Of a stretch of DNA of 64,000 nucleotides, positions 1 through 64,000 are shown piece by piece. Below the pieces are notes generated by a model. The model had not been told where the DNA came from and made no database searches. It saw nothing but the letters and a program-made list of their open reading frames with translations. The stretch is from the UHGV virus genome UHGV-0168042. One strand, 5' to 3'. Numbering within the stretch: the stretch's first letter is position 1; the number at the start of each line of letters is the position of its first letter. A program made the position numbers and the translations under genes. The stretch is from a virus.

Positions 1-1821
1 GTGCCGATTAAGGTACAAAAAGGCGGCAGCATGATGTAGCTGGTCATACTTTCCTCTGTTAAATGCCTCACGCACTTCGAGGTAAGCGTCAGCGTTGTTG
101 TAATTTTGGAAAAAACTATATGACAGCGTGACGAGCGAATGTCCTTCTCGCTGCAATGTCTGATAGAAGTTAATCAGGTCACCGTTAATATCATTAAGCA
201 GGTTGTGGCGAAATCCTGCATTCGTAAATACAGAACCGCCACCAACGAACGGTTCTATTAACCGCTTGCCGTGTGGTAGATGCTCAAGCACTGTAGGCAA
301 CTCTGAGAATTTACCGCCTACCCATTTGAAGATCGGACGCTCATATTCATCCGGAGTCCGGAGTTTTCTTGTGTAGGTAATGGTATTTATTGTTTTTGGC
401 TGTTTAGCTTCCACAGTCGCAAGAATGCGACACCCAATCCATTGCATAACAGGAACTGCCATGCTGTTGCCAATCGCTTTGTAACGCGGCCCGTCAGCAG
501 CGAGCATCGCGGCCTCTTCTTCGCTTAAATCTGGATAGTGATTGCGAAGGTATGCCAGTTCATCTGAGGAAATTGTTTTACGCTTTTCCGTAGGGATCAA
601 CGTATGCCCATCAGGAAAACCTTGCAGCCTTTCACATTCGACAGGGGTAAGACGGCGGACAGCTACTTCTGCGTTTCTTACTTCATAGCAAACGGCTGTT
701 GGATTTTGAGCCATTAGAGATGGTGAAGTATTCTTAGTTGCAGCATGTTGTGTACCGCTCATACGCTCAGGAAAAGCTAATGTAACAAGATGCTCATGGC
801 TTTCTTGCTCACGCGCCCGCAATGTACCATGCCCCTCTGACCAAAAACCTGCTCCTGTGCTGCTAAAAACGGCAAGGTCAGTGGCATCTTTAAAGTCTCT
901 TGCCTTTACTGTCGATGCGGTTTCATCGTCAATATATTCCCCAAATGCCGCCATCCTGAAAGCGTTTACGGCTTTCGTCGATTTCATACCGGGGGGCATG
1001 TCAGCGTGTAGGCATGGATTTAGGCTTTCGCCACTGATTGCAGCGCCATTTGCAATAATGGCGGAAGCGATTTCCTTCTTTTTTCGGCTCGGCGCAATAT
1101 TCCGGCGCACGCCTTCGAACTCAAAAAGTATCGTTGCGGGATCGAGGTCTGTTCGAGCACTTGCGACAACAAACACGCGTCGGCGTCGTTGCGCCACTCC
1201 GAAGTATTGGGCATCAAGGATTCTCCAGGCCACTTTTCGCTGCGGTCCATAAATACAACCACACTGCGGCCACTTTGGAGCATGGCAACTGGTTTTGACA
1301 TCCCACCGCCAGAACGCGTTACTTTTTCGCGATTCAGGTCGAGCACCTGGTTCGAATGGCGCATCTTCTCCAGCCAATCCGGCAAGGAAACATCCGAAGG
1401 CGTTATCTGCCGATGACAAGACTCCTGGGACATTTTCCCAGACGATAACGGCTGGTTTGAGAAATGACTCAGCCCGTTTGTCGTCAATTGCATTTGCAAG
1501 CTCCACATACTTTAAAGTTAGCGCGCCACGCTCATCATCAAGCCCACCACGTAATCCAGCGATACTGAATGCCTGACAAGGTGTTCCCCCGACGAGCACA
1601 TCAGGGGATTCGATTTCCCCAGCCAGGACTTTTTTGGCAAGTTTTGTCATATCGCCAAGGTTGGCGACATGGGGCCAGCGGTGCGCAAGAACGGCAGATG
1701 GAAAAGGCTCGATTTCAGCAAACCACGCCGGACGCATACCCAACGGTTCCCAGGCAATGCTCGCTGCTTCAATTCCACTGCAAACTGAACCATATCTAAG
1801 GTTAACGTTCTGCTTCACCAC
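1..1821 (-). CDS. dmt: Fused DNA methyltransferase: N-terminal C5-cytosine (Dcm-type) domain, C-terminal N6-adenine (Dam-type) domain; 3' end beyond window start
   Basis: Manual minus-strand translation is open from about 1821 to position 1 (not in ORF track because it runs off the edge). Contains GGTPCQAFS (PCQ motif) and WENVPGVL (ENV motif), then in the same frame [16 protein letters not shown] and [10 protein letters not shown] typical of Dam N-termini. GGAGG lies 6 nt upstream of GTG at 1819-1821. Confidence 0.8.
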
Positions 1822-2707
1822 CAACGGCCTCCACTAGCGAAGTGAACATCGCGGATAATTCAGCAGTAAACAGGATAAAGTCAGCGTCAAATCGTTGCGC
1901 AACATCCTCTCGATCAATATCGTCGTTCTGGTCGTACAATTCGTCGCTGAACGACAAAGCCTTGATACTCATATCGTCATTCAGTCTGAAAAATGCACGG
2001 TCTTGCCAGTTAACCGCAACTGTGGTTGCAACCTTACCAGCTTCTATATGACTCATGATCTCGTCGGATAGCAGGTCCACTTTTTTGCAGCGGACCGCGC
2101 CGCCATCATCAAGCAATGCTTTTAAGGTCGCTTCCTCACCGGCACGGAAACCGTTCGGGAAGCCATTTTTAATCCAGCCAGTGATGGTCAGTTCTAATGG
2201 GTCTTTCGGAGAGAAGGGGACAACGGGCAAGCTGCCAAGCGATTTCCGTAACAAAGCCAGCTGATCCTCTGCTTTTTTAGCACTGCTGGCCTCGACAAAA
2301 ACCAGATGATTGCTTCGGTCTATCAGGATTTTAGCTACTGATTTTCTCGTGAAAGCGCGAGGAAGAAGAGAGTGAAGCACTTCATCCTTCAGCGAATCTT
2401 TTTCGGTCTTCTTCAGCTTTCTGTCTTGCTCTTCTTCAAGTTTCAGGATTTTTTTCTGTAACTCTTCTTTGAGTACTTGAGAAGGTAGGATTTTTTCCTC
2501 TCGTTTATGCTGCATCAGAAGAAAACCCTGGTATTCATGGGTGAGGTTGTCGCCAAGAACGGGGGTCCAACCAGCTTTAGCCATATCCTGAGAACCGCAT
2601 GGGGTAAACACAAACTTGCTAAGGGCTGCATTTACTTCTGCAGTATCCCAGCTAACTTCGCGTGAAAGACGATAGATGAAGATATTTTTGAAAGCGACTG
2701 ATCTCAT
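1802..2707 (-). CDS. rdgC: RdgC-like recombination-associated protein
   Basis: 301 aa; N-terminus [17 protein letters not shown] resembles RdgC family; its last codons overlap the start of the methyltransferase gene (operon). Confidence 0.65.
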
Positions 2708-2720
2708 GTCTCACCATATG

Positions 2721-2750
2721 TGTTAGAAAATACATATTAATTATCTAACA
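2721..2750. promoter_or_regulatory. Operator-like inverted repeat TGTTAGA-N16-TCTAACA, 14-43 bp upstream of rdgC/dmt operon start
   Basis: Sequence TGTTAGAAAATACATATTAATTATCTAACA; perfect 7-bp arms, 16-bp AT-rich spacer; same architecture recurs at 4 other sites. Confidence 0.55.
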
Positions 2751-2766
2751 CAAATGGGTGCATTTT

Positions 2767-3420
2767 CTATCCTTTCTTGAAATCGAAGTTGCTAGCAGTG
2801 GCCTGAAAGGTTCCTCCTGCCTTGAAAGCTATGTCTCCGTTAGCGGTGACAGCAATATTTTCCCCTTTAACATTGATGTTGTTGGCTGATTTGACGTTAA
2901 CACTCCCTCCTGCATTCACGATTACATCAGCCGGACCAATGATATATATCTGCCCGGACTCATTCATGCCAATCCTTGAGCCTGCAGCCGTATTGGCAAT
3001 TTCATAGCCGCCACCAGCAGTTCGTACTTCAAGAATATTGTTGCGGTGAATAACGAAGTCTTTCGTTGCTGAGATTTGGGGGCGGGGAGGCGCTCCATCT
3101 ACTTCCGGCGGCGTCCAGCCGTTGCCTTTGCCAGATGCTTCTGGTGCAACGTTTGGAATTCCTCCCGGTGCATCCTGAGCGGCACCAACTATCATTGGGC
3201 GTCTGGTGTCTATTCGACCGTTAACATCTAAATAAGGAAACTCTACCCAGACCAGGTCACCTTTGACTGTGGGTACAAAAGCGTTTCCGATGGGTAACAG
3301 GTATTCCGCCCAGGGTAGATCGTCATCAGGAACGCCATTCCAGTCAGGTAAAACACGGACTTGAGCACGCATAAGCCCTGCCGGGTGCACAGTTCCAACA
3401 ATTTGCGCTCTACGCTTCAT
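2767..3420 (-). CDS. Phage baseplate central spike-like protein (gpV / Mu gp45-like)
   Basis: 217 aa; VKGDLVWVEFP...RRPMIVG resembles the N-terminal OB-fold motif of phage_base_V proteins; Gly-rich beta-helix-like C-terminus. Confidence 0.4.
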   Translation of the reverse strand: MKRRAQIVGTVHPAGLMRAQVRVLPDWNGVPDDDLPWAEYLLPIGNAFVPTVKGDLVWVEFPYLDVNGRIDTRRPMIVGAAQDAPGGIPNVAPEASGKGNGWTPPEVDGAPPRPQISATKDFVIHRNNILEVRTAGGGYEIANTAAGSRIGMNESGQIYIIGPADVIVNAGGSVNVKSANNINVKGENIAVTANGDIAFKAGGTFQATASNFDFKKG

Positions 3421-4397
3421 TTGTTCGGCACTCCCAATATCATTCGTGTTGTGTAGCCTACGCGGTCTTCAAAGTGCGCAACATTTTTTACTATCAGCTT
3501 ACGGGGCATTGATTCATCAATGCGGTTTTCCTGGTCATAGCGGTATACGATAATCTCTATCACCATCCCCGGTTTTATATCAGGATTGCCTGCGACTTCT
3601 ATATCCATTTTGGGGACGAGAGACAGCTGCATATTGCGAAGAGTTTCCATATCAGAGTCGGATATATAACGCACTGGGAGTGAGCTATCGCCATATTCGA
3701 CGTAGCCATCGGTCATGGAATACCCAACAAAACGATATTGATTCTTTGCTGTTGTCGCATGTTCCTGTTGGAGTAGGCGCATTTTGGACAAAGTGTATTC
3801 TGCTTTAGGGTTATTCCCCTCGTAGGTAAATGATGGCGTTTGCTTCATCAGATCAGCCAGGGTGTAAAAGTTAAATTCCCCCCGGCATACCCAACATAAT
3901 GCACCTTTGTCTCGCGCTATCTCCGAAAGCATTTTTGACGGTTTGTCACCGGCATTCAGATGATATGTAACTGCGCGTTTTAGCACGCTGCTGGTAATTT
4001 TAAGCTTGCCGGAATATGCCTTGAATATAGCGTCTGGTGTTTTGTTGGTATGTAAATTTGTGCGCGGGGAGGGGATCTTAAACCTGCGCACGTCTTCACT
4101 GACAGCAATAACGGTAACAACATCACCAGCCAGCATTGCAGACGTAACAAAGAAATCTGTTTTAAAAGTGCCTGCATTACCGTTTGGATCGCCCATTTCA
4201 GCCACCAGCGATGCACCGTATTTGGCTTTCCAGTCATCAATTACGGTGCCGGTAGCGTCATGAATTTCCAGTTTTAGCAAAGGGGCTTTGAGGCTGGTTT
4301 TTTCTACATATACTGCGGTAAAAATCCAGTCTCGTGGCACTTTGTTATCGTTAATGAGCACTGACTGTAGAAAATATTGTTGTAACTCCTGGGCCAC
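3417..4397 (-). CDS. Hypothetical phage protein, possibly baseplate/tail-associated
   Basis: 326-aa ORF overlapping the downstream spike-like gene by 4 nt; function inferred only from position. Confidence 0.35.
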   Translation of the reverse strand: MAQELQQYFLQSVLINDNKVPRDWIFTAVYVEKTSLKAPLLKLEIHDATGTVIDDWKAKYGASLVAEMGDPNGNAGTFKTDFFVTSAMLAGDVVTVIAVSEDVRRFKIPSPRTNLHTNKTPDAIFKAYSGKLKITSSVLKRAVTYHLNAGDKPSKMLSEIARDKGALCWVCRGEFNFYTLADLMKQTPSFTYEGNNPKAEYTLSKMRLLQQEHATTAKNQYRFVGYSMTDGYVEYGDSSLPVRYISDSDMETLRNMQLSLVPKMDIEVAGNPDIKPGMVIEIIVYRYDQENRIDESMPRKLIVKNVAHFEDRVGYTTRMILGVPNK

Positions 4398-4400
4398 TTA

Positions 4401-5168
4401 TCACCCCATAGATATCGAGGTTTCGGTAATAATACGTTTTGCGTCCAACTCCCATGCTGTGATCACGTCTGTAATCACACTTATCGGCGCTTGTGTGGCA
4501 TAAATACGCTCTTCTCCAATTGGTGCTGAAACATCCGTAAAGCCGACTTCTTTGGCATCCTGTATCGAGCAAATCAGCGGGACCGGGACACGAACAAGGT
4601 GAGTGGTTGCTTCAAATTGTGTACCTGTCATCAGGCGAAGCCGTGCGCCCAGCGAATTACACATCAGACTCATGGTCGCTTTATCAGTTGCCATTAACGT
4701 AACGTCATACGTCAGAATGGCCTGGGTGTATTCCAGTTCTGCTAAAGGCATTCCGGTATCTGGTTCGCAAAAACTGGCTACTTTTTTGCGGTCAATCTGC
4801 TGATCATCGTTGATATAATTGATATCCATAGTGCGTGAGATATTGACCAGGGGGAGAGCATCCCGGTTAATGTTCTGGTTTTCAGGTTTTCTCCCTTGCC
4901 CGGCATTTGCGCGACGAACTGCTTTAAGAAACTCGATCGCATTGTCGAAACGGGCCATATAGACACGCTCTGCTGGTGGACGATTCAGGAATGACGCAAA
5001 GCGTTTTTCTTCCGGCGCGGGGGCCACCAGTAAGATATCAGAAAAAATGTTGCTGATTAGCGTCGCAAACGCGTTATCCACGTTTTCAAAGCCCGTGGTC
5101 TGGAATTTTCCTGTGCGTAAGGTTTGCCATTCACCGGTTCGCGCCAGGAGGGTTTTATTTGAAGTCAT
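4401..5168 (-). CDS. Hypothetical phage protein
   Basis: 255-aa ORF in the same minus-strand operon. Confidence 0.35.
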   Translation of the reverse strand: MTSNKTLLARTGEWQTLRTGKFQTTGFENVDNAFATLISNIFSDILLVAPAPEEKRFASFLNRPPAERVYMARFDNAIEFLKAVRRANAGQGRKPENQNINRDALPLVNISRTMDINYINDDQQIDRKKVASFCEPDTGMPLAELEYTQAILTYDVTLMATDKATMSLMCNSLGARLRLMTGTQFEATTHLVRVPVPLICSIQDAKEVGFTDVSAPIGEERIYATQAPISVITDVITAWELDAKRIITETSISMG

Positions 5169-5968
5169 TCGATCACTCCGTTTTGAGTCGTATCAAAATT
5201 TCTGGCAGGTATGCAGTAGTAAAGCGAACCAACATGCTGTGTGCCGTAGCTAAAAATACGGTGCACGTACCACCAGCGGCGGGCTACGCCGTTTACCATC
5301 TCTTCATTCCATTCAAGAATTGAGCCGACGGGGACGTTATTTGCTGCAATACGCAGAATCAGAACATCATCGGTTAAGCCATCCTGCTCACCGTCTGCGT
5401 CAATCGCATGGAAAGAGTCACGCCCGTCAGGGTTATCCAGCACATAAACGATTTCAGGTTCCTGGTAAGTCAGTTCGCGTTGGTTGTTATCCAGTTCAGT
5501 GAATGACTCTTCTCCTGTTTCGTCGCTGACTACCCCATATGTGCCAACATCTGGTCGATATAAGAGAGCCTGAAACGCGTCTGGGCTGGATTCAATAATC
5601 AGCATCCAGTCTGCGCGGATTTGGTCGTTAAAGGCTTTATGCCCGTTATAGCGTGCTTTTAACTGTGGAGTCGGTTCTCTCCCAGCCAGGGAAGATGGAA
5701 GTATGGCTATATCTGATTCGCCAGCATCCGAAGTAAGGCCACCGTTGCTATCAGCAAAATTATCATGGCTATCAGCTTTGGCGGCGGGTTGCTCTTCCAG
5801 AATGCTGAATGAATCCGAACCGGTATTGCCATGTTCCGGCGCGCCTCCTGCATTCGCTTCAATCGGTGCTGGCGTTTCTCTCTGCGTGCTGTCATGTTCT
5901 GACTCCTTACTTGCCAGGTTTGCATCGTCAGCAAACCATTCGTCAAAACGGCCCATAAGCATCCTCAA
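5165..5968 (-). CDS. Hypothetical phage protein with acidic N-terminal region
   Basis: 267-aa ORF; D/E-rich N-terminal half; first gene of the 4-gene minus-strand operon. Confidence 0.35.
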   Translation of the reverse strand: MRMLMGRFDEWFADDANLASKESEHDSTQRETPAPIEANAGGAPEHGNTGSDSFSILEEQPAAKADSHDNFADSNGGLTSDAGESDIAILPSSLAGREPTPQLKARYNGHKAFNDQIRADWMLIIESSPDAFQALLYRPDVGTYGVVSDETGEESFTELDNNQRELTYQEPEIVYVLDNPDGRDSFHAIDADGEQDGLTDDVLILRIAANNVPVGSILEWNEEMVNGVARRWWYVHRIFSYGTQHVGSLYYCIPARNFDTTQNGVIE

Positions 5969-6118
5969 AGGTCGATCTGTCAGGTATCGAAAGGAAGATT
6001 TTCGGGAGATTGTGATTTTGGATGAAGGAGGGGGAATTCATAAAATGCACTTGCGCACAGTGCAACAGTGCGCTATAGTTATGGCATTCGGTAATCATCA
6101 CGGAGGATCAAATGACTA

Positions 6119-6421
6119 ATGACCAAAAAAATTAACATAAAGGATTTCAGGGATGCGTGGCTTGATGATTTTTTTGAATTTTCAACACCACATAGAAAGA
6201 TACCTCCTGATATTCATATGACATTGTCACGGAAGTTGGACATTATCAATGCCGCAACTACCTGTAAGGATTTAAGATCACCACCAGGTAATCGGTATGA
6301 GGAACTGTCAGGGAAGCTAAATGGCTATTCATCAGTAAGGGTGAATAAGCAATATAGGTTAATTTTTAAGTGGGTTAACGGAAAGGCCGAGGACTTGTAT
6401 CTCGACCCTCACAAATACTAA
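6119..6421 (+). CDS. higB: HigB-type toxin (RelE/ParE superfamily, plasmid maintenance killer protein)
   Basis: 100 aa; KDLRSPPGNRYEELSGKLNGYSSVRVNKQYRLIFKW matches HigB killer family; AT-rich; upstream near-palindrome TGCGCAC-N9-GTGCGC in the promoter region. Confidence 0.75.
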   Translation: MTKKINIKDFRDAWLDDFFEFSTPHRKIPPDIHMTLSRKLDIINAATTCKDLRSPPGNRYEELSGKLNGYSSVRVNKQYRLIFKWVNGKAEDLYLDPHKY

Positions 6422-6491
6422 AACAGATACCCGGTTACGGACCGGGTTCTGACCAGAGTCCACTTAATACGCACGCTAGTAAGGGCAAAAA

Positions 6492-6830
6492 ATGAAACAG
6501 GCAACCAGAAAACCGACGACCGTAGGTGATATCCTGCTGTACGAATACCTGGAGCCGTTAGAGCTGAAGATCAACGAGTTAGCAGAAATACTTCATGTTC
6601 ATCGTAACACCGTAAGTGCTCTTGTTAATAATAATCGTAAGCTAACGATGGATATGGCATATCGCCTGGCAAAAGCATTCGATACTTCTGTAGATTTTTG
6701 GATTAATCTCCAGACCGCAGTAGACCTGTGGGAAGTCGAAAATGACATGCGCGTTCAGGAAGAGTTAAGTCGTATCAATACTGCTGAAAAATTTATTTCT
6801 CAGCGGAACCTGAATAAAAAAGCAGCCTGA
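6492..6830 (+). CDS. higA: HigA-type antitoxin (XRE-family HTH, YbaQ-like)
   Basis: 112 aa; TVGDILLYEYLEPL...RNTVSALVNNNRKLT...FWINLQ pattern typical of HigA/VapI antidote proteins; directly downstream of higB. Confidence 0.75.
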   Translation: MKQATRKPTTVGDILLYEYLEPLELKINELAEILHVHRNTVSALVNNNRKLTMDMAYRLAKAFDTSVDFWINLQTAVDLWEVENDMRVQEELSRINTAEKFISQRNLNKKAA

Positions 6831-6851
6831 TATAGTAAAACACATACAAAA

Positions 6852-6881
6852 AGCCCACTTAACAAGTGGGCTTTCCTTTGG
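6852..6881 (+). terminator. Rho-independent terminator-like hairpin after higA
   Basis: AGCCCACTT-AAC-AAGTGGGCT followed by TTCCTTTGG; overlaps the GTG start proposed by the ORF track for the next gene. Confidence 0.4.
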
Positions 6882-6886
6882 AATTA

Positions 6887-7246
6887 ATGAACATTAAAAC
6901 TATCCGTACAGAACAAGATTATGAGGCCGCACTGCGTGCGGTAGAACCGATGTTCGATAACGAACCGGAAACGAACACCCCGGAAGGTAATTTCTTGGAG
7001 GTTATGTGTCTTCTCATTGAGGAGTACGAGAAAAAACATTACCCAATTGAGCCGCCATCACCTATTGAAGCCATTAAATCCCGTATGGAATAGCAAGGGT
7101 TGACCGTGAAGGATCTGGAACCGGCGATTGGTAAGTCAAATCGTGTTTACGAAGTGCTAAATGGGACACGAAATTTAACGTTACCTATGATTCGTCGTTT
7201 ACATTCCCAGTTTGGCATTCCTCTTGAAAGCCTAGTTGGTGTTTAA
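6887..7246 (+). pseudogene. HigA/YgjM-type XRE antitoxin-like gene interrupted by an in-frame amber (TAG) codon at 7091-7093
   Basis: Reading frame MNIKTIRTEQDYEAALRAVEP...IEAIKSRME-TAG-QGLTVKDLEPAIGKSNRVYEVLNGTRNLTLPMIRRLHSQFGIPLESLVGV continues in frame to TAA at 7244-7246; N-domain plus C-terminal HTH architecture matches YgjM-type HigA. Confidence 0.55.
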
Positions 7247-7306
7247 GTTTGGCAGTCTGGAGGGCCGATTTTACATAAAATCAAGGTTTAAATATTTGGT
7301 GATTAT

Positions 7307-8047
7307 ATGAGCACTGATTCATCAATAGAAAAGGAAAATGAAAAATCATCCGCCCAAAATCTGATAGAAGATGCTGTAAAAGATAAGTTGTTTAATAAGG
7401 TTTTTGCCTACATTTTTATTTCATTTTTAATTTCTAACTGGCGAGATATATTTATATTGTTGAAGTCAAAAGATGATGTTATGTATACATTATCTATGGT
7501 GTTTGTTGGGGAAAAGATTCCATTATTTGGGAATGTTTTTGTACCCTCATTCGTAGCTCATTTTGTCTTGCCTTTTATTTATGGTGTTGTGGCTTCAATA
7601 TTAGCCCCAATGTTAACTTTACTAATTTCTATGGTGACTGGCACAATATACGCTAAATTGAGAGAGATAGATAAAATTGAAGACAAAAAAGAACAAGTAA
7701 GAAAAATTAACAGAGACATTAATGATCTTACTAAGAAACGGAAAGACGTTGAAGAGCGTCTTGAAAAAGAAAAAGAAGAACATGAATCATTAAAAAGAAA
7801 GGTAGAAGAAGTTAGGGAACAGATTGAATGTGTGGATAGCGATATCCGTCATGTTATTAAATTATATAGAGAGAAAGGTGAGAGCTTAAATTCGTTGGAT
7901 GATTTTTATGAATTTTTTACTGCCGTGAAAAACTCATCTTTTCGTTCGGGTGATACAAATGACAGGGAGACACTTGAGGAGATTCTCTCAAAGCTTTCTG
8001 ATTCACTTGAAAAAATTAAATGCGATGCTAATAAAAAGGTGGGATAA
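7307..8047 (+). CDS. AT-rich membrane protein with C-terminal coiled coil (function unknown; candidate exclusion/defence cargo)
   Basis: 246 aa; two hydrophobic segments (FAYIFISFLISNW..., VPSFVAHFVLPFIYGVVASILAPMLTLLISMV) then K/E-rich heptad-like region; roughly 30% GC versus about 50% in flanks. Confidence 0.55.
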   Translation: MSTDSSIEKENEKSSAQNLIEDAVKDKLFNKVFAYIFISFLISNWRDIFILLKSKDDVMYTLSMVFVGEKIPLFGNVFVPSFVAHFVLPFIYGVVASILAPMLTLLISMVTGTIYAKLREIDKIEDKKEQVRKINRDINDLTKKRKDVEERLEKEKEEHESLKRKVEEVREQIECVDSDIRHVIKLYREKGESLNSLDDFYEFFTAVKNSSFRSGDTNDRETLEEILSKLSDSLEKIKCDANKKVG

Positions 8048-8068
8048 ACCCACCTTTGTTAATTTTTT
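8036..8068. terminator. Bidirectional rho-independent terminator between convergent genes
   Basis: GGTGGG-ATAAA-CCCACC hairpin flanked by A-run and T-run (TTTGTTAATTTTTT); stop codon of 7307-8047 lies in the loop. Confidence 0.5.
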
Positions 8069-9249
8069 ATGTACTCCATGAACATTTTTTCAGCTTGTGC
8101 TGGTGGTGTTCCAGCCATGACAAGCGCATCAATGAACGCCTGCTTCTTCAGTGCGAACTGATCGGCAAGGCGTTGCTGAAGTTCCTTATTTTTCTGTTTC
8201 TCACGTTGCAAGGCCGCTTCTTTTGCAGCCGCCCGTTTTTTCTGTGCGTCTGACAACTTTCTGGCCCTGGTCAATTGGTCACGTAGCTTGTCGATATTGC
8301 CGTTGTCCTTTGCCAGTTTTGTACTTAAAGCTGCCTGGCGCTTCTGATAGAGCCTCCATTCGCGTTTGGCGGCTTCAACGTTTGTTTTACTGCTTCGATT
8401 GCGATTAAACTCCTTCTCGTCTTCTTTTGAGAAGTGTTTGGTTGTACGGCGGCGATCGTCACCAAATGCAATTTGCGTTGCAGCCTTTTGTAGCGCACGA
8501 GCAATACTCATTTGCCAACTGGCGGACTGTAACCGCGTCATTGAGTGGATCACGTGTTTACAGGCGACGCCTTGCAGCTTCGGGTTGCGAACTTTTGGAT
8601 AGGCGTATTCTTTTGGCGGGGCCAGGGCAAAGTTACCCGCAGTAGCGATGTAACGATACCAGTATTGATGACGACCACAGTCACAATCGAAAGACACTCG
8701 CCCGGCGCACAGTGATTTAGTGATTTTGAGAGCTGATTTATCGTCTTCTGCGATGTCATCGACCATCTGATCCCATTCTTCAAAGCGTATCCGGACGATA
8801 TGGTGCTGGTGGACGGATATATCCGATGCTTCTACGCGGATATTAATCACGTTGTGGCGAAGAGATACGGGGGTAGCTCTTTTGATACCAGATCCGTCAT
8901 CCACGGCGTTATTTGCACGCTTAATATCGATTGCCTGGCTGGATGCCACCAGCTGGGCGTATGTGATGCCAGCCGTCTTGCTGTCATATTTTTCGCGTGT
9001 TTTACTCCGTAGCTTTTCGAAACCTTTCAGGTCGTCTCGCGTGAAGAACGTGCCGCCTTTTTTCTTCCCTAACTTGAGAATATCTTCGGCGGATTTGTTC
9101 CTCAGTCCACCTGGCGTCAGCGTCCGGTGAGCTTGTCGGCGCTTACGGGTTTGTTCTTTCCTGATAATCTCGAATATACGCGTGAAGTCCTTAGAGGACA
9201 GACCGTCAGTGATATAGCGCCCGTCCTGGTTTTTCAGGAAATCAGGCAT
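8059..9249 (-). CDS. Hypothetical protein with SWIM-type zinc-finger-like motif and basic coiled-coil C-terminus
   Basis: 396 aa; FDCDCGRHQYW...CKHVIH fits a CxC-Xn-CxH motif; C-terminal 120 aa K/R/E/Q-rich. Confidence 0.45.
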   Translation of the reverse strand: MPDFLKNQDGRYITDGLSSKDFTRIFEIIRKEQTRKRRQAHRTLTPGGLRNKSAEDILKLGKKKGGTFFTRDDLKGFEKLRSKTREKYDSKTAGITYAQLVASSQAIDIKRANNAVDDGSGIKRATPVSLRHNVINIRVEASDISVHQHHIVRIRFEEWDQMVDDIAEDDKSALKITKSLCAGRVSFDCDCGRHQYWYRYIATAGNFALAPPKEYAYPKVRNPKLQGVACKHVIHSMTRLQSASWQMSIARALQKAATQIAFGDDRRRTTKHFSKEDEKEFNRNRSSKTNVEAAKREWRLYQKRQAALSTKLAKDNGNIDKLRDQLTRARKLSDAQKKRAAAKEAALQREKQKNKELQQRLADQFALKKQAFIDALVMAGTPPAQAEKMFMEYIKN

Positions 9250-9571
9250 TTTCTATCTCCGGTTCCGCGCTTGCGTAATCACGGATCTTGTTCCTCAGCC
9301 ATGCCACATCAGGAAGAGTTAACGTGGTCCCTGCGGGCATTTCTTCCATTTCTGACTCATGGCCCACCAGCACCCGGAATACCCAGCGCAAATCTGCATT
9401 GCCATACGCCCTGTAGGCTGCAAGGTCTGAACGATATACTTCATCAATCTTTATCGTGTACTGGAAATTATCAGAGTGATACTCCGATACCCGCTTAATC
9501 ATTTCCTGGTGAAACAGCGCACGAAAAATATCGTCTTCAATGTACCTATCGTCGAGTCTGCTATAGCCCAT
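9242..9571 (-). CDS. Hypothetical protein
   Basis: 109-aa ORF overlapping the start of the SWIM-motif gene by 8 nt. Confidence 0.4.
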   Translation of the reverse strand: MGYSRLDDRYIEDDIFRALFHQEMIKRVSEYHSDNFQYTIKIDEVYRSDLAAYRAYGNADLRWVFRVLVGHESEMEEMPAGTTLTLPDVAWLRNKIRDYASAEPEIENA

Positions 9572-9764
9572 AACAAAGCCTCTCAGTCATAACCTGGTGG
9601 AAACTGTATGCAGGGTGTGAAATGCGAGAAACAGACAGGCCACCAGTTCAGGGGGATGTGGTTCATAAATCCCCTCACTGGTGACAAGTGACTTTCATTA
9701 ATCTTTATGCGGGGGCCAGCTTCATTTGCTGGCATTAGATTAAAAATTAAACGGAGTGAATGAC

Positions 9765-9899
9765 ATGGATGTTATCTTCGAATTATTAATGCTAATTGAT
9801 CTGTTTATGAACGCTTCATTGACCACGCAAATACTGGCGTCAATATTTTTGTTACTCTTCTACCTGGTATTGAGGGAGTTAACAAAGCTACTAATGTGA
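9765..9899 (+). CDS. Small hydrophobic peptide (44 aa), possible membrane peptide/toxin
   Basis: ATG preceded by GGAG 8 nt upstream; MDVIFELLMLIDLFMNASLTTQILASIFLLLFYLVLRELTKLLM; below ORF-track length cut-off; ends 1 nt before the convergent gene's stop. Confidence 0.25.
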   Translation: MDVIFELLMLIDLFMNASLTTQILASIFLLLFYLVLRELTKLLM

Positions 9900-10553
9900 T
9901 CAAAGTATCACGGTATCTTCATCAACTTCTTTCCCAGCCAGTGACTTTGGCTGGGAGGTGCCTGCTTTAACTTTTTCATGCCCAATAATGGACAGGAACG
10001 AAGCGAGTATGCCTGTTTTTTGCTCTTTCTCGACTGTACCGATCATCTGCTCTACGTAATCCGCACTGGCAACGTTGTGGTATACGGTCGCGTAGCAACA
10101 CAGGACCATCAGAATATGTTCCGGCCTGATATCCTGCCAGTTCACCCGGTAGACTTCTTCTCCGTTACCGTTGTATTCGGTGTCAACGATGGAGTCAGGG
10201 ATTTCGAAAGCACCTTTGTTATTTTGCGGCAGGGATAATAGCTTCTGGAGTTTTAACTCTCTGTATCTTTCCATCCCGACGATGATTGCTGCTCTGCCAT
10301 CGGCATGACGGGTCTTGAGAGTCACCTGGCTTGCTCCGGTGCCAGCGGAGATCGTTGGCGTTATTTCGTCTACCAGTACCTTAAATTTGCTTTTCCGCAG
10401 GGCTGCTATAGCTGGAGGAATTTTTTGCTTTTGCTCCAATGCTGACGCGGGAAGGGGTTTTACTTCGTTAATAATGAGAGCACCGTCTTTCAGTATTGCA
10501 GTGAGCATTTGAGGCTTGCTGGTGGTCAGGCTGAATATTGCGATCTTTTCCAT
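9900..10553 (-). CDS. Hypothetical protein
   Basis: Track ORF 9900-10595; preferred start is internal Met (MEKIAIFSL) with GGAGGA RBS about 8 nt upstream, downstream of a terminator. Confidence 0.45.
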   Translation of the reverse strand: MEKIAIFSLTTSKPQMLTAILKDGALIINEVKPLPASALEQKQKIPPAIAALRKSKFKVLVDEITPTISAGTGASQVTLKTRHADGRAAIIVGMERYRELKLQKLLSLPQNNKGAFEIPDSIVDTEYNGNGEEVYRVNWQDIRPEHILMVLCCYATVYHNVASADYVEQMIGTVEKEQKTGILASFLSIIGHEKVKAGTSQPKSLAGKEVDEDTVIL

Positions 10554-10579
10554 TGTCCTTCCTCCACGGATGACGGATA

Positions 10580-10606
10580 CAAAAAAAGGCCGCACATGGC
10601 GGCCTG
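10580..10606 (-). terminator. Rho-independent terminator on minus strand, immediately upstream of the RBS of 9900-10553
   Basis: Minus strand reads GGCCGCCATGTGCGGCC then TTTTTTT; implies a short leader transcript or sRNA ending here. Confidence 0.45.
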
Positions 10607-10821
10607 CTTTGGCGTTATGACTCCCTACCGCGCTTCGGCTGAAAGTTAATCGTCAAAAGAACCTTCAACGGGAGCCGTTAGCGCGATGGATTATGTGCAG
10701 TTTGTGATTTCCAAAATAGTGTCAACCACTTTTTGTGGATTTTATTTTTTGACCGAAATTTGGCCTAAATCATGTTGATGTAGTTGATTGTTTTTGTAAC
10801 ATAAAACTTCATTTTGTTTAC

Positions 10822-11445
10822 ATGAAGGACGGTGTAGTGAAGTTAAGGGTTTTAGGGACCGCGCTCGCGGCTATGTTGGGATGCGTATCTGTTAATACAG
10901 CCAATGCAACTGCGTTACCTGCACAATTCAGGGCAGGGCAGCAGGTTATGAATAACGCTGGTGGGGATCATTCACAAGCGGCAATTATGGACTTTTGCAA
11001 GAGAGAGGGCATTCCATTACGGCCTGTTGGAACTCAGTTTATTGGTAAAACTGACTTTTGCGTTTTTGCATATACAGCATATCTGACGGACAAAGCTATA
11101 ACAAAAACAGGTTATTCAACCAAAGATACTCTTTCCAGATTAAGTCAGGGATGGCAGCAATTCGAAGTGTATCGCCAGCAAGGATTAGGTGAGTTATTAC
11201 AACCACTTTTTATGCTTGCGTTGGTGCCCGAGGGGCAGCAATTTTTGGTTAAAAAGGGAATGCTTCGCCAAAGTGATATTGCCGGGTTCGATAGCATGAT
11301 GGCTTATGAGCGCAAACTAACCGAGCAGCGAAATAAAAAACCATCTGCTTCATGTGTGCAAAGTAAAACAGCAGAATACAGTGCAGTAGCCGGGCCTTTA
11401 GCCAAACAAATGGCAGAGCAATGGTGTAAAAAATACGGGCAATAA
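10822..11445 (+). CDS. Secreted protein with N-terminal signal peptide (unknown function)
   Basis: 207 aa; MKDGVVKLRVLGTALAAMLGCVSVNTANA signal-like N-terminus; AT-rich promoter region upstream. Confidence 0.5.
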   Translation: MKDGVVKLRVLGTALAAMLGCVSVNTANATALPAQFRAGQQVMNNAGGDHSQAAIMDFCKREGIPLRPVGTQFIGKTDFCVFAYTAYLTDKAITKTGYSTKDTLSRLSQGWQQFEVYRQQGLGELLQPLFMLALVPEGQQFLVKKGMLRQSDIAGFDSMMAYERKLTEQRNKKPSASCVQSKTAEYSAVAGPLAKQMAEQWCKKYGQ

Positions 11446-11465
11446 GTTACGCAGCGGAGGCAGAA

Positions 11466-11858
11466 TTGAAAAGATTGGCTATTGCTTTACTGGCGTCTTT
11501 CCCTTTGATCGCGAGCGCCGGAAATTTACAAGTTAAGTGCGGTCGGTTTGATATAAAAATCTATCCAGATGCCATATTTCTGAATGGGAATAAGGTTGAT
11601 AACGCACACCGAAAAACTGAATCTGACGTAATGAGCTATGTGTTCCAGGAGTATGCGGAGATGGGGGGAACTTACACGCTGTACTCGCTGGATGTTCCTT
11701 CTCGCGGTGATATGACATTATCCCATCAATGGCAGAACGCCGATGGCGAAGCTCTGCGCGAGGTTAAAACAGAAAAATGTGGCACTTTCCATTCTTTTAA
11801 AGGGAAAGCGCCAAATGTTAAATCTGTGCTTGAAAAACAGCGCGCAGGTGAGCTTTAA
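11466..11858 (+). CDS. Small secreted protein with signal peptide (unknown function)
   Basis: 130 aa; MKRLAIALLASFPLIASA then mature domain; RBS GGAGG upstream. Confidence 0.5.
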   Translation: MKRLAIALLASFPLIASAGNLQVKCGRFDIKIYPDAIFLNGNKVDNAHRKTESDVMSYVFQEYAEMGGTYTLYSLDVPSRGDMTLSHQWQNADGEALREVKTEKCGTFHSFKGKAPNVKSVLEKQRAGEL

Positions 11859-12166
11859 ACACCTTTAACCACGGAGATGCCGTTTCCTGCACGATAGCGG
11901 CGGGGAACGGAATTCTCCATCAGGTCACGAATTACTCCCGCCTCATGTAGTTCCTCTGTTTCCCAGTATCTGTTTGTCACCAGATCGAGGCTGGCTATGA
12001 CCTTGTGCCGGTCATTCGGCATAGCCAATTTTTCTGCTATAACCATCAGTGAAAACTCTTCATCCAGTAGGATTTGATACCAGACTTTTGACAGTTCCAA
12101 CTCTCTAATGAGGGTGAAGCGCCGCTCAAGTGTGGCGGCAGAATAAGTGAAATCTATTTTTTTCAT
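11855..12166 (-). CDS. Hypothetical protein
   Basis: 103-aa ORF downstream of the Rha gene on the minus strand. Confidence 0.4.
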   Translation of the reverse strand: MKKIDFTYSAATLERRFTLIRELELSKVWYQILLDEEFSLMVIAEKLAMPNDRHKVIASLDLVTNRYWETEELHEAGVIRDLMENSVPRRYRAGNGISVVKGV

Positions 12167-12225
12167 CGTGCGGATAATCCGATTATTTGGCAGTTAAATC
12201 CCCGGCGTCGCCGGGGATGCAGCAT

Positions 12226-13167
12226 TTAACTAACAATCCAGTCCATAGCAATAACATCCTCTGGAGCTAAATCAATAGCATGGATTTTCCCGTCACGGAT
12301 GGTGCGCCAGTGCTTTCGTGATCCACCTTCGGGCCACACCCATATACCTTCAGGCCAGGAAGAACGACGACACACTGTTGCGTATCCAGTCCTGATCTTC
12401 TCTCTGACGGTATGTAGTGACAGATTATCCTTTGGGCTTTCAGGCACAGGATGGTGGATTGCCTGAAACATCCCCATCTTTGGATGATACCAGCGTTTAT
12501 TGCGTGGTTCTGCCTCCGACATCACCTGCTTAAAGGCTTTCCGGAAGGGGGCCAGGGCCACAATGGAGCGTCGCGCAAGCAAACCATCTGGAGTTAAAAA
12601 CTCATGCGTATCGGTGGGAATCCGGAAAGCGTTAACCAGGTTGCGACATTTGGCTTCAGTCAGGCCACATTTCGCCGCCAGCTGGCGGTAGCCAATGTAG
12701 CCTTCCGGAATATTGCCTTTCTTTATTTGCTCGAGTGTTTCAGCGACCATCGATACTTGTGCTGATACCTCGGCTACCTGGGCATTTACGGCGTTGATCC
12801 GGCGTTCATGCTCAAGATGCATTTGCGCCATTTCAGCCAGGATTTCGGCTTTTGATTTTAACTGTACCCGGGCATTCTCCAGTTCGCGCCAGCGGTCCAC
12901 CAGCCGGGCGGTGAATTCCGGAGAGAGCTGCGCGACGACAATGATGCTGTCTCGTTTTCCTTGTTCGCCTTCAAATATGTAAGCCTTGGAAAATCGACGA
13001 GGGCCAACTGATTGTTTATTTTCAATTTCCACAGATTGTGGAAATTGGATCACACTCTTTTTAGCCAGTGTTTCGATAGTTCTCTTCACACTATCTTGGC
13101 GACTTCCTACCAGTTCCGCGATCTCAATGCTGGTCATTGTCGCTTTTTGAGAGATGGACAGATTCAT
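12226..13167 (-). CDS. Rha-family phage regulatory protein (antirepressor-like), copy 1
   Basis: 313 aa; MTSIEIAELVGSRQDSVKRTIETLA N-terminus typical of Rha family; start ATG overlaps stop of upstream Icd-like gene (ATGA). Confidence 0.65.
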   Translation of the reverse strand: MNLSISQKATMTSIEIAELVGSRQDSVKRTIETLAKKSVIQFPQSVEIENKQSVGPRRFSKAYIFEGEQGKRDSIIVVAQLSPEFTARLVDRWRELENARVQLKSKAEILAEMAQMHLEHERRINAVNAQVAEVSAQVSMVAETLEQIKKGNIPEGYIGYRQLAAKCGLTEAKCRNLVNAFRIPTDTHEFLTPDGLLARRSIVALAPFRKAFKQVMSEAEPRNKRWYHPKMGMFQAIHHPVPESPKDNLSLHTVREKIRTGYATVCRRSSWPEGIWVWPEGGSRKHWRTIRDGKIHAIDLAPEDVIAMDWIVS

Positions 13168-13382
13168 CAGTGCACCTCCACGCAGTTCATTGGCAGATTC
13201 CAGTAATTGAGGATCTCCATCGCATCAAGAGTGAAGCGTGCGGCAAAAATGCAGGGTTCTTCAGGAAGGTATGAACGAGCTTCTGCTTCGGTTGCAGCCA
13301 TGACGCAGATATACAGGTGTTTTTGGCAGGAATAGAAACGCCAGATAAATTCAGAATGAGTTGGGGTAGGGATAGTAGCCAT
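13167..13382 (-). CDS. icd: Icd-like host cell division inhibitor family small protein, copy 1
   Basis: 71 aa; EFIWRF motif shared with second copy at 54099-54323; translationally coupled to Rha. Confidence 0.45.
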   Translation of the reverse strand: MATIPTPTHSEFIWRFYSCQKHLYICVMAATEAEARSYLPEEPCIFAARFTLDAMEILNYWNLPMNCVEVH

Positions 13383-13694
13383 ATTGGCAGCCTCCTTTTG
13401 CTAATTTAAGGAGCTACCGCGTGAGGTTCCAATCTCAATGGCGGTAGCACTGACTGGGTTGGAACTACCGGCGCAAAAGGGAACCGGCCTGCCTTTCGGC
13501 AGCCCAGCCAGCACTACCATTGATCTCTGAGCTAAACGCTACGTATGGCTGTGCGATGGCATGACACAAGAAAAGACGCTTTCGGCGTCTGTGTCGCCTT
13601 TTGCATTATCCGGGGTTCCAATCCCGGCACCCGTTTTTCTAAGGTGCCGTAGAAATATACCCCACGATAATGCCAGGGCGCAACAGTCAGTATT

Positions 13695-13862
13695 TTATGC
13701 TTTGGCGGATTTCTTCCGGGCTTGCTTGCAGGCGTAGGCCATTGCTTTAGCTTTCACTTCATCCAGCTTCCCGGTAATCACTTCTTTTCCGAGAGTGACA
13801 AACCAGTCATAGCAACCGCCAGTAATGTTCTTGATTTGAAAGTTGAGGTAGCGAACAGTCAT
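13695..13862 (-). CDS. Small hypothetical protein (55 aa)
   Basis: ATG with GGGGGAG RBS 6 nt upstream; MTVRYLNFQIKNITGGCYDWFVTLGKEVITGKLDEV...; below ORF-track cut-off. Confidence 0.3.
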   Translation of the reverse strand: MTVRYLNFQIKNITGGCYDWFVTLGKEVITGKLDEVKAKAMAYACKQARKKSAKA

Positions 13863-14182
13863 TTTGACTCCCCCAGCGCGAATAAAGAATGCAGATTATC
13901 GCGTGAGTGGTGGACGACGAGTGATGGGAAAAGACTGTAGTTGTTCATAGTGTAGTGACTCCTTGCTTTCGGAGCCGCCATCGACTGTTCCACGGTCTGG
14001 TGGCGGCGCAATAAAGGCTGGAACACCGTGAGTCAACGGGGGCTTTTCAGCCACCTATATTGCACCGCCATAGGTATGGCGGGGGCAATAATACGAAAAA
14101 CTAAACAGTTTGTCTCAAAAAGTTGACCGGTGTGCCAATCGGTAGTGAATGTACATCGGAGAAATTTACAATTCAACTTAAA

Positions 14183-14212
14183 ATGTTAGAAAACTAATTT
14201 ATTAATTCAATC
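14183..14212. promoter_or_regulatory. Operator-like motif ATGTTAGAAAACTAATTTA (degenerate full site) overlapping the ref stop codon
   Basis: Near-identical 19-mer recurs in reverse orientation at about 43721-43740 and a 15-mer at about 33307-33323. Confidence 0.4.
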
Positions 14213-14772
14213 GCCATCTGATACAACGCCATTTCATCGGCATTGTGCCGTATGAAATCTGCTTTTCCGCCTATTTTTCCATCAGCATGAACAGGGACCA
14301 GCCAGGGATATTGTTCTCGGACCTCGGCTGGCGCTGCGTACTGGTGGTGCCATTTACACAAAGGGAGGACATATTTATGTGCGTTCTCTGCCGTTCTCCC
14401 GAAGATATGGTGCAGGGATACCACTGGGCTATGTTGCCCGTGAATATGGCAGGCAATGCAGGGGAGAGTACCGATAGCGGTCTGTATCCGGCGTTCATCG
14501 GCTGTGAGTGATCTGCCCTTCAGGCCGCGTGACGTGCGTGTTTTTTTGGGCGGAGCGGATACAGCTTTATCTTTTCTCCGCTGTTCATATTGCTTTGCTT
14601 TTTCAATTTTCTTTTGCCGATATTCAGGCGATGCGGCTTTTTCTCTCGCTCGCTGCTGCTGGCGTTGAGCTTGTTGAAGGCGCTTTGCCCTTTGTTCCTC
14701 TCGCCAGGCTGGGTCAGCCAATTTTTGCATGGCTTTTTGTCTCTGTTTCTCCCAATAGCTCTGTTTCTGCAT
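14194..14772 (-). CDS. ref: Ref-family recombination enhancement nuclease (HNH-like)
   Basis: 192 aa; CIACHIHGQHSPVVSLHHIFGRTAENAHKYVLPLCKWHH zinc/HNH-like motif; K/R/Q-rich N-terminus. Confidence 0.6.
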   Translation of the reverse strand: MQKQSYWEKQRQKAMQKLADPAWREEQRAKRLQQAQRQQQRAREKAASPEYRQKKIEKAKQYEQRRKDKAVSAPPKKTRTSRGLKGRSLTADERRIQTAIGTLPCIACHIHGQHSPVVSLHHIFGRTAENAHKYVLPLCKWHHQYAAPAEVREQYPWLVPVHADGKIGGKADFIRHNADEMALYQMAIELIN

Positions 14773-14820
14773 GATGGCTGCCTCTTACTTTTCAGCTATT
14801 TTTCTATGATTGATCAAAAC

Positions 14821-14850
14821 AGTTAGATATTCAAAATTGATTTTCTAACA
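14821..14850. promoter_or_regulatory. Operator-like inverted repeat GTTAGA-N16-TCTAAC upstream of ref
   Basis: AGTTAGATATTCAAAATTGATTTTCTAACA, about 50-78 bp upstream of the ref ATG. Confidence 0.55.
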
Positions 14851-15044
14851 CAAAACATTAATATCATTCCTGATAACTGTTTGGAGGACATGATGCTTAT
14901 AGCTTTAAGTGCGATCCACCAGCCATCTGTGAATGAGATTGGCCTGTTCTATGTGTTGTTTTTCGGGGCGTTGGCGCTACTTGAACTTGGTATTGAGCTT
15001 TTCGCAGTGCTTATGTTTTGCGTCACGATTTTGGGGAAATTTTG

Positions 15045-15668
15045 ATGGTGAAACGTGTTTTGAAAATTTACATCGCGGGGCCGATGACTGGTTATCCAGA
15101 TTACAACCGTGCTGCGTTTAATGCGAAAGCGAGCGAGCTGATGTCTGAAGGGCATATCGTTCTGAATCCAGCTGTGTTACCTGGTGGCCTTTGCCAGAGT
15201 GAATACATGGATATTTGCCTGGCAATGGTGCGTTCTGCTGATGCGATCTATCTGCTCAATCAATGGGAAGAATCGGTTGGTGCTCGCGCAGAGCACGCGC
15301 TGGCTGAAAAGCTGGGGCTGACTGTAATTTATGAGTCACAAACCAACATTGAATGCCAGGTTGCTCCGCATATTTACCGTGAACTGGTAAATGCGTTACG
15401 TGATGTTGCTATTGAATGTCACGGCACGGATCAGCTTCGCGCCCGCTTAAGCAAAACCCTTTCCAGTTACCTGTCTTTGGCTGAAGGATACAACCTCCGG
15501 CAGCGGAGAATGGTCAAATTAATCACGCGTTTATCTCAATCCCTGGCAAATGCCGAACCAACTAATCCGCTACCTAATGACGCAATGAATTATCTGAAGT
15601 CATGCGGCGTTGTTTCTGAAGATGCAGTTCGTTTTGTGGAGTTTATGTCTCAGAGGATGTCAGCGTGA
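15045..15668 (+). CDS. DUF4406 / nucleoside 2-deoxyribosyltransferase-like protein
   Basis: Internal Met start MVKRVLKIYIAGPMTGYPDYN; KIYIAGPMTG is the characteristic N-terminal motif of this family. Confidence 0.5.
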   Translation: MVKRVLKIYIAGPMTGYPDYNRAAFNAKASELMSEGHIVLNPAVLPGGLCQSEYMDICLAMVRSADAIYLLNQWEESVGARAEHALAEKLGLTVIYESQTNIECQVAPHIYRELVNALRDVAIECHGTDQLRARLSKTLSSYLSLAEGYNLRQRRMVKLITRLSQSLANAEPTNPLPNDAMNYLKSCGVVSEDAVRFVEFMSQRMSA

Positions 15669-15982
15669 GCTGGCGGGGATGGGGAAGGGCGGAAATCATG
15701 ATACTCCGCCAGTGCGCCGGGACTATGACAGTCGTGAGTATTGGGAGGCTGATCGGGCGTACCGGTAGTGCTGTCAGAACCAAAGCGCGGCAGCTGCGGA
15801 TCTGCATGATTCTGAAAGGAGACTTTCACCCGTCAGCCAAATACCGGCAGGGCGATATAGAACTGGCACGGCAGCTTCATCGGTGTGGTGTTCCCCGCCG
15901 TGAGATCGCAGAAAAACTCGAAATGCCCTTGAGCATGATTAATCAGTACGTTTATTTCGAAAGGAGAGTACATGAAGTCTGA
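15665..15982 (+). CDS. Small HTH-like regulatory protein
   Basis: 105 aa; overlaps upstream stop by 4 nt; ...GVPRREIAEKLEMPLSMINQYV resembles an HTH. Confidence 0.4.
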   Translation: MSWRGWGRAEIMILRQCAGTMTVVSIGRLIGRTGSAVRTKARQLRICMILKGDFHPSAKYRQGDIELARQLHRCGVPRREIAEKLEMPLSMINQYVYFERRVHEV

Positions 15983-16460
15983 AGGTTTAACGCCAGCACA
16001 ACTGGCAGAGCGTAACGCTGAGTATGTAACGGAAATTTCCCGACTTGAGAAAGAACGCTCGGCGCTGGCGGCGGAGAATGCTGGGCTGAAACATGCAATG
16101 GCTGTAACTCTTGAGCATGTGTCGGTCACGGATGCAGGGCAGGCCGGAGTTGCTGCAATGATTATCAACGATGCCCTGCACCACAGCGAAACTCCAGCCA
16201 CCGATGCTTTTCTGGCTGAAATTCGTGCGGAGGCTCGCAACGAGGGGATTAACTATACCGCAAGCCGTCTTGCTGCTGCTTTCAACCACGGATTTATCAA
16301 TAAGTCTTTACGTGAAGTTTTCGACGTTACACGCATGATTCTGTCAGCGAAAGAAGAGTTGGCTAATGAACCGCACCCGATTGATGGCCTGTCCGGTGAA
16401 TATGCGGAGAAATCCCTTGAAGAATGGGCGGAACAGATTCGCAAAGGAGCTGACAAGTGA
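15972..16460 (+). CDS. Ead/Ea22-like family protein (paralog 1)
   Basis: 162 aa; shares LAAENAGLK and PATDAFLAEIRAEA segments and C-terminal IRKG-x-x-K/Q end with paralogs at 16876, 17673, 22718, 23224. Confidence 0.5.
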   Translation: MKSEGLTPAQLAERNAEYVTEISRLEKERSALAAENAGLKHAMAVTLEHVSVTDAGQAGVAAMIINDALHHSETPATDAFLAEIRAEARNEGINYTASRLAAAFNHGFINKSLREVFDVTRMILSAKEELANEPHPIDGLSGEYAEKSLEEWAEQIRKGADK

Positions 16461-16867
16461 AGAAGATGATTTTTGTCGCGGCATTGTTGGTGAATATCCA
16501 ACAAGTGCATGCTTCAGCAGCTATTGTAGCCTCTACCGCCGCGACTACGGCTGCTGTAGCTGCTGCGAACTCTGCGAATATCGCAAACCAACAGGCACAG
16601 CGTGCTGCTAATGCATCAGCCAGCGTTCACTCAATCACCATTAAGAGCAGTAAGCAAAATCTGGGATTCATAACGTGCGGCACGCGTTCTAATGAAGCTG
16701 TAGGTTCACTTGGATGTACGGTATATGGGGGTAGTGAGAATAGAGAAATTCCATGGAAAACGTGGCCCGGATACGTTCTTGGCTCGAAGCTCCCGGCCAG
16801 TTATGAAGTAAACGCCGTATCGTTTGATCACTATAACGGCGTGGCAACGGTCTATTTTGCATATTGA
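16457..16867 (+). CDS. Secreted Ala/Thr-rich protein with signal peptide
   Basis: GTG start overlapping upstream stop; MKKMIFVAALLVNIQQVHA signal-like N-terminus. Confidence 0.45.
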   Translation: MKKMIFVAALLVNIQQVHASAAIVASTAATTAAVAAANSANIANQQAQRAANASASVHSITIKSSKQNLGFITCGTRSNEAVGSLGCTVYGGSENREIPWKTWPGYVLGSKLPASYEVNAVSFDHYNGVATVYFAY

Positions 16868-16875
16868 GGCTCCGC

Positions 16876-17676
16876 ATGAAATTCTCCAAATTTTCTGAGT
16901 TGGTGAATCGTATTTTGTTGAATCGTATTTTGTCCAACAACCACAGCCATCGTCGCGATATGGATGTAACGATCGTTGTTCATTCGCCTGGCAGCATTGG
17001 TTCAACACCCTCAGTTGAGGTTCAGTCAATTCACGCTGGTTTTGATTGGGATTCCGGGAAAGTGCTGATTTTCCCAGCACAGCCACTGACCACGCTAACA
17101 CCAGAACAGATTACTGATATTACTGATAGTGTGCGCAAAGGTCAGTCCTGGCACGCATATCAGGAATACAAGAAGCATCAAGAGCAGTTGGAAAAATTAT
17201 CGATTGAACTTGATACCGCAAAACAGCGCATTGCAGAGCTGGAGGGTAATCGCGCGGCGCTGGCTGCGGAGAATGCGAGACTGAAGGCGATATGTGAGGA
17301 TCGCCGCACGTTCATTATGAATGGCGTGCAGCTTGGTTTTATCAAGGTGCCAACAGTGGAAATAGATCCAGCTCTTGAAACAATTCGTATCGCCCTATCA
17401 CCACAAAAAACCACTCCTGCGACCGACACTTTCCTGGATGAAGTGAAGACTGAAGCACGCAAGGAGGGCGCTTACTTTGTGGCGAATAGAATGCTGGCTG
17501 CCTGGGAAGCTGGTTTTATTGATGATACTGCGAAGAACGCCGCGGATATTGCCCGGATGATTCTTACCTCTACTGAGTTTATGGCTAATGCGCGGGAAGG
17601 CGATTTTGACCGCTCATTCTCTGATGGTGTTCTCGAAGATATCGCTGAACAGCTTCGCAAAGGAGGCAGCCAGTGA
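16876..17676 (+). CDS. Ead/Ea22-like family protein (paralog 2)
   Basis: Track ORF from TTG 16864; ATG at 16876 preferred; contains AALAAENARLK and ends QLRKGGSQ. Confidence 0.5.
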   Translation: MKFSKFSELVNRILLNRILSNNHSHRRDMDVTIVVHSPGSIGSTPSVEVQSIHAGFDWDSGKVLIFPAQPLTTLTPEQITDITDSVRKGQSWHAYQEYKKHQEQLEKLSIELDTAKQRIAELEGNRAALAAENARLKAICEDRRTFIMNGVQLGFIKVPTVEIDPALETIRIALSPQKTTPATDTFLDEVKTEARKEGAYFVANRMLAAWEAGFIDDTAKNAADIARMILTSTEFMANAREGDFDRSFSDGVLEDIAEQLRKGGSQ

Positions 17677-18314
17677 GCGAGCTTTACTATCAGACGTTAC
17701 GTGAACGTTTTTCACCGAAACCAGCGCCTAAATGCTCTGTTTGTGGCGAGGAAATGTCAATGCAGCGCATATCTGGATCACATGTTGTTTATGCCTGTTC
17801 CGGCATGGAGGACGACGGATGCTTCAAAACTGGACGAACTTATGCTGACGAGCATTACAAAAAATCGCGCATAACAGTAGTTGATGATAGCGATCCTGAT
17901 GTGATTGAACTGCTGGAAGAGAACATGGAGATGGCTCTAACGCTTGAGAAGCTGCGTGTTGAGCTGGAGGCTGCTAAACAGCGTATTGCCGAATATGAAA
18001 GCAATTGCGGGGCGATGGTGGCGGAATGCCAAAGCAAAAAAGCAGCTCTTGAGGCAATTCTTAGCCATTGCCCAATTAATCATCCAGATATAGACATCGC
18101 ATGTATAGCGAACATCGCTCATAACGAATTAGGCGGGGCGAAAAGCACTACATCTAAGGCATACCTTGTAGAAATACAGGCACAAGGGGTGGAGGCATTC
18201 GCTTTGACGATGCGCGATACCGGAGATGATCCATTTTTTGATTCCGTTGCTTCTGCTTGCGCGGATGCAGCTGATAGGTTCGCTGCCCAGCTTCGAAAAG
18301 GAGGCAAACAGTGA
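17673..18314 (+). CDS. Ead/Ea22-like family protein with N-terminal zinc-ribbon (paralog 3)
   Basis: GTG start inside conserved junction; CSVCGEEM...YACSG...DGC; ends QLRKGGKQ. Confidence 0.5.
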   Translation: MSELYYQTLRERFSPKPAPKCSVCGEEMSMQRISGSHVVYACSGMEDDGCFKTGRTYADEHYKKSRITVVDDSDPDVIELLEENMEMALTLEKLRVELEAAKQRIAEYESNCGAMVAECQSKKAALEAILSHCPINHPDIDIACIANIAHNELGGAKSTTSKAYLVEIQAQGVEAFALTMRDTGDDPFFDSVASACADAADRFAAQLRKGGKQ

Positions 18315-18559
18315 GTAATACCGCACGACTACAGCTTGGTTTTTTACCGCTATCAAAAACCATCGTGTTGGCAAAAATGCGTGACTTAGGGGATGGAACA
18401 AAACGTCGTGTCGGCAATGATCGCGGTCGTGATGTAACCAACGAGGCCGCACAACTCGTTTGGCATCTAGTCATGGCTGAAGGCGGTGAAATTAATTGGG
18501 AGCTGGATGATGGTTCTCGCATGGTATTAAAGGCAGAAAAGCAGGAGCCACCACAGTGA
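18311..18559 (+). CDS. Hypothetical early protein
   Basis: 82-aa ORF, GTG start overlapping upstream stop. Confidence 0.4.
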   Translation: MSNTARLQLGFLPLSKTIVLAKMRDLGDGTKRRVGNDRGRDVTNEAAQLVWHLVMAEGGEINWELDDGSRMVLKAEKQEPPQ

Positions 18560-18849
18560 ATATCGACACCACGATAACGATTGATACGGCCCTAAATACC
18601 GGTCTGGCACTTCTCGGTTGGCTTTACATCATGTCCAGTACATGGCGATGGCTGGGTTCCATTTTCCTGAAACAGTGGAAAAAACGGCGCAAACAGGAAT
18701 TACGCCAGAAGGCATTAGAAGCGTTCTATGACGCATTTGAACTTAGCCGCATTGAACCAGGCACAACAGCCAGGATAGCGACAAAAGGCGACCTGATGAT
18801 AGTGATGTTCCGACAGGAGAAAGCAAATGGCAGCAAAGCGAATGACTAA
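18556..18849 (+). CDS. Hypothetical small membrane protein
   Basis: 97 aa; one hydrophobic segment (GLALLGWLYIMSSTW). Confidence 0.4.
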   Translation: MNIDTTITIDTALNTGLALLGWLYIMSSTWRWLGSIFLKQWKKRRKQELRQKALEAFYDAFELSRIEPGTTARIATKGDLMIVMFRQEKANGSKAND

Positions 18850-19051
18850 TCGCGAACTTGTTGATGCCGCGATTGAACTTGCTGGCGATTTTTATTCCAT
18901 GATGGGGTACACGCATCGCCCAGGCTTCAAATATTGGGAGTCTCCGCACCCGCAAGAGCAACGGGTATTTCAAATGGCCTGTCGCGCTTTTGAAGTTATT
19001 CGCGGTTCTGATGTGATGGACGCGGTTGCTGATTTGGAGGATGAAGAGTGA
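18827..19051 (+). CDS. Hypothetical early protein
   Basis: 74-aa ORF in the plus-strand operon. Confidence 0.35.
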   Translation: MAAKRMTNRELVDAAIELAGDFYSMMGYTHRPGFKYWESPHPQEQRVFQMACRAFEVIRGSDVMDAVADLEDEE

Positions 19052-19359
19052 ACACAATTAAAGAAATGCCGGTAGAACGTGATGAATATGGCTGCTGGAC
19101 ACATCCGGAGTATGAAAAGTTTTGCGCAGGTCGTGAATATATATCCACTGAGGAATTTGACGCCTGGATGAAGGAAAATAATCTTCAGTGGACTATTCGC
19201 AGTATGGATGAAGATGATTTTGATCTGGACGCAGCTGGTCCCGATATTGCCGCCTGGGAACCGGAGCGACCAGAGGGTGAAGGCTGGTTTGTTGGCTCTA
19301 TTCATGACACTGAAGATGGTCCAGTTTGTATCTGGCTGCGGGAGAAGGTTGCCGCATGA
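19048..19359 (+). CDS. Hypothetical early protein
   Basis: 103-aa ORF; acidic. Confidence 0.35.
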
Positions 19360-20048
19360 TCCAGACTATGCATGAAGTGAATTTATATAGCCGTATTGAT
19401 GGTTCTGGCTACAGAAACATATGGGTTGTTGGTGATCTGCATGGTTGCTACACCAGACTGATGTCCGAACTCCATCGTGTGGATTTTGACCCGGCGCAGG
19501 ATTTACTGATATCGGTTGGCGACCTTATCGATCGCGGTACTGAAAATGTCGAATGTCTGGAACTATTGCAGATGCCCTGGTTCAGGGCAGTAATGGGGAA
19601 CCATGAGCGGTTGATGCTTGATGCGTTAAGTCCTGATGGCAACGTGAATAACTGGCTAATGAATGGCGGACAATGGTTCTTCATGCTGGGCACTGATCAG
19701 GAAATATTAGCCAAGGCGCTGGTGGAGCTGGTAAAGCGTCTGCCATATATCATTGAGTTGAACACCGGGCATGAAACTATCGTTATAGCCCATGCCGACT
19801 ATCCAGGTGGAGAGTACCAGTTCGGTAAGGATGTGTCGTTTTTTGATGTTGTCTGGTCGCGCAGTCGCGTCGGTGATTCGATAGATGGCATTGGTGGAGA
19901 AATCACAGGCGCAGATCGCTTTATCTTTGGGCACACACCGGTACGAAGACCAAAAGCATACTGGAATCAGCACTACATAGACACGGGCGCGGTTTTTTGC
20001 GGAAATCTGACGCTAATGCAGGTGAAGGGAGGGCAGCTTAAAGTCTGA
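19356..20048 (+). CDS. Serine/threonine protein phosphatase (lambda PPase / PrpA-like metallophosphatase)
   Basis: Start ATG overlapping upstream TGA; [20 protein letters not shown] metallophosphoesterase motifs. Confidence 0.75.
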
Positions 20049-20074
20049 TCAAATCATTTACGCACTCAAAATCA

Positions 20075-20104
20075 CGTTAGAACATTGATTTTAGTTTTCT
20101 AACA
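20075..20104. promoter_or_regulatory. Operator-like inverted repeat GTTAGA-N16-TCTAAC upstream of the 20147 operon
   Basis: CGTTAGAACATTGATTTTAGTTTTCTAACA, about 45-70 bp upstream of the ATG at 20147. Confidence 0.55.
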
Positions 20105-20146
20105 TATTATTTTACCGATCGGAACAAAACAGAGTCGGTATGCATT

Positions 20147-21142
20147 ATGAGTGCAATAATCACCCCATATGTCGTAAATGAAACTGGTGTGGCTGTCTTT
20201 CCTGTAGATAAGCCCACCAGCAATTACATCGGCGCAGGACGCCGTTTTCTTATATCCCCATTGCCGCGTGAACAGGCTGAAAACACCCCTGATGGTGTCG
20301 TTGACCTGAATTATTCACTGGTTGCCAACCAGTCACTGGCACCCTTTTTTCAAAGTGAGCGTGTATTTAACGCGTTAGGTGGTGAGGATTCTCTCGTTCA
20401 CTGGGTTAGCACCAACATTCACGATTGCCAGGCGCATGATAAGCGCGATTGCAGCCACCAGCTAACCACCCATTTCTATAACGGTTCTGCCGTTCGCCTG
20501 TGCTGGAAGCATGATGCGGAATACATGATGAAGGGATACGGCAAGCTGGAAGACCAACTGTCACGGAATCGCGCCAACTGGATTATGAACTGGGCTGCCA
20601 GCGAGTTAAAACTTCCGCCAGATCGCGATCTGAGCATGGTTGAACTCACCTTTTGGGCCATTCGCCGGAATCTTAAAGACGAACTGCCTGATGAAGCTGG
20701 TCGCATTGCATTTTGTCAGCCAAAAACTGAAATCCCTACCGGTACGCTGAAAGAATCAGATATCACCTGGGAGCACAGTACCCGCGAGCTGGTGGACATA
20801 ACCGCAGAGCAGATCGTCAACCTGTCTGTAGATGAGGATTCCGGCCTGCTTTATATGCGCCGACCAAAAGCGGTCCTCGGTAAAAGCCCGGCTTATCTCC
20901 GGTTTGTGGTTTCTCGTCCGTGCATCGGATGCGGTGGCAAAGTTAACCACCCGTTCATGTACCGCGCCCGCTCGTTAAACGAACACGACCGCTGGGCTGT
21001 TCCTCTTTGCGATGACTGCGCCAGAAGCGCAGAAAACGATGTTCGGGCATGGGAAAAAGCACATGGCATACGCCTTTACGTAGCCGCTAACCAGCTTTTT
21101 GACTTCGCCATCGAGCGCGGAGTGATCACGTTCAATAACTGA
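20147..21142 (+). CDS. DUF968-like protein with C-terminal Ref/HNH-like zinc motif
   Basis: 331 aa; C-terminal CIGCGGKVNHPF...NEHDRWAVPLCDDC resembles the Ref HNH-like motif. Confidence 0.45.
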   Translation: MSAIITPYVVNETGVAVFPVDKPTSNYIGAGRRFLISPLPREQAENTPDGVVDLNYSLVANQSLAPFFQSERVFNALGGEDSLVHWVSTNIHDCQAHDKRDCSHQLTTHFYNGSAVRLCWKHDAEYMMKGYGKLEDQLSRNRANWIMNWAASELKLPPDRDLSMVELTFWAIRRNLKDELPDEAGRIAFCQPKTEIPTGTLKESDITWEHSTRELVDITAEQIVNLSVDEDSGLLYMRRPKAVLGKSPAYLRFVVSRPCIGCGGKVNHPFMYRARSLNEHDRWAVPLCDDCARSAENDVRAWEKAHGIRLYVAANQLFDFAIERGVITFNN

Positions 21143-21158
21143 TGAGGTGGATCAAAAA

Positions 21159-21839
21159 ATGAAAGAACGCGGGATGATTTTTAACGATGAGATGGTCAGG
21201 GCCATCCTCGAAGGAAGGAAGACGCAGACTCGCCGACCTGTAAAAAATGTCAGGGCCGATAACTGCCTAGTTATCCGTAAACCGACAAAGAAACGCAATG
21301 GTGTCTATACCCACGTTATGGATGCACCTGAACATGGTTTATGCCCGTTCGGTAACGTTGGTGATCGCATATGGGTCCGTGAGGCGTGGGCGATATTAGG
21401 CAATGAGGATGGTTGCAGTGTGGACTGGAACGACAACCTTTGTCGTGGCGATGAGAAGAACGCAGCAAGGATTTATCGGGCCAGTTGTGAGCAAAAGCCT
21501 GGTGATTACGGTTTGTGGTCGATACCCGATGATGCCGACTGGAAACCTCACACTGTGAATGAAAAGTTTGATGGCGGGTGGCGTCCATCAATTCACATGC
21601 CGCGCTGGGCTTCGCGTATTTTGCTGGAAATTACCGACGTGCGTGTGGAACGGCTGCGTGATATGAGCGAGGCAGATGCTAAAGCAGAAGGCGCATCTCC
21701 GGCGATGTACAAAATTACGCCGCCGGAAGCTGTTTATCGCGTTGGTTTTGGTGACATCTGGCGCAGTATTTACGGGCAGGATAACTGGCTATCTAACCCG
21801 TGGGTATGGGTAATCGAGTTTAAGCGCGTTCAGGAATAA
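21159..21839 (+). CDS. ASCH-domain-like protein
   Basis: Preferred ATG start with GAGGTGG RBS; N-terminal MVRAILEGRKTQTRR fits the GxKxxExR ASCH signature loosely. Confidence 0.4.
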   Translation: MKERGMIFNDEMVRAILEGRKTQTRRPVKNVRADNCLVIRKPTKKRNGVYTHVMDAPEHGLCPFGNVGDRIWVREAWAILGNEDGCSVDWNDNLCRGDEKNAARIYRASCEQKPGDYGLWSIPDDADWKPHTVNEKFDGGWRPSIHMPRWASRILLEITDVRVERLRDMSEADAKAEGASPAMYKITPPEAVYRVGFGDIWRSIYGQDNWLSNPWVWVIEFKRVQE

Positions 21840-21842
21840 ACC

Positions 21843-22721
21843 GTGAGTATGCATCAAGTTGTCAGCTTTTCAGGTGGACGAACATCGGCTTATCTCGTTC
21901 ATCTGATGGAAGCACAGCGAAAAGCTGGCGCTAGCGTCCATTTCATTTTTATGGATACCGGCTGTGAACATCCTCTGACGTATCGCTTTATTCGTGAGGT
22001 TGTGAAGTTCTGGAATGTACCGCTAACGGTGTTGCAGGTCGATATAAATCCAGAACTTGGGCAGCCAAATGGTTATACGGAATGGGAACCAAAGGATATT
22101 CAGACGCGAATGCCGGTGCTTAAACCGTTTATGGACATGGTTAAAAAGTACGGTACGCCATACATCGGCGGCGCGTTCTGTACTGACAGGCTAAAACTAA
22201 CCCCTTTCACGAAATATTGCGATGACCATTTTGGGCGAGGGAATTACATCACATGGCTGGGTATTCGTGCGGACGAACCCCGTAGGCTGAAACCGAAACC
22301 GGGCGTCCGGTATCTTGCCGAGCTGTCAGATTTTGATAAGTCGGATGTTATCCGGTGGTGGCGAAAACAACCTTTTGATTTGCAAATCCCGGAGCACCTC
22401 GGGAACTGTGTTTTTTGCATCAAAAAGTCAACGCAAAAGCTGGGGCTTGCATGTAAAGACGAACCAGGTCTGATGCGGGTTTTTAATGAACTGGTTACAG
22501 GCAAACACGTCAGGGATGGTCATCGCAGAACAGATAAAGACGTTATGTACCGTGGTCACCTGACGCTTGACGGGATTGCCAGAATGTATGCCGACAGCGA
22601 CTACAGAAATTTGTATCAGGCGATGGTGCAGGCCAAGCGGTTTGATACTGGTTCGTGTTCCGAATCATGTGAAATCTGGGGTGACCAATTGGAGTTGAAA
22701 TTCGAAGAGGTAGTGGCATGA
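21843..22721 (+). CDS. PAPS reductase-like PP-loop ATP pyrophosphatase family protein
   Basis: 292 aa; N-terminal SFSGGRTS PP-loop (SGGxDS-type) motif. Confidence 0.65.
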   Translation: MSMHQVVSFSGGRTSAYLVHLMEAQRKAGASVHFIFMDTGCEHPLTYRFIREVVKFWNVPLTVLQVDINPELGQPNGYTEWEPKDIQTRMPVLKPFMDMVKKYGTPYIGGAFCTDRLKLTPFTKYCDDHFGRGNYITWLGIRADEPRRLKPKPGVRYLAELSDFDKSDVIRWWRKQPFDLQIPEHLGNCVFCIKKSTQKLGLACKDEPGLMRVFNELVTGKHVRDGHRRTDKDVMYRGHLTLDGIARMYADSDYRNLYQAMVQAKRFDTGSCSESCEIWGDQLELKFEEVVA

Positions 22722-23227
22722 CAAACAAAATTGACTATCAAAAGCTTCGTGAAATTGCTGAAAAAACAAAAATTGCTGGTGAAGCGCCTGTAATGCCTTT
22801 CGATCAGCGAATTAATGCGCTTAACGATTTTATGAAGCACTTTTCGCCAGATATCGCGTTGGCATTATTGGATGAAGTTAAACGCCTGGAGGACACAAAT
22901 ATTGATGCTATGTGTCGAATTGCAGAGCTTGAGACTAATCTCGCGGCGCTGGCAGCGGAGAATGAGCTGGCTCGTAAGGCAGTTCAGGCATTCTGCGATG
23001 TTGTTGGCGACAACACCGAGGTTATCGCTGAGGTGGTTGGGCGAGATGGCGTTCTGGTTATTTTGGAGGCCATGAAGGCAACAGGAAATATGCCAGCCAC
23101 CGATGCTTTCCTGGCTGAAGTACGGGCGCAGGGCGTGGAGATGTTTGCGGAGTGTGCATACACGCTTGAACATCATGATCACGCAGTAGCCTTCGCCGCT
23201 GAGCTTCGCAAAGGAGGCAACCAGTGA
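22718..23227 (+). CDS. Ead/Ea22-like family protein (paralog 4)
   Basis: 169 aa; KIDYQKLREIAEK N-terminus, AALAAENELARK, PATDAFLAEVRAQG, ends ELRKGGNQ. Confidence 0.5.
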   Translation: MTNKIDYQKLREIAEKTKIAGEAPVMPFDQRINALNDFMKHFSPDIALALLDEVKRLEDTNIDAMCRIAELETNLAALAAENELARKAVQAFCDVVGDNTEVIAEVVGRDGVLVILEAMKATGNMPATDAFLAEVRAQGVEMFAECAYTLEHHDHAVAFAAELRKGGNQ

Positions 23228-23919
23228 GCAAGATTGACTATCAAGAACTGCGCGAGGCGGCGGAGAAGGCTACGAAAGGTAAGTGGGCTGTTGAATTCGA
23301 CGATGAGATTTACTCCACTGACGGCATAAACCATGAGCAAATAGCTATGGTGTTCAGTGAAAACGAATCTCGTGATGCTGAATTCATCGCCGCAGCCAAT
23401 CCGGCTACCGTCTTGGCGCTGCTGGATGAACGGGAAAGAAACCAGCAATACATCAAACGCCGCGACCAGGAGAACGAGGATATTGCGCTAACGGTAGGGA
23501 AACTGCGTGTTGAGCTGGAAGGCAAAGACAGCAAAATAGCCAATCTTACCGCCGAACGCGATGCTCTTCGTGAAGGTGAGATGGGCGACGCTAGGCATAG
23601 CAACACACGGGCCGCAGCTGATATCTACTTCCAACTGGTCGAGGAGTGCGAAATTCCTGCTGGCGGATCTCTGGTCGAGTACGTTGACGATATGCGCGAG
23701 AAGCTGGAAGCCGCAGAGAAGCGCATTGCAGAGTTAGAAAGTGGTTCTCAGGCACAAAAGTTAGTTGAAGCAATCATTGTTGCGATAGAAAACGAACAGG
23801 AAAGGCTTTTTGATGAAGATTACCTAATGGATTCGAAAGAATGCATTGACGTAATTCGTGAAGAAGTAAAGCGATGGAATGATTCCCGCGCCGCTGGCAT
23901 TCGCATCAAAGGAGAGTGA
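23224..23919 (+). CDS. Ead/Ea22-like family protein (paralog 5)
   Basis: 231 aa; GTG start in conserved junction; MSKIDYQELREAAEKATKGKW. Confidence 0.5.
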   Translation: MSKIDYQELREAAEKATKGKWAVEFDDEIYSTDGINHEQIAMVFSENESRDAEFIAAANPATVLALLDERERNQQYIKRRDQENEDIALTVGKLRVELEGKDSKIANLTAERDALREGEMGDARHSNTRAAADIYFQLVEECEIPAGGSLVEYVDDMREKLEAAEKRIAELESGSQAQKLVEAIIVAIENEQERLFDEDYLMDSKECIDVIREEVKRWNDSRAAGIRIKGE

Positions 23920-23920
23920 T

Positions 23921-24184
23921 ATGGCAACTTTGACAAAAAAAGAACAAGCATGGTTGAGCGAATTACAGGACGTTCTTGATCGCTGCCCATCACCGAAAAA
24001 AATTGGTTTTTACACCATTGGCGATAAAAGCATTTACCTGTATGACCTGCGCCGCATGGATGAAATCATGGAGGCTCTTGATAATCGTTCGTCAATGGAT
24101 TGGTGTGTTGCTGTTCATGATATGAATGCCGGATTTGATGAAAAGATTTTATTCCCCTCATCAGTTGAAAGCACTGCGGGTTAA
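23921..24184 (+). CDS. Hypothetical early protein
   Basis: ATG preceded by AGGAG; 87 aa (MATLTKKEQAWLSEL...). Confidence 0.4.
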   Translation: MATLTKKEQAWLSELQDVLDRCPSPKKIGFYTIGDKSIYLYDLRRMDEIMEALDNRSSMDWCVAVHDMNAGFDEKILFPSSVESTAG

Positions 24185-24194
24185 GGAGTAACAC

Positions 24195-25385
24195 ATGACC
24201 ACTATTACCAAAGAACGTATTGAATTGTTCATTAAAAATCCGCTTGAAAACGGGCTTACCCGTGGTGAACAAATGGAACTGGCACGGATTGCGCTGGCAT
24301 CGCTGGAAGCAGATCCAGTTAAACGAGTTAACTCAGATCAGATGCGCCGAGTCTGCTTAGAAGCTAATCGCCATTTAGATAAATATGACGCGATGGCGAA
24401 AGAGGTAAATAAGTTGCTTGGCCGCATCGCCCCGCCAGCGCCGGTAGTGCCGGAAGAAATCAGTACGACCCACACAATGCTGCCCGCCATGAGTGATCAG
24501 TTGATGGCGTTCGGTTATGTGAAGGGGTGGAATGCCTGCCGCGCGGCTATGCTTCATGCCGGAAACTTTCGGAAAAACGCGAATTCGTCAACCAATAATT
24601 TTCGGGATATTGCGGAAACGTCAACCAACTCTCCGGTAATTCCTGGTGAGGTGTTGTCCGCAATCCTGAAGTTTGCCAGAGTTCGTGCTGATTTCGATGA
24701 TTTTGACGGCGACAGACGAGGTATCGGTGATTGTCTGGATGAGGCTGAGCAAGAGCTTATCGTTACCATTAACAAATATGCCAGCCAGTTGGCAGCAGAA
24801 CCGATAGCGACTAATGACGTTCGAGAGCAGCAGACAGCCGTTCCACCAATACAGGCTGATGTCGCACAAGCAATTGAAAATCTCAAGCAGAAGTTAGTGG
24901 AATGCAATCGCTATAACTACTGCGCAGATGCAGTTAAAGGCGTAGAGGATGCCTGCCGTGCTGTTAGCTATAGCCAAGCCGACAATCAACCAGCATCTGG
25001 CAACCAGGCTGCCGAATCCAATCGCGGTAATGAGTGGACCGGCAATCCTGATATTGATAACGCCATCATCATGCTCGACCGCATAGATACGCTGGAAAAT
25101 TGCGATGATGACCGTATTGAGGCTGTTAAGGCTGTTTTGCGCAGACTGGCTGTCAACTCTCCGGTAACTCCGGATGGCTGGATAAGCTGTAGTGAGCGAA
25201 TGCCGGATACCAAAACAGCCGTTCTTGTTGCCGTGGAGTTTGACAGGAAAGGTGACTGGCGAATGAAATGGGCGACTTACATCCCTGGTCATCCTGACGC
25301 TAATGATGGGTGGATAATTCCTGGTGCGTCGTGGAAACCGTCACACTGGATGCAGCTACCAGAACCGCCACAGGAGGCGAAATGA
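24195..25385 (+). CDS. DUF551-like C-terminal domain protein
   Basis: 396 aa; C-terminal GWISCSERMP...WATYIPGHPDANDGWIIPG...SHWMQLPEPP resembles DUF551. Confidence 0.45.
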   Translation: MTTITKERIELFIKNPLENGLTRGEQMELARIALASLEADPVKRVNSDQMRRVCLEANRHLDKYDAMAKEVNKLLGRIAPPAPVVPEEISTTHTMLPAMSDQLMAFGYVKGWNACRAAMLHAGNFRKNANSSTNNFRDIAETSTNSPVIPGEVLSAILKFARVRADFDDFDGDRRGIGDCLDEAEQELIVTINKYASQLAAEPIATNDVREQQTAVPPIQADVAQAIENLKQKLVECNRYNYCADAVKGVEDACRAVSYSQADNQPASGNQAAESNRGNEWTGNPDIDNAIIMLDRIDTLENCDDDRIEAVKAVLRRLAVNSPVTPDGWISCSERMPDTKTAVLVAVEFDRKGDWRMKWATYIPGHPDANDGWIIPGASWKPSHWMQLPEPPQEAK

Positions 25386-25642
25386 TGGATGTAAAAGAGA
25401 AGGTTTTGCAGGTGATGCGTTCCCGTGCTGCCCTACAAGAGAAAGCTCTCGGCGGTGAATATCCATTCACGATAGCAACCTGGAATCTGCGGTTGGCAAT
25501 GGAGAAGGAATTTCCTGATGAAGAATGGCGTTCGGCAGATTTGCGCAAAATTCTTATGGAGCTGGCTAAAGACGGAACAGTATCCAAAGATACCCATGCC
25601 AGCCGGATTGGTCAGGCGGTATGGAGACTGGAGGTGAGGTAA
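25382..25642 (+). CDS. Hypothetical early protein
   Basis: ATG overlapping upstream TGA (ATGA); 86 aa. Confidence 0.4.
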   Translation: MMDVKEKVLQVMRSRAALQEKALGGEYPFTIATWNLRLAMEKEFPDEEWRSADLRKILMELAKDGTVSKDTHASRIGQAVWRLEVR

Positions 25643-25923
25643 TGGCTAACCTGCAACTTGCCGTTAAAGGTGAATACTTCGATGCCATGATTCGAGGGGA
25701 GAAAACGGAAGAGTATCGCCTGTGTAATGACTACTGGAATAAGCGCCTCGTTAACCGTAAGTATGACCGCCTGATTATCACAAAGGGATATCCGAAGCGC
25801 GAAGACTTCAGTCGCAGAATTGACGTCCCGTATAACGGATATGAAATAAAAACAATCACACATCCGCACTTCGGTGATAAACCGGTAAAGGTGTTCGCGA
25901 TAAAAGTGAAGATTAATAGCTAA
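25642..25923 (+). CDS. ASCH-domain-like small protein
   Basis: Start overlaps upstream TAA; GEYFDAMIRGEKTEEYR contains GxKxxExR signature. Confidence 0.4.
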   Translation: MANLQLAVKGEYFDAMIRGEKTEEYRLCNDYWNKRLVNRKYDRLIITKGYPKREDFSRRIDVPYNGYEIKTITHPHFGDKPVKVFAIKVKINS

Positions 25924-25946
25924 ATTTCAATTAACACGGAGTAATT

Positions 25947-26240
25947 ATGTGGCGCGGTAATAATCATGGCGGAAGCCAGATGATACTTACCGAATATACT
26001 TTCGACCACAAAACCAATAAATCACGTTCAGTATATTTGCTTCGGCACAATAGCCGCGTAAGAAATACCGTGCTGGAGCAAAATCTGACCGTCGAAATGG
26101 ATAATTTAGGAAGCTTCAAGCCAACAATATCGCTTGATGATTTTCCGTGTGGTTTAAGCGAAAGAGAAGCAATGCTGAAATTAGCAGAATGGTTACAAAG
26201 ATTAAGCATTGCTATTGAAGATAACTGGATTCAACCATAA
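25947..26240 (+). CDS. Hypothetical protein
   Basis: 97-aa ORF; start uncertain. Confidence 0.3.
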   Translation: MWRGNNHGGSQMILTEYTFDHKTNKSRSVYLLRHNSRVRNTVLEQNLTVEMDNLGSFKPTISLDDFPCGLSEREAMLKLAEWLQRLSIAIEDNWIQP

Positions 26241-26264
26241 TGAAAAACAGAAAGAAAGATTGCT

Positions 26265-26474
26265 ATGGCAACATTTAGTAAATTCGCAGTAATTATTATT
26301 TTATTAATTCCCCTCACTGTTACAGCAGGGGAACAGCAACATTGCACAAAAGAGAATGAACACCCTTTCATCGTTATTCAATGCGATGACGGAACGGTGA
26401 CTGTGGTTAATGTAAGAAATGACCGTGTAGCTGTTTGCCGTAAAGGCGAACCATGCAAGGAAATAAAACTATGA
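26265..26474 (+). CDS. Small secreted Cys-containing protein
   Basis: 69 aa; MATFSKFAVIIILLIPLTVTA signal-like N-terminus; 5 Cys in mature part. Confidence 0.4.
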   Translation: MATFSKFAVIIILLIPLTVTAGEQQHCTKENEHPFIVIQCDDGTVTVVNVRNDRVAVCRKGEPCKEIKL

Positions 26475-27220
26475 CAAGAATCACTAAAGAGCGTATTTCA
26501 GATATTATTTCCCGTATCGAAATGTATGGTCACGGTGCTGGATACACAGCAGATGAAGTATTGGAGCTTGCCAAAATAGCTTTAGCGCCTTGCAAGGATG
26601 GTAAAGCTATGACACTGATTGACTTGTTAGTGAAGGAATTATCTAAGGGGCGTGGATGGCCTGATGGAAAAGATTTTTGCCATCTATCCATTACGATGCC
26701 AGGTAGTAGTCGCGCTACGGTTCTTTTTGGTACGCGCCATAAAAATTACCAATCATCAAAGAATTATTCCATTGATGGCATTATTTGCGATATCAGTGAC
26801 CTTGATCGCAGTGCGTTTACATCGGTTGTCACTCGTGAACAGTATGAAGCAGCTCGCATAGCGTCTCAGAAAGTCAAGTCTGAAAGTAAGGCTTACAAGT
26901 TAGATTTTGAGCAATGGCTGGAGCAGCAACGCGGGGAAATCGATGTGGACTGCGGTTGTGTGTCTGCGGAAACATTCATGCACTGGTTGCGGGTAGCTTA
27001 TGAGGCTGGGAACCATCCGGTTCTTCCGGATAGTTCCCAACAAGCGCCCAGGAAAAGCGTAAAAACCACTCTGGAAAGAGGCTATCTTGAGGCCGCATTA
27101 AAGATTAAGCCGGGCCATACGCTAGGCGTCATTGATGCCATGTTGGTTCATGAAATGGCTAAGGCTTTATTGCCGCTGGTGGCTGATAAACATGAGGCGG
27201 GCCATGCCAACGAAAGCTGA
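26471..27220 (+). CDS. Hypothetical early protein
   Basis: ATG overlapping upstream TGA; 249 aa. Confidence 0.45.
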   Translation: MTRITKERISDIISRIEMYGHGAGYTADEVLELAKIALAPCKDGKAMTLIDLLVKELSKGRGWPDGKDFCHLSITMPGSSRATVLFGTRHKNYQSSKNYSIDGIICDISDLDRSAFTSVVTREQYEAARIASQKVKSESKAYKLDFEQWLEQQRGEIDVDCGCVSAETFMHWLRVAYEAGNHPVLPDSSQQAPRKSVKTTLERGYLEAALKIKPGHTLGVIDAMLVHEMAKALLPLVADKHEAGHANES

Positions 27221-27488
27221 GTTACAGGCTCGCGTAGAGATTCTTGAAAAAGAAAATGCGAGTCTAAAAGGAATGCTGGCGCGGGCGGAAAGGGAATTAT
27301 CAGGCAAATTATTGCCAGAAGAGCTGCCACCAGCAGATATACCTGATCGAGTGTCCTGGTGGATGAAGTATTTCCGTGCACCGTGGGAGGCGTTTTGGTG
27401 CTACGACCATCGCAGATGGTGTGATGAGCTTGATAGCAGTTTCCCCTATTTTGCGGAAGGGAACTCTTGCCCTGAATGTAGGAGTTAA
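27204..27488 (+). CDS. Hypothetical coiled-coil protein with C-terminal Cys motif
   Basis: Start chosen at second in-frame ATG (MPTKAELQARVEILEKENASLK); ends ...EGNSCPECRS. Confidence 0.35.
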   Translation: MPTKAELQARVEILEKENASLKGMLARAERELSGKLLPEELPPADIPDRVSWWMKYFRAPWEAFWCYDHRRWCDELDSSFPYFAEGNSCPECRS

Positions 27489-27757
27489 TGATGACCGGCG
27501 AGCTTTATTTTAAAATGTTTCTCGTTAGGAGTGCAGTCAAAATTTTTGGGCAATACAGGATCGAGAGGAATGCGATTAGGCATAGCCAATTCCTTATTAA
27601 CTGATTGGCAACGAGGTTGCGCTGATCCGTTGGTGATGAATAGTAGCAAAGCGCACAAAATCATCTGCGGTGGTTGATGTACATAACGCGTTTGCACCAA
27701 AGGTGTCTCTTTAATGTATACTGTATAAATGAACAGTATTGTTGAGGTGAAAACGCT

Positions 27758-28147
27758 ATGGGCTTCCCTTCTCCTGCGGCGGATTATGTTGAAAGCAGAA
27801 TTTCTCTTGATCAGCAACTAATCAGGCATCCATCAGCGACATACTTCATGCGGGCGGCAGACAGCCATCACCGTGAGGGAATATTGCAGGGTGCTTTGCT
27901 GGTGGTTGATTCTTCGCTTACTCCAGTTGATGGTTCGCTGCTTGTGTGCGCTATGGAGGGTGAATATCGCATAAAGAGATACAGGAAGTATCCGCGCCAG
28001 CACCTGGAGGATTTAAGCACCGGGAAGAAAGAGGCGTTACCAGTAGATGACGATGGATGCACGGGAAGTAATGCTGTTTTTGGTGTGATCACTCATGTCA
28101 TCAATGATGCCCGAAGTGGGGAGTTTGATGATTGTCCGGTTATTTAA
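27758..28147 (+). CDS. humD: UmuD'-like S24 peptidase-domain protein (P1 HumD-like)
   Basis: 129 aa; DYVESRISLDQQLI...SATYFMRA...GALLVVDSSL...EGEYRIKRY resembles the LexA/UmuD C-terminal domain; sits immediately upstream of phd-doc. Confidence 0.6.
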   Translation: MGFPSPAADYVESRISLDQQLIRHPSATYFMRAADSHHREGILQGALLVVDSSLTPVDGSLLVCAMEGEYRIKRYRKYPRQHLEDLSTGKKEALPVDDDGCTGSNAVFGVITHVINDARSGEFDDCPVI

Positions 28148-28219
28148 GCTGCAAAGTGCTGGTGCTTTATGCCTGTGAGGTTTATAATTGTGTACACATA
28201 ATGAGTACACGAGGTGTTT

Positions 28220-28441
28220 ATGCAATCCATTAACTTCCGTACCGCGCGCGGCAACTTTTCTGAAGTGCTCAACAATGTTGAAGCCGGGGAAGAGGTTGAA
28301 ATCACCCGCAGAGGCCGTGAGCCAGCAGTAATTGTCAGCAAGGCTACTTTCGAAGCCTACAAAAAAGCGGCGCTGGATGCTGAATTTGCATCCCTGTTTG
28401 ACACCCTGGACTCCACCAACAAGGAACTGGTTAACCGATAA
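28220..28441 (+). CDS. phd: Phd antitoxin (Phd/YefM family)
   Basis: [61 protein letters not shown] matches P1 Phd as recalled; GAGGTG RBS. Confidence 0.85.
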
Positions 28442-28821
28442 TGAGGCATATATCACCGGAAGAACTTATTGCGCTTCATGATGCGAATATAAACCGCTAC
28501 GGCGGCCTGCCGGGAATGTCTGATCCGGGTAGGGCAGAGGCCATTATCGGGAGAGTTCAGGCCAGAGTTGCCTACGAAGAGATCACCGACCTTTTCGAAG
28601 TCTCCGCCACCTACCTGGTGGCTACAGCGAGAGGGCATATATTCAATGATGCCAATAAGCGTACCGCGCTAAACAGTGCGCTGCTATTTCTACGCCGTAA
28701 CGGGGTGCAGGTATTTGATTCACCTGAACTGGCAGACCTTACCGTAGGGACTGCGACTGGCGAGATATCTGTATCTACTGTCGCCGCCACGTTACGTAGA
28801 TTGTATGGTTCTGCGGAGTAG
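28441..28821 (+). CDS. doc: Doc toxin (Fic-fold kinase, death on curing)
   Basis: 126 aa; start overlaps phd stop; [40 protein letters not shown]... matches P1 Doc as recalled. Confidence 0.85.
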
Positions 28822-28825
28822 ATTA

Positions 28826-29023
28826 ATGGCACGCAAATGCAACAAATTGTCCCATAAAGCGTTAAAGATGCTTCTTGATGGCGTGAGTCGCCGCGAGGTA
28901 AAGCAATACCTGGTTGGTAAGCAAATTGGTGCCAGGACCGCTATTGCTGTGTTATGCCGTCAGGAAATGGTTGTGCTTAAACAGAGAATGCTTGGTAGCA
29001 GACAAAGTGCTTCCAGTATTTGA
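28826..29023 (+). CDS. Small hypothetical protein
   Basis: Internal ATG with GGAG RBS; 65 aa. Confidence 0.3.
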   Translation: MARKCNKLSHKALKMLLDGVSRREVKQYLVGKQIGARTAIAVLCRQEMVVLKQRMLGSRQSASSI

Positions 29024-29027
29024 AAAG

Positions 29028-29061
29028 AAGCCCGCCATACCAAGCGGGCTTTTTGTTATTT
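29028..29061. terminator. Bidirectional rho-independent terminator
   Basis: AAGCCCGC-loop-GCGGGCTT followed by TTTTGTTATTT; sits between convergent operons. Confidence 0.55.
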
Positions 29062-29832
29062 CACCTCTTCTGTCGCTGTATCATTGGCCTGTTCTTCTTT
29101 GGCCCGTTCTGCAATCGCCGCACGGCATTTCGCCCTGGCTGTAGCGATTGCTTCTGCTCGTACATCGTCTGGAATCGTTGACGTTATATACATATCCAGT
29201 TCTTCGGCACGGAATACTGTTTGGTCCAGATATTCGCGTAGCATCCAGGTAAATTCGAAATCACACGCGATAATCTCTGCGCTACCTTCTGCACCATTTG
29301 GGAAATGAATAAATGCCTGTTTAGCCAAACCGATAACACGACATGCGGTTACCAAAACAGCGACAACCAGGTTTACATTTTCACACGCTACGGGCTGATT
29401 AACGCCGGAGATTACTCCATTTAACTGTCGGTTATATGGAAGGTAGTTTGAGATGCGTTCTACGCGCCATGTGCCAGTCAGGCTGCCATTTTTAAAGATA
29501 ATTGGTGTAACGGATAGCCCAAGCTCGCGTATAAGTCGTTGCGCTATAGCAGGATCATTAAACAGGTCTAATGCTACACATTCGAAAGACTGCGCAAGGG
29601 CAAACAGTTCTTCCAGAGAGTAGTCTTTGCCCCTGGCGGTGATGTAACGACGAACGCCGCTGTCTGCATCACTCCATATAGCTACGCCATGCTCTTCATT
29701 CAGTTCTTCATTAAAGCCGAGATACGTCATGATAGTGCGTTCAATCGTGTCAAACGGCAGTGACATGTCGGCGTTAACAGCCACCAGCAGGCCATTACGC
29801 AAGCGGTATTGAATTGTTTTAGTGCTTTCCAT
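29056..29832 (-). CDS. Hypothetical protein
   Basis: 258-aa ORF. Confidence 0.45.
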   Translation of the reverse strand: MESTKTIQYRLRNGLLVAVNADMSLPFDTIERTIMTYLGFNEELNEEHGVAIWSDADSGVRRYITARGKDYSLEELFALAQSFECVALDLFNDPAIAQRLIRELGLSVTPIIFKNGSLTGTWRVERISNYLPYNRQLNGVISGVNQPVACENVNLVVAVLVTACRVIGLAKQAFIHFPNGAEGSAEIIACDFEFTWMLREYLDQTVFRAEELDMYITSTIPDDVRAEAIATARAKCRAAIAERAKEEQANDTATEEVK

Positions 29833-29838
29833 GTCAAA

Positions 29839-30516
29839 TCACTCCACAACAAACCAGTCACAGGCCAGCAGGTCGCCAACTGAAGGCACCCACGGAACAA
29901 CTACACCTTGTGCATTTTTTAAGGCGAAATAAGCACCATACGGAACGAGGTCGCCGGGGAAATATCCCTTAATGGCTTCCATTCGTGCCGGGTACTGTCC
30001 TTCAGGAACCAGCCAGCAGAATTGGTCTTCGCCGTTCCACCCGCGTCGAGCAACTTTCTTGCCATCCTTCAGCCACATCAGCGCGTCAGAAAAGTCGGCT
30101 GCTTCAAGGTCGATTTCTTCTTGCTGGGTGGTGATGCCACCAGCAGAAATAGTTACGCTCCCGGTAAGATTAATCATCTCGCCGTTGTCATCCGTAATGA
30201 TGACCGTGGTTCCATTTTTGGAGGCGTCGTTAACCAGGCCATAGCGTTCCTCAAATGGTTTCTCCGGGACATAGAACAGATAACCGTTTTCATAAACGAT
30301 CAGATACCCGCCAGTTTTTGGTCGGTGTTTTTGTAAAAAAATTGCGTCAACACAAACTGTTGCCCCTTTAGGTTCAACGAGTTCGATGCTGCCCCAAAGT
30401 GGGGCATCAGTTACTCCGAAAATAACAACATTTTTGATTTTCGATGCACTAACGTTTTTGTGAGCTTTGTATTTGGGAAGGAGCTTAAAAAGCTCTTTCG
30501 TTGCCATGTTATTCAT
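29839..30516 (-). CDS. Hypothetical phage protein
   Basis: 225-aa ORF; C-terminal MWLKDGKKVARRGW motif is shared with the small ORF at 53195-53395. Confidence 0.4.
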   Translation of the reverse strand: MNNMATKELFKLLPKYKAHKNVSASKIKNVVIFGVTDAPLWGSIELVEPKGATVCVDAIFLQKHRPKTGGYLIVYENGYLFYVPEKPFEERYGLVNDASKNGTTVIITDDNGEMINLTGSVTISAGGITTQQEEIDLEAADFSDALMWLKDGKKVARRGWNGEDQFCWLVPEGQYPARMEAIKGYFPGDLVPYGAYFALKNAQGVVVPWVPSVGDLLACDWFVVE

Positions 30517-30530
30517 AGTCTTTTCTCTGC

Positions 30531-31025
30531 TTATAACTTTTCGTACTGAAGCGGTGTACGCTTGATTTCAACGCGGTCTTCCGATGTACTACCAAAGCCA
30601 CCAGCACCTCGCTCTGTTTCATCGAGTTCATCAACTTCTACCAGCGATACCGGTTCAACACGCTCAAAAATGCCTTGCATGACAGCCATTCCAGGCTTGA
30701 GGCAAATGCCTTCCCCGCCGGGATCAGCAATCAGTTTTGCCATGATTTCACCGCGATAATCGGAGTCGATAATTCCTACGCAGTTAGCCAGGCGAGTATG
30801 TTTTTTGCAGCCCAATCCGGATCGTGGATAGAGTTTCAGACACCAGCCGGGCGGGATCTCCATAGCCAGTCCGGTATACACCCACCAGCTTGAGGAAATT
30901 GCCCCATTGCTATCGACGCATGGTTTTATTTCAACAGCCTCAAAATCCATCGCCGCCGATCCGGAGGTGGCATAAGCTGGAAGTTTTGCTGCCGGATGTA
31001 GGCGTTTCACTTTTACGTAAATCAT
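30531..31025 (-). CDS. dut: dUTPase (deoxyuridine triphosphate nucleotidohydrolase)
   Basis: 164 aa; PRSGLG, GIIDSDYRGEI and RGAGGFGSTS dUTPase motifs. Confidence 0.8.
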   Translation of the reverse strand: MIYVKVKRLHPAAKLPAYATSGSAAMDFEAVEIKPCVDSNGAISSSWWVYTGLAMEIPPGWCLKLYPRSGLGCKKHTRLANCVGIIDSDYRGEIMAKLIADPGGEGICLKPGMAVMQGIFERVEPVSLVEVDELDETERGAGGFGSTSEDRVEIKRTPLQYEKL

Positions 31026-31498
31026 TGTTTTTTAGCTCTCTGCGTGAAGGTGTAAACCCGACGTTTGATATGTGGAACGGTAGGAACAGGAAGACAGGAA
31101 CTTTCAATAACTCCTTGCTCCTCCAGCGATCGCACCGCCCGCAAGAACTGCGACGTGTCGCCGCCAAACTGGCGGGCATAGGTGCTGCCGTTATGAAGTA
31201 TTTGAGCTATTACCCGAGCTTTTGTCTGGCTGTCACGATATGCGAATAGCCGCACGGCCTCTTCTGGCGCAATCGCTAACTGATAGCCTTTCCCGGCACG
31301 GTGTCGAATGAATCCATGCGCCAGTAGGTTTTTGAGTTCGTTACGAGTGCGAACAGATCCGTAATCCAGGAAGTGTGGATTGATAACGACTGGCTTAAAC
31401 CATTCCGTAGGTGCTTTAGCTAATAGAGCTAACAGCTTCCCGGACAATTCTGGATAGGAAGACGGGTAACAATTCAGAGATGGGTAATAAGTTTTCAC
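31022..31498 (-). CDS. Hypothetical protein
   Basis: 158-aa ORF overlapping neighbours by 4 nt. Confidence 0.4.
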   Translation of the reverse strand: MKTYYPSLNCYPSSYPELSGKLLALLAKAPTEWFKPVVINPHFLDYGSVRTRNELKNLLAHGFIRHRAGKGYQLAIAPEEAVRLFAYRDSQTKARVIAQILHNGSTYARQFGGDTSQFLRAVRSLEEQGVIESSCLPVPTVPHIKRRVYTFTQRAKKQ

Positions 31499-31839
31499 CG
31501 ACGCCCCCTTGCCGGATATCGACCTGCATTAGTATCCGGTGCAATAAAGCCGGTAGTGGGGCGAGTGAAAGCGAGATTAATCTTCTCGACCATAGTGCGA
31601 TAATTTTCCTGATAGTGGGCCAGGAGTTTTTCGGCGGCAATGATGGTTACTTTCCGGACGTAGCTTTCTGCTTCCTCCAGATTTCGCCAGTTTTTTTCGA
31701 GGGTAAACACAGGGACGGCCTCAAGCCCGGTCATGATGCCGAACACAACGACAGCATGACTGTTCTTAACACCAGCGGCGAAGGTTACGGTGTAACCATC
31801 TACCTTGAAGCGTCTTGATTCCGTGATTTGACTCTGCAA
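31495..31839 (-). CDS. Hypothetical protein (TTG start with AGGAGG RBS)
   Basis: 114 aa; operator-like half-site GTGTTAGAAA lies about 60 bp upstream. Confidence 0.4.
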   Translation of the reverse strand: MQSQITESRRFKVDGYTVTFAAGVKNSHAVVVFGIMTGLEAVPVFTLEKNWRNLEEAESYVRKVTIIAAEKLLAHYQENYRTMVEKINLAFTRPTTGFIAPDTNAGRYPARGRR

Positions 31840-31912
31840 AGCACCCTCCTAAATAGGCGAGGGTACTTTACAGCAAAGGCGTTAATCTAAAAAGATGTGT
31901 TAGAAATTTAAT

Positions 31913-32941
31913 TTACGAATCCATCAGGCGGCTATTAGCCCCCACAGACACGCCGCCACGGCGAAGATACCGCATAAGTGTTTCCGGTTTCTTCCATGTT
32001 CCTTCCTGCATGATCTCCACCATAGACACCTGCTTTTCAGCCATATCAATAGCGGCCCCGACGCGTGCACTATGCCCGGTCCACGTCCGGTATCTTCCTT
32101 TGTTTGGCGTAGCATCTCTTTTATTCAGCAACACCCAGGCGTCGCTGAATATTTTCTCCATTGCAGGTGCAGTAAGGGGCGTTGTCGTGATCCTGGCCTT
32201 ATTGCTACGGTGTATCGGCGGGAACAGCACTGCGTCAGGATGTTCGCGAAGCCCGGAAACATCCAGCCAGTCATTCAGCACAGCGGTAGTGCGACGGGAA
32301 AGCACCTTATCAAGCCCGGCGGCGGTCGTTATTGTCTTCGTGTGTGAAATATGTAGCGTGACAGTGTCACCTGTTTGGTCCAGATCTCCTACACGAATAC
32401 GCGAGATTTCCGACATACGCATCAGCGTATTGTATGCAACAAAGAGAAAAGCCCGGTTGCGCAGGTCCACCAGCCGTTCTGACCTGGACAACAGGACGTC
32501 GAGCAGTTTCAGATCGTCCCACCGCAGCGGTATAGCCTGGCCTGTTCGTTCGCCTTTTTCCGTTGCCGCTTCACGCCGGATGCGCCGCATAGCCAGAGAA
32601 ACACTTTTATCATCCGAAAGTGGCGGAAGGCCACAATGCGAAAGCAGCATGTTAAGCATGGCGTAGTGCTTATCAATGGTGGTCGAAGCCAGATCAGCAT
32701 CATGCAGCTGGAGAAAATACTCGCGGGCCATCTCTGGTGAGATCGGGAACCAGGCGAGCTGGCGAGCGTGACACCATCTCGCCCAGGAGTGAAACACTAA
32801 CCGGAGATCGCGCAAAGTATTCGGCGCGTAAGCCCCCCGGTCATTCATGAACCGCATAAAGTTTTCTGCGGCCTCCTGGTACTCTTTGCCAATGTTGCGC
32901 AGAAAACCACCGGAGCTGCCAGAGATAATTAATTCACTCAT
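31913..32941 (-). CDS. dre: Cre-family tyrosine site-specific recombinase (Dre-like)
   Basis: 342 aa; aligns by eye with P1 Cre: WFPISPEMAREYFLQL vs WFPAEPEDVRDYLLYL, LRNRAFLFVAYNTLMRMSEISRIRVGDL vs IRNLAFLGIAYNTLLRIAEIARIRVKDI, TWTGHSARVGAAIDMA vs AWSGHSARVGAARDMA; palindromic site about 150 bp upstream. Confidence 0.85.
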   Translation of the reverse strand: MSELIISGSSGGFLRNIGKEYQEAAENFMRFMNDRGAYAPNTLRDLRLVFHSWARWCHARQLAWFPISPEMAREYFLQLHDADLASTTIDKHYAMLNMLLSHCGLPPLSDDKSVSLAMRRIRREAATEKGERTGQAIPLRWDDLKLLDVLLSRSERLVDLRNRAFLFVAYNTLMRMSEISRIRVGDLDQTGDTVTLHISHTKTITTAAGLDKVLSRRTTAVLNDWLDVSGLREHPDAVLFPPIHRSNKARITTTPLTAPAMEKIFSDAWVLLNKRDATPNKGRYRTWTGHSARVGAAIDMAEKQVSMVEIMQEGTWKKPETLMRYLRRGGVSVGANSRLMDS

Positions 32942-33093
32942 GAAACTATTTCGCCTCTATATACAGATGACGCTACGCGAAAAATATAAAAATGACAGGG
33001 TAGCTATAAGTTAATTTTCAAAATACAAGCCTTTGATTCGAGGCGCGTATTTTCATTGATGTCAACACTGATCATCTACCCATGATTATAGCC

Positions 33094-33125
33094 TAACTTT
33101 AAATAATGCCAATTATTTAAAGTTA
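33094..33125. other. rox-like recombination target site (32-bp palindrome, 14-bp arms, 4-bp spacer)
   Basis: TAACTTTAAATAAT-GCCA-ATTATTTAAAGTTA; arms perfectly inverted; begins TAACTT like a loxP arm; matches the rox site of Dre recombinase as I recall it. Confidence 0.8.
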
Positions 33126-33306
33126 TAAAATGGCGATTTTTTTTAATCCATCACAGATTGATTCTGACCAGTAACACGTTGCCTTCATGGTCTTTAATTT
33201 GCGAAGTGTGGTTTATACAGTTGGTTTTCTAAAATTGATGACAAAAAATCACAGCTCTATCCTTTACTCACTCTGTTATTCGACATAAATTTGTCATAGT
33301 AATTTT

Positions 33307-33323
33307 ATGTTAGAAAACTAAAT
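33307..33323 (+). promoter_or_regulatory. Operator-like motif ATGTTAGAAAACTAAAT in the leader of the 33336 gene
   Basis: 15-mer identical to sites near 14183 and 43721. Confidence 0.4.
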
Positions 33324-33335
33324 CGAGTAGGAATA

Positions 33336-34373
33336 ATGAGTAAGAAGTCGATCGAGAAAGAGTACAAACGGTTCCTGCAAACCGCTGAACGGTGGAAAGA
33401 GCTGGTGGTCGCAAACTCTGTTTTCCATGATACCAGTTATGCTGGCGAGGAATTCCGCCATGTTGCATTAACGCATGACCAAAACATATTAGAAGAAGCT
33501 GAAAAATGTCTTGCTGAATGGAAAGCCTTCGTTGACATGTGTCGCGATGCCGACGGCAAAGCGTCGAACATTGTTGAGTCTGTATATTCTCCGATCCCAT
33601 TCATCATTGAGGACACCAATCAAAGCACGCATGTTGTTGTGCAAAGCGCTACAACAACACGTACATTTACACGTGAGCAATTGCTCAAAAAATACGACAA
33701 AATCATAAAGAAAAGCCTGAAAAATAGGGTTTTTTCTCAAATCGTAGGTGCTCTTGAAGAAGAACAGCGCTTCTTTGAAGCTGAGCCTGAAGGCGAGATC
33801 TACCGGGCGCGTAAAGAGGCATATACAGATGTTGTGCTGACAACAAACATCGAAGGCAGCAATGCCCTTTCTCGCTTTAGAGTTGGCGCACATGGCGCAT
33901 TGGTTTTCGCAAGACTACCGAAGACAACGATCCCCGTTGTCAATAATGTTGGTGAACGCCGGAGCATTACAATTTATTCTGGCGTCGAATCGGTACCTTG
34001 CAGCCTTCTCGGCGATTTTAACTTATATCGTGTTCGTGACCTGGAAAAACACCAGCCAAGCTACGTTGCGAAGTCGTACATCTTAAGGAACATCGATATT
34101 CGCAACGAAAACCTTAAGCAGAAATCCGCTAAGATGCTGGAGGATGCCGATCCGGCCATTCGCCATATCATTGAACGTAAGATTCGTACATCGCGTGAAG
34201 CAATGGCAAGGCTGGATAAAATGGATCTGGAATTGTTAGACGTAATGATGGCCTCTGGAGACGACCTGACCGGCATCAAACTGAATGAAGCGCGTAAAAA
34301 ATACGGCAAAGCAATCGAAGAACGTTACGGATACACATTCCCCCAAACGCAGCACGCCGCAAAGCTCTGGTAA
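33336..34373 (+). CDS. Hypothetical protein next to recombination site (candidate regulator; function unknown)
   Basis: 345-aa ORF; AGGAA RBS; sits between rox-like site and terminase in the position occupied by immunity genes in P1 (positional inference only). Confidence 0.45.
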   Translation: MSKKSIEKEYKRFLQTAERWKELVVANSVFHDTSYAGEEFRHVALTHDQNILEEAEKCLAEWKAFVDMCRDADGKASNIVESVYSPIPFIIEDTNQSTHVVVQSATTTRTFTREQLLKKYDKIIKKSLKNRVFSQIVGALEEEQRFFEAEPEGEIYRARKEAYTDVVLTTNIEGSNALSRFRVGAHGALVFARLPKTTIPVVNNVGERRSITIYSGVESVPCSLLGDFNLYRVRDLEKHQPSYVAKSYILRNIDIRNENLKQKSAKMLEDADPAIRHIIERKIRTSREAMARLDKMDLELLDVMMASGDDLTGIKLNEARKKYGKAIEERYGYTFPQTQHAAKLW

Positions 34374-34401
34374 TCACCACCGGCCCCGCACCGCGGGGCT
34401 T

Positions 34402-35910
34402 TTATATATCCAGATCCGGCATTTCGATATCCGCCAGAACCTGATCTCGGAAAGTTGCCATTTCGGCACCAATATCTTCATTAGCAGGCACATAGTCCAC
34501 CAGCATAGTGAAGCAGTAGGTATCCCATCGGTCAGGCGATTTGATGTTTAGCTTTTGCCGCATGTGCTCTTTGCGCATCATCGCCATTTTCCCCTCTTCA
34601 TTCAGTAAAAAGGGGATTTTTGACGCTTGCTCTGCCGTTTTAGGGTCACTGTCTATCCGCATACGCCCTGACTTTATGGCATCACGCGCCATAATATTTG
34701 CGTAGGCACGCTGATTAACAAATCGCTCCCTGTCTTTGTTCGCAAACATGGGTTTTCCCCACCGAATACGTACCGGGTTCGCACCACGACGCACCAACTG
34801 CGCACACGTATCAGAACCAAAACCATCAGCATCAACCGCGATTGTTATATTCGGGTATTTTTCCGGCGTACATTCGTTATATATGAAGTCAGCAAAGGCC
34901 AATGGGTCCATAGTGCCAGGCATCTCCATTACCTTAAAGTTAACAACGCGCCGCTTATCCCTGTGACCTGATACCTTGCAGATGTTGAGGACCGACTTAT
35001 CTCGCCCATTACCAACGTCAGCCGTTGCCACCCATCCCCAGTTTTTCTCCAACAACACCTTGCGGCGAGCAGCGCGATCGCATTCATCACGACCAAGCAA
35101 ATAGCCGTTAATTTCTCGTGGGAACTGACCAAGCACCTTGACCATGTACTCAATAGAATCGCGCCCGCCATATTCCAGAAGCTTCTCCTTGATGAATTGT
35201 GGTGTGACGAACGGTGATTCTTCCGAGTTAAGAACAATTGCTGTCCAGATCCCTTTCGGGTTGCCTGGGGTTTTTGCTCGAGAATGGTGCGAATCGTAGA
35301 AATAACCACTTGGCCTTGTTGGCTGGGATAGCATCAACATCCGGTTATCTTCTTCAGTAAGAGCACCGGTCATTACGCCGATCGCCTTATCAGATATACC
35401 AGATGCTTCATCCAGAATTAGAAGCAAATGTGCCGCGTGTTCCCCCGCCAGCGCTTCTTCGTTGCCGAGTCGATAACCTTTGCAGAGAACTTCCCAAATC
35501 CCCTTACGGGAGCGCTCATAAAACATGGTGTCAGAGAGGACAAAATAGGTCTGCAACCACCCATGACGCTTAACTGCATTCGCCCAATACTGTTTAACGT
35601 ATTTGAATACGCCTGTTTTTACCTGGCCTATCTTGTTAGCAACAATGATGACACGGGCATCGGGGAACAGGATCATAAAAATCAACAGCAACATCGCGGT
35701 AAGGGACGACTTCCCCGTTCCGTGTCCGGACGTGACGGTAGTCCTACTCCCCGTTTCCTGTACGGACTGAATGATCTGCTGCTGCTGGTGGGAGGGGAAC
35801 ATCCCAAAAATATCGACAACAGCCTGGGTAAAGTTGTAGCGGTATTTGATTACCATATCGCGCCAGCGTGGATCTCTGGTGACGCATTTAACCTTGCGCC
35901 CGCCAGCCAT
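34402..35910 (-). CDS. pacB: Terminase large subunit
   Basis: 502 aa; Walker A TSGHGTGKS, Walker B LLLILDEAS; immediately downstream of the small-subunit gene. Confidence 0.8.
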   Translation of the reverse strand: MAGGRKVKCVTRDPRWRDMVIKYRYNFTQAVVDIFGMFPSHQQQQIIQSVQETGSRTTVTSGHGTGKSSLTAMLLLIFMILFPDARVIIVANKIGQVKTGVFKYVKQYWANAVKRHGWLQTYFVLSDTMFYERSRKGIWEVLCKGYRLGNEEALAGEHAAHLLLILDEASGISDKAIGVMTGALTEEDNRMLMLSQPTRPSGYFYDSHHSRAKTPGNPKGIWTAIVLNSEESPFVTPQFIKEKLLEYGGRDSIEYMVKVLGQFPREINGYLLGRDECDRAARRKVLLEKNWGWVATADVGNGRDKSVLNICKVSGHRDKRRVVNFKVMEMPGTMDPLAFADFIYNECTPEKYPNITIAVDADGFGSDTCAQLVRRGANPVRIRWGKPMFANKDRERFVNQRAYANIMARDAIKSGRMRIDSDPKTAEQASKIPFLLNEEGKMAMMRKEHMRQKLNIKSPDRWDTYCFTMLVDYVPANEDIGAEMATFRDQVLADIEMPDLDI

Positions 35911-37274
35911 TAATCATCCTCCGGCGGTTCTATCGCGATATCATCATCTCCGGCGTCATACCCTGCATCAGATGCATCATAATCACCGTAAATTTCAGCC
36001 GTTGCCGAAGGGTCAATATCCAGCTCTTCGTCGTTGGCCTCGAATTCTCCAGCTTTACGCTCGCCATTGCGGTCGTAATCTCCGCAACCCAATTCTTCAA
36101 CAATGGTTGCCACATCCGCCCGGCGCTCTGCCAGCCATAGCGGATGGTTAGCCTGAAGCGTTGCAAACTCCCTTGCCTCTTTGTCCAGCTGTTCATCATC
36201 AACATCATTGACGTCAGAAACAGGTGGTTCGAGAAGAGTGATAGCTTTCGCCGCGCGCGCCGCGAGGATAGCCGGGACGCTGACACCCTGGCGCTCGATG
36301 TATTCAGCAACACCGATATCATCCAGTTCCTCGCGCTCACGCATACGTATAGCGGCGGCGATAACTCTGGCTGCGCGTGCGTCAGCGCCAATGCGATATT
36401 CAATCTCTTTGCCACGCTGTTCGGCCTGTAGGCGTGCTAATTCGAGTTTTTCTCTGGCCTCAGCCTCTTTGAATGCTTGCTGGCGAGCGCTCTGACGAAG
36501 CTTTTCATCCCCCTGTCGCAGCTTTTGTTCGGACTGATATATAGCTGCCAACCTACTGATAAAATCATTCATGTAGTAGGCCGCGTCACTGATTAGACCG
36601 AGAAGGCGCTGCCCAGGGTGCATTCCTTCTGGCTCTTTATCGCCCAAGGTGTCTATTTCCGCCTGTAGACGTTCGGCCTCCTGATCAACAATGCTTTGAT
36701 ACTGAAGTGCGCGCTCTTGCGCCATTTGAATTGCTAACCGCAGGTGTTCTTCTGCGCCGTTCTTCATCATATCGCGAGCCACATTCGTAGTTGGCAATGT
36801 GGCACGCTGCACAGCACCGTCAGGGATCATTGCAGAAGATCCCTCAATTTTTGGGGCACTTTTATCTTCTTCGGGGATCATTTTCGCCATTTTTTCGCGC
36901 AATGATCTCCTGACGGATTCTTTTATCTCATTGTTATTATTTAAATTATTTTCATGATCCGAAGTTTTCTTTCTCGGCATACTTCGGAAAGAACCTGCGC
37001 CCTGCGAATTGTCAATTTCTGTAAATTTTGTTTTTTCTGCACCCTCTTCCTGCTTTTTTGTTGCTCTTCCTGCCCGTTTTTTTTCAGGTGATTTGGTGCT
37101 TTTTTTTGTTGTCTTTACCTGCGACCGCACCTCATTTTTTTTCATATTGAGATGCTTTCTGGCTGTATTGAAGCTAAGGCCATGCTCCTCACAGTATTCC
37201 TTTACAGTGATCCCTTTTTCTTCACGCAACGCTATAAAGCGGGCGCGGTGCTCCTCCCAATTAACCAGACTCAT
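35910..37274 (-). CDS. pacA: Terminase small subunit-like protein with N-terminal HTH and acidic C-terminus
   Basis: 454 aa; N-terminal GITVKEYCEEHGLSFNTARKHL HTH; six GATC sites cluster within about 36680-36960. Confidence 0.55.
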   Translation of the reverse strand: MSLVNWEEHRARFIALREEKGITVKEYCEEHGLSFNTARKHLNMKKNEVRSQVKTTKKSTKSPEKKRAGRATKKQEEGAEKTKFTEIDNSQGAGSFRSMPRKKTSDHENNLNNNNEIKESVRRSLREKMAKMIPEEDKSAPKIEGSSAMIPDGAVQRATLPTTNVARDMMKNGAEEHLRLAIQMAQERALQYQSIVDQEAERLQAEIDTLGDKEPEGMHPGQRLLGLISDAAYYMNDFISRLAAIYQSEQKLRQGDEKLRQSARQQAFKEAEAREKLELARLQAEQRGKEIEYRIGADARAARVIAAAIRMREREELDDIGVAEYIERQGVSVPAILAARAAKAITLLEPPVSDVNDVDDEQLDKEAREFATLQANHPLWLAERRADVATIVEELGCGDYDRNGERKAGEFEANDEELDIDPSATAEIYGDYDASDAGYDAGDDDIAIEPPEDD

Positions 37275-37663
37275 AAAGCAACACCACGCTTTTTAACGGC
37301 GGCATTCCACAGCTTATTCGCCATGTCCACCAGCTCTCGTTGCTCTTTTCGCGCCTGTTCGACTGATTTCCTGCTACAGTTTTTAACCAGTAAACTGCCG
37401 TATTCAGGGGTTCGCCCACGCACCTTGAACTGATATCCGTTCAGGCCATGCAACCAGTATTTTCGTGGGTAAACACGATCATCAAGCTCACAGATTGCCC
37501 TGCTTGAACGAACAAAATGACGAATGATGTTAGTTACACTTACTCGTGAAACATGGAGATGAGGGTATTTTTCTTTGGCGAGAGTGGTAATTTCAGTGAC
37601 TGTCAGATAGCAGTCAGCCCTGATCATGATATCCGCAATTTCTGCGCTGCTGATTTGTTCCAT
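37271..37663 (-). CDS. Hypothetical protein upstream of terminase (position of P1 late promoter activator Lpa)
   Basis: 130-aa ORF overlapping the terminase small-subunit start; operator-like site about 80 bp upstream; identity by position only. Confidence 0.3.
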   Translation of the reverse strand: MEQISSAEIADIMIRADCYLTVTEITTLAKEKYPHLHVSRVSVTNIIRHFVRSSRAICELDDRVYPRKYWLHGLNGYQFKVRGRTPEYGSLLVKNCSRKSVEQARKEQRELVDMANKLWNAAVKKRGVAL

Positions 37664-37741
37664 TAATCCCCCGGCAGGAAATGACCGAGGGGATGATAAT
37701 GAGAATGTTAAAACTGTATAGACTGGTAAAAAGATGATTAT

Positions 37742-37769
37742 ATTAGAAAATTAATATTAAATACCTAAC
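37742..37769. promoter_or_regulatory. Operator-like inverted repeat ATTAGA-N16-CCTAAC
   Basis: ATTAGAAAATTAATATTAAATACCTAAC in the 108-bp intergenic region upstream of 37271-37663. Confidence 0.45.
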
Positions 37770-37770
37770 A

Positions 37771-38163
37771 CTACCAGCGAGACAAACGAACAACATGTTT
37801 CACTTTTGCGATCCACTGTCCGCGATAACTATTGATTACGGCCTGTGCCAGCTTCAAATTGGCTTCAAAATCAGCCTTACTACCATCAGACTCCACCAGC
37901 ATTCCTCCATCTATTTCTGGTAAACATAGATAATCCTGCTCAACCTGCAGCGGCATTGATGGCTCTCTGAATGGCGTTACTTGCTCTGCTTTCCAGCGAA
38001 ATCTAACCCTCATCCCCCTGGTGGTCATTACTAGATAGCCTGTTATAGTGCTTTTATGGCCCACATCAGTACGCGTGGCATTGCATGACACGATCTTACA
38101 GTTAGCGATAGACCACTCCATATTGGTGGCCTGTTGAGTGCTTAATTTGGTAGTCCCGTACAT
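37771..38163 (-). CDS. Hypothetical protein
   Basis: 130-aa ORF. Confidence 0.4.
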   Translation of the reverse strand: MYGTTKLSTQQATNMEWSIANCKIVSCNATRTDVGHKSTITGYLVMTTRGMRVRFRWKAEQVTPFREPSMPLQVEQDYLCLPEIDGGMLVESDGSKADFEANLKLAQAVINSYRGQWIAKVKHVVRLSRW

Positions 38164-38738
38164 CAGAAAGCCTCCCAGTCAGTCGCGATAATATCCACAC
38201 CAGTTGCAAACCAGTCTGTCTGCGCCTGTAAATCACCATTCATCATTACCAGGCGAGGCATCACCATCACATCGCACCCTTCCACAATATCGAATGCCTC
38301 TTCCGGCAAGAATTCGAAGAGCTTTTCTTTGCTGCCAATGCTGCCACGGAACATCGATATATAGCTCCCTTTAGGCCATGATGTCCGCCGGGCATCAAGC
38401 CCTTTCATCATCCAGTAAAAAGCCGAGGAAAAAGGGATATTCTTTTTGCCAATGATTACATTATTCGCTTCTGTGTACTTCAGGAACTTAACTAACCTTA
38501 CCATTGACTCGGATAACGCAACGTATGGCTCATGATTGATTGCTGACACGCTTACACCGTGCAAATCCACGCTTACCACTGTCATATCACCGCTCTGTGC
38601 GGTTTCGATATTGACGCCTTTGCGAACTAATGAGGCGTAAAGTTCCTCTCGCTTTTTGGTCCAGCGTTCCCGCTTCCCTATGAAGTCACTCAAAATGAGA
38701 TCTTCTTCTGCATATGCGTTATCGTTCGCCATTAACAT
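38163..38738 (-). CDS. Hypothetical protein
   Basis: 191-aa ORF overlapping the downstream gene by 1 nt. Confidence 0.4.
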   Translation of the reverse strand: MLMANDNAYAEEDLILSDFIGKRERWTKKREELYASLVRKGVNIETAQSGDMTVVSVDLHGVSVSAINHEPYVALSESMVRLVKFLKYTEANNVIIGKKNIPFSSAFYWMMKGLDARRTSWPKGSYISMFRGSIGSKEKLFEFLPEEAFDIVEGCDVMVMPRLVMMNGDLQAQTDWFATGVDIIATDWEAF

Positions 38739-39113
38739 AACGTCTCCTTTTTTACACGCGCGACTATCCCCCGGAAGTACCGGTAGTGATGTCGTAACTT
38801 CGTATTAATTAAGGGGTACAGCCTGAGCGGCTATATGATGAATTGAAAGGAGTTGTGGCGGTGGTGCCTCCACCTGCCAGGTTAGCCACTCCTGGCGACG
38901 TCACTTATCAGAACGTAGTGAATGAAAATGGCTTCGTCACGAGCGCATAGCCGCAATTACCACAACGGAAACGGCGCTCACGCTAATTAAACGCCTTTTC
39001 CTGTTGTGCGCCGTGCTCTTCCGGCTGTCACACCGAATCGCCAGGATGGTGAATCCGCAGTCCGACGCTATGAACGGGGCTTGCACATTCCGGCTACCTG
39101 GTGTGCCCATGCA

Positions 39114-39137
39114 GTGTTAGTAAAAGGTACCTAACAG
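39114..39137. promoter_or_regulatory. Palindrome GTGTTAG-N10-CTAACAG (operator variant with shorter spacer)
   Basis: GTGTTAGTAAAAGGTACCTAACAG between tRNA-Ile and the 38163-38738 operon. Confidence 0.35.
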
Positions 39138-39190
39138 CTACACCAGACCGCTAACGACGCATGTGCCATACGCCGTGTTACAACCAAATG

Positions 39191-39266
39191 TGGTGGCCCC
39201 TACCGGACTTGAACCGGTGACCGTGCGATTATGAGTCGCCCGCTCTAACCACTGAGCTAAAGGGCC
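39191..39266 (-). tRNA. tRNA with CAU anticodon, most similar to tRNA-Ile2 (lysidine-modified, AUA-reading)
   Basis: GGCCCTTTAGCTCAGTGGTTAGAGCGGGCGACTCATAATCGCACGGTCACCGGTTCAAGTCCGGTAGGGGCCACCA; cloverleaf folds; anticodon stem-loop identical to E. coli ileX as recalled. Confidence 0.8.
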
Positions 39267-39420
39267 AGATTACTGTTAATTACGCTTACGCTTTTTGCCA
39301 GAACCGCGTAAGGCTTTTGCCGCTTGCTCTACCCCGTATGCAACCACCAGCAGAAATAAAAATGTCCACCAAGGGTTCTTGTCGGCAAACGTCCAAAATT
39401 CCATCATGTTCTCTATTTGG

Positions 39421-40248
39421 TTATTTCACCGGAACAAACGGAACAGCGGTATTACTGGTCATATACTGCGGTAGCGTTCCGTTCCATTTGTTGATCGCTT
39501 CCAACTCCATAACGCCGGGGTTCTGGCGCAGAGCCTCACCGCGTAAACGAATGGCATCAGCTTCAGCCTGGGCTTTTGTGCGAATGGCATCGGCCTGTCC
39601 GGCAGCTTCTGCGCGCAGCATGTTGGCTTCTGCTTCGCGTTGCTTGACTTCCTGCTCGCGTTGCAGAGTTTTCTGGTTCGCCGTGACTTTGGCATTAATG
39701 CTGTCGATAACGGTTGGCGGGTACTCCGGCTTGCCCACATATGAGAGGCTCATTACCTGAATACCGATGGGCGTCATTTCTTCCTGGATGTCTTTAAGAG
39801 CTGCATCCAGTAGTTCAGACTTGCCACCGTCGATAAATTTGTCGGTGGTCATTTTGCTGGCCAGTCGGTTAAGTGCGTCGGCAATCTTCTGGCGCAGGTC
39901 GGTGTCGGTAATGTCATCCACGCCTTTGCGGTAGGTCTGAAATACAGTTGTGACTTTTGCCGGATCAACCTTGTAAGCTACACCAATGTGGTAACCAATT
40001 GTTGTCCCGTCGCTCATTTGGAAGCTGAACGGATCATCATAGGTCTTCATTTGCTTAAAGGTCGGGAAGATATAAACTTCTGTGTTCCAGCCTGTCCAGT
40101 AGCGACCAACGCCAACTACTTCGCCGACACCTTTATCATCCCCCAGCTTATTTACTTTGATCCCTACATTGCCTGGTTCTACCCGGTCGCATCCGGTCAG
40201 ACATAAAGAACCAAAAATAATCGCTGCACTAATCAACGTTTTTTTCAT
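39421..40248 (-). CDS. SPFH/band-7 domain lipoprotein
   Basis: 275 aa; lipobox LTGC after signal peptide; Ala/Glu/Gln-rich C-terminal region typical of SPFH proteins. Confidence 0.6.
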   Translation of the reverse strand: MKKTLISAAIIFGSLCLTGCDRVEPGNVGIKVNKLGDDKGVGEVVGVGRYWTGWNTEVYIFPTFKQMKTYDDPFSFQMSDGTTIGYHIGVAYKVDPAKVTTVFQTYRKGVDDITDTDLRQKIADALNRLASKMTTDKFIDGGKSELLDAALKDIQEEMTPIGIQVMSLSYVGKPEYPPTVIDSINAKVTANQKTLQREQEVKQREAEANMLRAEAAGQADAIRTKAQAEADAIRLRGEALRQNPGVMELEAINKWNGTLPQYMTSNTAVPFVPVK

Positions 40249-40465
40249 TAATCAATTTCCTGGTTTTTTCACGAAAAAAGACTACTGCAAAAGCCGGGTA
40301 AATGAGCGCGAGAAGGACTCCCAACAATACAAGTATTGTGCTGTCAGATGAGATCATATTTGGCAAAAGCCAAACATACAGAACCAGTGACACAATCAAA
40401 CAGAGGACGACATAAATATATAACCGCACCCATAGCGTTCGACATTTGTTCGGATTGTTCTGCAT
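40229..40465 (-). CDS. Small integral membrane protein (possible SPFH partner)
   Basis: 78 aa; two hydrophobic helices; overlaps start of the SPFH gene. Confidence 0.45.
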   Translation of the reverse strand: MQNNPNKCRTLWVRLYIYVVLCLIVSLVLYVWLLPNMISSDSTILVLLGVLLALIYPAFAVVFFREKTRKLINEKNVD

Positions 40466-40783
40466 CCTCTCACTCCATTATTTAACGAATAAAAAAGCTG
40501 CGGTGCCTGGTGCCTCCAGGTGACGTTAACCAGTTAACAATTAACGCCGGGATGTTTGACTTAACCACTAAGGAGGATTGTTTTAACTGTTCCGCGTGCG
40601 CAATGGGACGGTTTTCAAGACTGCTTGAGCACCATGCTCCCTACTCTCCCGTTATTGTGGCGACCGGTGCTGATCTCCGGCTTGCGGTTATTTCAGACTC
40701 TCACGGGCGTTTAATTGCCCCGCCGAACAGCTCTTTTCCGCAATAGCTGCAATGTCTTTCGCGCATCAGCCTGCGCATTCACC

Positions 40784-40875
40784 ACAATGTTGAGAACACT
40801 GGTTGTCACGCTGCAACGCAACATTTATTCATAGATTGGGATATGACCCCGTTACGCCAGTGTTCTCAACGTTGT
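40784..40875. repeat. Near-perfect 19-bp inverted repeat flanking a 54-bp segment
   Basis: ACAATGTTGAGAACACTGG ... CCAGTGTTCTCAACGTTGT (18/19); intervening segment contains TTGTCA and TAGATT promoter-like hexamers. Confidence 0.4.
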
Positions 40876-41022
40876 AGTGCCGGTTACGGTTCCGGCCAGG
40901 CCTCTTCCTCAACGGGGTGTTCTCCATACGGACTACCGTTTATTGGTCGTTCCTGCGGTTTATGTTGTGAAGCCAGATGCTTATCTTCTGGTTGCTTCAA
41001 AGAGCTGCACTTCATCACAACG

Positions 41023-41096
41023 GTAAGGGTACTTCGTAGGGATTCGAACCCTCTGCCAAGCACGGCGATCTCCGACGTCGCAAAATACCCTTACCT
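41023..41096 (-). other. tRNA-like fragment (T-arm GGTTCGAATCC plus acceptor-like stem); probable tRNA remnant
   Basis: Contains GAGGGTTCGAATCCCTA and terminal GGTAAGG/CCTTACC pairing but cannot be folded into a canonical cloverleaf. Confidence 0.3.
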
Positions 41097-41103
41097 GTTG
41101 TGT

Positions 41104-41179
41104 TGGTGCCGGTTAACGGACTCGAACCGCTGACATCCTGCTTACAAGGCAGGCGCTCTACCAACTGAGCTAAACCGGC
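41104..41179 (-). tRNA. tRNA-Thr (anticodon UGU)
   Basis: GCCGGTTTAGCTCAGTTGGTAGAGCGCCTGCCTTGTAAGCAGGATGTCAGCGGTTCGAGTCCGTTAACCGGCACCA; canonical stems. Confidence 0.8.
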
Positions 41180-41181
41180 AT

Positions 41182-41258
41182 TGGCGATGGTGGGTGGATT
41201 CGAACCACCGACCGACAGCTTAGAAGGCTGCTGCTCTATCCTACTGAGCTACACCATC
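41182..41258 (-). tRNA. tRNA-Arg (anticodon UCU, AGA/AGG-reading)
   Basis: GATGGTGTAGCTCAGTAGGATAGAGCAGCAGCCTTCTAAGCTGTCGGTCGGTGGTTCGAATCCACCCACCATCGCCA; 2 nt from tRNA-Thr. Confidence 0.8.
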
Positions 41259-41710
41259 ACTTGCCGGGTACGTCTCCGGCGAGGGCTTCCACCTCCGTAT
41301 GCTTTTCGGCGCACCGCGCCCTGGCTGCAATTCGGTAACAGGGGATGCACAACCCTGGCTTCCAGCGTGATTAGCGCCTTCAGCATGACGGGATATACCC
41401 GTAGTAGGATGTTATCCCAGAAAGCCATTAATCAATGGCTGTTACGCGGGAGGGACGTAACAGGTAAGGGCGCTGACCAGAAAGACCTGACCCTTCTCAT
41501 TCATCTGGTTAATCACACCAGCGCCCTTGCCTGTTATGCCTCCCCGTTCCCTAATACACAGACGGGGACACTCTGCGGTCGATTTTTTGACGGGGGACGA
41601 CTCATACCCCGTGGCGTCTGGCTTCTTAGGCCGCTACCATCATCAGATCATCGTTTGCATTTACTTTAATGGTCAGTTTATAAACCGCCGCAAAGTCGCT
41701 AACCATGACG

Positions 41711-41742
41711 AAAACCCTAAAAAAGCCCACCCGAAGATGGGC
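41711..41742 (-). terminator. Rho-independent terminator on minus strand
   Basis: Minus strand: GCCCATCTTCGGGTGGGC followed by TTTTTTAGGGTTTT. Confidence 0.5.
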
Positions 41743-41761
41743 AAATACGCTACATCTCACA

Positions 41762-41840
41762 CAAGAAAGAAGCCGACTGCCTGAGCTGGATTCACTTTCA
41801 AATGCCCGCTGAAAGGGATCACAAGTCGGCTTCTTTCTTG
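41762..41840. repeat. Perfect 16-bp inverted repeat (long stem-loop) with about 45-nt loop
   Basis: AAGAAAGAAGCCGACT ... AGTCGGCTTCTTTCTT; lies just upstream (minus strand) of the terminator in an ORF-poor region. Confidence 0.4.
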
Positions 41841-42463
41841 ATGCGGCACTCTCTCCGCCCGTCACCGCTCTGTCTCGGTTGTCGCGTTTGCCACGCCAGC
41901 CGTAACGAGGTTTAAAGTCTTTGCACGTTTCCATCACTCGACTGCCGTCTGTGGCTGTTCGTTGCAGCGGGGGTGCCTCCCCCTGGGGATATCCCCGGCC
42001 TTACCCCATTCTTTCAAGACACAATGCAAGGCCACATCCGCATAGGTGCATTACCGCAACATTAAGGAGACTCAGGGCAAAAGGTAACCGCCACAAAAAT
42101 CCCTATGCCTCCTTAATGTTGAAGATGTGCATTGATGATTAGATGCAGCATGTACCGTTACTCTCTGCCGGACCATCATCAATAAACACCTTAAAAAGGC
42201 CTTCCGTGGCTCAACATGTATTGTCGTTTACTCCGCAAAGTGCTCTCTCTGAAACCACTTTCCGCACTAAACCTGCTGAACTTTGGCCTGCACGGTGCCA
42301 AAGCGTGCTCTTGCGTTACTATACTTTTCTAACACTTTAATTTGTTAAATGCTGGTGGGCGAACAATAACCAATAAGTGACTATCAAGCCCAGCAAGCGA
42401 AACGTGGGTACCGCCCACCAGCAAGGAAAATTCTATGTTAAGTTACCTTCACAATCAATACAT

Positions 42464-42491
42464 TCGAATTGTGATTTTAGATTTCTAACAC
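42464..42491. promoter_or_regulatory. Operator-like site ATTCGA-N16-TCTAAC (left half degenerate)
   Basis: Spacer ATTGTGATTTTAGATT resembles the spacer of the 20075 site; a second half-site TTTTCTAACAC lies at about 42325-42335. Confidence 0.35.
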
Positions 42492-42492
42492 A

Positions 42493-43701
42493 TTATTTCC
42501 CGTAAAGATCTTCTACACCCCCATTATTCTTATCCCATTCGTTCGCCCATACCCGGCAAGCGTCAATGATTTCCTGACGACGATCTCCTTGCATGAACGG
42601 AATGCTTTCATGGAAACAGCTTGGAATGCAGGCCACACTGAATACAGTATCAAACTCCGTCTGCTTGATTGCCTCCAGCGTCTCCGGACGCATTTTTAAT
42701 TCATCGATTGGCGCATCCTTAGAGTCCATAATCCGGCGATATAAGCACGGAAAATCCGTCTCCAGGTACGCCATAATTTTATCTGCGAGACATTCGTCTA
42801 TGTCGGTATTCCAGTCCTTTTCGAAGCCCGGCAGGCGATAGTAAAGCGGCGTTCCCCATACCGATGGGATCACATCCATCGTTAACAGGCGATTGGTTCT
42901 GATTTGTTGATGGTAATTAGCCGTCAGCAGTGCTTCGCCACGCTGCCCAGTTTCCGCAACCAGGCCGTGCGGATACTCATGGATGTAGGCAATGGCATCC
43001 CTTCCGTCATACATAAGTGGAAATGTCTCTGGTCTTTGTCCCATGCCACAAGCACGGTTCAGATCGTGACCAAGCTGTGAGCACTCTCGCTTTAATGTTT
43101 CGATAATGCTCTGCGCTGTAGCCAACTTTTTACGCAGTGTGACGCCTTCGCCTTGATAATCAATGCATTGCTGATTGAGCTTGGTTAAACGCTCTTTTAG
43201 TTCCCGGCGCTCTCTTTTCAGCGTGCGGTTATCCTTCTCCGCAACATCCAGCCGCTTTGTCAGGCTGGGCGGATAGTCTTTTTTGTAACGGTTCAAATCG
43301 GCTTCGGCAGATTTACGCAGTGTATTTGCCTGTTCAAGACGCGCTTCCAGATTGCCGATCTCATTACGCATATTCGCGGCAAATTGATTAACTGCATCAC
43401 CCAGGCTTTCAACTGTCGCTGATACGCCTGTGACTTGTGAAAAACGGATCAAGCCATCATTAACGGCTTGTTGGTATTCCTCAAACTGATCCACCAGCTT
43501 ATTGTAATCAACTGCCCCATCATCAAGCAGCTTGTTGATTTCCGCCACCAGGTTATCTGTAGTGGCAATGACACTCTCGTGCAGTCGCTTTGACAGGTCA
43601 TCACCCGGATTCCGTTTCTGTATAAGAGCGATTTGTGTGCGCAGCGTTTCAATTGCTGTCGAGATAATTTCCAGATTAGAAGTATCAGTGTGTTGACTCA
43701 T
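42493..43701 (-). CDS. Hypothetical protein with N-terminal coiled coil
   Basis: 402-aa ORF; operator-like 19-mer about 20-38 nt upstream of the ATG. Confidence 0.5.
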   Translation of the reverse strand: MSQHTDTSNLEIISTAIETLRTQIALIQKRNPGDDLSKRLHESVIATTDNLVAEINKLLDDGAVDYNKLVDQFEEYQQAVNDGLIRFSQVTGVSATVESLGDAVNQFAANMRNEIGNLEARLEQANTLRKSAEADLNRYKKDYPPSLTKRLDVAEKDNRTLKRERRELKERLTKLNQQCIDYQGEGVTLRKKLATAQSIIETLKRECSQLGHDLNRACGMGQRPETFPLMYDGRDAIAYIHEYPHGLVAETGQRGEALLTANYHQQIRTNRLLTMDVIPSVWGTPLYYRLPGFEKDWNTDIDECLADKIMAYLETDFPCLYRRIMDSKDAPIDELKMRPETLEAIKQTEFDTVFSVACIPSCFHESIPFMQGDRRQEIIDACRVWANEWDKNNGGVEDLYGK

Positions 43702-43720
43702 TGCTGTTCCCGTTACTTTG

Positions 43721-43740
43721 TTAAATTAGTTTTCTAACAT
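43721..43740 (-). promoter_or_regulatory. Operator-like motif ATGTTAGAAAACTAATTTAA (minus orientation) upstream of 42493-43701
   Basis: 19/20 identical to the site at 14183-14202. Confidence 0.45.
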
Positions 43741-43814
43741 ATTTTATTAGTTTGATGACGGTATCGGAAGATGCAATAAACAAAAAACCCGCTAATTGGC
43801 GGGTTTTTATGCAA

Positions 43815-44129
43815 TTACTGTGTTGCAGCCTGATAAATAAGATACGCGATAAATACAGGTACGATGGCCCATTGCAGCAATGAAAGTAGCCTCATTACTG
43901 TTATTGGGGTAACTCCATCCACGTATTGTTTCTCTGACATTTTCCCTAACCAACTAACCGACAACAGTGCCGAGTTTTCACCCAATTCCAGCTCTCTGAG
44001 AGCTTCACGGATTAACGGCGCTGTCACAGCCTTAACCGGTGTGCTCAACGTGATACTCCGCGTCCTCCCCGCATCGTCAGCGAACGCCAGACTCACATAA
44101 TATTTTTTGCTCAATGTACAAACTCCCAA
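43815..44129 (-). CDS. Hypothetical small membrane protein (start uncertain)
   Basis: Track ORF 104 aa; C-terminal hydrophobic helix LLSLLQWAIVPVFIAYLIY. Confidence 0.3.
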   Translation of the reverse strand: MGVCTLSKKYYVSLAFADDAGRTRSITLSTPVKAVTAPLIREALRELELGENSALLSVSWLGKMSEKQYVDGVTPITVMRLLSLLQWAIVPVFIAYLIYQAATQ

Positions 44130-44311
44130 TCATCAGCGCTTGCACTTTCCGGGGTTATGTGAACCTTATCGCCAGTAACAATATTGCGAGCTTCAAAACT
44201 TCCATTGATACGTTTCGAGATCTCAATACATAGAGCCTGCTGCCATGAGCGACGACGAGCGATAGCATTAGTTCCTGCAGGGATAAGTTCTGCCACGTTA
44301 AGTAAACGCAA
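44111..44311 (-). CDS. Hypothetical small protein
   Basis: 66-aa ORF. Confidence 0.3.
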   Translation of the reverse strand: MRLLNVAELIPAGTNAIARRRSWQQALCIEISKRINGSFEARNIVTGDKVHITPESASADDWEFVH

Positions 44312-44325
44312 AACGATTTCTCCGT

Positions 44326-44820
44326 TTAATCAAGACAAACATACTCCGTGATAGCTTTTATGGCTTCAGCGGCACTGCGCGCCTCAAAGCAGTAGTAACC
44401 GGCTTCAGTGAGGCGAGTCATCCAGACGAGTTGTTCGGGAGTCAGGCGATTTCTCCCATGTTTCATCTCAATGCGCATTCCGTGGTATCCCCCACAAGCA
44501 AGGTCTATAGAAAGATCGGGATATCCCTTCTTTTGGCCCTCTGCCACCATTTTTATTGCCGTCCTTATGCCTCGCAGGCCACCGTTTGGAGTGGCGTGAG
44601 TATGCTCATACACATAACGCATATTGCGATACAACCAGTCCAGGACGCGAACCTGCTCGTAATGCTCATGGTTCCTTTTGATTAGATCTGGGTTTTTCTC
44701 CAGTTCTCTAAGAGCTGCGGCATGTGGGGATGTTTCAGAATATTCACTGCGACGCCTTCTCTTTCGCGCTATTTTTCTAACACACCCATTGATACTGAAT
44801 ATGCGAAATAATAACAACAA
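44326..44820 (-). CDS. VRR-NUC domain nuclease-like protein (start uncertain)
   Basis: C-terminal YPDLSIDLACGGYHGMRIEMKHGRNRLTPEQLVWMTRL resembles VRR-NUC (PD-(D/E)xK); track start is TTG and an operator half-site TTTTCTAACAC lies inside the first 15 codons. Confidence 0.5.
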   Translation of the reverse strand: MLLLFRIFSINGCVRKIARKRRRRSEYSETSPHAAALRELEKNPDLIKRNHEHYEQVRVLDWLYRNMRYVYEHTHATPNGGLRGIRTAIKMVAEGQKKGYPDLSIDLACGGYHGMRIEMKHGRNRLTPEQLVWMTRLTEAGYYCFEARSAAEAIKAITEYVCLD

Positions 44821-44956
44821 CGTTAGATTTGTAAAACAAGAGAGATACTACTCAAGGATGGTCTATATGCAACAGGTCGGATTTGCTTTTAGAGTAAAGA
44901 GTGACCTTAATCAACAAGGAGGGTAAATCGCATGGCATTTACCCAACCTGTTATTT

Positions 44957-45217
44957 TTAAAGGGTTATTTTATCCTGTTCGGATAATTCTTTGATTGTCT
45001 TGTCGATTGCGATCAACCAACCTTCATAGGTTAAATCATCAACAAGTTCTACCAACTTATCATCGGTGTGAGGAAAGTATATCCAGCTCCAGTTCGCAGG
45101 GTTTTCTGCTTTTCGCAGCGTAAAAACCTTCTTGTATCGGTGGAACTCAAGGATATACCCCTTCGATATGGAATATTCCTTTAGGTCTTCGACCGTAAAC
45201 CTACGATTCTTTCGCAT
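44957..45217 (-). CDS. Hypothetical protein
   Basis: 86-aa ORF downstream of the DarB-like gene. Confidence 0.4.
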   Translation of the reverse strand: MRKNRRFTVEDLKEYSISKGYILEFHRYKKVFTLRKAENPANWSWIYFPHTDDKLVELVDDLTYEGWLIAIDKTIKELSEQDKITL

Positions 45218-45219
45218 GG

Positions 45220-45654
45220 CTACCCCATGATTCGATATTTCTCTATAGACTCGTCGTAACTTATGTACACGTATGGCTCTGTATCATCAGCATAAGGTGC
45301 GACTTCCAGAGCATGAACGGGATTGTATACCGCGTCATTTTCCAGGCGATCGCTCGAATACAGATGCCCAGCCAAAACCGTAAGCGCCGGGCGACTCATT
45401 TTGTAGATCTCTGCCACATCACTATCTACAACTTGTCCAAATGATATGTCGCCGCGCTCCAGCAATATCGTTTTGAGCGCGGGCCACCACGGACCATAAA
45501 GGTGATAAAGCTGTGGATTTTTCTTCAGTCTTTCTACCATGCCATCAAGATAAACTGTCAGGTATTCTTCTTCACTCCTGCCATTGAGCGCCTGCGGCAA
45601 GATTTCCTCAAGGTAGGATTCCGTCGGTTTTACAGTGTCAATTAGTGTCGTCAT
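45220..45654 (-). CDS. Hypothetical protein
   Basis: 144-aa ORF; AAGGAG lies 25 nt upstream of the ATG with a hairpin in between. Confidence 0.45.
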   Translation of the reverse strand: MTTLIDTVKPTESYLEEILPQALNGRSEEEYLTVYLDGMVERLKKNPQLYHLYGPWWPALKTILLERGDISFGQVVDSDVAEIYKMSRPALTVLAGHLYSSDRLENDAVYNPVHALEVAPYADDTEPYVYISYDESIEKYRIMG

Positions 45655-45690
45655 TCAAATTCGGCCCCGGTTGGGGCCGCTCCTTATCTG
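45655..45690 (-). promoter_or_regulatory. Hairpin inserted between Shine-Dalgarno and start codon (split RBS)
   Basis: Minus strand: AAGGAG-CGGCCCC-AACC-GGGGCCG-AATTTGA-ATG; folding brings the SD to about 7 nt from the ATG. Confidence 0.35.
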
Positions 45691-48600
45691 TTAGGCCGCA
45701 TCGGCGATTATTTTACGCAGTTCATCTACCGAGTAACGCGTAGATACCATCCACGCCGGACGGTCAAAGTTCACATCAGCAACCGGGTTTGCTTCAAAAT
45801 TCCAGAAACGCCCGCCAATCTTCTTAATCGCGTCTTTGGCGTTCCGTATTGTCGAGGAACCTGGCTGGTCGGCAATGAGATAAACCGCGCCAACGTCTTC
45901 GCTGACGCTCCACCAGCGCCCGCGAACACGCGCCTTAGCGCGAATCGGCTTATCATTAACCACAATGATATAGTCATCATTCGCCGCTTCATCAGCTCTG
46001 GCTTCAGCCACTGCCGCCTGCTCTTCTCTTTTGCTTTCAGCCTGCTCAAGCCTTTCCGCGATCTCTGATTCAGTGGCCCCGCCGTTTTTCAGCGATACAT
46101 AGTCCTGCCATGTTGCCGATTTGAGCGTATCCGGCAACTCATTCACATAGTCGCCGTCTTTCAACTCACGGGCGCGACGGGTAGCCATTTCTACCAGGCG
46201 ATTAACAGAAACAGCATCAGCAAAATCGTCCTTACTAATGTGTTTTTCATCAAATGCATTGATGACAGCCCCCACCTTAATCCACTGTGCTGCTGGTGAT
46301 TCCAGGGGGTTATCAGCCTGAACAATGGCAAGTTTCGCTCCATCTACCCCATTATTCGCCAGCTGTTCCAGTGCCGCCCATCCATCTGCATCACTGAGTG
46401 ATTTATATTGCTCAAACAATGCATCGCGCCAGGCCACCAGCGCAGAACGTGTTTTTTCGATCTTCGCCTTAATTTTCGCGATCTTGACCTGATTAAACAT
46501 CCGTTCAATATCATCGATATTGCTAAAGGCTTTCATCCTGCCCTGGAATAAACGGTATGCCAGCACGGTCCTCCAGAATGATTCCAGACCTTCTCCGGAC
46601 GGTTTGCGGAACAAGCTAAGAATATCTTCAGAAGTGACTTTATTAAGCGAACGACCTGACAGACCACGCCCAGCCATCCAGTTTTCGAACTCCTGGGCAA
46701 CATCATCCATCGTTGCCTGTGCGCCCCATGCCTGCATTCCCTGGATGTAATCATACCCATACAATGCCTGGAGGAATCCCTCGCCGTCCACGATATTCAG
46801 CGGGTTATCACTGGCTTGTATTTTTGCCACTTCACGCTTCAGCGCCTCGTCGTTGCCATCAGGATATATCCATCGCTCAGGTGCTATATCCGATGCTCGC
46901 CCGATTTTTTGGCCTATCACGCCATCATAGGTCGATGACAGCGCGATCTGACCATCATCTGTGCGATAAGCCCAGTATTTAATAGCTGACCCACCGCCCC
47001 ATGCATTACCAGGTTTACCAGCAATAACATTCATTACCCCATTGCGAATAGCATCATAGAACTGATCGCGAGTAAGTATTGTTGATAGCTGGTGGCACTG
47101 AACACCACGCGCAGCCGTTGCGCGCGATTCAGCTACCCCCTCTTCAAAAGTTACCGCTTCAATCACTGAGTCAAACGGTAATGTTACGATTGATCCAGGT
47201 GATCGAGCGTAACGGCTTGCTCTATCCAGCCAGGCGATACGACAGAGGTATTGTGCTTTTTCACCATCAATTTTTTCCACCCGGACAATCGCTGTTGTTT
47301 CGCGATCATCAATGACTGCACGGTAATAACTACCTTTATGCAACAGAATGTTCTTGTCAGTGCGCATATATTCTTGCGGGTTCTGAATAACATCGATACT
47401 GATATCCAGCACACCAGACTTAATAGCGCGCTCCACATCACCACGAGAGCGTTTCATTATGGTATCCGCGTCTTTTGCCCTGGTGATCGCAAACCGCAGC
47501 ACCCGCGCACGTTTTCTGTAGCTACTCAACTGCTCAAGCGCGTATTTTTGCCCATTCCTGTTCGTACCCGCTTTTATCAGGTCGTCAAGATTGCGCTGGT
47601 AATACTCTATCTGTTCCATCGCGCTTTTCAGTTCTGTCTCCATCATGCCGATATCTTTTCCGGCGGCGTTTGCCGCTTTCAGGTAGATATCGAGAGCATT
47701 GTTGGCCTCGCGCTGTGCTTTCAGTTTCAGACGTTCTTCACGCTCTTGCGCCTGGCGAGTCATGATTGCGCGGCGTTCTTCCGGGTTTGCCGCCAGCATA
47801 ATGGCGCGTTCATCAGCATCATCCGCATCACCATTGGCGATCTCTGACATGTCGGAGGTCATCACCATCTTGATCCAGTCTTTCTTACGTTTCAGCGTAT
47901 CCAGACGGAAGTCGTCGAATGTGCCTTTGCCACAATAGTAGTGAACATTGACCTTCTCTTGCGGTGAACCTACGCGCGCACCGCGCCCATTTCGTTGGTC
48001 GATACTGGCTGGTGTCCAGGGTAGTGTCAGGTGGTGGATATCGGTTGTCCCGATGTGCAGGTTAATACCTACTTCAGCCTTCTTGTTACAGATTATGATA
48101 CGCGTGCGACCTTCGTTATAGTCGGCGGCAATACCTTCCATGCCCTCAAGGCCAGCATCATTTTTAGCTGAGAGATAATCCTCATATTGGGCAAGTTTGC
48201 TGTAGTAGGTTTCCCATGCCCCTTCTTTGTATTCACCGTTTTTGTTTGGAGTAGGTTCGGTCGGCTTATTCACCTTCTTCAGCTTGATGCCGCCAGCCTG
48301 GCTAACTGTCGTCGCATTGATAATGCCAATCTCCTGCTCCGGCATTTGCAGTGCACTGGCGATAATACGGCGCAGCTTCTGGTGCTGGGCTTTTTCATCA
48401 ATAAAGACGATCTGCTTACCGTTCTTCAGACCTTCACGAAGATTTTCGATCAGCGCGGCATACTTCGGCGGGATGGGGTGCGATACCTGCTGCATATCAA
48501 TGCCGGCAGCCGCAATGGCCTTCAGTATTTCAGCTTCCAGTTCAATGCTGGCACGTATTTCAACATGCGTCGGATGTTCACTAAAAGCGGTCTTCACTAC

Positions 48601-51600
48601 CTTGCTGGTACGCGTACTGACCAGCCCGCCAGCGCCGTCTTCCTCGGCCTCATCAACATCATCTGCCACTTTACCGCCAGCTACTTTTGGCAAGGCATCA
48701 GCAATAGCTTTTACCTGGTCTGCAAGCTCAACGGGGAACTGGAATGTAATCGCACTGGCATACAGATCCGGGTCTATAGCAACCTTGTCCATGTCACGGA
48801 TGATGGAGAAGATGAAATCATCCGGTTTGTCGTTAGTGATATGCCCGTTTTCATCGACTGTCAGCTCATCATTGCGACTTAACTCCTGAGCACGCTTACG
48901 AAGCTCTTCATAAGCAGTCTCCTGCTCCCCTGTCATCGGGATCTGCAAGGTGTTCTCGATGATGTCGGGAATTTTAACCGTCGCTCCGACATCTGCAGCA
49001 GTCTTCAGAGTGGTCCAACGATGGAAAATACCACGCAGGCCGTCAAGGTTCTGGAAGCCCACCAGCCCCTGCTTCTCTTCCACTTCCCCGGAAATTTTCT
49101 GGACCTGAACTGTGGCTGTTTTGCCAAACACACGAACGAAATCATCAGGCGTAATGATGCCCATGCGCATCCACTCTTCCTGCGGAATGACAGTAGACAG
49201 CATGTTGAAGGCATCAATCGGACTGTTCACCAGCGGTGTTGCCGTCAGCATGACTACACCACGCCCGTTGTTGCGTTTCATCATGTACGCAGCTTTTACA
49301 ACCATGTCGCGGGCCATCTTGGATACTGCCGGGTTAGGCAAATATGCCAATTGTCCCGCTTCACGCCCGGCATTAAAGGAGTTGCGGTAGTTATGCCCCT
49401 CGTCGGCAATCACGCTATCGAAGTTCATATCCTCAAAGTACGGGATATTCTGCTTCTTCGTTGTACCGGTATTCGCGGCCTGATCCTTAATCTTGTTCTT
49501 CTTCTGCGCATCACGGTGTTTACCGGACGCCAGGTCAAGACGCCCCATTTCCACAGCATTAAAGACAGCTTGCTGTGAGTTCTCCTCGATGGTTTTTTCT
49601 CGTAGCGGGATAGACGCGAATTGTTCTTTTGTCATGATGACCGTTCGCCAATTTGACGACGGGATCATGTTCATGCGCTGAACGATAACGGCGCTGGCGG
49701 ACTCTTTCACAACATTTCTGGTAAGAGGCTGCCCGTTACTGTCGAGGCGTGGTTCGCCATTTTCATCAAGCACCGGCGCGGTCAGAATATTTCCGCTGTC
49801 ATCACGAACTTCATCCAAACCGATAAACATCATATTGGCGAAGGCATCAGCACTGTAGAAACTCTGTGCCTCGTGATACCAGTTCTGATAAACCGCCTTC
49901 GGAACAACAATACACGTGCGTTTAGTGCGACCTGTTTCGAAGTTATACGCCTCAAGCGCAAGCGCGGTCGTGGTTTTACCCAGCCCGGTACCAAATCCCA
50001 TGATGCCGCGCCCATCTTCTGACAAGCGCCGAACTTCTTCATTCTGATAAGTAAGAGGAATGCGCTTTCCACTAAGCCCTTCCAGGCCAAGCGGTGCGTC
50101 AGAATGCGTGAACGGAATGAAACCATTGAATGCGTCGTTATACTCGCGGGCTATCTGATCAGCCTGCGGGTGAGTGCGTAACCAGTCGTTAAAACTAACT
50201 TCCAGTTGAGCAATTTTATCCAGGTACTCGTTAGCGTTCTGCCCACGCGGTTTAACACCGTTCAGGTAGTTTTCTAACTGGTTCAGGAAGCCGTCTTTAT
50301 TGTTGGCCTTCTTGAACTCATTCCCGTTTTTGCCGTTTACGGTTCGTAGCTGATAGCCGGTAAATACCCCGTCCTTACCTTCGTAATCGTCCGGAGATAC
50401 CAGAATGCCATCGACGACCTTCAGATCAGGTTCAGTGTACTTAAACTCGTCATAGCCCTGCTCTGCCAGGAACTCTTTTATCAAGCGGCGATCCAGCCAG
50501 CGGGCATTCAGATTAACGGTGACTTTATTTAGTGGCGTGAAAATGCGTTTCTCTTCGATTTTCGCCAACTGACGCTCAAAGTTCGCTTTCTGCTCACCTG
50601 TTGACGCATCACGCCAGCCCACCAGCAATGCTGTTTTGGTTGCAACATCGCCGCTGGTGGCGCGGTCCATCGGCAGCAGACAGCCATACCCATCAATAGC
50701 GATATCATCAAATTTCGCCAGGTATTCAAGGGCCGCGTCGTCGTCCTCTGGCAGTTCACCAGCAAACGCCTCACGAAAGTCTCCCAGCGTTATAGGATTA
50801 AGGGCTACATCACTGAAAAGATGTGCTATCACTTGTTCAGGACGTGTAAAGTCAATACCGGCAGCACCATCCGTTACATCAAGTCGCCCTGCCAGAAGGT
50901 CAGAAGTGGAACCATCCTGTTTCACATTGCCAGTGAACGTCATCCAGTTTTTAGCGCCAGCTTCAGCAAGCCCATTCAGCTTAATGGCGTGCGGTGGTCC
51001 ATACTTCGCAACTTCTGCTGCCGCCAAGCGGGATGCATCTGCCAGTTTGTCATCAACGTTCACACCCAGGTTACGCAAATCAAGTGCCTTGTTGATCAAC
51101 TGACCTATCAGCGCACCGCGCATAACGCGCTCCCTGTCTTTTTCTCGCTGCTTGCCAGCAAAGCGAATCATTGCTGCCACTTCATCACTGACAACCGATG
51201 GATAGTCGGACGCGATCGCCGATATCTGGTCCCATGACAAAGCCAGAATCCCGTTTGTTGACTGGAACGCGATCTGCAGATCGCCAAACGTCGAAACACC
51301 ATATCGACTTACATCAAGCGCGGAGGATTTGGTTGTCGTGTCCTTAACCCATTTCAGACCATCAAACTCATGCCAGATACCGCCTACAAGGCGTTTATCG
51401 CCCACTTTCGCGCCCTGCCATGCCTGAGTAGTTACGCCGAGCAAATCCCAATTGATGCGACTATCAAAGCGACGAGATAGCGCGGTTTTCATCGACTCAT
51501 TGGATACACGACCGTCTTTTTTCACCACCAGGGTATTGCGGAAGCTGGTACGTTCCATGTCGCCGTAAACAAATCGCTTCCCTTCGGTTGTAAACCATTT

Positions 51601-52527
51601 TCCTTTGAGGAAGGTATCCCAAAGGACGTTTGCCGATTTGAGTGTTGAATCATCCGTGTCGGGGATCATCTCCAGGAAGGTTTCCGGGTGTTTACGCAAT
51701 ACCCATACGTCCACCACGGTATCTGTACCGGATTCGCTGAACGTACCAGAAGGCATACGATGTGCGCCCAAAAATTCCGCTTTACGGCTGACTTTATCGC
51801 GCAATTTTTTATATTTCGCACCATCGGTCATGCCATTCGGCACCACCAATACGATAAGCCCACCAGGCTTAACCTTGTCGATCGTGCGCAGCACAAAGTA
51901 ATTGCCAACGTTCTTCTCGTTTGCATATGCCGGATCAAGCCCGGCGACACCGGAACGCCCTTCACCAAACGGTACGTTACCAACAGCGTGGTCATACATT
52001 GCGTCTTTCGCCGCCAGTGCCTCAAACGCCCCGATATTCACATCGTCTTCCGGGTGCAAAAGCTGGTTTATTCGACCAGAAATCGGAGACAGTTCGGCGC
52101 TGGTCATTATCATGCCCTGCCGTTTTGTCTCCTGGAAAATACCTGTGCCCGCTGATGGTTCCAGTACGTGCCCGTCATCAATACCGTAGTCAGCAAACAG
52201 ATCCCATATACCTTCAGCCATAAACTGTGGCGTGTAGTATTCGTATTGGCTGCCCTCACCATCTGTCAGGCCACCTTCACCGGTATACCCGGCAAGAATC
52301 TGACGTTGTTCGTCAGTTAATTTCGCCCCATCGAAGCCGGGCGGAAGGGAATTAAGAAGATTTACTGCGGCGTTGTTTGCTGCCCGGCGTGTTTTCTGAA
52401 TACTGACGCCATCGGCTTTCCTGACGCCAAAGGTCGCAACAGCACGTAATTTATGCAACCGACTAACAATCTCAATCAGTTCGCCTAAGCTGGAGGCTTC
52501 ACTGATTGAATGAAGTAGTTTGTCCAA
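45691..52527 (-). CDS. darB: DarB-like giant methyltransferase-helicase protein
   Basis: 2278 aa; N-terminal N6-adenine MTase-like region (VGNVPFGE, DPPY-like), central SF2 helicase motifs (GFGTGLGKTTTALAL Walker A, ADEGHNYRN DExH box, QRNGRGARVGSPQ motif VI); TTG start with GAGGGGG RBS. Confidence 0.8.
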   Translation of the reverse strand: MDKLLHSISEASSLGELIEIVSRLHKLRAVATFGVRKADGVSIQKTRRAANNAAVNLLNSLPPGFDGAKLTDEQRQILAGYTGEGGLTDGEGSQYEYYTPQFMAEGIWDLFADYGIDDGHVLEPSAGTGIFQETKRQGMIMTSAELSPISGRINQLLHPEDDVNIGAFEALAAKDAMYDHAVGNVPFGEGRSGVAGLDPAYANEKNVGNYFVLRTIDKVKPGGLIVLVVPNGMTDGAKYKKLRDKVSRKAEFLGAHRMPSGTFSESGTDTVVDVWVLRKHPETFLEMIPDTDDSTLKSANVLWDTFLKGKWFTTEGKRFVYGDMERTSFRNTLVVKKDGRVSNESMKTALSRRFDSRINWDLLGVTTQAWQGAKVGDKRLVGGIWHEFDGLKWVKDTTTKSSALDVSRYGVSTFGDLQIAFQSTNGILALSWDQISAIASDYPSVVSDEVAAMIRFAGKQREKDRERVMRGALIGQLINKALDLRNLGVNVDDKLADASRLAAAEVAKYGPPHAIKLNGLAEAGAKNWMTFTGNVKQDGSTSDLLAGRLDVTDGAAGIDFTRPEQVIAHLFSDVALNPITLGDFREAFAGELPEDDDAALEYLAKFDDIAIDGYGCLLPMDRATSGDVATKTALLVGWRDASTGEQKANFERQLAKIEEKRIFTPLNKVTVNLNARWLDRRLIKEFLAEQGYDEFKYTEPDLKVVDGILVSPDDYEGKDGVFTGYQLRTVNGKNGNEFKKANNKDGFLNQLENYLNGVKPRGQNANEYLDKIAQLEVSFNDWLRTHPQADQIAREYNDAFNGFIPFTHSDAPLGLEGLSGKRIPLTYQNEEVRRLSEDGRGIMGFGTGLGKTTTALALEAYNFETGRTKRTCIVVPKAVYQNWYHEAQSFYSADAFANMMFIGLDEVRDDSGNILTAPVLDENGEPRLDSNGQPLTRNVVKESASAVIVQRMNMIPSSNWRTVIMTKEQFASIPLREKTIEENSQQAVFNAVEMGRLDLASGKHRDAQKKNKIKDQAANTGTTKKQNIPYFEDMNFDSVIADEGHNYRNSFNAGREAGQLAYLPNPAVSKMARDMVVKAAYMMKRNNGRGVVMLTATPLVNSPIDAFNMLSTVIPQEEWMRMGIITPDDFVRVFGKTATVQVQKISGEVEEKQGLVGFQNLDGLRGIFHRWTTLKTAADVGATVKIPDIIENTLQIPMTGEQETAYEELRKRAQELSRNDELTVDENGHITNDKPDDFIFSIIRDMDKVAIDPDLYASAITFQFPVELADQVKAIADALPKVAGGKVADDVDEAEEDGAGGLVSTRTSKVVKTAFSEHPTHVEIRASIELEAEILKAIAAAGIDMQQVSHPIPPKYAALIENLREGLKNGKQIVFIDEKAQHQKLRRIIASALQMPEQEIGIINATTVSQAGGIKLKKVNKPTEPTPNKNGEYKEGAWETYYSKLAQYEDYLSAKNDAGLEGMEGIAADYNEGRTRIIICNKKAEVGINLHIGTTDIHHLTLPWTPASIDQRNGRGARVGSPQEKVNVHYYCGKGTFDDFRLDTLKRKKDWIKMVMTSDMSEIANGDADDADERAIMLAANPEERRAIMTRQAQEREERLKLKAQREANNALDIYLKAANAAGKDIGMMETELKSAMEQIEYYQRNLDDLIKAGTNRNGQKYALEQLSSYRKRARVLRFAITRAKDADTIMKRSRGDVERAIKSGVLDISIDVIQNPQEYMRTDKNILLHKGSYYRAVIDDRETTAIVRVEKIDGEKAQYLCRIAWLDRASRYARSPGSIVTLPFDSVIEAVTFEEGVAESRATAARGVQCHQLSTILTRDQFYDAIRNGVMNVIAGKPGNAWGGGSAIKYWAYRTDDGQIALSSTYDGVIGQKIGRASDIAPERWIYPDGNDEALKREVAKIQASDNPLNIVDGEGFLQALYGYDYIQGMQAWGAQATMDDVAQEFENWMAGRGLSGRSLNKVTSEDILSLFRKPSGEGLESFWRTVLAYRLFQGRMKAFSNIDDIERMFNQVKIAKIKAKIEKTRSALVAWRDALFEQYKSLSDADGWAALEQLANNGVDGAKLAIVQADNPLESPAAQWIKVGAVINAFDEKHISKDDFADAVSVNRLVEMATRRARELKDGDYVNELPDTLKSATWQDYVSLKNGGATESEIAERLEQAESKREEQAAVAEARADEAANDDYIIVVNDKPIRAKARVRGRWWSVSEDVGAVYLIADQPGSSTIRNAKDAIKKIGGRFWNFEANPVADVNFDRPAWMVSTRYSVDELRKIIADAA

Positions 52528-52536
52528 AGGATTACC

Positions 52537-52581
52537 CCCTCTAAACCGTAAAAATTCCGCTATGCGGTACGGTTGAGAGGG
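52537..52581 (-). promoter_or_regulatory. 14-bp-stem hairpin that occludes the Shine-Dalgarno of the DarB-like gene
   Basis: CCCTCTAAACCGTA-N17-TACGGTTGAGAGGG (13/14 pairs); on the mRNA the 3' arm contains the AGAGGG of the SD, 7 nt before the TTG start. Confidence 0.4.
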
Positions 52582-52677
52582 TATGGAGAATGTTATTTTC
52601 AGGGGGACGATACTACCGTCAAAATCACATACTCCCCATAGTTTGCCTACTTATTAACCCATGACCGGGAGAAAAAT

Positions 52678-53163
52678 ATGGCAAACATTGAACCTCGCTG
52701 GCTAATTGAAGCCCGTAAGCACATTGGCCTGACTGAAATAAAAGGCGCTAAACACAACCCTGAAATCGTTCAGTTCTGGCGCGACATCAAGCGCGGCGGA
52801 ATTAAAGACGATGAAACGCCGTGGTGCGCAGCATTTGTCGGTGCAATGCTGGAACGTGTAGGCATCCGCTCAACAAGATTTGAGTCGGCAAAATCCTATC
52901 TGGATTGGGGCGAGAAATTAGATACACCGGCATACGGATGTATCGTTGTATTTACCCGCGTAGGCGGTGGGCACGTAGGCTTCGTTGTCGGACGCCGCGC
53001 CAATGGCGATCTGCTTGTCCTGGGTGGGAACCAGGGGGATGCGGTTAATATTCGCGCATTCCCAACATCAAGAGTGTCTGGCTATCGCTGGCCTGCTGGC
53101 GAACCACGCAATACCGCTCTGTTACCAGTCGGAGACGCAGCAACCTCAACTAATGAGGCATGA
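52678..53163 (+). CDS. TIGR02594-family protein (putative cell-wall hydrolase-like)
   Basis: 161 aa; W..EAR.HIGL.EI.G...NP.I..FW...PWCAAFVGA...GGGHVGFVVG pattern. Confidence 0.45.
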   Translation: MANIEPRWLIEARKHIGLTEIKGAKHNPEIVQFWRDIKRGGIKDDETPWCAAFVGAMLERVGIRSTRFESAKSYLDWGEKLDTPAYGCIVVFTRVGGGHVGFVVGRRANGDLLVLGGNQGDAVNIRAFPTSRVSGYRWPAGEPRNTALLPVGDAATSTNEA

Positions 53164-53194
53164 AAAAGCCCCGGCCAGGCCGGGGCATCACGCT

Positions 53195-53395
53195 TCAAGT
53201 CACCATCCAATCATTACCGATTATATCAGCCGTCGATAAATCAACTTCCCGGATCTGGAGTCCATTAATACAAAACCATCCGGTAGTAGAGTAATTATCA
53301 GGCCAGGCCCATACACCAACACTCCATGCTTTACGGCGGCACACTTCAGCCTGTCCTTCCCTGATTTTTTTTACCGCCTGCATGATGTCCATCAC
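53195..53395 (-). CDS. Small hypothetical protein
   Basis: 66 aa; start overlaps stop of Rha copy 2; shares KKxxRxxW motif with the C-terminus of 29839-30516. Confidence 0.3.
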   Translation of the reverse strand: MMDIMQAVKKIREGQAEVCRRKAWSVGVWAWPDNYSTTGWFCINGLQIREVDLSTADIIGNDWMVT

Positions 53396-54099
53396 TCACC
53401 TCCCCAACCGATCACCTGGAATTGCCCCATTTTGGGGTGATACCAGCGTTTTCCTCGGTGTTCAGCCTCCGACATCATCCGGTTAAAAGCATTCATGAAG
53501 GGAGATAAGGCCACGATGGAACGACGCGACAATACCCCCTCTGGAGTTAAAAACTCATGCGTATCGGTGGGAATCCGGTAAGCGTTAACCAGGTTGCGAC
53601 ATTTGGCTTCAGTCAGGCCGCATTTCGCCGCCAGCTGGCGGTAGCCAATGTAGCCATCTGGCATATTGCCCTTCTTGATTTGCTCGACGGTTTCAGCGAC
53701 CTGGCTAACCTTTGACTCAACAGCATGAAGCCGCTTTTGCTGCTGAACTGCATTTGCAGCCATTGCGGCGATCATCTCTATTTCGGTCAACGGCTGGCGT
53801 ACTTGTTCTTCCAGTTCGCGCCAGCGGTCCACCAGCCGGGCAGTAAACTCAGGACAAAGCTGTGCGACTACAATGATACTGTCTCGTTTGCCTTGCTCGT
53901 CGCTAAATCGGAACACCTGAATTAATCGAGAACGCCCCATTACATCTATTTTTGGTTCATCCTCAATTTGAGGACGAACAATAACGCCGGATTCGGCTAA
54001 TGTTTCAATGGTACGCTTCACATTGTCATGACGTTTTCCCACCAGCTCCGCGATCTCAATGCTGGTCATTGATGGCTTTTCAAGAATGCAGATATCCAT
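53392..54099 (-). CDS. Rha-family phage regulatory protein (antirepressor-like), copy 2
   Basis: 235 aa; MTSIEIAELVGKRHDNVKRTIETLA; central region near-identical to copy 1 (KRDSIIVVAQL, TARLVDRWRELE, GYIGYRQLAAKCGLTEAKCRNLVNA). Confidence 0.65.
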   Translation of the reverse strand: MDICILEKPSMTSIEIAELVGKRHDNVKRTIETLAESGVIVRPQIEDEPKIDVMGRSRLIQVFRFSDEQGKRDSIIVVAQLCPEFTARLVDRWRELEEQVRQPLTEIEMIAAMAANAVQQQKRLHAVESKVSQVAETVEQIKKGNMPDGYIGYRQLAAKCGLTEAKCRNLVNAYRIPTDTHEFLTPEGVLSRRSIVALSPFMNAFNRMMSEAEHRGKRWYHPKMGQFQVIGWGGE

Positions 54100-54323
54100 C
54101 AGTGTGCCTCCGCAATGCCGGGATTGGTAATATTGCGATACCAGGGATTAGTGTTTGGTTGTGGGGAAGTAGAGAAACGACCAGTAAGAACACCATGCTG
54201 ATCAGGGATCAGAGAACGGGCTTCTTTTTCGGTTGCGGCAATTGCGAAGTGATCGCAGTGTTTTTGCAGGGAGTGGAAACGCCAGATGAATTCTGGACGT
54301 GAGCAAGGATTGGCATTAACCAT
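54099..54323 (-). CDS. icd: Icd-like small protein, copy 2
   Basis: 74 aa; EFIWRFHSLQKH; coupled to Rha by ATGA overlap. Confidence 0.45.
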   Translation of the reverse strand: MVNANPCSRPEFIWRFHSLQKHCDHFAIAATEKEARSLIPDQHGVLTGRFSTSPQPNTNPWYRNITNPGIAEAH

Positions 54324-54653
54324 AGTTACGGCCTCACTAACAGGTTTAACAACCTGCTACCCGCTGTCAAACAGGTGGCAGGACGTGACAGGGTTGACAG
54401 ACTGGCGTTAGTGAAACCAGCAGGCCGAAGCCTCCCCATCACGCCCCACCATAATTCGGGCGTAACGCGGTTTACGGACACAAAAATACCGCAATATCGG
54501 AAATCTGCGGTTGTCCGCACTAACATTCAGGCTGTCAAACCTGGTCGCAGAATTTGCTACGACGGCATGAATATAAGCCTGAAAACATGGAAGATCAACT
54601 AAAAATTTCAGCAATGGATGACTTCAGTCGATGATGCAGATCATACATTCCGA

Positions 54654-54681
54654 TTTAGAAACAGCAAATTAATTTTCTAAC
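54654..54681. promoter_or_regulatory. Operator-like inverted repeat TTTAGA-N16-TCTAAC upstream of icd/rha copy 2
   Basis: TTTAGAAACAGCAAATTAATTTTCTAAC, about 330 bp upstream of the icd-like ATG. Confidence 0.5.
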
Positions 54682-54736
54682 ACAAATCATCGAGCGAGCA
54701 TTTTCCGATCATTGGGATGCTTTGTAGACACACAGG

Positions 54737-55699
54737 TCATCCCCTAAATCCCGCAGGGATTGACCAATCCTCCCGGTCAAATTCAGACCGATAGCCACGC
54801 TGTTTCATCAGGTCAAAGGCTTCACCAATGGTTACACACCCCTGGGAGCCAGAATAATCCATTGAGAAATCCAGGGCACTGGATTGTTTAGGCTTATTCA
54901 CTGCGGTAGCGGCACTACGTATCCATGCAAATTTTTTTGCCAGCTTTTCAGCGGTACGATACAGAGCCTGCCGTTTTGCGTGCCCCTCGTCTGAACGACG
55001 CTTTGCAGCTCTCGCTTTTGCCGCCGCCAGGCAGTGGTTGGTATGTTCTTCACTGATTACTGGTTTTTTATCCAGCCCCCCATTATCCGCTTGAGAACTA
55101 TTTGCTGGTGAAGCCTTTGGCTGAACCGCGCATGATCTTTCTCTTCTTTTGGCTATAGAGTGACTCTTATTTTCTATTGGCTGTTCATTTTGAACATGGG
55201 GGGACTTGTTCAATTTGAACAGGGGGTTCCCAGTTTCAAAAAAATAACGAACCTTTGAAATCAACTGCTTAACCAGTTTTGTGGCGTTGGCAAATTTGAT
55301 GCCCTGCTTACCCCCTATCTCCATTGCTACATGAATAAAGTGGAGAAATTGTGTCGTAAACCGATATACGTTACACACCTGGGCATTGTTATTCGCTACC
55401 TGATGTTGCTTAACAAGCATTCCGCACTTCGTCGCTTCAGCAAATGCCCGGCGCACAGTAGAAATACTGCGTCCTGTAATCTCGGACATATCAGCATATG
55501 AGCGACGGATCATGTATTCATCGGTAGACCCTGCCAGGTTGGCGAACTCGGCAATAATGGCGCTATGTGAAGGGGAAAGAAGACCGCTATGACGAGCAAA
55601 AAAACTCAACTGATGACCTTTGATTTTTTTGTGGTATTCAGTGTTGTTTTTATACTCAGAAGTGTTGAAAGTTACTGAAACTGAATTTAAAATACTCAC
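54737..55699 (-). CDS. HTH-domain protein, possible replication/regulatory protein
   Basis: 320 aa, GTG start; N-terminal third AT-rich with HTH-like ...MSEITGRSISTVRRAFAEATKCGML; inverted repeats upstream. Confidence 0.4.
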   Translation of the reverse strand: MSILNSVSVTFNTSEYKNNTEYHKKIKGHQLSFFARHSGLLSPSHSAIIAEFANLAGSTDEYMIRRSYADMSEITGRSISTVRRAFAEATKCGMLVKQHQVANNNAQVCNVYRFTTQFLHFIHVAMEIGGKQGIKFANATKLVKQLISKVRYFFETGNPLFKLNKSPHVQNEQPIENKSHSIAKRRERSCAVQPKASPANSSQADNGGLDKKPVISEEHTNHCLAAAKARAAKRRSDEGHAKRQALYRTAEKLAKKFAWIRSAATAVNKPKQSSALDFSMDYSGSQGCVTIGEAFDLMKQRGYRSEFDREDWSIPAGFRG

Positions 55700-55729
55700 C
55701 AGATAGTTCCGTGAAAAAATCTATCTACC

Positions 55730-55757
55730 GTATAAATCTATGGCAGTGGATTTATAC
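55730..55757. repeat. Inverted repeat GTATAAATC-N10-GATTTATAC upstream of 54737-55699
   Basis: Perfect 9-bp arms; a second palindrome AGTGTAT-ATAA-ATACACT at about 55854-55871. Confidence 0.45.
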
Positions 55758-55762
55758 ACCCA

Positions 55763-55796
55763 AAAAGCCGCTTCTCAGCGGCTTTTGCTTTTTTGG
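55763..55796. terminator. Rho-independent terminator (bidirectional) after the upstream minus-strand operon
   Basis: AAGCCGC-TTCTCA-GCGGCTT flanked by A-run and TTTTGCTTTTTT. Confidence 0.55.
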
Positions 55797-55899
55797 CAGT
55801 CGCTACCGGAGCAGTGACCGCGATCCTACTCGATCCCATCCACCAGGATCAACAGTGTATATAAATACACTATGTTAGAAATTTAACTTAACAAGGCGA

Positions 55900-56898
55900 T
55901 TACCCCCTTCTGGAAACAAAGAGTAACGGGGTGGTGTTTTTGTTCTCCTTCGGTGATAACTCTGGTTCTTTCTTGCCTGATACCGGTAAGCCATAAGTAG
56001 CATTTGCCCCAAGAGATTCAAGCATCGCAGCCACTATGCGGGCATCATCTTCAGACTGCATACGGCAAAGCGCCCGGCGCTGTTCTGCGCTGATAAAAAC
56101 AGGCATTTCCTGGATAGCATCACGCAAAATCCGGCGGCATTGCTTTGCATTTTCCCCCTGGCTTTCCATCATCGCTGTTTGAGCGCGCAGCTTTTCTCGA
56201 AGCTGTATGTTTTCCACTTCAAGGAGCATCAATTCTGATTCCAGGGCTTCACGATGTGCAGATTCGAGCATGGCTTGCTGATTTTTCATTGCTGAAAAGT
56301 GGTGAACCAGATCCGTAGCAGCGTTATCGGTAAAACCTTGTTCGATAAGTGCTGCATGAATAGCCGCATCGCGCTCTTCTGCTGATTCAAGCATCAGGCT
56401 TTTCTTGTCGAGGCTGATATAGTTAGGCACAGTTACGTAATCAAAGCCGTGGAAAGACTTTACCAGGGATACAGATGAATCTGGACCAGATGTAGCCCAC
56501 GACCAACCACCAGCACCAGAATTAATCATGCCCTGAACAATACGCCCGGTGTCTGTATCCAGTATTTCCTGCGTATGCGTAACAATGCCGTTGTCGTCAA
56601 TCGAAATGTCGATAGTCCTGTTTGACGGCACGTTCTCCAATACAACAGGCTTCCCATCTACCATCACAACAGAGACTTCCGGCAAGTTCAGGCTTTTCGT
56701 TTTGTTATAGTGCATCGCCCGGCGACCATGACCGTAATAACCATACATCTCACCCAGCGCGATACGCTCTTTTGTTTCTGGCGAGTTGAATGTGTCTCGT
56801 ACCGACTGAATGACATAATTTCGGTTGTTCTGCGGTGTGTGTTTGCGGATTTTCTCTACCAGGGAGAAGCGATCCGTAACAGTATTCAGTGATTGCAT
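55900..56898 (-). CDS. Hypothetical head-module protein (possible prohead protease/scaffold; positional)
   Basis: 332 aa; C-terminal half coiled-coil-like; lies downstream of the portal-like gene. Confidence 0.35.
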   Translation of the reverse strand: MQSLNTVTDRFSLVEKIRKHTPQNNRNYVIQSVRDTFNSPETKERIALGEMYGYYGHGRRAMHYNKTKSLNLPEVSVVMVDGKPVVLENVPSNRTIDISIDDNGIVTHTQEILDTDTGRIVQGMINSGAGGWSWATSGPDSSVSLVKSFHGFDYVTVPNYISLDKKSLMLESAEERDAAIHAALIEQGFTDNAATDLVHHFSAMKNQQAMLESAHREALESELMLLEVENIQLREKLRAQTAMMESQGENAKQCRRILRDAIQEMPVFISAEQRRALCRMQSEDDARIVAAMLESLGANATYGLPVSGKKEPELSPKENKNTTPLLFVSRRG

Positions 56899-56911
56899 TA
56901 TTTCCCTCCGG

Positions 56912-58594
56912 TTAATTGCTCATCACAAATTTTGCAAAGTTTATTAACTGTTCTGGCGTCCAGTTTTCCGGATCGTCACCGGACGACAACGGCGCGGATT
57001 CGTACATACCATGCTCGTTGTTTTGCTCTGATTCATTCGCCTTAAACTCTTTGATCATGGTGTTGAGAGTGTCATCGTCGATGTGCAACTGCTCAGTGAA
57101 CAGATAACGCATAAACGCGTCACTACCAGCCAGTTTCGGGTTGTTCTGGATCTGGTCCATAATTTGGGAGATGACAGCAACAAAGTTGGCGCGTGCATCC
57201 AGTTCCCGGTTTTCCTCTTCCTGGATAGCAGTGTTCATTGAGTTGAATTGCACGTCATAAGGGCGGTTTGTTTCGGTGTAAACCTTGCCGTATTTATAAG
57301 CGAGGTGAATGTCCAGAAGCCGATAAATAGTTCGCTGGGCGGCCTGTCTGATCCAGTTCGCACGCAATGCAGCCTGGATAGCAGTTTGCTGCCAGCCGCC
57401 TTCTCCAAGCCCTCCGCTCATCTGATCAGCCCAGCCAAGCATTGTTGCGTCAATGCCGAGGCTTGCAGCAAGCTGCCGGAGGTGAAACATAACGTCTTCG
57501 ATACCACTGATATCTGCGGGTATGGATTGCGTATCAATGGTGATGCCGTTCTTCCCGTCTCCCATAACAGGTATCAGATGGTTAAGCACAGTCGGAATAG
57601 CGTTGGCATTAATCGACCTTTGCGCCACCAGGTCACTATGACGCTTCAATGCCTGGCTGACGCCACGCGTATAGTTCGCCGCATTAACCGGGTCCAGTGT
57701 GTTCGTCGTAAGAGCAATCAGGCGGTCAATTTTGGCTGCATTATTTCGCGTTGATTTCAGCGCGGCGAGCGAAGCACATAAATTAAGGTAAGGTTCATAG
57801 CTGTATTCCAGGAATGAAGTTCCGTAATTCTGCGTCTCCATTAACGGCTTATCAGCCTGATCACTTAACAGTGAGTACCCTTTTGTGCCGTAGCTAACCG
57901 GAATAACTTTATGCTGTGGCGTCCAATAGGGATTTTTCATGGAAACCAGATTCCACGGTTCGGTTATTACTCTGCGCAAACTATGCGTATCCAGAATGTA
58001 ATCACCACTGAAACCTACCAGCTGGCTACCACGATAAAACTCCTGGACGAAGTGTGGCAGAGTGTAATAACTGGACTCAATGCCTGTTATCCCCCTGCCC
58101 TGTTCAGCATAAGGTCGGACATAAGACACCCCAAAGATCGCCATAATCATGGCCCATGAAGGAAGTCCGTCATTAATCATCGCCCCCAAATCAGCGGTTA
58201 ACTCTTCACATCTACTTACTGCCTCGGCATCGGAACCATCCTTTGGCGAAAGGATGAATGCTTGTCCGGTTTTTTTTGAAGGCGCAAGCGCATGTGCAAT
58301 GTGAATATTTAAAGCCGTCGAGATAGTCGGGCTTTTAGCCATCGTTTCCAGGATGTTGTACTTTTGCAGGCGCTCGCCGGGCAGTTCAGCGGATAAAGAA
58401 ATTGAATCTGCTTCACTCGTCATGCCATCGCTATTGCTCCCCAGGATGCCTGGACGTAAAGCAGACAGGCCGGAACGAGCAACGACACTATGTCCGCTCG
58501 TAAAAACGACCGGATCGGCGGGCGTAACATCACCACCGTTGAAGGCTTTCTTCAATGCTGACAGAAAGCCTTTGTTTTTGTCTTTCGTTGCCAT
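56912..58594 (-). CDS. Putative portal-like protein (positional/size inference)
   Basis: 560-aa ORF; acidic C-terminus; no motif confirmation possible. Confidence 0.35.
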   Translation of the reverse strand: MATKDKNKGFLSALKKAFNGGDVTPADPVVFTSGHSVVARSGLSALRPGILGSNSDGMTSEADSISLSAELPGERLQKYNILETMAKSPTISTALNIHIAHALAPSKKTGQAFILSPKDGSDAEAVSRCEELTADLGAMINDGLPSWAMIMAIFGVSYVRPYAEQGRGITGIESSYYTLPHFVQEFYRGSQLVGFSGDYILDTHSLRRVITEPWNLVSMKNPYWTPQHKVIPVSYGTKGYSLLSDQADKPLMETQNYGTSFLEYSYEPYLNLCASLAALKSTRNNAAKIDRLIALTTNTLDPVNAANYTRGVSQALKRHSDLVAQRSINANAIPTVLNHLIPVMGDGKNGITIDTQSIPADISGIEDVMFHLRQLAASLGIDATMLGWADQMSGGLGEGGWQQTAIQAALRANWIRQAAQRTIYRLLDIHLAYKYGKVYTETNRPYDVQFNSMNTAIQEEENRELDARANFVAVISQIMDQIQNNPKLAGSDAFMRYLFTEQLHIDDDTLNTMIKEFKANESEQNNEHGMYESAPLSSGDDPENWTPEQLINFAKFVMSN

Positions 58595-58658
58595 GAATCA
58601 CCGCAAATTGTTTCCAGTTTTGCGGCAGCATAATCAGTATGTGATTTCAGCGGTTGGT

Positions 58659-60056
58659 TTAGTTTTCCGTACGGCAATTATTTAGATCTGTAGAATTTTC
58701 AAACATAGCAAAGTTCAGACCTTTCCCTTCGCCAAATTCACCCTCAATTTCATCAGATACAGCAGACAAAATACGACGCAGATCAACATCGCCACCGCCG
58801 AACATATCGCCCAATGCCTGTTGTTTATGAGTCAGCTCGTCGTTGATTTTTTGCGCCATTTTTTTGAATGCTGCCCCCATACGCTTCGCACTGCGATTAT
58901 TTGCTACGATGAATAACGCCAATGCCTCAGCTTCCGGTGTACTGTCGCCGAATAACCCCCTTTGGGCGATCACTTCTTCAACGGCCTGACCGTTGTCTTT
59001 GGCTTCACGTACAAGATTAATTGCTTCCTGGAGTGCTGCTATCGCCTGTGTATCCAGGCCATTAACCTGCTCTATACCGTCCACTAAGCCTGTTACTGCG
59101 TCATGGTGAGCGTCGCCAGACAGCGACTGCATTTGCGCAAAATCGCTGGCTGCCGTATTTAATGCGGTCAGGATATTACGCATTTCCGGATCTGGCTCTT
59201 CCGACACCAGCCGAACAAGCCTTTCATCCTTGTACGCTTTGGCAAAAATTGCATTCTGGATGCGATCGATAAGCTGTTTCGTGGGACGCCCATCGGCAGT
59301 AAGCAAGCCTGCCGTCGCTGTATCGCCAATTTCGCGCAAAAACGCACGAATAAACGCATCATTGGACCGCGCCAGCAGATTTCCATCATCTGAAGGATTA
59401 AATAGCGCCATGACGCTCTCAGTGAGAAATTGCGCATCCGCATACGCTTTTTCACTTGCTGCCATCTCTTGCAGATCGCTAATGTTTGAATCGCGGGCAA
59501 ATTGAGCGCGGTCTACATCTGTGAGTCTTTCTCGCACCAGTACGGGCATAGACATTTGCGAAATTTCGTCAGGATTCAGACCAAACTCTTTCGCATGGTC
59601 GATCAGGTACTGGCGATACTCATCCGCCTGTCCTTGCTCATAGGCACGCCAGATACCCATACTCCTTCCGTTGCCGGATTCAACAACGTTGTCCGGACCA
59701 ACTATCGGCGCTCCGTGGCTGCTCATACCGGAATCCGTTAATTGTGCCGGGCGTAAATTGGAGGCAATACGGTTAACCTGGAGTTTGCTGGATAACCGGG
59801 TACGATCTCGTGGTTGGAGTTCTTCCGGGAAGGCCGGGTTAATCGTACCGTCAAGGTTGTTCGAAATGATCAGACTGCTGGCATCAACGACCTTAAAAGC
59901 CGTCTTTACCTCTGCACCTTTGCTGGTGACTACGTAGCTACTTCGCCCCAGGCGTGTTTCTTTCCTCTCTAATGAAGAAACCAGAGCAATGACGCTGTTA
60001 ATATCTGTGGCCCCGGAAAGCGCAGAAGTAACTGATTTGTTCAAAATACACTCCAA
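58659..60056 (-). CDS. Hypothetical structural/internal protein
   Basis: 465-aa ORF. Confidence 0.4.
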   Translation of the reverse strand: MECILNKSVTSALSGATDINSVIALVSSLERKETRLGRSSYVVTSKGAEVKTAFKVVDASSLIISNNLDGTINPAFPEELQPRDRTRLSSKLQVNRIASNLRPAQLTDSGMSSHGAPIVGPDNVVESGNGRSMGIWRAYEQGQADEYRQYLIDHAKEFGLNPDEISQMSMPVLVRERLTDVDRAQFARDSNISDLQEMAASEKAYADAQFLTESVMALFNPSDDGNLLARSNDAFIRAFLREIGDTATAGLLTADGRPTKQLIDRIQNAIFAKAYKDERLVRLVSEEPDPEMRNILTALNTAASDFAQMQSLSGDAHHDAVTGLVDGIEQVNGLDTQAIAALQEAINLVREAKDNGQAVEEVIAQRGLFGDSTPEAEALALFIVANNRSAKRMGAAFKKMAQKINDELTHKQQALGDMFGGGDVDLRRILSAVSDEIEGEFGEGKGLNFAMFENSTDLNNCRTEN

Positions 60057-60138
60057 CGATAGAGAAAGCTGTGAGTGTAAAAAGTGTGTGATTTATGTGA
60101 GAACAGATAAGTGAAAGGGGCATTTCAGCCCCTTTTGA

Positions 60139-60507
60139 TTACCCGGCATAACCGTTAGCTTTCACCCAGCTTATGGTCTGCTCTTTAGCCTGCTCCAACG
60201 TAAGGAACTCGCCAACATAGTTTGATATCCCACGCAGCGCATCAATAAATTCCATTTGTGTGGACTTTGTGAAGACACCGCCCAGGAAGTCAGTCACTAT
60301 CTTAGGGACTTCATCTACAACAGGATCAGTCTGTTGTTGCGGTTCCGCTGCCGGTTGCGCGGCAGTCCCCAGGCCCAATTTCAGCATCACATCAACAATC
60401 TGCTTACCAATGGTGACGCGTTGCAATACTGGCGCAGTTTTCTGCGCCTGCATTAGATCTGATAGCTCTTTACCTAATTTCAGGCGGTCTAAAACAGAGA
60501 TGGTCAT
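60139..60507 (-). CDS. Hypothetical protein
   Basis: 122-aa ORF; start overlaps upstream stop. Confidence 0.4.
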   Translation of the reverse strand: MTISVLDRLKLGKELSDLMQAQKTAPVLQRVTIGKQIVDVMLKLGLGTAAQPAAEPQQQTDPVVDEVPKIVTDFLGGVFTKSTQMEFIDALRGISNYVGEFLTLEQAKEQTISWVKANGYAG

Positions 60508-62471
60508 TAAGCACCTCCCTGCTGAATTTCAGCCAGAATGTTGATCAGGTAGTCAACTGCTGCACCAACAGTGGCTTCGTTCTCGTCGTATCGACCTGCA
60601 CTGATTAGAGCGTTTGCTGCTTCCTGCACATGATCAAGTTCAGCACTGATGACCGTCAGATCGCGGGATGTAAACTGCTCCGGCACGGATTTCAGGTACT
60701 CCAGTGCTTTATCTGCCTCCTGATCAGCTTCACTTGCTGATTCACCAGCTTCTTCTGGCTCCGGCTCCTGTTCTGGTGCTGGTTGTGGTTGTGATTCCGG
60801 CTCAACCACATGCTCTGTTTTTACTTCGCTTGAATGATTTTGAAGGGCGTTATACACGTCCATAATGAAAAGGTTCTCCCCATCACCAAGTGGATACGCC
60901 ACGTTTGGAAACGCTTTGCGGAAAAGAATTTTCACTTGCGCCTTGAATGTTTTCAGGTCACTGCCAAACAGGTCTACATAGCCATCAATATGTTTCGACA
61001 TGCTGGACACAACCAATTGGCCTGCAAAATCTTTCAGCTCATCTTCATCAGGAAGATAAAGCAACTCGTACTGGCTGACTTCTTCATCTGTCAGTTTACG
61101 GTCATACGTAATGATACCGTGACGAGCATATTCGTAATACTGATCAGCCTGGTCAGGACGATCAAGCACGGCTTTATTTCCATCCGGCACAGCACCAACA
61201 CCAGCCGGGCGAGATTGAAGTGCATAGTGGTATTTACCTACATCCTGGCTCTCTGGTTGTGATACTGGGTTCGTCTCGGGGTCTGTCTGTGGTGGTTCGG
61301 GGTCTTCCTGCTGGCCTGGTAACACATCAACTTTATATTTATCTGCGTTATGCTCTCGGTAGGCTTTAAGTAATTTGGTTGCAGCATCTGCCAAACTGCC
61401 TCCTTTGACAGCACTGGCATCAATACTGAATTTACCTTCAGGTGCTACTATCGTAACGAAATTGTCACTGCCGGACGTGATATAATTAACTTCAGCGCCA
61501 TTATCCAGCACTGTTTTTCCGTCAATGGCAAGATTATGTTTTACATGTCGCAGCTGGTCACTAAACGCTCGTTCCTTCGTTTTTTCACCTTTAGCAGACA
61601 ACAATTTATCGCGTTTTTCTTGTAATTCCTCGTTGATGGCTTTCTGGGCATCAAGTTTTTTTTGCATCTCCGTAAGAGCAGCACGCTTTTCAGTCAGCCC
61701 ACGTTGCGCAACGTCCACCTGATCAATCATTATTGACCGTTCTTCTGCCAGTTTATCTGCTTCATTGAGATAACTCTCAATATCTGCCTTCATTTTGTCC
61801 TGGCGCTCTTTTGCTTTCTTAAATTTTTCGCTGTTACGCTCAATCAAATTAGATAGCGCCTGGCATACCTGGCTTAAAGAAACATCTCTCCCACCAATCG
61901 GGGCGACAACGTGAGTTACGTTACGCTTATTAAGTAAAAACTGAAATGCAACAAGCTCGTCGTTACTCTTTATTTTTGCCCCGTCAGCTGTTGGAGAGTG
62001 GAAAATTATGCTTGTACTCTGCCCGTCAGTAAGCGGTATCTGCGCGGTCAAAACAGGGATATTAGCTACCCGGCGTACACGACCGATAATCGCACCACCA
62101 ATACAATTACGTCCATTTTCATCGGTCCCGGCTTCATCAGTCCCTGCCATAATATTCGTACCATTCAGGCCACGATTCAGCGCACGGACGAAAGCTCGCA
62201 TTGTTTGAGCTAACCGAATTCTGGTTGTAGTTATGGACTCAAACATAGCTTCGTCAGACACAACCAGAATTTCATTGCCCATATAGGCAAGCTCAATATC
62301 TTCTAAGGTCGCCGCCTCAAAAATCAGGTCATCTTCGCTTAATTCTTCTGAAGACCAGCGACTTGGCACATAGCCGGGGATCGTATCAGCAAAAGTAGAC
62401 TGAATATTAATTCGTAAAGGATTGTTAATCATGCTCATCCTCCAGGCGCGCGATTTCTTCTTTAAGAGCAC
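60507..62471 (-). CDS. Large hypothetical protein with central coiled coil and acidic tail (DarA-like by size/position only)
   Basis: 654-aa ORF. Confidence 0.35.
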   Translation of the reverse strand: MLLKKKSRAWRMSMINNPLRINIQSTFADTIPGYVPSRWSSEELSEDDLIFEAATLEDIELAYMGNEILVVSDEAMFESITTTRIRLAQTMRAFVRALNRGLNGTNIMAGTDEAGTDENGRNCIGGAIIGRVRRVANIPVLTAQIPLTDGQSTSIIFHSPTADGAKIKSNDELVAFQFLLNKRNVTHVVAPIGGRDVSLSQVCQALSNLIERNSEKFKKAKERQDKMKADIESYLNEADKLAEERSIMIDQVDVAQRGLTEKRAALTEMQKKLDAQKAINEELQEKRDKLLSAKGEKTKERAFSDQLRHVKHNLAIDGKTVLDNGAEVNYITSGSDNFVTIVAPEGKFSIDASAVKGGSLADAATKLLKAYREHNADKYKVDVLPGQQEDPEPPQTDPETNPVSQPESQDVGKYHYALQSRPAGVGAVPDGNKAVLDRPDQADQYYEYARHGIITYDRKLTDEEVSQYELLYLPDEDELKDFAGQLVVSSMSKHIDGYVDLFGSDLKTFKAQVKILFRKAFPNVAYPLGDGENLFIMDVYNALQNHSSEVKTEHVVEPESQPQPAPEQEPEPEEAGESASEADQEADKALEYLKSVPEQFTSRDLTVISAELDHVQEAANALISAGRYDENEATVGAAVDYLINILAEIQQGGA

Positions 62472-63045
62472 GTGTCTTAGCTACTTCCTGAGACAAGGCA
62501 GCTTTAACGTTACCCGTATCTTGCATTACTTTGTCTGACTTGCTCTGGAGTTTAGACAGTTTGTCGTTAGCATTAGCGATATCTTCACGGAGTGCATCAC
62601 GTGATTCTTTCGCTTCAGCTAATTTCTGAGCGTTAGATTTAACTCCCTGCCGCTTCTTATTTCCGTCATCAATATTTTTTGCTGCACGAGCAAGTTTTCG
62701 AGCTAATGACTTCTGGAAAGAAGTTGCTCCGCGATTAAATAAAGCCGCAAGAGATTGCCCCAAAGCCGACATTGTTTTTCCTGGCTTGAACGGTACTGTT
62801 TTACCATTCAGTTTGATCCCAGATATATCACCGGTATCGTTAACCTGAACTTCCATTGTCTGTTCATCAATACCAATAAGGGTAAACGTGCGCGTCATGA
62901 TCCCATCTTTCTTCCTGCCATTACTTGCAGGGATCACCCTCGCTATCTTGTAACCACCTTTGCTGATTTCTTTGACGAGTTTTGCCAGCCCCTTTTCGTT
63001 TAACTCATCATAATTAAGAAGAACATAATTATTCTTATTTGACAT
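62425..63045 (-). CDS. Hypothetical coiled-coil protein
   Basis: 206-aa ORF. Confidence 0.35.
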   Translation of the reverse strand: MSNKNNYVLLNYDELNEKGLAKLVKEISKGGYKIARVIPASNGRKKDGIMTRTFTLIGIDEQTMEVQVNDTGDISGIKLNGKTVPFKPGKTMSALGQSLAALFNRGATSFQKSLARKLARAAKNIDDGNKKRQGVKSNAQKLAEAKESRDALREDIANANDKLSKLQSKSDKVMQDTGNVKAALSQEVAKTRALKEEIARLEDEHD

Positions 63046-63481
63046 CCCAGTCTCCTTTACGCTTTTCGATCGTAAACTGGCGCTCTATGCAGTCATTGAT
63101 AGGGAAAATGCGATAAAGCGGATTCAGTCGGCAGTTACCGTTAGTCAATGTGACTTTCAGATCCCACTTCGTTGGCTCAAGATATTTCGTATCGATGAGC
63201 AAATACTCTTCTCTCTCACCGCGTTTTGAGGCGTCAACTGGTCGCGTTTTCCCTGAAATAACCACAGATGGATTTTTCAGGTCTTGCAACCAATATTCGA
63301 TTTGAGCATTGCTGACCCAGCTTCGCTTAACACGTAGCGAAACAGGAAATGCTATAGCGGATTCTTTCACTACAGCGTCTCCAATACTCAAAATCTCAAC
63401 ACTCTTGCGACGAAAAATGAAACGGTCAATGATGGCAACAAATGCCATGATAAAAATGAAATAATTTCCAAAGTTACCCAT
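63035..63481 (-). CDS. Membrane-anchored protein, possible lysis regulator (antiholin-like by position)
   Basis: 148 aa; N-terminal hydrophobic helix YFIFIMAFVAIIDRFIF. Confidence 0.3.
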   Translation of the reverse strand: MGNFGNYFIFIMAFVAIIDRFIFRRKSVEILSIGDAVVKESAIAFPVSLRVKRSWVSNAQIEYWLQDLKNPSVVISGKTRPVDASKRGEREEYLLIDTKYLEPTKWDLKVTLTNGNCRLNPLYRIFPINDCIERQFTIEKRKGDWDVK

Positions 63482-63807
63482 TATTTCTCTCCACCTTTTC
63501 CCCCATTCGCTATTACGCTTAAGAGATTCAAGACGTTACTAGCTCTGGACTTCAAGCCCTGTAAAATTTCACTACCGTTGTTACTGGCAATCAGAACAAC
63601 GCAGAAAATGATACCTTCAGGCCATTCTTGGCTAACCGCCACCCCATACCCCGCAAGCCCGGCTGTTACCGCAGTAAACAATTCACTCGCAAGATTGAGC
63701 AGGGACGCAGAAATGCGCCCGTCTCTAACTCCGAGAAGGAATACGCCGGTTCCACTTAGTAGGGATGTTATGACTACTACAGCCAGATTTTCATAATCTG
63801 CAAACAT
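63481..63807 (-). CDS. Holin-like small membrane protein
   Basis: 108 aa; 2-3 hydrophobic segments, charged C-terminus GGKGGEK; GGAGGGG RBS. Confidence 0.4.
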   Translation of the reverse strand: MFADYENLAVVVITSLLSGTGVFLLGVRDGRISASLLNLASELFTAVTAGLAGYGVAVSQEWPEGIIFCVVLIASNNGSEILQGLKSRASNVLNLLSVIANGGKGGEK

Positions 63808-63910
63808 ACCCCTCCAGAAATAACATCTAATGCGCCACTAACTTAGTCAGTTTGTTATTTCCTTACAGGACATCTTCTAGGATCGTATCCTTAGCATACA
63901 AGGGAGACAT

Positions 63911-64000
63911 ATGCTTATTGGATACATTCGCATATCAACAAATGATGATGCGCCGCGCGATAAATGCACTCTATCTTGTGCGATAAATGGCATCCACGCG
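63911..64000 (+). CDS. Serine recombinase (invertase/resolvase family) N-terminus; continues past window end
   Basis: MLIGYIRISTNDD... matches the conserved MxIGYxRVSTxxQ start with catalytic Ser; AGGGAG RBS 5 nt upstream; only 30 codons in window. Confidence 0.4.
   Translation, partial: MLIGYIRISTNDDAPRDKCTLSCAINGIHA

Follow-up and report, generated by a model that had tools for sequence, protein, structure and literature searches.

Early region of a D6-like phage-plasmid

The window analysed here, a stretch of 64,000 nucleotides from UHGV virus genome UHGV-0168042, is a D6-like, P1-related phage-plasmid of Escherichia coli; its closest DNA matches are phage D6 and non-mobilisable plasmids of about 92 kb from E. 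coli and Salmonella. Between 15 and 28 kb, small exchangeable genes form a single, tightly packed array on the same strand. All of the genes that had been named in a first-pass annotation were found on the plus strand, at or near the positions assigned to them. The features considered here are as follows.

2722–2749: copy of a 28-bp palindrome, preceding an rdgC-like gene
14822–14849, plus strand: copy of the palindrome, between the divergent ref and DUF4406 genes
15045–15668, plus strand: DUF4406 gene (Pfam PF14359), nucleoside 2-deoxyribosyltransferase-like, with an uncharacterised C-terminal half
19326–20048, plus strand: Ser/Thr phosphatase, homologue of lambda NinI and P1 Ppp (Pfam Metallophos, E = 1.4 × 10−15), last gene of the upstream unit
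20076–20103, plus strand: copy of the palindrome, GTTAGAACATTGATTTTAGTTTTCTAAC, a candidate repressor operator 44 bp before the ATG of the DUF968 gene
20147–21142, plus strand: DUF968 gene (Pfam PF06147), PdcB-like, 331 aa
21159–21839, plus strand: PmgT-like gene for a divergent ASCH-like protein, 226 aa, with its ATG at 21159 preceded by GAGGTG
21849–22721, plus strand: NinC-like PP-loop ATP pyrophosphatase of the PAPS-reductase/DndC/SspD superfamily, 290 aa, ATG at 21849
22718–23227, plus strand: ead/Ea22-like gene, the first of two (Pfam Ead_Ea22)
23224–23919, plus strand: second ead/Ea22-like gene (Pfam Ead_Ea22)
23879–24184, plus strand: 101-aa open reading frame without a family assignment
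24195–25385, plus strand: DUF551 gene (Pfam DUF551)
25642–25923 (alternative start 25621), plus strand: gene for a small, weakly ASCH-like protein of 93–100 aa

Many of the early-region genes are shared with lambdoid phages, where they lie in the nin and ea regions; the phosphatase, for example, is 63% identical to lambda NinI (tblastn). Lambdoid 'ea'-type genes (22718–25385) continue the same packed array 3′ of the NinC-like gene, and the ead/Ea22 and DUF551 families also flank NinC in Stx prophages. The DUF4406 gene, the first behind the palindrome at 14822, was correctly recognised in the first-pass annotation: its product matches the full 91-position PF14359 profile (E = 9 × 10−34, 116.2 bits against 22), as well as phrog_355, 'nucleoside 2-deoxyribosyltransferase' (E = 4 × 10−43). 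The second ASCH-like gene proposed there is also present, and RefSeq labels proteins 94–99% identical to its product 'ASCH domain-containing'; Pfam support is weak, as the sole Pfam match is to ASCH at E = 0.053. This protein also matches phrog_625 and contains the sequence IRGEKTEEYR, which we take to fit the ASCH motif GxKxxExR.

Three copies of the palindrome, GTTAGA-N16-TCTAAC, lie in the window, where chance alone would give 0.03. The copy at 20076–20103 overlaps a weak sigma-70-like promoter, identified by eye (TTGATT, 17 nt, TATTTT), and its position, about 44 bp 5′ of the DUF968 gene, is conserved in every D6-type relative that we fetched. The P1 C1 operator consensus, ATTGCTCTAATAAATTT, has no match in the window with up to three mismatches allowed; the palindrome is unlike this consensus, yet it occupies positions equivalent to those of P1 C1 operators, and on the P1 map pmgT sits behind the C1 operator Op88. 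The earlier proposal of an operator site ahead of the operon is consistent with the palindrome, although not with a C1 site of the P1 consensus, and we infer that the palindrome would be bound by a repressor.

Protein families of the three adjacent genes

The DUF968 protein scores above the PF06147 gathering score (153.7 bits against a cut-off of 27.8, E = 6 × 10−45) and is 39% identical to P1 PdcB over its full length. The Ref-like HNH zinc motif previously attributed to it is retained in part. Its C terminus aligns to the Ref nuclease encoded in the window itself (hhalign E = 9 × 10−4), and both proteins have the CxxC...CxxC scaffold of four cysteines, but the histidines are gone. In the PdcB-like subfamily (alignment A3), the DPHH of canonical DUF968 proteins is replaced by (H/R/T)P(F/Y)(M/L)(Y/F), which in the window protein reads HPFMY, and the CHxxLH of canonical DUF968 and Ref has become CARSAEN in the window protein. 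The aligned sequence thus lacks both the catalytic histidine that acts as general base and the metal-binding His/Asn of HNH and His-Me finger nucleases, and retains only the four cysteines and an EHD motif. Given this loss of the catalytic histidines and the preservation of the zinc scaffold, the PdcB-like protein is more likely to be a DNA binder than a nuclease. No similarity to NinB/Orf was detectable in its N-terminal region (hhalign E = 0.36).

The mechanical open reading frame of the PmgT-like gene opens at 21147, and the likely start is at 21159. The product is an orthologue of P1 PmgT (68% identity over residues 1–220, E = 5 × 10−108). Its earlier description as ASCH-like agrees with a sub-threshold match to Pfam ASCH (PF04266; E = 0.004, 18.2 bits against a gathering score of 21.2), with the top Foldseek matches of its AF2 model, all of which are ASCH proteins (YqfB, probability 0.97, E = 0.017), and with the 17 of 100 PmgT-like family representatives that match Pfam ASCH at E ≤ 0.01 (best, 2.9 × 10−6), with no other family recurring. 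A PDB profile search with the protein returned no matches. The family to which the PmgT orthologue belongs is very large and consists of stand-alone ASCH-like proteins; by analogy with ASCH/PUA domains, the protein may perhaps act on a modified nucleoside or nucleic acid, by binding or deacylating it.

The NinC-like protein is an orthologue of lambda NinC, with 79% identity and no gaps over 290 aa. The PP-loop near its N terminus, SFSGGRTS, is invariant across 13 diverse homologues, as are its six conserved cysteines, which are patterned as in lambda NinC. The SGGxxS motif and an adenine-nucleotide alpha-hydrolase fold, which resembles APS reductase and the Fe–S-dependent thiolases NcsA and TtuA, confirm the previous assignment to the PP-loop ATP pyrophosphatases of the PAPS-reductase family. 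The C-terminal 27 residues of the model have pLDDT values below 50, and the cysteine cluster cannot be placed in three dimensions. Among defence-system profiles, the best match is to SspD (PADLOC, E = 1.8 × 10−13; partial, residues 5–148), and the score against DndC (TIGR03183) is below the cut-off (17.7 bits against 290.4).

Members of the NinC family are fused to Dam-type (PF05869), D12-type and C5 DNA methyltransferases, and one open reading frame of 1,099 aa joins NinC to both a C5 and a D12 N6 methyltransferase. Across the NinC domain, with all conserved motifs included, the window protein shares 55% identity with the PAPS domain in p0018 from Vibrio phage 44E38.1. In this phage and in 41E34.2, a two-gene insert, p0018/p0019, confers escape from Dnd (Piel et al., bioRxiv 10.1101/2021.05.05.442762). 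That phenotype belongs to the two genes jointly, and the protein concerned is fused to Dam, so the effect of the PAPS domain is not isolated. Of the three genes considered here, only the NinC-like enzyme has outside evidence tying it to DNA modification or anti-defence. The dispensability of lambda ninC on laboratory hosts agrees with an accessory role of whatever kind.

Independent assortment of the three genes

The DUF968, PmgT-like and NinC-like genes are separated by only 16 and 9 nt, and in the first-pass annotation they were suggested as a possible functional set, with the DUF4406 and second ASCH-like genes as associates. Genomic context does not support this. Among 77 viral loci with a PmgT-like gene, NinC follows in 7 and DUF968 lies ahead in 12. 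Among 80 close NinC loci, PmgT is found in 12 and DUF968 in 5, and neither occurs within about 5 kb in 67, which are mostly of prophage type with ead/Ea22 and DUF551 flanks. About 50 NinC loci from different species include PmgT in 2 and DUF968 in 4, none of them adjacent. Of 365 plasmids with a match to some part of the triad, only 14 have at least 80% of it, and all sub-combinations are seen. NinC genes that are 98–99% identical adjoin PmgT alleles at 57, 69, 84 and 100% identity, and such pairing of near-identical NinC with divergent neighbours is a signature of recombination. Most NinC genes stand alone, in lambdoid prophages. In the Vibrio anti-Dnd pair, the partner gene encodes a DUF6475 protein rather than an ASCH or DUF968 protein. 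The lack of co-inheritance is established: the three genes assort independently, as accessory genes that are exchanged one by one, and do not make up a conserved three-gene unit. Adjacency here means little, because the whole of 15–28 kb is one packed, same-strand array of exchangeable genes. In P1/D6-type plasmids that carry NinC, it does nearly always lie directly 3′ of a PmgT-like gene (12 of 13 loci), and this arrangement could stem from a functional preference instead of a fixed slot for insertion.

Interpretation and comparison with known systems

Taken as a whole, the explanation that we consider probable is that 15–28 kb of this D6-like phage-plasmid is an early accessory region under the control of a repressor, the counterpart of the ppp-pmgT-hot-humD-phd/doc segment of P1, and that the triad would be three exchangeable genes brought side by side by chance in a minority of D6-like plasmids. 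Within this ordinary mosaic, NinC is one credible anti-restriction candidate. It would adenylate a substrate and transfer a group to phage DNA, sulfur being one possibility, or act on DNA in some other way; this action would protect the phage DNA from modification-dependent host defences, for example of the Dnd or Ssp type.

The first-pass annotation pointed out that the folds of these proteins recur in modification pathways and suggested that the set is a modification or anti-defence module. The family and fold calls were essentially right, and for NinC the methyltransferase fusions and the resemblance to p0018 agree with such a role; the module itself is not supported. In its most explicit form, DUF968 would bind or nick DNA in the manner of SspB or DndE, NinC would be an adenylating sulfur transferase like SspD or DndC, and the ASCH protein would serve as reader or editor of the modified product. 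Tight packing behind one operator-like palindrome, the SspD profile match, the frequent PmgT–NinC adjacency in P1/D6-type plasmids and the sporadic occurrence of DUF968 or PmgT-like genes 1–3 kb from NinC in unrelated prophages (loci L188, L198, L202, L207, L208 and L221) speak for this arrangement. We nevertheless regard it as quite unlikely, as NinC lacks either partner in most loci (67 of 80 close and about 44 of 50 diverse), PmgT lacks NinC in 70 of 77, few plasmids keep the triad, PmgT alleles beside identical NinC differ by up to 43%, the Vibrio partner belongs to another family, and the DUF968 protein is without the histidines on which HNH catalysis depends. Moreover, no cysteine desulfurase, DndD/SspC ATPase or DndE/SspB is annotated in the 3-kb or 9-kb flanks of near-identical plasmids or among NinC neighbours in 46 diverse loci. 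An unlikely reading is that these genes serve mainly as accessories to recombination and repair, with NinC and PmgT acting on repair intermediates or tRNA rather than in anti-defence, even though the same palindrome precedes the rdgC-like gene, ref and DUF968. Lambdoid nin regions are the source of both DUF968 and NinC, which lie there beside Orf/NinB, Rap/NinG and RusA; published fusions and nin-region neighbours tie DUF968 to recombinases, and NinC neighbours in diverse prophages include SSB, exonuclease, RecT/Erf and NinG. Against this stand the lack of detectable NinB/Orf similarity in the DUF968 N-terminal region and the methyltransferase fusions and anti-Dnd data, which are more specific than neighbourhood.

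A metabolic role, in which the NinC-like gene would be a cysH analogue that boosts host assimilatory sulfate reduction, is the label used by PHROGs and many virome studies: PHROG 424 and 33262 carry the name PAPS reductase and the category 'moron, auxiliary metabolic gene', and among solved structures APS and PAPS reductases come closest. We find this very improbable. The protein scores 21.9 bits against the NCBIfam CysH equivalog NF002537 (cut-off, 154), its Pfam PAPS-reductase match covers only profile positions 3–66 of 175, it retains the canonical SGGxxS PP-loop, and its C terminus has GSCSESCE in place of the ECGLH motif of CysH. The fusions to three kinds of DNA methyltransferase also point to DNA, not sulfate, as its substrate.

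On present evidence the locus is an ordinary phage mosaic, and its main value is negative: adjacency in packed accessory arrays does not amount to a pathway. The useful lead is NinC, a lambda gene listed as of unknown function since the genome was sequenced. Its identity to part of an anti-Dnd determinant, the three kinds of methyltransferase fusion and the intact PP-loop and cysteines make its role cheaply testable in lambda and in P1/D6. If NinC does act in anti-defence, it would define a class of counter-defence enzyme that is widespread in phages and is at present mislabelled in viromics as metabolic 'cysH'. A bolder and rather improbable scenario is that NinC, including that of lambda, is a stand-alone enzyme that chemically marks phage DNA, perhaps by ATP-dependent, Fe–S- or persulfide-mediated modification of backbone or base, against defences that are linked to phosphorothioates or otherwise depend on modification. 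The same scenario would give NinC two partners in D6-like plasmids, expressed together with it from a single promoter under repressor control: the PdcB-like protein, as an HNH DNA binder that has lost nuclease activity, and the PmgT-like protein, as an ASCH reader. Their task would be to target the mark or to proof-read it.

Known systems resemble these proteins to different extents. P1 PdcB is homologous to the DUF968 protein throughout, and YdfU of the E. coli Qin prophage is likewise a DUF968 protein; P1 Ref shares the cysteine scaffold but has the HH general base and CHxxLH histidines that the PdcB-like subfamily lacks. The 'morphogenetic' label of P1 PmgT is purely historical. In the PmgT-like protein, GRKTxTxR and VIEFK motifs resemble those of E. 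coli YqfB, an ac4C amidohydrolase, although the window protein is about twice the size, with an insert of about 75 residues modelled at low confidence. DndC, SspD and BrxP of DNA phosphorothioation systems share the PP-loop and superfamily with the NinC-like protein, which nonetheless scores far below the DndC/SspD family cut-offs and has no DndA/D/E or SspA/B/C partners nearby. Vibrio p0018 is a PAPS–Dam fusion with a DUF6475 gene upstream, whereas the window protein has neither a Dam domain nor such a neighbour. Lambda NinC has the same size, PP-loop and cysteine pattern as the window protein; its gene lies between ninB and ninD, whereas the window gene lies behind pmgT in a P1/D6-type plasmid.

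A D6-like early region with a recurrent palindrome

By megablast, the region 15045-25923 matches Escherichia phage D6 (94% identity across the shared parts), P1-type phages and many ~92-kb non-mobilisable plasmids of E. coli and Salmonella. The five genes named in the first-pass annotation are all present in the window. Three of them (DUF968, PmgT-like and NinC-like) form a 2.6-kb triad, to which plasmid pZ1323HEC0010-2 is a 99.8% match. The features are as follows.

1802-2707 (- strand): RdgC-family gene (Pfam E=6e-102)
2722-2749: palindrome copy, directly 5' of the RdgC-family gene
14822-14849: palindrome copy, between the divergent ref and DUF4406 genes
15045-15668: DUF4406 gene
20076-20103: palindrome copy, 44 bp 5' of the DUF968 ATG
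20147-21142: DUF968 gene
21159-21839: PmgT-like, ASCH-like gene (ORF from 21147)
21849-22721: NinC-like PP-loop gene
25642-25923: second ASCH-like gene

Around the triad lie icd/ash, ref and a long same-strand array with hot/humD/phd/doc at its end, an order that is that of the P1 ppp-pmgT-hot-humD-phd-doc segment. Together with the D6 matches, this gene order assigns the triad to a D6-like phage-plasmid and, within it, to the early accessory region. The genes between and 3' of the named ones belong to the usual exchangeable 'ea/nin' set of lambdoid phages; they are ead/Ea22, DUF551, DUF4752, eaa and the like. Each triad gene is itself a new allele in a family that RefSeq annotates and that has long been known from lambda or P1, and public plasmids already show the arrangement.

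The triad had been described as lying directly behind an operator. A search of the window with the P1 C1 operator consensus gave no match, indicating an immunity type other than that of P1. The palindrome GTTAGA-N16-TCTAAC occurs three times (0.03 copies expected by chance). Its offset is identical in all D6-type relatives fetched, and P1-type loci lack it. According to the P1 map, pmgT has a C1 operator upstream. P1 ref is preceded by one too. The conserved D6-type placement and these P1 operators mark the palindrome as a good operator candidate for a D6-type repressor, whose binding we infer. The copy upstream of DUF968 fits the operator claim. From the three sites, the putative regulon would comprise rdgC, ref/DUF4406 and DUF968/pmgT/ninC.

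Two further genes were seen in the window. Just outside the studied region, 29839-30516 (- strand) encodes a protein of 225 amino acids. Its Thoeris anti-defense 2-like domain (Pfam PF11195, E=2.3e-22) is of a recognised anti-defence type; the gene adjoins that of a dUTPase at 30531-31025 (- strand). A 2,278-amino-acid ORF at 45691-52527 (- strand) combines N6 DNA methylase and SNF2/helicase domains, and we take it to resemble the P1 anti-restriction protein DarB.

DUF968, PmgT-like and DUF4406 proteins

The product of 20147-21142 scores 153.7 bits against Pfam DUF968, and P1 PdcB is a full-length homologue (39% identity). In an alignment with canonical DUF968 proteins, the motif DPHH...KAHD...PLCxxCHxxLH becomes xP(F/Y)(M/L)Y...EHD...PLCxxCAxxA in the PdcB-like subfamily, which keeps all four cysteines and has lost the histidines. 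The Ref nuclease encoded in the window aligns to the DUF968 protein at E=9e-4 with the same contrast. The Ref-like HNH zinc motif proposed initially therefore survives as a four-cysteine scaffold, but with the histidines gone in both comparisons the protein probably lacks HNH nuclease activity. Searches of the PDB returned chance-level matches only with the single sequence and no match with a profile of the PdcB-like/DUF968 alignment. A NinB/Orf-like N-terminal region was considered and rejected (no similarity to lambda NinB/Orf, E=0.36); the Orf-HNH architecture reported for Gram-positive DUF968 proteins is inapplicable here. RefSeq starts the gene 14 codons 3' of the ATG at 20147 (20147-20189; 8106-8148 in locus L001); the longer ORF is probably correct, because its first 14 residues are conserved with P1 PdcB (MxAIITPxV...).

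The next gene encodes an orthologue of P1 PmgT (68% identity), whose 'putative morphogenetic' name is historical. Its start is likely 21159, preceded by GAGGTG, and that of the NinC-like gene 21849; these starts, read from the junction sequences, accord with RefSeq gene lengths. The ASCH-like assignment drew support from the family, from structure and from motifs, but the 230-amino-acid ORF itself falls under the Pfam ASCH threshold (E=0.004). Pfam ASCH is matched by 17 of 100 family representatives (best E=2.9e-6), with no other recurrent family. In Foldseek, the best matches of the AF2 model (pLDDT 70-90 in the core, poor modelling of residues 79-156) are all ASCH proteins, led by the ac4C amidohydrolase YqfB at probability 0.97. 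GRKTQTRR and VWVIEFK in the window protein resemble ILAGRKTITIR and YVIEFK in the verified YqfB sequence; aligning the family to YqfB with hhalign gave a local match of 28 columns only (E ~0.002). PDB searches yielded chance-level matches with the single sequence and none with the family profile. The family is very large (43,570 clusters at 50% identity reach E<=0.001); the best 150 cluster representatives are 79-314 amino acids long, most ~200, and include no domain fusion and no protein long enough for a second domain. A literature search for functional work on phage ASCH/PmgT proteins found none. P1 PmgT (L246, the P1 pmgT locus, 10489-11418) is annotated with 309 amino acids; similarity to the family ends at about residue 232, after which the sequence diverges and overlaps pmgU, and the reference C terminus may be frameshifted or extended. 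For the second ASCH-like gene, RefSeq labels near-identical proteins ASCH, but the sole Pfam match is weak (ASCH, E=0.053).

DUF4406 was assigned correctly (116 bits), and the N-terminal 100 residues of the protein match nucleoside 2-deoxyribosyltransferase-like profiles; a literature search for functional work on DUF4406 found none. Of the genes behind the palindrome at 14822 it comes first, and its tie to the triad is one of position only, at a distance of 5 kb upstream and in a different transcription unit.

Independent assortment of the triad genes

The three genes do not form a module. Among 77 viral loci with a PmgT-like gene (45-100% identity), NinC is next in 7 and DUF968 precedes in 12; upstream lie pap and pmgS in P1-type loci, and SSB, an HD-domain protein or others elsewhere. 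Close NinC relatives (80 loci) are accompanied by PmgT in 12 cases, by DUF968 in 5 and by neither within 5 kb in 67, in most of which ead/Ea22 and DUF551 genes flank NinC. Across about 50 NinC loci from different species, a PmgT-like gene lies within 4 kb in 2 and DUF968 in 4, never adjacent. Of 365 PLSDB plasmids with a match to any part of the triad, only 14 carry at least 80% of it; sub-combinations include DUF968 alone, DUF968 with PmgT, PmgT with NinC, and PmgT alone, with recurrent breakpoints inside the pmgT-like gene. In many plasmids similarity breaks at about 21342 and about 21578 (query positions 1196 and 1432), which suggests that the conserved central block of this gene is a recombination joint between alleles.

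In P1/D6-type plasmids, the PmgT-like gene directly precedes NinC in 12 of the 13 loci that have NinC. We read this constancy as a fixed insertion slot, although it could reflect a weak functional preference. PmgT alleles beside near-identical NinC genes (98-99%) are 57, 69, 84 and 100% identical, a recombination signature. A three-protein DNA-marking system centred on NinC is improbable.

The NinC-like protein and DNA-modifying systems

The NinC-like protein is an orthologue of lambda NinC (79% identity without gaps). Its Pfam PAPS_reduct match (37.7 bits) covers the N-terminal third only; the PP-loop SFSGGRTS is invariant, and cysteines C113, C126, C189xxC192 and C272xxxC276 are conserved. 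A CysH identity was rejected (equivalog model, 21.9 bits against a cut-off of 154). Among defence-system profiles SspD scores best (E=1.8e-13), ahead of BrxP and DndC, and all three act in DNA phosphorothioation. Three homologues (P0215, P0235 and P0237) are fused to Dam-family methyltransferases, and in a Mixta tenebrionis prophage (L198, 2402-5701) a NinC-like PP-loop domain lies between a C5 cytosine methylase and a D12-class N6 adenine methylase in one uninterrupted ORF of 1,099 amino acids, a putative fusion. In Vibrio phage 44E38.1/41E34.2, P0215 is named p0018, and the window protein shares 55% identity with its entire PAPS part. Transfer of p0018 and p0019 to a sensitive phage enabled infection of a Dnd-carrying host (Piel et al., preprint, bioRxiv 10.1101/2021.05.05.442762), a phenotype of the PAPS domain, Dam and p0019 taken together. 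As a candidate relative of the ASCH or DUF968 proteins, p0019 was rejected; it is a DUF6475 protein unrelated to both.

The SspD profile, the methyltransferase fusions and the Vibrio anti-Dnd link support a DNA-directed, anti-restriction role for the NinC-like protein, whose chemistry would be adenylation followed by transfer of sulfur or another group. Lambda ninC is dispensable on laboratory hosts. The initial observation is confirmed, and its reading as a modification or anti-defence set is supported in part: for NinC alone, but neither for a three-gene module nor for a link to DUF4406. The one lead that merits an experiment is a possible role of lambda-type NinC as a DNA-modifying enzyme in counter-defence.

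NinC at exactly the identity level of lambda was also seen on low-coverage contigs (L166, L168, L171-L173, L175 and others), several of 48.4-48.5 kb, assigned to unrelated taxa (Pseudomonas, Shewanella, Oceanobacillus, Neobacillus and others); these most likely represent phage lambda contamination of assemblies.

NinC resembles the PP-loop enzymes DndC and SspD in fold and motif, but stands outside the Dnd and Ssp systems: its profile scores are far below cut-offs and no partner genes are annotated nearby, which likewise counts against the triad as a module of that kind.

Follow-up and report, generated by a model that had tools for sequence, protein, structure and literature searches.

A short stop/start junction probably serving gene coupling and recombination in temperate phage accessory operons

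Modular evolution of phages was proposed by Susskind & Botstein 1978 and Botstein 1980, and boundary sequences of lambdoid phages by Clark et al. 2001 for HK620 (as cited in PMC3029335 and PMC3945230). In the viral genome stretch analyzed here (UHGV-0168042, 64,000 nucleotides; the window), a short block that we call class 1 resembles such boundary or linker sequences: it is conserved at gene borders, its flanks are non-homologous and it lies at homology breakpoints. The boundary-sequence idea is itself known (Susskind-Botstein; Clark 2001); a literature search that left the boundary sequences of Clark et al. 2001 outside the comparison returned no description of this block. The HK620 hkaH/hkaG junction carries the very same block. 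Clark-type boundary sequences reportedly separate functional modules, not single accessory genes. Unlike them, the class-1 block carries a stop, a ribosome-binding site and a start, occurs several times per genome alongside intragenic counterparts, and reaches P1/D6-like phage-plasmids.

Gene pairs coupled by an ATGA or GTGA overlap, with a Shine-Dalgarno site in the upstream ORF, belong to general bacterial and phage operon biology. The class-1 block shares this layout, with a 4-nt GTGA overlap and AAGGAGG 6 nt before the start inside the upstream coding sequence, but whereas an ordinary coupled junction belongs to a single gene pair, the block offers the same sequence to dozens of pairs. The ea22 genes of lambda and Stx phages are mosaics of a common N-terminal and coiled-coil part (Ead_Ea22 signature) with unrelated C-terminal parts (PMC10834534). 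The window's paralogs are organized in the same mosaic fashion; that study describes protein blocks, not the nucleotide islands joining them or the junction to the next gene. Relaxed homologous recombination by phage Rad52-like recombinases is a described source of mosaicism, and Red-beta or RecT use short or diverged homology (PMC2327257, PMC3945230). Those studies concern diverged homologies of hundreds of base pairs, whereas the class-1 block shares merely ~20–35 nt. Integron attC cassettes and shufflons likewise consist of cassette-like gene units bordered by a recurring short site, but the class-1 block has no dedicated recombinase, structured site or fixed crossover point, and several unrelated blocks are used.

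The window is a phage-plasmid of the D6/P1-like kind, with an accessory region similar to the early-left "ea" region of lambdoid phages. It contains five paralogous plus-strand ORFs, A to E (Table 1). A preliminary description had called all five Ead/Ea22-like; C, D and E pass the PF13935 (Ead_Ea22) gathering score of 27 bits, and A and B have no PF13935 match. All five match phrog_368, and the C-terminal part of B is 55% identical to P22 EaE over 160 aligned positions, with the last ~90 residues near-identical. Because of this pattern of matches, the array combines Ead_Ea22 members with EaE-like mosaics. The C-terminal part of A is also an EaE-like mosaic (PATDAFLAEIRAE...EQIRKGADK(stop)). 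Relatives of B start at MKFSKF, and the start of D overlaps the stop of a PAPS-reductase-like gene (ATGA).

Table 1. Coordinates of paralogs, neighboring genes and conserved blocks in the window.
Feature	Position	Strand	Remarks
Paralog A, 162 aa	15972..16460	+	matches phrog_614, phrog_368; Pfam Ead_Ea22 not passed
AALAAENA block, copy in A	16032..16080	+	crossover site: A/B chimeras
PATDAFLAE block, copy in A	16194..16233	+	crossover site: D6 orf91
Degenerate junction CGCAAAGGAGCTGACAAGTGA (RKGADK(stop))	16440..16460	+	AAGGAG and GTGA overlap kept, remainder diverged
136-aa ORF, signal-peptide-like N-terminus	16457..16867	+	phrog_8805; cassette downstream of degenerate junction
Paralog B, 270 aa from first possible start	16864..17676	+	ends AEQLRKGGSQ(stop)
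AALAAENA block, copy in B	17227..17275	+	
PATDTFLDE, B's copy of PATDAFLAE block	17416..17455	+	
Class-1 block, copy 1	17642..17692 (core 17656-17676)	+	B last codons, AGGAGG Shine-Dalgarno, C GTG overlapping TGA
Paralog C, 213 aa	17673..18314	+	Ead_Ea22 49.5 bits
AALAAENA-type block, diverged copy in C	17982..18030	+	61% identity to reference copy
Class-1 block, copy 2	18280..18330 (core 18294-18314)	+	CGA variant, KQ instead of NQ
DUF7446 gene	18311..18559	+	downstream partner of junction copy 2
Paralog D, 169 aa	22718..23227	+	Ead_Ea22 30.0 bits
AALAAENE, D's copy of AALAAENA block	22916..22964	+	
PATDAFLAE block, copy in D	23093..23132	+	
Class-1 block, copy 3	23193..23243 (core 23207-23227)	+	D-to-E junction
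Paralog E, 231 aa	23224..23919	+	Ead_Ea22 101.9 bits; ends AAGIRIKGE(stop)
Class-2 block GCTGGCATTCGCATCAAAGGAGAGTGA-T-ATG	23890..23923	+	E stop, Shine-Dalgarno in K-G-E codons, ATG of next gene (phrog_1714)

Three of the four junctions at which the block had been noted carry CG(C/A)AAAGGAGGCA(A/G)(A/C)CAGTGAG, and the one ending paralog A is degenerate. The 22-nt pattern matches at 17656–17677 and 23207–23228 without mismatch and at 18294–18315 with one (CGA for CGC); it had no match in 100 dinucleotide shuffles, and none is expected by chance. The proposed anatomy, in which RKGG codons supply AGGAGG and CAGTGA supplies overlapping stop and GTG start, holds in each of the three copies: AGGAGG is contained in the K-G-G codons and followed, 6 nt on, by a GTG (17673, 18311 and 23224) that overlaps the TGA stop as GTGA. 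RefSeq annotation of HK620 and D6-like plasmids places GTG starts identically. In coupled pairs generally, stop and start overlap and a Shine-Dalgarno site sits within the upstream ORF, 5–9 nt before the start; the three copies share this arrangement. We infer translational coupling, which fits this geometry of in-ORF Shine-Dalgarno site and GTGA overlap. Other junctions nearby in the operon share this architecture with different sequences. The sole structure in the block is a weak 5-bp hairpin (GCUUC/GAGGC), missing from DUF2737-type joints, which could mask the Shine-Dalgarno site; folding of the B-to-C and C-to-DUF7446 copies revealed no significant structure (z-scores −0.66 and −1.53).

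Within the genes, the conserved segments are found in three or four paralogs, fewer than the five first thought. A, B and D carry AALAAENA, C has a diverged form and E lacks it; PATDAFLAE is carried by A and D, occurs altered in B and diverged in C, and is missing from E. Paralog E ends in a different conserved junction, AAGIRIKGE(stop)-TGA-T-ATG. This class-2 junction (AAGIRIKGE(stop)-TGA-N-ATG) is as combinatorial as class 1, with an AMI of 0.16 across it, and appears to behave as a second adapter in the same way.

The class-1 block joins many unrelated genes across temperate phages. It occurs in at least 120 IMG/VR viral contigs and in 334 phage records, including HK620 (hkaH/hkaG), Stx phages and, as a variant, P22 eaE; a word of at least 28 nt from it is present in 847 of 5,426 complete E. 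coli genomes, about one in six. At 117 sites in viral contigs, among the matches listed, 27 upstream and 32 downstream sequence classes form 76 combinations, and an island scan gave 21 by 21 context classes. The genes preceding the block include members of unrelated families, among them DUF2737 and an unknown 79-aa protein; those that follow it are, among others, Ead_Ea22, DUF7446, DUF7739, a PAPS reductase and a methyltransferase-like protein. The IMG/VR set was selected by the block pattern itself, which a set ascertained independently through DUF7446 homologues corrects for that one downstream gene: 42 of 79 loci carry the block at three mismatches or fewer, and all 46 distinct upstream contexts have the NTGA overlap. 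Linkage between neighboring 150-nt segments collapses at the block, where AMI drops to 0.19 versus 0.55–0.81 elsewhere, and the conditional probability of sharing the downstream class given the same upstream class is 0.18 versus 0.64–0.77. The block is thus a short sequence conserved between flanks that are non-homologous on both sides. Copies with unrelated flanks share a median exact run of 21 nt, and at least 23 nt in 38% of pairs; the median exact run is 11 nt between copies within one genome and 19 nt between genomes. In lambdoid phages the block adjoins phage recombination genes.

Comparison of related genomes points to these blocks as places where recombination has occurred. Among 50,697 phages, 72,556 plasmids and 5,426 E. 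coli genomes, none reaches 80% coverage of positions 15000–25500 of the window, and gene content between junctions varies greatly among relatives. The points at which homology between related genomes breaks off coincide with the block: among nine D6-like relatives, which share ancestry so that not all events are independent, 16 of 38 distinct breakpoints fall in conserved blocks that make up 9.3% of the region (p ~1e-7). Three-way alignments place crossovers inside the class-1 block and both internal blocks, with switch points within the shared stretch and without novel bases. The cassette of paralog C is present or absent among related plasmids, its end points lying in the two flanking junction blocks; it is missing in L206, L207 and L211, where the flanking matches overlap by 36–37 nt in the block. 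D6 orf91 is a chimera of an A N-terminal part and a D C-terminal part, joined in the PATDAFLAE block, and in L211 and L208 A is joined to B inside the AALAAENA block. Half-block joints also exist (in L141 an ASCH-like gene is fused to GGGGGCAACCAGTGA, and D6 orf99/orf100 is similar), so microhomology or illegitimate events occur as well. The cassette-boundary proposal of the preliminary description is thereby supported by genome comparison, and neither observation named as counting against it, invariant content between junctions or recent tandem duplication, was borne out; it stands in substance, having overstated the fourth junction and the sharing of segments by all five paralogs.

We consider it likely that the class-1 block is a dual-purpose junction, serving coupling and short-homology recombination, shared by lambdoid, P22-like, epsilon15-like and P1/D6-like accessory operons ("ea" or exo-xis-like operons of temperate phages), with the consensus TTCGCCGCCCAGCTT-CG(C/T/A)AAAGGAGGCA(A/G)(C/A)CAGTGA. 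The last six upstream codons, R-K-G-G-N/K/S-Q, supply a near-perfect Shine-Dalgarno AAGGAGG, with GTG 6 nt later overlapping TGA, and a ribosome finishing the upstream gene could then start whichever gene lies downstream. A shared stretch of some 20–35 nt, repeated at numerous non-allelic sites and across many co-resident phages, would provide homology for recombination, by host RecA or phage single-strand-annealing recombinases as candidate enzymes. Recombination in the block would swap, insert or delete whole genes, each product regaining stop, ribosome-binding site and start. The intragenic AALAAENA and PATDAFLAEVRAQG blocks may act likewise, yielding chimeric EaE/Ea22-like proteins, and AAGIRIKGE(stop)-TGA-N-ATG may play this part for the genes that follow Ead-type paralogs. 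The window's five paralogs would be products of such shuffling, not a recent tandem array. The minimal efficient pairing segment is 23–27 bp for Red-beta and 31–34 bp for RecA (PMC3945230); because the median exact identity of 21 nt falls below these lengths, many copy pairs would recombine poorly.

Requirements of gene expression offer another account of the block's conservation. In a Hendrix-type model, random illegitimate recombination is followed by selection and the blocks are kept solely for the protein motif plus the ribosome-binding site and start, marking where viable joints can lie rather than where recombination is favored. The block core is indeed a Shine-Dalgarno site plus start codon; distant relatives keep CGCAAAGGAG and the NTGA overlap with a different spacer (RKGAVL(stop)-ATGA, RKGVQS(stop)-ATGA), the pattern has also arisen by convergence at the unrelated IS21 istA/istB junction, and the half-block joints fit as well. 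Conservation could come partly from this requirement alone. However, identity is at the codon level and not only in amino acids (Leu CTT 20/23, Arg CGC 28/34, Lys AAA 35/36, Gly GGA 39/42), and the Leu and Arg codons are fixed where ribosome binding plays no role. Identity often reaches 10–15 nt beyond the Shine-Dalgarno site on its upstream side, into codons belonging to otherwise unrelated proteins, and the RKGGNQ tail sits on non-homologous proteins, for example DUF2737, which in HK620 ends RSGKK(stop). The clean switch points in three-way alignments, and crossovers at intragenic blocks that have no ribosome-binding role, also argue against this model, which we regard as unlikely.

That the junctions are alike as remnants of a recently duplicated tandem unit is almost certainly wrong, even though Ea22-like genes follow one another head to tail across the B-to-C and D-to-E junctions, with similarity also in the N-terminal codons that follow GTG. 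Protein identity to paralog A is 22–38% in a five-way alignment, DNA likeness is confined to islands of 20–50 nt at 61–88% identity, and uniform alignable similarity over a repeated unit is absent. Unrelated genes separate the paralogs, whose closer relatives lie in other phages: P22 EaE for B, and Stx phages, at 92.5% identity, for the D/E module. A target for a site-specific cassette system (integron attC-like, shufflon-like or a homing nuclease site) would also produce a short conserved site at cassette borders, and HNH-type genes lie nearby (a Ref-like nuclease at 14194–14772 and a DUF968 protein at 20147–21142). We consider this very improbable, since crossovers use at least three or four blocks of unrelated sequence, some intragenic, folding of the B-to-C and C-to-DUF7446 copies found no site-like structure beyond the 5-bp hairpin, and phages that differ widely in gene content use the same block. 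The array itself contains no integrase or invertase gene.

The dual-purpose junction could be part of a broader "universal adapter" grammar, in which junction, class-2 and intragenic islands are selected at the nucleotide level for in-frame, immediately expressed exchange of anti-host accessory genes and protein segments between lambdoid, P22-like, epsilon15-like and P1/D6-like phages. Under this reading, which we hold to be doubtful, copies within a genome would differ just enough to avoid self-deletion, with possible help from the adjacent RecA-dependent nuclease Ref or from phage annealing proteins in the exchange.

Judged from sequence, the class-1 block appears to be a clear example of the long-proposed boundary-sequence route to phage mosaicism. 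It is an unusually clean and abundant test case: ~20–35 nt of defined sequence in hundreds of phages, with dozens of natural partner combinations and mapped crossovers available. Because it is defined, abundant, rich in partners and near recombination genes, its role in recombination is now directly testable. The block also yields an annotation rule for non-ATG (GTG) starts in these accessory operons. Shuffling at such blocks would explain the high variability of the D6-like phage-plasmid accessory region and the entry of lambdoid accessory genes into P1-like plasmids.

Three junctions in the window place the start signals of one gene inside the end of the gene before it. The 22-nt pattern that they fit (class 1, table) had no match in 100 dinucleotide-preserving shuffles. 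At each copy the upstream protein ends in (F)A(A/E)(Q/E)L-R-K-G-G-x-Q-stop, the K-G-G codons contain AGGAGG, and six nt farther on the TGA stop overlaps a GTG. The preliminary description counted four such junctions and placed shared internal motifs in five paralogs. That observation is real and confirmed in part, but somewhat overstated, because three junctions are good, the copy ending paralog A having diverged, and the internal motifs do not occur in all five genes.

With its in-ORF Shine-Dalgarno site and GTGA overlap, the junction has a geometry which suggests that the downstream gene would be translationally coupled to the upstream one. Inspection of the sequence before the stop (CGC AAA GGA GGC AAC CAG TGA) found no slippery heptamer for programmed frameshifting. 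We do not treat a conserved RNA structure as established: when five junctions were folded, the z-scores were -0.66, -1.53, -3.63, -1.10 and +0.59, and the only recurrent element, a 5-bp GCUUC/GAGGC hairpin, is missing from DUF2737-type joints. In window 17652-17676 and 18290-18314, GCUUC (Q-L-R codons) can pair with GAGGC (Shine-Dalgarno site) and UCGCUG with CAGUGA (stop/start); the predicted small hairpin would mask the ribosome-binding site. Both copies have weak fold z-scores (-0.66 and -1.53).

Features of the paralog array, its junctions and its islands (window positions unless a locus is named)
Feature	Position	Strand	Remarks
Ref-like nuclease gene	14194-14772	-	P1 ref homologue
Paralog A	15972-16460	+	ORF
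Degenerate junction	16440-16460		CGCAAAGGAGCTGACAAGTGA; AAGGAG and GTGA overlap kept, remainder diverged
136-aa ORF	16457-16867		between A and B, behind degenerate junction
Paralog B	16864-17676	+	ORF
Junction copy	17656-17677		exact match to 22-nt pattern
Paralog C	17673-18314	+	ORF
Junction copy	18294-18315		one mismatch to 22-nt pattern
Paralog D	22718-23227	+	ORF
Junction copy	23207-23228		exact match to 22-nt pattern
Paralog E	23224-23919	+	ORF; ends AAGIRIKGE-stop
Class-2 junction	23890-23923		GCTGGCATTCGCATCAAAGGAGAGTGA-N-ATG (AAGIRIKGE-stop) at end of E; ends Ead-type paralogs
EaA/DUF551-like gene	24195-25385		islands GWNACRAAML and, at DUF551 edge, TPDGWISCSERMP
Blocks in EaA/DUF551-like gene	near 24626-24648, 25154-25200		
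C-terminal junction of EaA/DUF551-like gene			HWMxLPEPPQE(V/A)K-stop; carries GGAGG
Junction block island			51 nt; four copies
AALAAENA island			49 nt; A, B, D and diverged copy in C
PATDAFLAE island			40 nt; A, B, D
N-terminal island IDYQxLRE			C, D, E
Block versions in phage D6	L001 4332-4370, 4983-5022, 8300-8330		non-canonical
HK620 DUF2737 locus	L202 2893-3057		tail NAMWRSGKK-stop; DUF2737 proteins also in many IMG/VR loci

The paralogs resemble one another only in patches. Protein identity to A is 22-38% in a five-way alignment, and DNA likeness is confined to islands; we therefore rejected recent tandem duplication as the origin of the paralogs, and the same pattern contradicts it as the cause of the junction similarity. 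All five match phrog_368, and only C, D and E pass the Pfam Ead_Ea22 threshold. The C-terminal part of B is 55% identical to P22 EaE over 160 aligned positions, with the last ~90 residues near-identical. The 136-aa ORF has a signal-peptide-like N-terminus and matches phrog_8805 and no Pfam family; in one fetched locus (L211) its homologue occupies another array position, together with pieces of A and B.

The block recurs widely between unrelated neighbors. The pattern CGNAAAGGAGGCNNNCAGTGA occurs in at least 120 IMG/VR contigs; among the matches listed, flanks differ widely and similarity stops right after CAGTGA. When the 300 nt to either side of 117 sites among these matches were clustered, 27 classes emerged upstream and 32 downstream, in 76 combinations. 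Upstream partners include DUF2737 proteins, an uncharacterized 79-aa protein and EaE/Ea22 mosaics whose N-termini are of at least five kinds; downstream partners include Ead_Ea22, DUF7446, DUF7739, PAPS reductase and a methyltransferase-like protein. A 38-nt consensus matches 334 phage records, among them lambdoid siphoviruses, HK620 (hkaH/hkaG), Sf6, epsilon15, phiV10, many Stx phages and P1-like phages. P22 eaE/orf45 carries a variant (RKGVQS-stop, ATGA overlap), and 847 of 5,426 complete E. coli genomes contain a word of at least 28 nt of the block. DUF2737 proteins have two tails: their own NAMWRSGKK-stop, with an EaE-like gene next (HK620), or NAMWRKGGNQ-stop joined to a downstream cassette; the latter look as though they arose by deletion of an EaE-like gene between two sequences that resemble junctions. 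One match to CGNAAAGGAGGCNNNCAGTGA, in IMG/VR contig 2588254055_000003 (L033, 2778-2798), is the istA/istB junction of an IS21-family element (LMRKGGLQ-stop/MTDIHTLERL), an unrelated element that has converged on the same stop/RBS/start architecture.

Loci were also chosen without reference to the block. Homologues of DUF7446, the gene downstream, led to 79 loci; in 42 of these the block has at most three mismatches, and more distant homologues have a sister form ending in CTTCGCAAAGGAGCCGTGCTATGA (AAQLRKGAVL-stop). An NTGA overlap is present in all 46 distinct upstream contexts. Codons are nearly fixed (Leu CTT 20/23, Arg CGC 28/34, Lys AAA 35/36, Gly GGA 39/42); block identity lies at the nucleotide level, beyond peptide conservation.

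Linkage between neighboring sequences collapses at the block. Sequence classes in adjacent 150-nt windows around 126 non-redundant sites have an adjusted mutual information (AMI) of 0.19 across the block vs 0.55-0.81 at all other adjacent windows, and the probability of the same downstream class given the same upstream class is 0.18 vs 0.64-0.77 elsewhere, one pair excepted. When window 14000-27000 was compared with D6 and eight D6-like plasmids, 16 of 38 distinct breakpoints in 15972-23919 fell within three block kinds that make up 9.3% of that region (binomial p ~1e-7); those outside were mostly at gene ends. Individual exchanges can be read directly. Paralog C is absent from three loci (L206, L207, L211), where one block connects a B-like gene to the DUF7446 gene and the matches flanking the missing gene overlap by 36-37 nt within the block. 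D6 orf91 is A in its N-terminal part and D in its C-terminal part, with the joint inside the PATDAFLAE block; a decayed junction block links it to a C-like gene. A is joined to B inside the AALAAENA block in L208 and L211. Relatives thus vary in cassette content between junctions, through presence or absence of C and through A/D and A/B chimeras, and the proposal that the block is a recombination boundary is supported by linkage, breakpoints and exchanges alike.

We infer that homologous recombination made these crossovers, and we consider it probable that the junction serves both expression and exchange. The main rival holds that the block is conserved for expression alone, with illegitimate recombination and selection producing the mosaics; we regard this account as unlikely. 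Half-block joints (L141; D6 orf99/orf100) indicate that microhomology or illegitimate events also occur. A site-specific cassette system was rejected. Between copies with unrelated flanks, the exact shared run has a median of 21 nt, reaching at least 23 nt in 38% of pairs and at least 31 nt in 14%. Published work puts the minimal efficient pairing segment at 23-27 bp with Red-beta and at 31-34 bp with RecA (PMC3945230), which places the block at the lower edge for phage annealing proteins. Recombination genes lie directly upstream of the block in lambdoid phages (HK620 Sak4 and SSB; P22 erf), and in the window the Ref nuclease gene adjoins the block region. In a small set of non-independent pairs (window 17656, 18294 and 23207; loci L010, L027, L102, L204, L205 and L210), exact runs have a median of 11 nt within one genome, with 1 of 17 pairs reaching at least 23 nt, and of 19 nt between different genomes, with 29% doing so. 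Shorter runs within a genome would limit self-deletion, and selection against self-deletion might lie behind them.

The class-1 block is accompanied by other conserved junctions and islands. The class-2 junction has 66 distinct upstream/downstream combinations among fetched loci and an AMI of 0.16, a linkage collapse like that of class 1. A scan of all fetched loci for 18-mers flanked on each side by five or more unrelated contexts regained both classes and found PATDAFLAEVRAQG, CAALAAENAG, YQALREAAE, KRIAELE and TVLALLDELE; edges of the DUF551 domain also carry islands, including a third junction, HWMPLPEPPQEVK-stop-ATG. The accessory region therefore consists of short conserved islands with unrelated segments between them. 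The EaA/DUF551-like gene likewise carries conserved islands, whose neighboring sequences on either side are unrelated in other phages.

The window is a D6/P1-like phage-plasmid with its own cassette combination. Among phages it matches Escherichia phage D6 best (95% identity, coverage only 47%), and ~1,000 PLSDB plasmids of roughly 92 kb match parts of it. The array lies between Ref nuclease and DUF4406 genes on one side and a pmgU-like gene on the other. Among phages, plasmids and complete E. coli genomes, no record covers at least 80% of 15000-25500, so the combination is unique in those collections. Positions 21843-23526, which hold the PAPS-reductase-like gene, D and the beginning of E, share 92.5% identity with the same module of many Stx-converting lambdoid phages; their flanks are D6/P1-like, which indicates exchange between phage types. 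D6 itself has no canonical block copy: its versions are decayed (RTGNKQ-stop), extended into a longer tail (ending AALLRKGQSCLRPNFEGKR-stop) or reduced to the 3' half alone (GGAGGCAACCAGTGAGC) within a different reading frame. The gene for the Ref-like RecA-dependent HNH nuclease adjoins the hypervariable array and points away from it. Ref stimulates RecA-dependent recombination, and a part for it in shuffling at short blocks is speculation.

Conserved short boundary sequences as recombination foci between phage modules are an old concept (Susskind & Botstein, 1978; Clark et al., 2001, on HK620; both as cited in PMC3029335 and PMC3945230), and Ea22 proteins are mosaic in make-up (PMC10834534). 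Our literature search found no account of the block or its peptide; Clark et al. (2001) or Gilcrease & Casjens (2018, on D6) may hold an earlier one. We rate the block an unusually clear new example of boundary sequences, not a novel class. For a phage genomicist it is unsurprising in principle, and it gives a question of long standing a concrete and abundant case that can be approached by experiment.

Follow-up and report, generated by a model that had tools for sequence, protein, structure and literature searches.

Dre/rox and Related Systems

The Cre/lox system of phage P1 circularises infecting DNA and resolves plasmid dimers. Its counterpart in phage D6 is Dre/rox (Sauer and McDermott 2004, cited in PMC4777119). 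Dre/rox is a standard genome-engineering tool beside Cre/lox. D6 Dre recombines rox both in E. coli and in mammalian cells (PMC4957104, PMC4777119). It shows no cross-reactivity with Cre or Flp (PMC4777119), and cross-reacts partly with pox and some other sites (PMC4957104, PMC4777119); Dre/rox and Panto/pox cross-recombine (PMC4957104). The positions at which rox is cleaved are still debated, and it has been argued that the crossover region extends into the arms of the site (PMC4777119). The presence of an inverted repeat upstream of the recombinase gene has already been exploited for the discovery of Cre-type systems (PMC4957104, PMC10250229). Earlier work detected Dre and rox in strains of E. 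coli (PMC4957104), and the D6-like plasmid prophages constitute a described group (PMC6799933).

The DNA analysed here is a stretch of 64,000 nucleotides from a virus genome, referred to in its entirety as the window. The locus at positions 31913–33125 is almost certainly a Dre/rox module for site-specific recombination, carried by a D6-like phage-plasmid of the P1 type, because the protein, the site, the catalytic residues, and the gene order match the characterised D6 system; no evidence against this identification was found.

The Recombinase

The dre gene occupies positions 31913–32941 on the minus strand, with its ATG start at 32941, and encodes a Cre-type tyrosine site-specific recombinase of 342 amino acids, the Q35R allele of phage D6 Dre. 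Alignment with D6 Dre (AAV84949) gave 341 identical residues out of 342 without a gap. The sole change resides in codon 35 (window positions 32837–32839), which specifies Arg in the window and Gln in D6. Comparison with both Dre and Cre bears out the Dre-type enzyme proposed in the initial annotation, the identity to Dre being far from low. Among 24 close relatives of the window Dre, 21 carry Gln 35, such that Arg 35 represents a minority variant; the Cre residue aligned with this position is Arg34. A protein identical to the window Dre, Arg 35 included, is on record from 13 contigs, where its neighbours are unchanged. The Q35R allele is presumably of normal activity. A search of genome contigs for Dre returned relatives at 41–47% identity only, and no exact Dre.

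Identity to P1 Cre amounts to 42% over 322 aligned positions. The Pfam family Phage_integrase (PF00589) matches the window Dre with an E-value of 5.7e-17, and the top solved structures are all Cre or Cre-derived (Cre-DNA complexes), matched at E ~1e-69 over residues 22–341. In the alignment, Dre residues R175, E178, K202, H290, R293, W316, and Y325 correspond to Cre residues R173, E176, K201, H289, R292, W315, and Y324, a numbering in agreement with that given for the catalytic residues of Dre in PMC4777119. The Cre-type catalytic set R-E-K-H-R-W and the tyrosine nucleophile, located in a C-terminal catalytic domain, are complete in the window Dre.

The rox Site

The 32-bp Dre target, rox, is located at positions 33094–33125, upstream of dre and 152 bp from its ATG. 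It consists of two 14-bp perfect inverted arms and an asymmetric 4-bp centre, GCCA, in the arrangement TAACTTTAAATAAT-GCCA-ATTATTTAAAGTTA; the arms are 100% complementary, with 4 nt between them. This is a simple Cre-type target, with two inverted arms and a short asymmetric centre. Base for base, the site equals the exact wild-type rox TAACTTTAAATAATGCCAATTATTTAAAGTTA as printed in PMC4777119, and the identical 32-mer is annotated as a misc_recomb feature (rox crossover site) in GenBank AY753669. The palindrome with 14-bp arms around GCCA had been placed about 150 bp upstream of the recombinase in the initial annotation, and its equality with rox had been proposed; both statements proved exact. 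The likeness to loxP holds as well, since the arms of rox and of loxP both begin with TAACTT.

Within the 64-kb window, rox is single-copy: no second or pseudo-rox was found with up to three mismatches to the 32-mer. In 100 dinucleotide-preserving shuffles the 32-mer had zero matches, even with three mismatches allowed. With arms of 14 nt, rox is the longest perfect inverted repeat with a short spacer in the whole window; the runner-up has arms of 11 nt, which is also the maximum in 60 dinucleotide shuffles. The palindrome thus stands well above chance expectation. Only one other match resembling a rox half-site (at most two mismatches) was detected, at position 1507 with two mismatches, close to what chance would produce. 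No accessory half-sites with two or fewer mismatches were found near the dre-rox locus.

Genes Flanking dre and rox

On the far side of rox, the c1 gene (33336–34373, plus strand, 345 amino acids) encodes a homologue of the P1/P7-type prophage repressor and is directed away from the site; it is annotated in both AY753669 and MF356679, and its product, an identical protein, carries a precomputed match to PF27008, Phage_P7_repressor_C1. Beyond it, and convergent with it, lie the two genes for the terminase (pacase) subunits, pacB (34402–35910, minus strand) and pacA (35910–37274, minus strand), assigned through the D6 annotation, with a weak Terminase_6N match in the case of pacB. Downstream of dre, also on the minus strand, follow orf2 (31495–31839), orf3 (31022–31498), and dut (30531–31025), the latter identified as a dUTPase gene by a Pfam match (7e-14). 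Consecutive genes from orf2 to dut overlap by 4 bp each, and dre is separated from orf2 by a gap of 73 bp, in which prediction yielded no terminator-like and no promoter-like site. The resulting order, dut-orf3-orf2-dre-rox-c1-pacB-pacA, is that of the annotated immC region of D6.

Just downstream of dut, the minus strand carries a further gene (29839–30516, 225 amino acids) whose product has a C-terminal Thoeris anti-defence Tad2-like domain (PF11195, 2.3e-22). The D6 counterpart of this reading frame, D6_114, comprises only 146 amino acids, and window positions 30220–30454 are without a D6 counterpart.

The Host Element

A megablast search of positions 31800–33335 against phage records returned Escherichia phage D6 only, at 95.9% identity, and the D6 features in the matching region are dre, the rox crossover site, and orf2. 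In a local blastn against the D6 genome, the window follows the D6 order on both sides of rox, the zero point of the D6 map, with ~81% of the window covered at 92–98% identity. Several segments of the window are replaced relative to D6, so that the host element presents itself as a mosaic D6 relative. It also contains the P1-type modules of the D6-like/P1-type phage-plasmid group, namely c1, pacAB, lpa, C4 antisense RNA, dar, and head and tail genes, as recognised by the D6 annotation and by matches to C4 RNA, and belongs to this group by their presence. Because it is collinear with D6 but several segments are replaced, the element is, by its sequence, distinct from D6 and identified as a D6-like phage-plasmid. 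The assignment to the D6 lineage, first suggested by the rox sequence, is corroborated by the flanking genes and by the collinearity of the genomes.

A segment of ~6 kb (21145–27071) is missing from D6. Its products are a PAPS-reductase-domain protein, a DUF551 protein, and two proteins of the Ead/Ea22-like kind, besides those of several open reading frames without a family. Further segments without a D6 match are located at 361–1801, 7600–8062, 10880–11895, 16234–17650, and 39409–40592. The last of these falls within a region (39191–41258) with three tRNA genes on the minus strand, Met-CAT, Thr-TGT, and Arg-TCT; at the corresponding place D6 has tRNAs annotated as Ser?, Thr, and Asn, and the segment 39409–40592 is unaligned to D6. 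Two genes for C4 antisense RNA were located at 13437–13647 and 54371–54576; an isrK match comes after one of them and the a1/b1 target element after the other. Two C4 genes imply two immI-like modules for anti-repressor control, in keeping with the D6 annotation, which lists two icd/anti-repressor pairs.

Distribution and Natural Variants

The dre-rox locus was found on 144 plasmids in PLSDB, mostly ~90 kb in size and from Escherichia, Salmonella, and Shigella, with identities of up to 99.0% (E. coli plasmids). Among 5426 complete E. coli genomes, 124 carry the locus, at 127 places, 124 of which are on plasmids. The remaining three places are chromosomal.

Arms and spacers were compared by reading ~30 loci, as against the 144 PLSDB matches. 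At a Dre identity of at least 94%, seen in 23 IMG/VR loci and several plasmids, neither the arms nor the 152-bp distance from site to ATG varies. Natural spacer variants with perfect rox arms were encountered in three forms, given here in the dre-sense orientation, in which the window spacer reads TGGC. TAGT (L076:2317–2348, plasmid pSa76-CIP, NZ_MG874044) adjoins a Dre of 90% identity, TAGC (L087:3706–3737) one of 70% identity, and GGGG (L094:12405–12436) one of 99.1% identity. In pSa76-CIP, a conjugative IncFIB resistance plasmid and not a phage-plasmid, the rox variant is flanked by IS5 and IS26.

At a larger distance, ~35 relatives from Pantoea, Rahnella, Erwinia, and Mixta, together with one from Citrobacter, share 41–51% identity with the window Dre. 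Each has a 32-bp inverted repeat starting with TAAC ~130–220 bp upstream of the recombinase gene, with arms unlike those of rox. A diverged recombinase accompanied by a diverged upstream repeat is the pattern that would be expected of recombinase/target-site pairs.

The dre-c1 Intergenic Region

Between the divergent genes dre and c1, the intergenic region that contains rox extends from 32942 to 33335, with 152 bp separating rox from the dre ATG and 210 bp separating it from the ATG of c1. Its alignment with D6 is ungapped and shows 20 substitutions in 394 columns, none of them in rox or in a TATAAT hexamer adjacent to it. The latter is the −10 element of a sigma70 promoter-like match, TTGGCA-16 nt-TATAAT (33085–33112, minus strand), which points toward dre and agrees with the consensus in 11 of 12 positions; it is a consensus match only. 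The rox spacer, extended by one base to either side, makes up the −35 hexamer, and the −10 hexamer is situated 4 nt outside the left arm. In the dre-rox region, the promoter scan found two promoter-like sites as against 4.0 expected from shuffles. All D6-like loci whose spacer is TGGC retain the match at 11/12. Among the spacer variants it reaches 10/12 with TAGC (locus L087) and 8–9/12 with TAGT and GGGG, and the distant relatives of the Pantoea/Rahnella type are without a promoter-like match across the spacer. A literature search found no published account of a promoter embedded in rox.

A tentative idea follows the position of this match: rox may double as promoter and operator of dre, such that rox-bound Dre would shut off its own synthesis. 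The natural spacer variants (TAGT, TAGC, GGGG), with their identical arms, would then retune the promoter and at the same time create recombination-incompatible groups among co-resident phage-plasmids. Taken as a whole, this proposal is rather doubtful.

Another feature of the region is the 11-mer ATTGATG(T/A)CAA, which occurs as an exact match on both sides of rox, at 33055–33065 and 33234–33244. The second copy is also part of a 17-nt arm of an imperfect inverted repeat (33135–33151 with 33234–33250). With at most one mismatch, ATTGATGWCAA has 10 sites in the window as against 3.6 expected, eight of them elsewhere and with one mismatch. The 11-mer was considered as a dispersed operator for C1, a candidate that was dropped, as the flanks of the sites share no extended motif.

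Recombination Site, Control Element, or Integrase Target

The promoter-like match raises the question of whether the palindrome of this element might serve mainly in transcriptional control, as a promoter/operator of dre or as a hairpin, rather than in recombination. An 11/12 match that reads into dre and takes its −35 hexamer from the rox spacer, together with the conservation of this match in the D6-like loci, is in line with such a role, which would in any case not be exclusive of recombination. The identical 32-mer, however, is an experimentally used substrate of Dre (PMC4777119, PMC4957104), and the promoter is known as a consensus match in a region where such sites are fewer than in shuffled DNA. 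The promoter match decays to 8–9/12 in spacer variants while the arms stay perfect; therefore selection on the arms, and hence recombinase binding, is indicated. That transcriptional control should be the main function of the site is accordingly very improbable.

Still more remote is the reading of the recombinase as a phage integrase, by which the element would enter a chromosomal attachment site, and not as a Cre-like resolvase/cyclase. The Pfam Phage_integrase domain and the three chromosomal places among the 127 in complete E. coli genomes would fit an integrase. Against it, the target is a simple 32-bp inverted repeat carried by the element itself, without arm-type sites; the protein has the two-domain architecture of Cre, with which residues 22–341 align; and plasmids of ~90 kb account for 124 of the 127 places. 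An integrase function can be set aside with near certainty, and the preferred assignment is that of a Dre recombinase acting on its own rox site.

Mechanism and Natural Role

The steps by which Dre would recombine rox are those of the Cre-loxP paradigm as described in the cited papers. Each 14-bp arm of rox would be bound by one Dre monomer, and two rox sites with four monomers would assemble into a synaptic tetramer. Cleavage by Tyr325 and strand exchange would then pass through a Holliday junction formed in the central region, and the direction of the site would be set by its asymmetric centre, GCCA. By analogy with P1, Dre/rox would circularise terminally redundant phage DNA after infection, and it would resolve dimers of the plasmid prophage, so that the low-copy plasmid segregates. 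Circularisation and dimer resolution are the likely natural roles of the module in this element. A P1-type pac site was looked for within pacA in the form of clustered TGATCA/G hexamers; no cluster was present, and the total count was at chance level. Because pacA has no such P1-type cluster, the circularisation role receives no further support from this side.

Comparison with Known Systems

Relative to P1, the locus combines a shared layout with distinct neighbours. The P1 order is pacA-pacB-c1-(coi, imc)-lox-cra-cre-c8-ref-mat, with c1 and cre diverging from lox. The window is arranged like P1, in mirror image: the site is placed between divergent genes for C1 and the recombinase, and pacA and pacB converge on c1. 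In P1, cra is interposed between lox and cre, three cre promoters have been mapped on the downstream side of lox, and cre is followed by c8-ref-mat; in the window the recombinase gene is followed by orf2, orf3, dut, and then the Tad2-like gene. According to the initial annotation, the recombinase gene, in contrast to P1, closes a minus-strand operon of which the dUTPase gene is a member. The downstream genes do differ from those of P1, but dre is not the last gene of this series: it is the first, site-proximal minus-strand gene, as in the P1 arrangement. The sites themselves also differ in their layout, which is 13-8-13 in loxP as compared with 14-bp arms and a 4-bp asymmetric centre in rox (PMC4777119).

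Panto/pox and the other Cre-type recombinases of Pantoea, Rahnella, and Erwinia (PMC4957104, PMC10250229) are 41–47% identical to the window Dre and have a 32-bp repeat starting with TAAC 130–220 bp upstream; their arms differ from those of rox, e.g. TAACTTCATATAAT and TAACTTTATATAAT.

Dre/rox on a D6-like phage-plasmid is an already known system, and nothing new is added here about its workings. The natural variation described above, i.e. the Q35R allele, the alternative rox spacers, and the promoter-like match across the spacer, is possibly useful to tool builders. The closest relative of the module is Dre/rox of D6 itself (AY753669, MF356679), which has in common with the window the 32-bp rox, the 152-bp spacing, and the genes dut, orf3, orf2, c1, pacB, and pacA. 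The window is set apart from D6 by the Q35R exchange, by surrounding DNA that is 95.9% identical, and by its mosaic segments.

Follow-up and report, generated by a model that had tools for sequence, protein, structure and literature searches.

A candidate P1-type pac site inside the pacA gene of D6-like phage-plasmids

In the headful phages P22, SPP1, and Sf6, the site recognized by the small terminase lies inside or beside the gene for the small terminase itself. The pac sites of these phages are not known to hold Dam-site repeats or to be gated by adenine methylation. The closest described system is that of phage P1. Its pac site takes up 161–162 bp of pacA and contains seven TGATCA/G hexamers, which include Dam sites; when these hexamers were recoded synonymously, the titre fell about 9-fold (PMC10028697). 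At pac, P1 depends on Dam methylation, and dmt is therefore essential in Dam− hosts (PMC12707154). The GATC sites of P1 pacA are found at gene nucleotides (nt) 195, 202, 214, and 229 and then at 325, 337, and 348, forming an array at nt 195–351. In the P1 record, an IHF site and the cleavage points are annotated in the interval that separates the two hexamer sets of pac.

Phage D6 is an Escherichia phage and a relative of P1 at a distance, with a prophage that is a plasmid. D6-like phage-plasmids occur widely in E. coli, Shigella, and Salmonella, sometimes with resistance genes aboard. Neither of the D6 GenBank records annotates a pac site, and full-text literature searches found no description of one for D6, with an earlier mention still possible.

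The DNA analyzed here is a stretch of 64,000 nucleotides (the window) from a D6-like, P1-related phage-plasmid. Its pacA gene contains an array of GATC repeats that is constrained at the level of DNA and corresponds in position to the pac array of P1, and a gene for a Dam-class methylase is present as well. Judged from comparison with relatives and by analogy with P1, the 139-bp stretch at 36823–36961 is probably the pac (packaging initiation) site of this D6-like phage-plasmid, a reading to which we give a probability of about 0.75.

The pacA locus, its relatives, and the phage-borne methylase

The array lies inside pacA, the gene for the small terminase (pacase A), at 35910–37274 on the minus strand (1365 nt, 454 amino acids). 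An earlier note, made from the letters of the window, had called this a terminase small-subunit gene. The label is correct because the gene is 98.5% identical in nucleotides to the pacA of phage D6, its product matches PHROG 1711 (terminase, E=4.6e-184) and, at the N terminus, the small-terminase PHROGs 370 and 51, and a BLASTP alignment with P1 PacA runs from end to end (21% identity, E=8e-12). The N-terminal domain of PacA is kept between D6 and P1, with residues W6, H9, G21, T23, Y27, L33, N36, T37, and R39 invariant across nine sequences. A Pfam search with PacA gave no match and a search of solved structures (PDB) no relative; the small terminases of P22, SPP1, and Sf6 are unrelated to it in sequence.

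The gene next to pacA is pacB (34402–35910, minus strand), which is assigned as the large terminase (pacase B) from the D6 annotation and a weak Terminase_6N match. Its product is presumed to be the nuclease/ATPase partner of PacA. The genes lpa (37271–37663) and c1 (33336–34373) are neighbors as in D6 and P1, and the gene order lpa–pacA–pacB–c1–recombination site is common to the window and P1.

A P1-type dmt gene is found at the very start of the window (1–1800, minus strand), with its 3′ part beyond the window and a frame that stays open over 1–1830. Its product joins a C5-cytosine methylase to a Dam-class adenine methylase: a PF00145 C5-methylase domain (E=2e-37) is followed by a PF02086 D12/Dam-class N6-adenine methylase domain (E=4e-21) that is truncated by the window start. 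The gene is 95.7% identical in nucleotides to P1 dmt. The Dam-like domain that the earlier note ascribed to the phage is thus present, in one frame with the C5-methylase.

A tblastn search of PLSDB with PacA gave 141 plasmids, with identities from 100% down to about 27%, in Escherichia, Salmonella, Shigella, Citrobacter, Pantoea, Enterobacter, Leclercia, and Serratia; the hosts of these plasmids are Enterobacterales. Scans of IMG/VR and GTDB genomes added 81 further pacA loci. Four of the relatives recur in the comparisons below. Three are divergent lineages of the D6 clade, L004 (CP085065), L005 (CP026808), and L006 (CP137859), which are 67–75% identical to the window over pacA. The fourth, L051 (IMG/VR contig 3300009011_000012), is more distant and has a PacA that is 55% identical to that of the window.

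The five repeats and the sites around them

The earlier note had drawn attention to six GATC sites at 36680–36960 as the full complement of the gene. All six are present (36683, 36825, 36838, 36876, 36904, and 36956), but the gene holds a seventh at 37209. The description of the sites as mostly TGATC(A/C/T) is borne out, with TGATCN on one strand or the other at five of the six and AGATCC/GGATCT at the exception, 36838. The proposed unit of six sites over 280 bp has to be redrawn: the sites are real, but the one at 36683 is lost in divergent relatives, which leaves five in 139 bp. At these five array sites the words are TGATCC (three times), TGATCT, and AGATCC.

The two sites set apart from the array differ in conservation. 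The sixth GATC, TGATCA at 36683–36686 (gene nt 589), is absent from L004, L005, L006, and L044–L048, and its alignment columns are not invariant. Because it was lost in divergent lineages it is excluded from the element, and it probably lies outside it. The seventh, at 37207–37214 (gene nt 61–68, with the GATC at nt 63), reads GTGATCCC on the plus strand and GGGATCAC in gene sense and differs from the repeat word at one position. The D6 clade keeps it; L051 and P1 do not have it. Its conservation can be accounted for by coding constraint, since it falls within conserved G-I-T codons of the N-terminal DNA-binding domain, and a role for it in the element is uncertain.

In the direction of the gene, repeat 1 is at 36954–36961 (ATGATCCG on the plus strand, CGGATCAT in gene sense, nt 314–321, GATC at 36956) and repeat 2 at 36902–36909 (ATGATCTC on the plus strand, GAGATCAT in gene sense, nt 366–373, GATC at 36904). 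Repeat 3, at 36874–36881, has its word on the minus strand, ATGATCCC in gene sense (nt 394–401, GATC at 36876). Repeat 4 follows at 36836–36843 (AAGATCCC on the plus strand, GGGATCTT in gene sense, nt 432–439, GATC at 36838), and repeat 5, at 36823–36830, is again ATGATCCC in gene sense on the minus strand (nt 445–452, GATC at 36825). The orientations in gene sense are therefore reverse, reverse, forward, reverse, and forward. Successive array GATCs are separated by gaps of 48, 24, 34, and 9 bp, i.e., spacings of 52, 28, 38, and 13 nt. The word shared by the five copies is (A)ATGATCC(C), used in both orientations; each copy is at most one mismatch from ATGATCCC, which is also the consensus repeat word in the relatives.

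The array stands out within the gene. Its five GATCs span 135 bp (36825–36959) and form the tightest four-site and five-site GATC clusters in the window; with 36683 added they form the tightest six-site cluster. The same four-, five-, and six-site cluster is also the tightest in the complete D6 genome of 91,159 bp. Scan statistics were computed across the window (230 GATCs in 64 kb) from uniform placements and first-order Markov simulations. Five GATCs within 135 bp or less occurred somewhere in the window in 23% of uniform placements and 28% of Markov simulations, and six within 277 bp or less in 42–53% of simulations. Window-wide, the clustering has no significance (P about 0.23–0.53). Within pacA only (seven sites in 1365 nt), P is 0.0065 for five sites in 135 bp and 0.0087 for six in 277 bp. 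Because the window-wide values are not significant, clustering was dropped as primary evidence, and the case rests on the comparison of relatives, not on the single sequence.

With up to one mismatch, ATGATCCC has 56 matches in the window; five of these fall within 131 bp in the array, and the tightest group of five that is independent of them takes 604 bp, a count that is partly circular because the word came from the cluster itself. A scan of the D6 clade for ATGATCCC with up to two mismatches found no upstream repeat set at nt 69–313; the only match nearby is the GTGATCCC word at nt 61–68, in the G-I-T codons.

Between repeats 1 and 2, at 36924–36936 on the minus strand (gene nt 339–351), the array contains TAACAATGAGATA, which agrees with the IHF consensus WATCAANNNNTTR at 11 of 13 positions, with two mismatches among the nine specified bases and in DNA that is AT-rich. 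Every D6-clade gene has it at this position, and in L051 it keeps the same 29-nt offset to repeat 2. It also resembles the annotated P1 IHF site AAACAAAGAGTTA, for which divergent P1-like genes have AAACAAAAAGATA and AAACAGAAAGATA. The likeness is no more than suggestive and, taken by itself, weak; TAACAATGAGATA is a putative IHF site. The half of the array on the side of the pacA start is an AT-rich trough of 35% G+C, against 50–60% in the 3′ two-thirds of the gene.

A dyad symmetry, in which repeats 1 and 5 and repeats 2 and 3 would be centered near gene nt 383 (window about 36892), was also considered. It is given little weight because repeats 3, 4, and 5 are spaced by 27 and 36 nt in L051 as opposed to 38 and 13.

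Conservation of the array and what it may serve

GATC arrays are a shared property of the PacA family. Every PacA clade recovered has 3–9 GATCs per gene within nt 140–480 of pacA, and a TGATC core is common to the arrays of all of them. In Pantoea, the sites run from nt 154 to 214 at an exact 12-bp period, with others at 237 and then at 363 and 379. They fall at nt 199–255 and 338–375 in Serratia and at 175–192 and 318–354 in Citrobacter/Leclercia. These three arrays place their GATC repeats at the same location in pacA as the D6 clade. All three, and L051 with them, keep the upstream set (6–7 copies in Pantoea) and look bipartite like P1, whereas the D6 clade is without that set. In L051, the GATCs are at nt 157, 169, and 181 and at 380, 397, 408, 435, and 471. 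L051 shares with the D6 clade the GGGATCAT/ATGATCCC word, the 28-bp spacing from repeat 2 to repeat 3, and the distance at which the IHF-like sequence stands from repeat 2, but it differs in having an upstream set and a P1-like two-part layout. It bridges the D6 and P1 designs because it places the D6-type word in the P1-like layout.

In P1-type elements, clusters of GATC regulate elsewhere, for example at Dam-sensitive promoters and the plasmid origin. The array in pacA could likewise be an element that responds to Dam and SeqA or to PacA, with a role in autoregulation of pacA–pacB, as an internal promoter, or in the timing of late functions, and the true pac of the D6 lineage would then be elsewhere. 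The way in which the D6 layout departs from the bipartite P1 pac would be accommodated by such a role. We regard it as unlikely all the same. A scan of 36600–37300 found no sigma-70-like promoter in or near the array, and nowhere else in the D6 genome do GATCs or copies of the repeat word cluster to a comparable degree. The array also occupies the position of the mapped P1 pac in the homologous gene, and the combination of D6 word and bipartite layout in L051 links the two.

The footprint in the D6 clade bears on a different alternative, that the repeats reflect coding constraint on PacA (such as M-I-P, which recurs, and the dipeptides D-H or G-S) and not a cis-acting DNA element. L004, L005, and L006 are only 57–68% identical to the window in the array stretch, the lowest conservation in the gene, and all three keep GATC at the window's gene nt 316, 368, 396, 434, and 447. 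An alignment of seven diverse D6-clade pacA genes over gene nt 271–480 has 42% invariant columns (about 58% are not), and its only invariant runs of at least 5 nt are ATGCCG, CGGATCA, GATCATT, AAATGATCCC, and AATGATCCC. Four of these five runs are exactly the GATC words. CGGATCA is repeat 1, with variable flanks, and is missing in L051. GATCATT (repeat 2, where the full word is ATGATCCC in L004–L006), AAATGATCCC (repeat 3), and AATGATCCC (repeat 5) are invariant in L051 as well. The fifth GATC, that of repeat 4, is also invariant in the D6 clade, within a word that is ATGATCCC in L004 and ATGATCTC in L005 and L006. As a positive control, the P1-like genes L086 and L093 (69% nucleotide identity to P1) were examined, and in them the P1 hexamers and the IHF core likewise stand out as islands of identity.

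A protein-level cause has some evidence in its favor. All D6-clade genes and L051 have M-I-P at repeats 3 and 5, and the GATC at 37209 is within conserved G-I-T codons. The details of the footprint nonetheless make coding constraint distinctly improbable as the explanation of the array. Between them, the five GATCs use every codon phase (GAT-CAT; AGA-TCA or GGA-TCT; ATG-ATC), and their words run in two orientations. GATC(AT) is kept at repeats 2 and 4 although the residues change (RS/GS at repeat 2; GSS/GSL/RSS at repeat 4). The residue before M-I-P in repeats 3 and 5 varies among K, E, Q, and A, but the last base of its codon is always A, and the Ile codon is always ATC and never ATT or ATA. 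The protein segment over the array is a poorly conserved linker of low complexity, rich in indels, that connects the conserved N-terminal domain to a C-terminal half that is conserved too. Three reading frames, changing residues, and fixed nucleotides together indicate that it is the DNA that is constrained; at repeats 3 and 5, the M-I-P copies, a contribution from the protein is possible. No single repeat copy is indispensable, since two natural variants each lack one: L029 is without the site at nt 368 and L049 without that at nt 396.

A chance cluster without function, which the unremarkable window-wide statistics would allow, is excluded by the phylogenetic footprint, as the five sites are invariant in seven diverse relatives and all fall among the 26 of 207 four-mers in the stretch that are invariant, and a GATC array recurs in every PacA clade.

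The D6 array as a probable P1-type pac site

The suggestion in the earlier note of a candidate P1-type pac site is strengthened by these comparisons: the five sites are fixed in the diverged D6 clade, and the equivalent array of P1 is the mapped pac. The resemblance to P1 pac holds for the GATC repeats inside pacA and fails for the word, which is not TGATCA/G, and for the layout, which is not 4+3.

If the array is the pac site, the PacA/PacB pacase would, by analogy with P1, bind the repeats via the conserved N-terminal helix-turn-helix of PacA. PacB would join, a host bending protein (IHF or HU) would help fold the site, and a cut would be made near the middle of the array. A cut downstream of the IHF-like sequence and roughly midway between the outer repeats, as in P1, would fall at about gene nt 355–385, or about 36890–36920 in the window. 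Headful packaging would then proceed from pacA through pacB and c1 to rox, as in P1. Full methylation of the array GATCs would license cutting, and packaging would thereby be tied to the late, methylase-rich phase. With a Dam site in every repeat, the methylation state, set by host Dam or phage Dmt, probably gates D6-type cleavage as it does in P1. PacA binding at the array, where the DNA is cut, what IHF does, whether methylation is required, and which way packaging runs are all inferred from P1.

Contig ends were also considered as possible termini. Only one genome, IMG 2537562191, has contig ends inside the array, and their 10-nt overlap, at a polymorphic AT-rich spot, looks like an assembly artefact, so it was set aside.

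A defined D6 pac would have practical uses. It would predict the starting point of headful packaging, and with it the host or plasmid DNA that is readily transduced, and it would offer a compact signal for D6-based phagemids, maybe orthogonal to the widely used P1 system. The site would be useful for annotation and phagemid design and would come as no surprise to specialists. A further proposal, which we hold only tentatively and think somewhat less likely than its opposite, is that the D6 lineage re-specified its pacase to the non-palindromic, orientation-dependent ATGATCCC in a compact, asymmetric 1+4 array and lost the upstream set of the other PacA clades. If so, D6-type and P1-type phage-plasmids in shared hosts would be orthogonal in packaging, and the 139-bp fragment would act as a Dam-gated phagemid packaging signal independent of P1.

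The D6 array shares a number of attributes with P1 pac. Both lie in the 5′ third of homologous pacA genes, in the linker after the N-terminal DNA-binding domain. Both consist of several short repeats with a GATC Dam site in each and a TGATC core, with an IHF-like sequence inside the array and a Dam-class methylase encoded by the phage. The differences are in the particulars. P1 has the word TGATCA/G; the D6 array has ATGATCC(C), which is not a palindrome and is used both ways round, so that only TGATC is shared. There are five copies in the D6 array and seven (4+3) in P1 pac. The D6 clade is without an upstream set of three to seven copies, and its layout of one repeat, the IHF-like sequence, and four repeats over 139 bp contrasts with the four repeats, about 90 bp, and three repeats of P1. 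The D6 array starts at gene nt 314 and ends at nt 452, compared with a start at nt 195 in P1, and D6-clade PacA is 57 residues longer than the P1 protein with which it shares so little identity. With the D6 pac defined, P1, Pantoea, Serratia, L051, and D6 would form a natural series in which to study the co-evolution of small-terminase recognition words and site layout under continued Dam gating. Within this series, the D6 array would be a further P1-type pac site whose word and layout are particular to its lineage, and it would extend the P1 paradigm and introduce no new principle.

GATC groups and methylase genes outside pacA

The first base of the window falls within a fused P1-type dmt gene (window 1-1830, minus strand), which joins a C5-cytosine methylase to a Dam-class adenine methylase and shares 95.7% nucleotide identity with P1 dmt. 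The reference phage D6, in contrast, has two separate methylase genes at this position, D6_63 (adenine) and D6_64 (cytosine). It appears that a module was exchanged here between the lineages of P1 and D6.

Three GATC sites (GATCC, GATCC and GATCA) lie inside 29 bp at window 55822-55868, and a perfect 18-bp palindrome, AGTGTATATAAATACACT, directly follows the group. Because this segment is intergenic and upstream of the repL homologue (window 54737-55699, minus strand), it may be a Dam-sensitive control region for lytic replication. In an open reading frame of 191 amino acids (window 38163-38738, minus strand), residues 103-190 form a domain like Tad2, Thoeris anti-defence 2 (Pfam E=1.1e-9). 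The D6 counterpart of this frame, orf6, carries only the annotation 'hypothetical'.

Homopolymer runs and contig breaks in pacA

Within the small terminase gene pacA, long A-runs of 6-8 A each in gene sense (window 37000-37150, about codons 42-92) encode the lysine-rich linker of PacA. Homopolymers of this kind may favour slippage or sequencing error. Among relatives, pacA is split by a frameshift in NZ_CP069647 (L013), and its annotated start is late in CP057755 (L012).

Two IMG/VR contigs from one isolate genome, 2537562191, both break within the pacA array of GATC repeats, the candidate pac site (window 36823-36961): L054 stops at pacA nt 329, and L043 begins at nt 320. The contigs overlap by 10 nt just 3' of repeat 1, and a variable AT-rich patch comes next. 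The break probably arose in assembly rather than at a physical end.

Arrays in other pacA lineages

The Pantoea-type pacA genes (L010, L017-L019 and L062-L079) have the most regular of the pac-like arrays in the PacA family, with six GATC sites at an exact 12-bp period (gene nt 154-214) whose translation is a series of (S/G/N)-D-H-x tetrapeptides. Beyond these six come one GATC at nt 237 and a pair at 363 and 379. An intermediate lineage, represented by IMG/VR 3300009011_000012 (L051) and 3300025735_000041 (L053), encodes a PacA with 55% identity to that of the window. It shares the D6-type word, GGGATCAT/ATGATCCC, and arranges its copies in a two-part, P1-like layout: three copies occupy nt 157-181, and five occupy nt 380-471.
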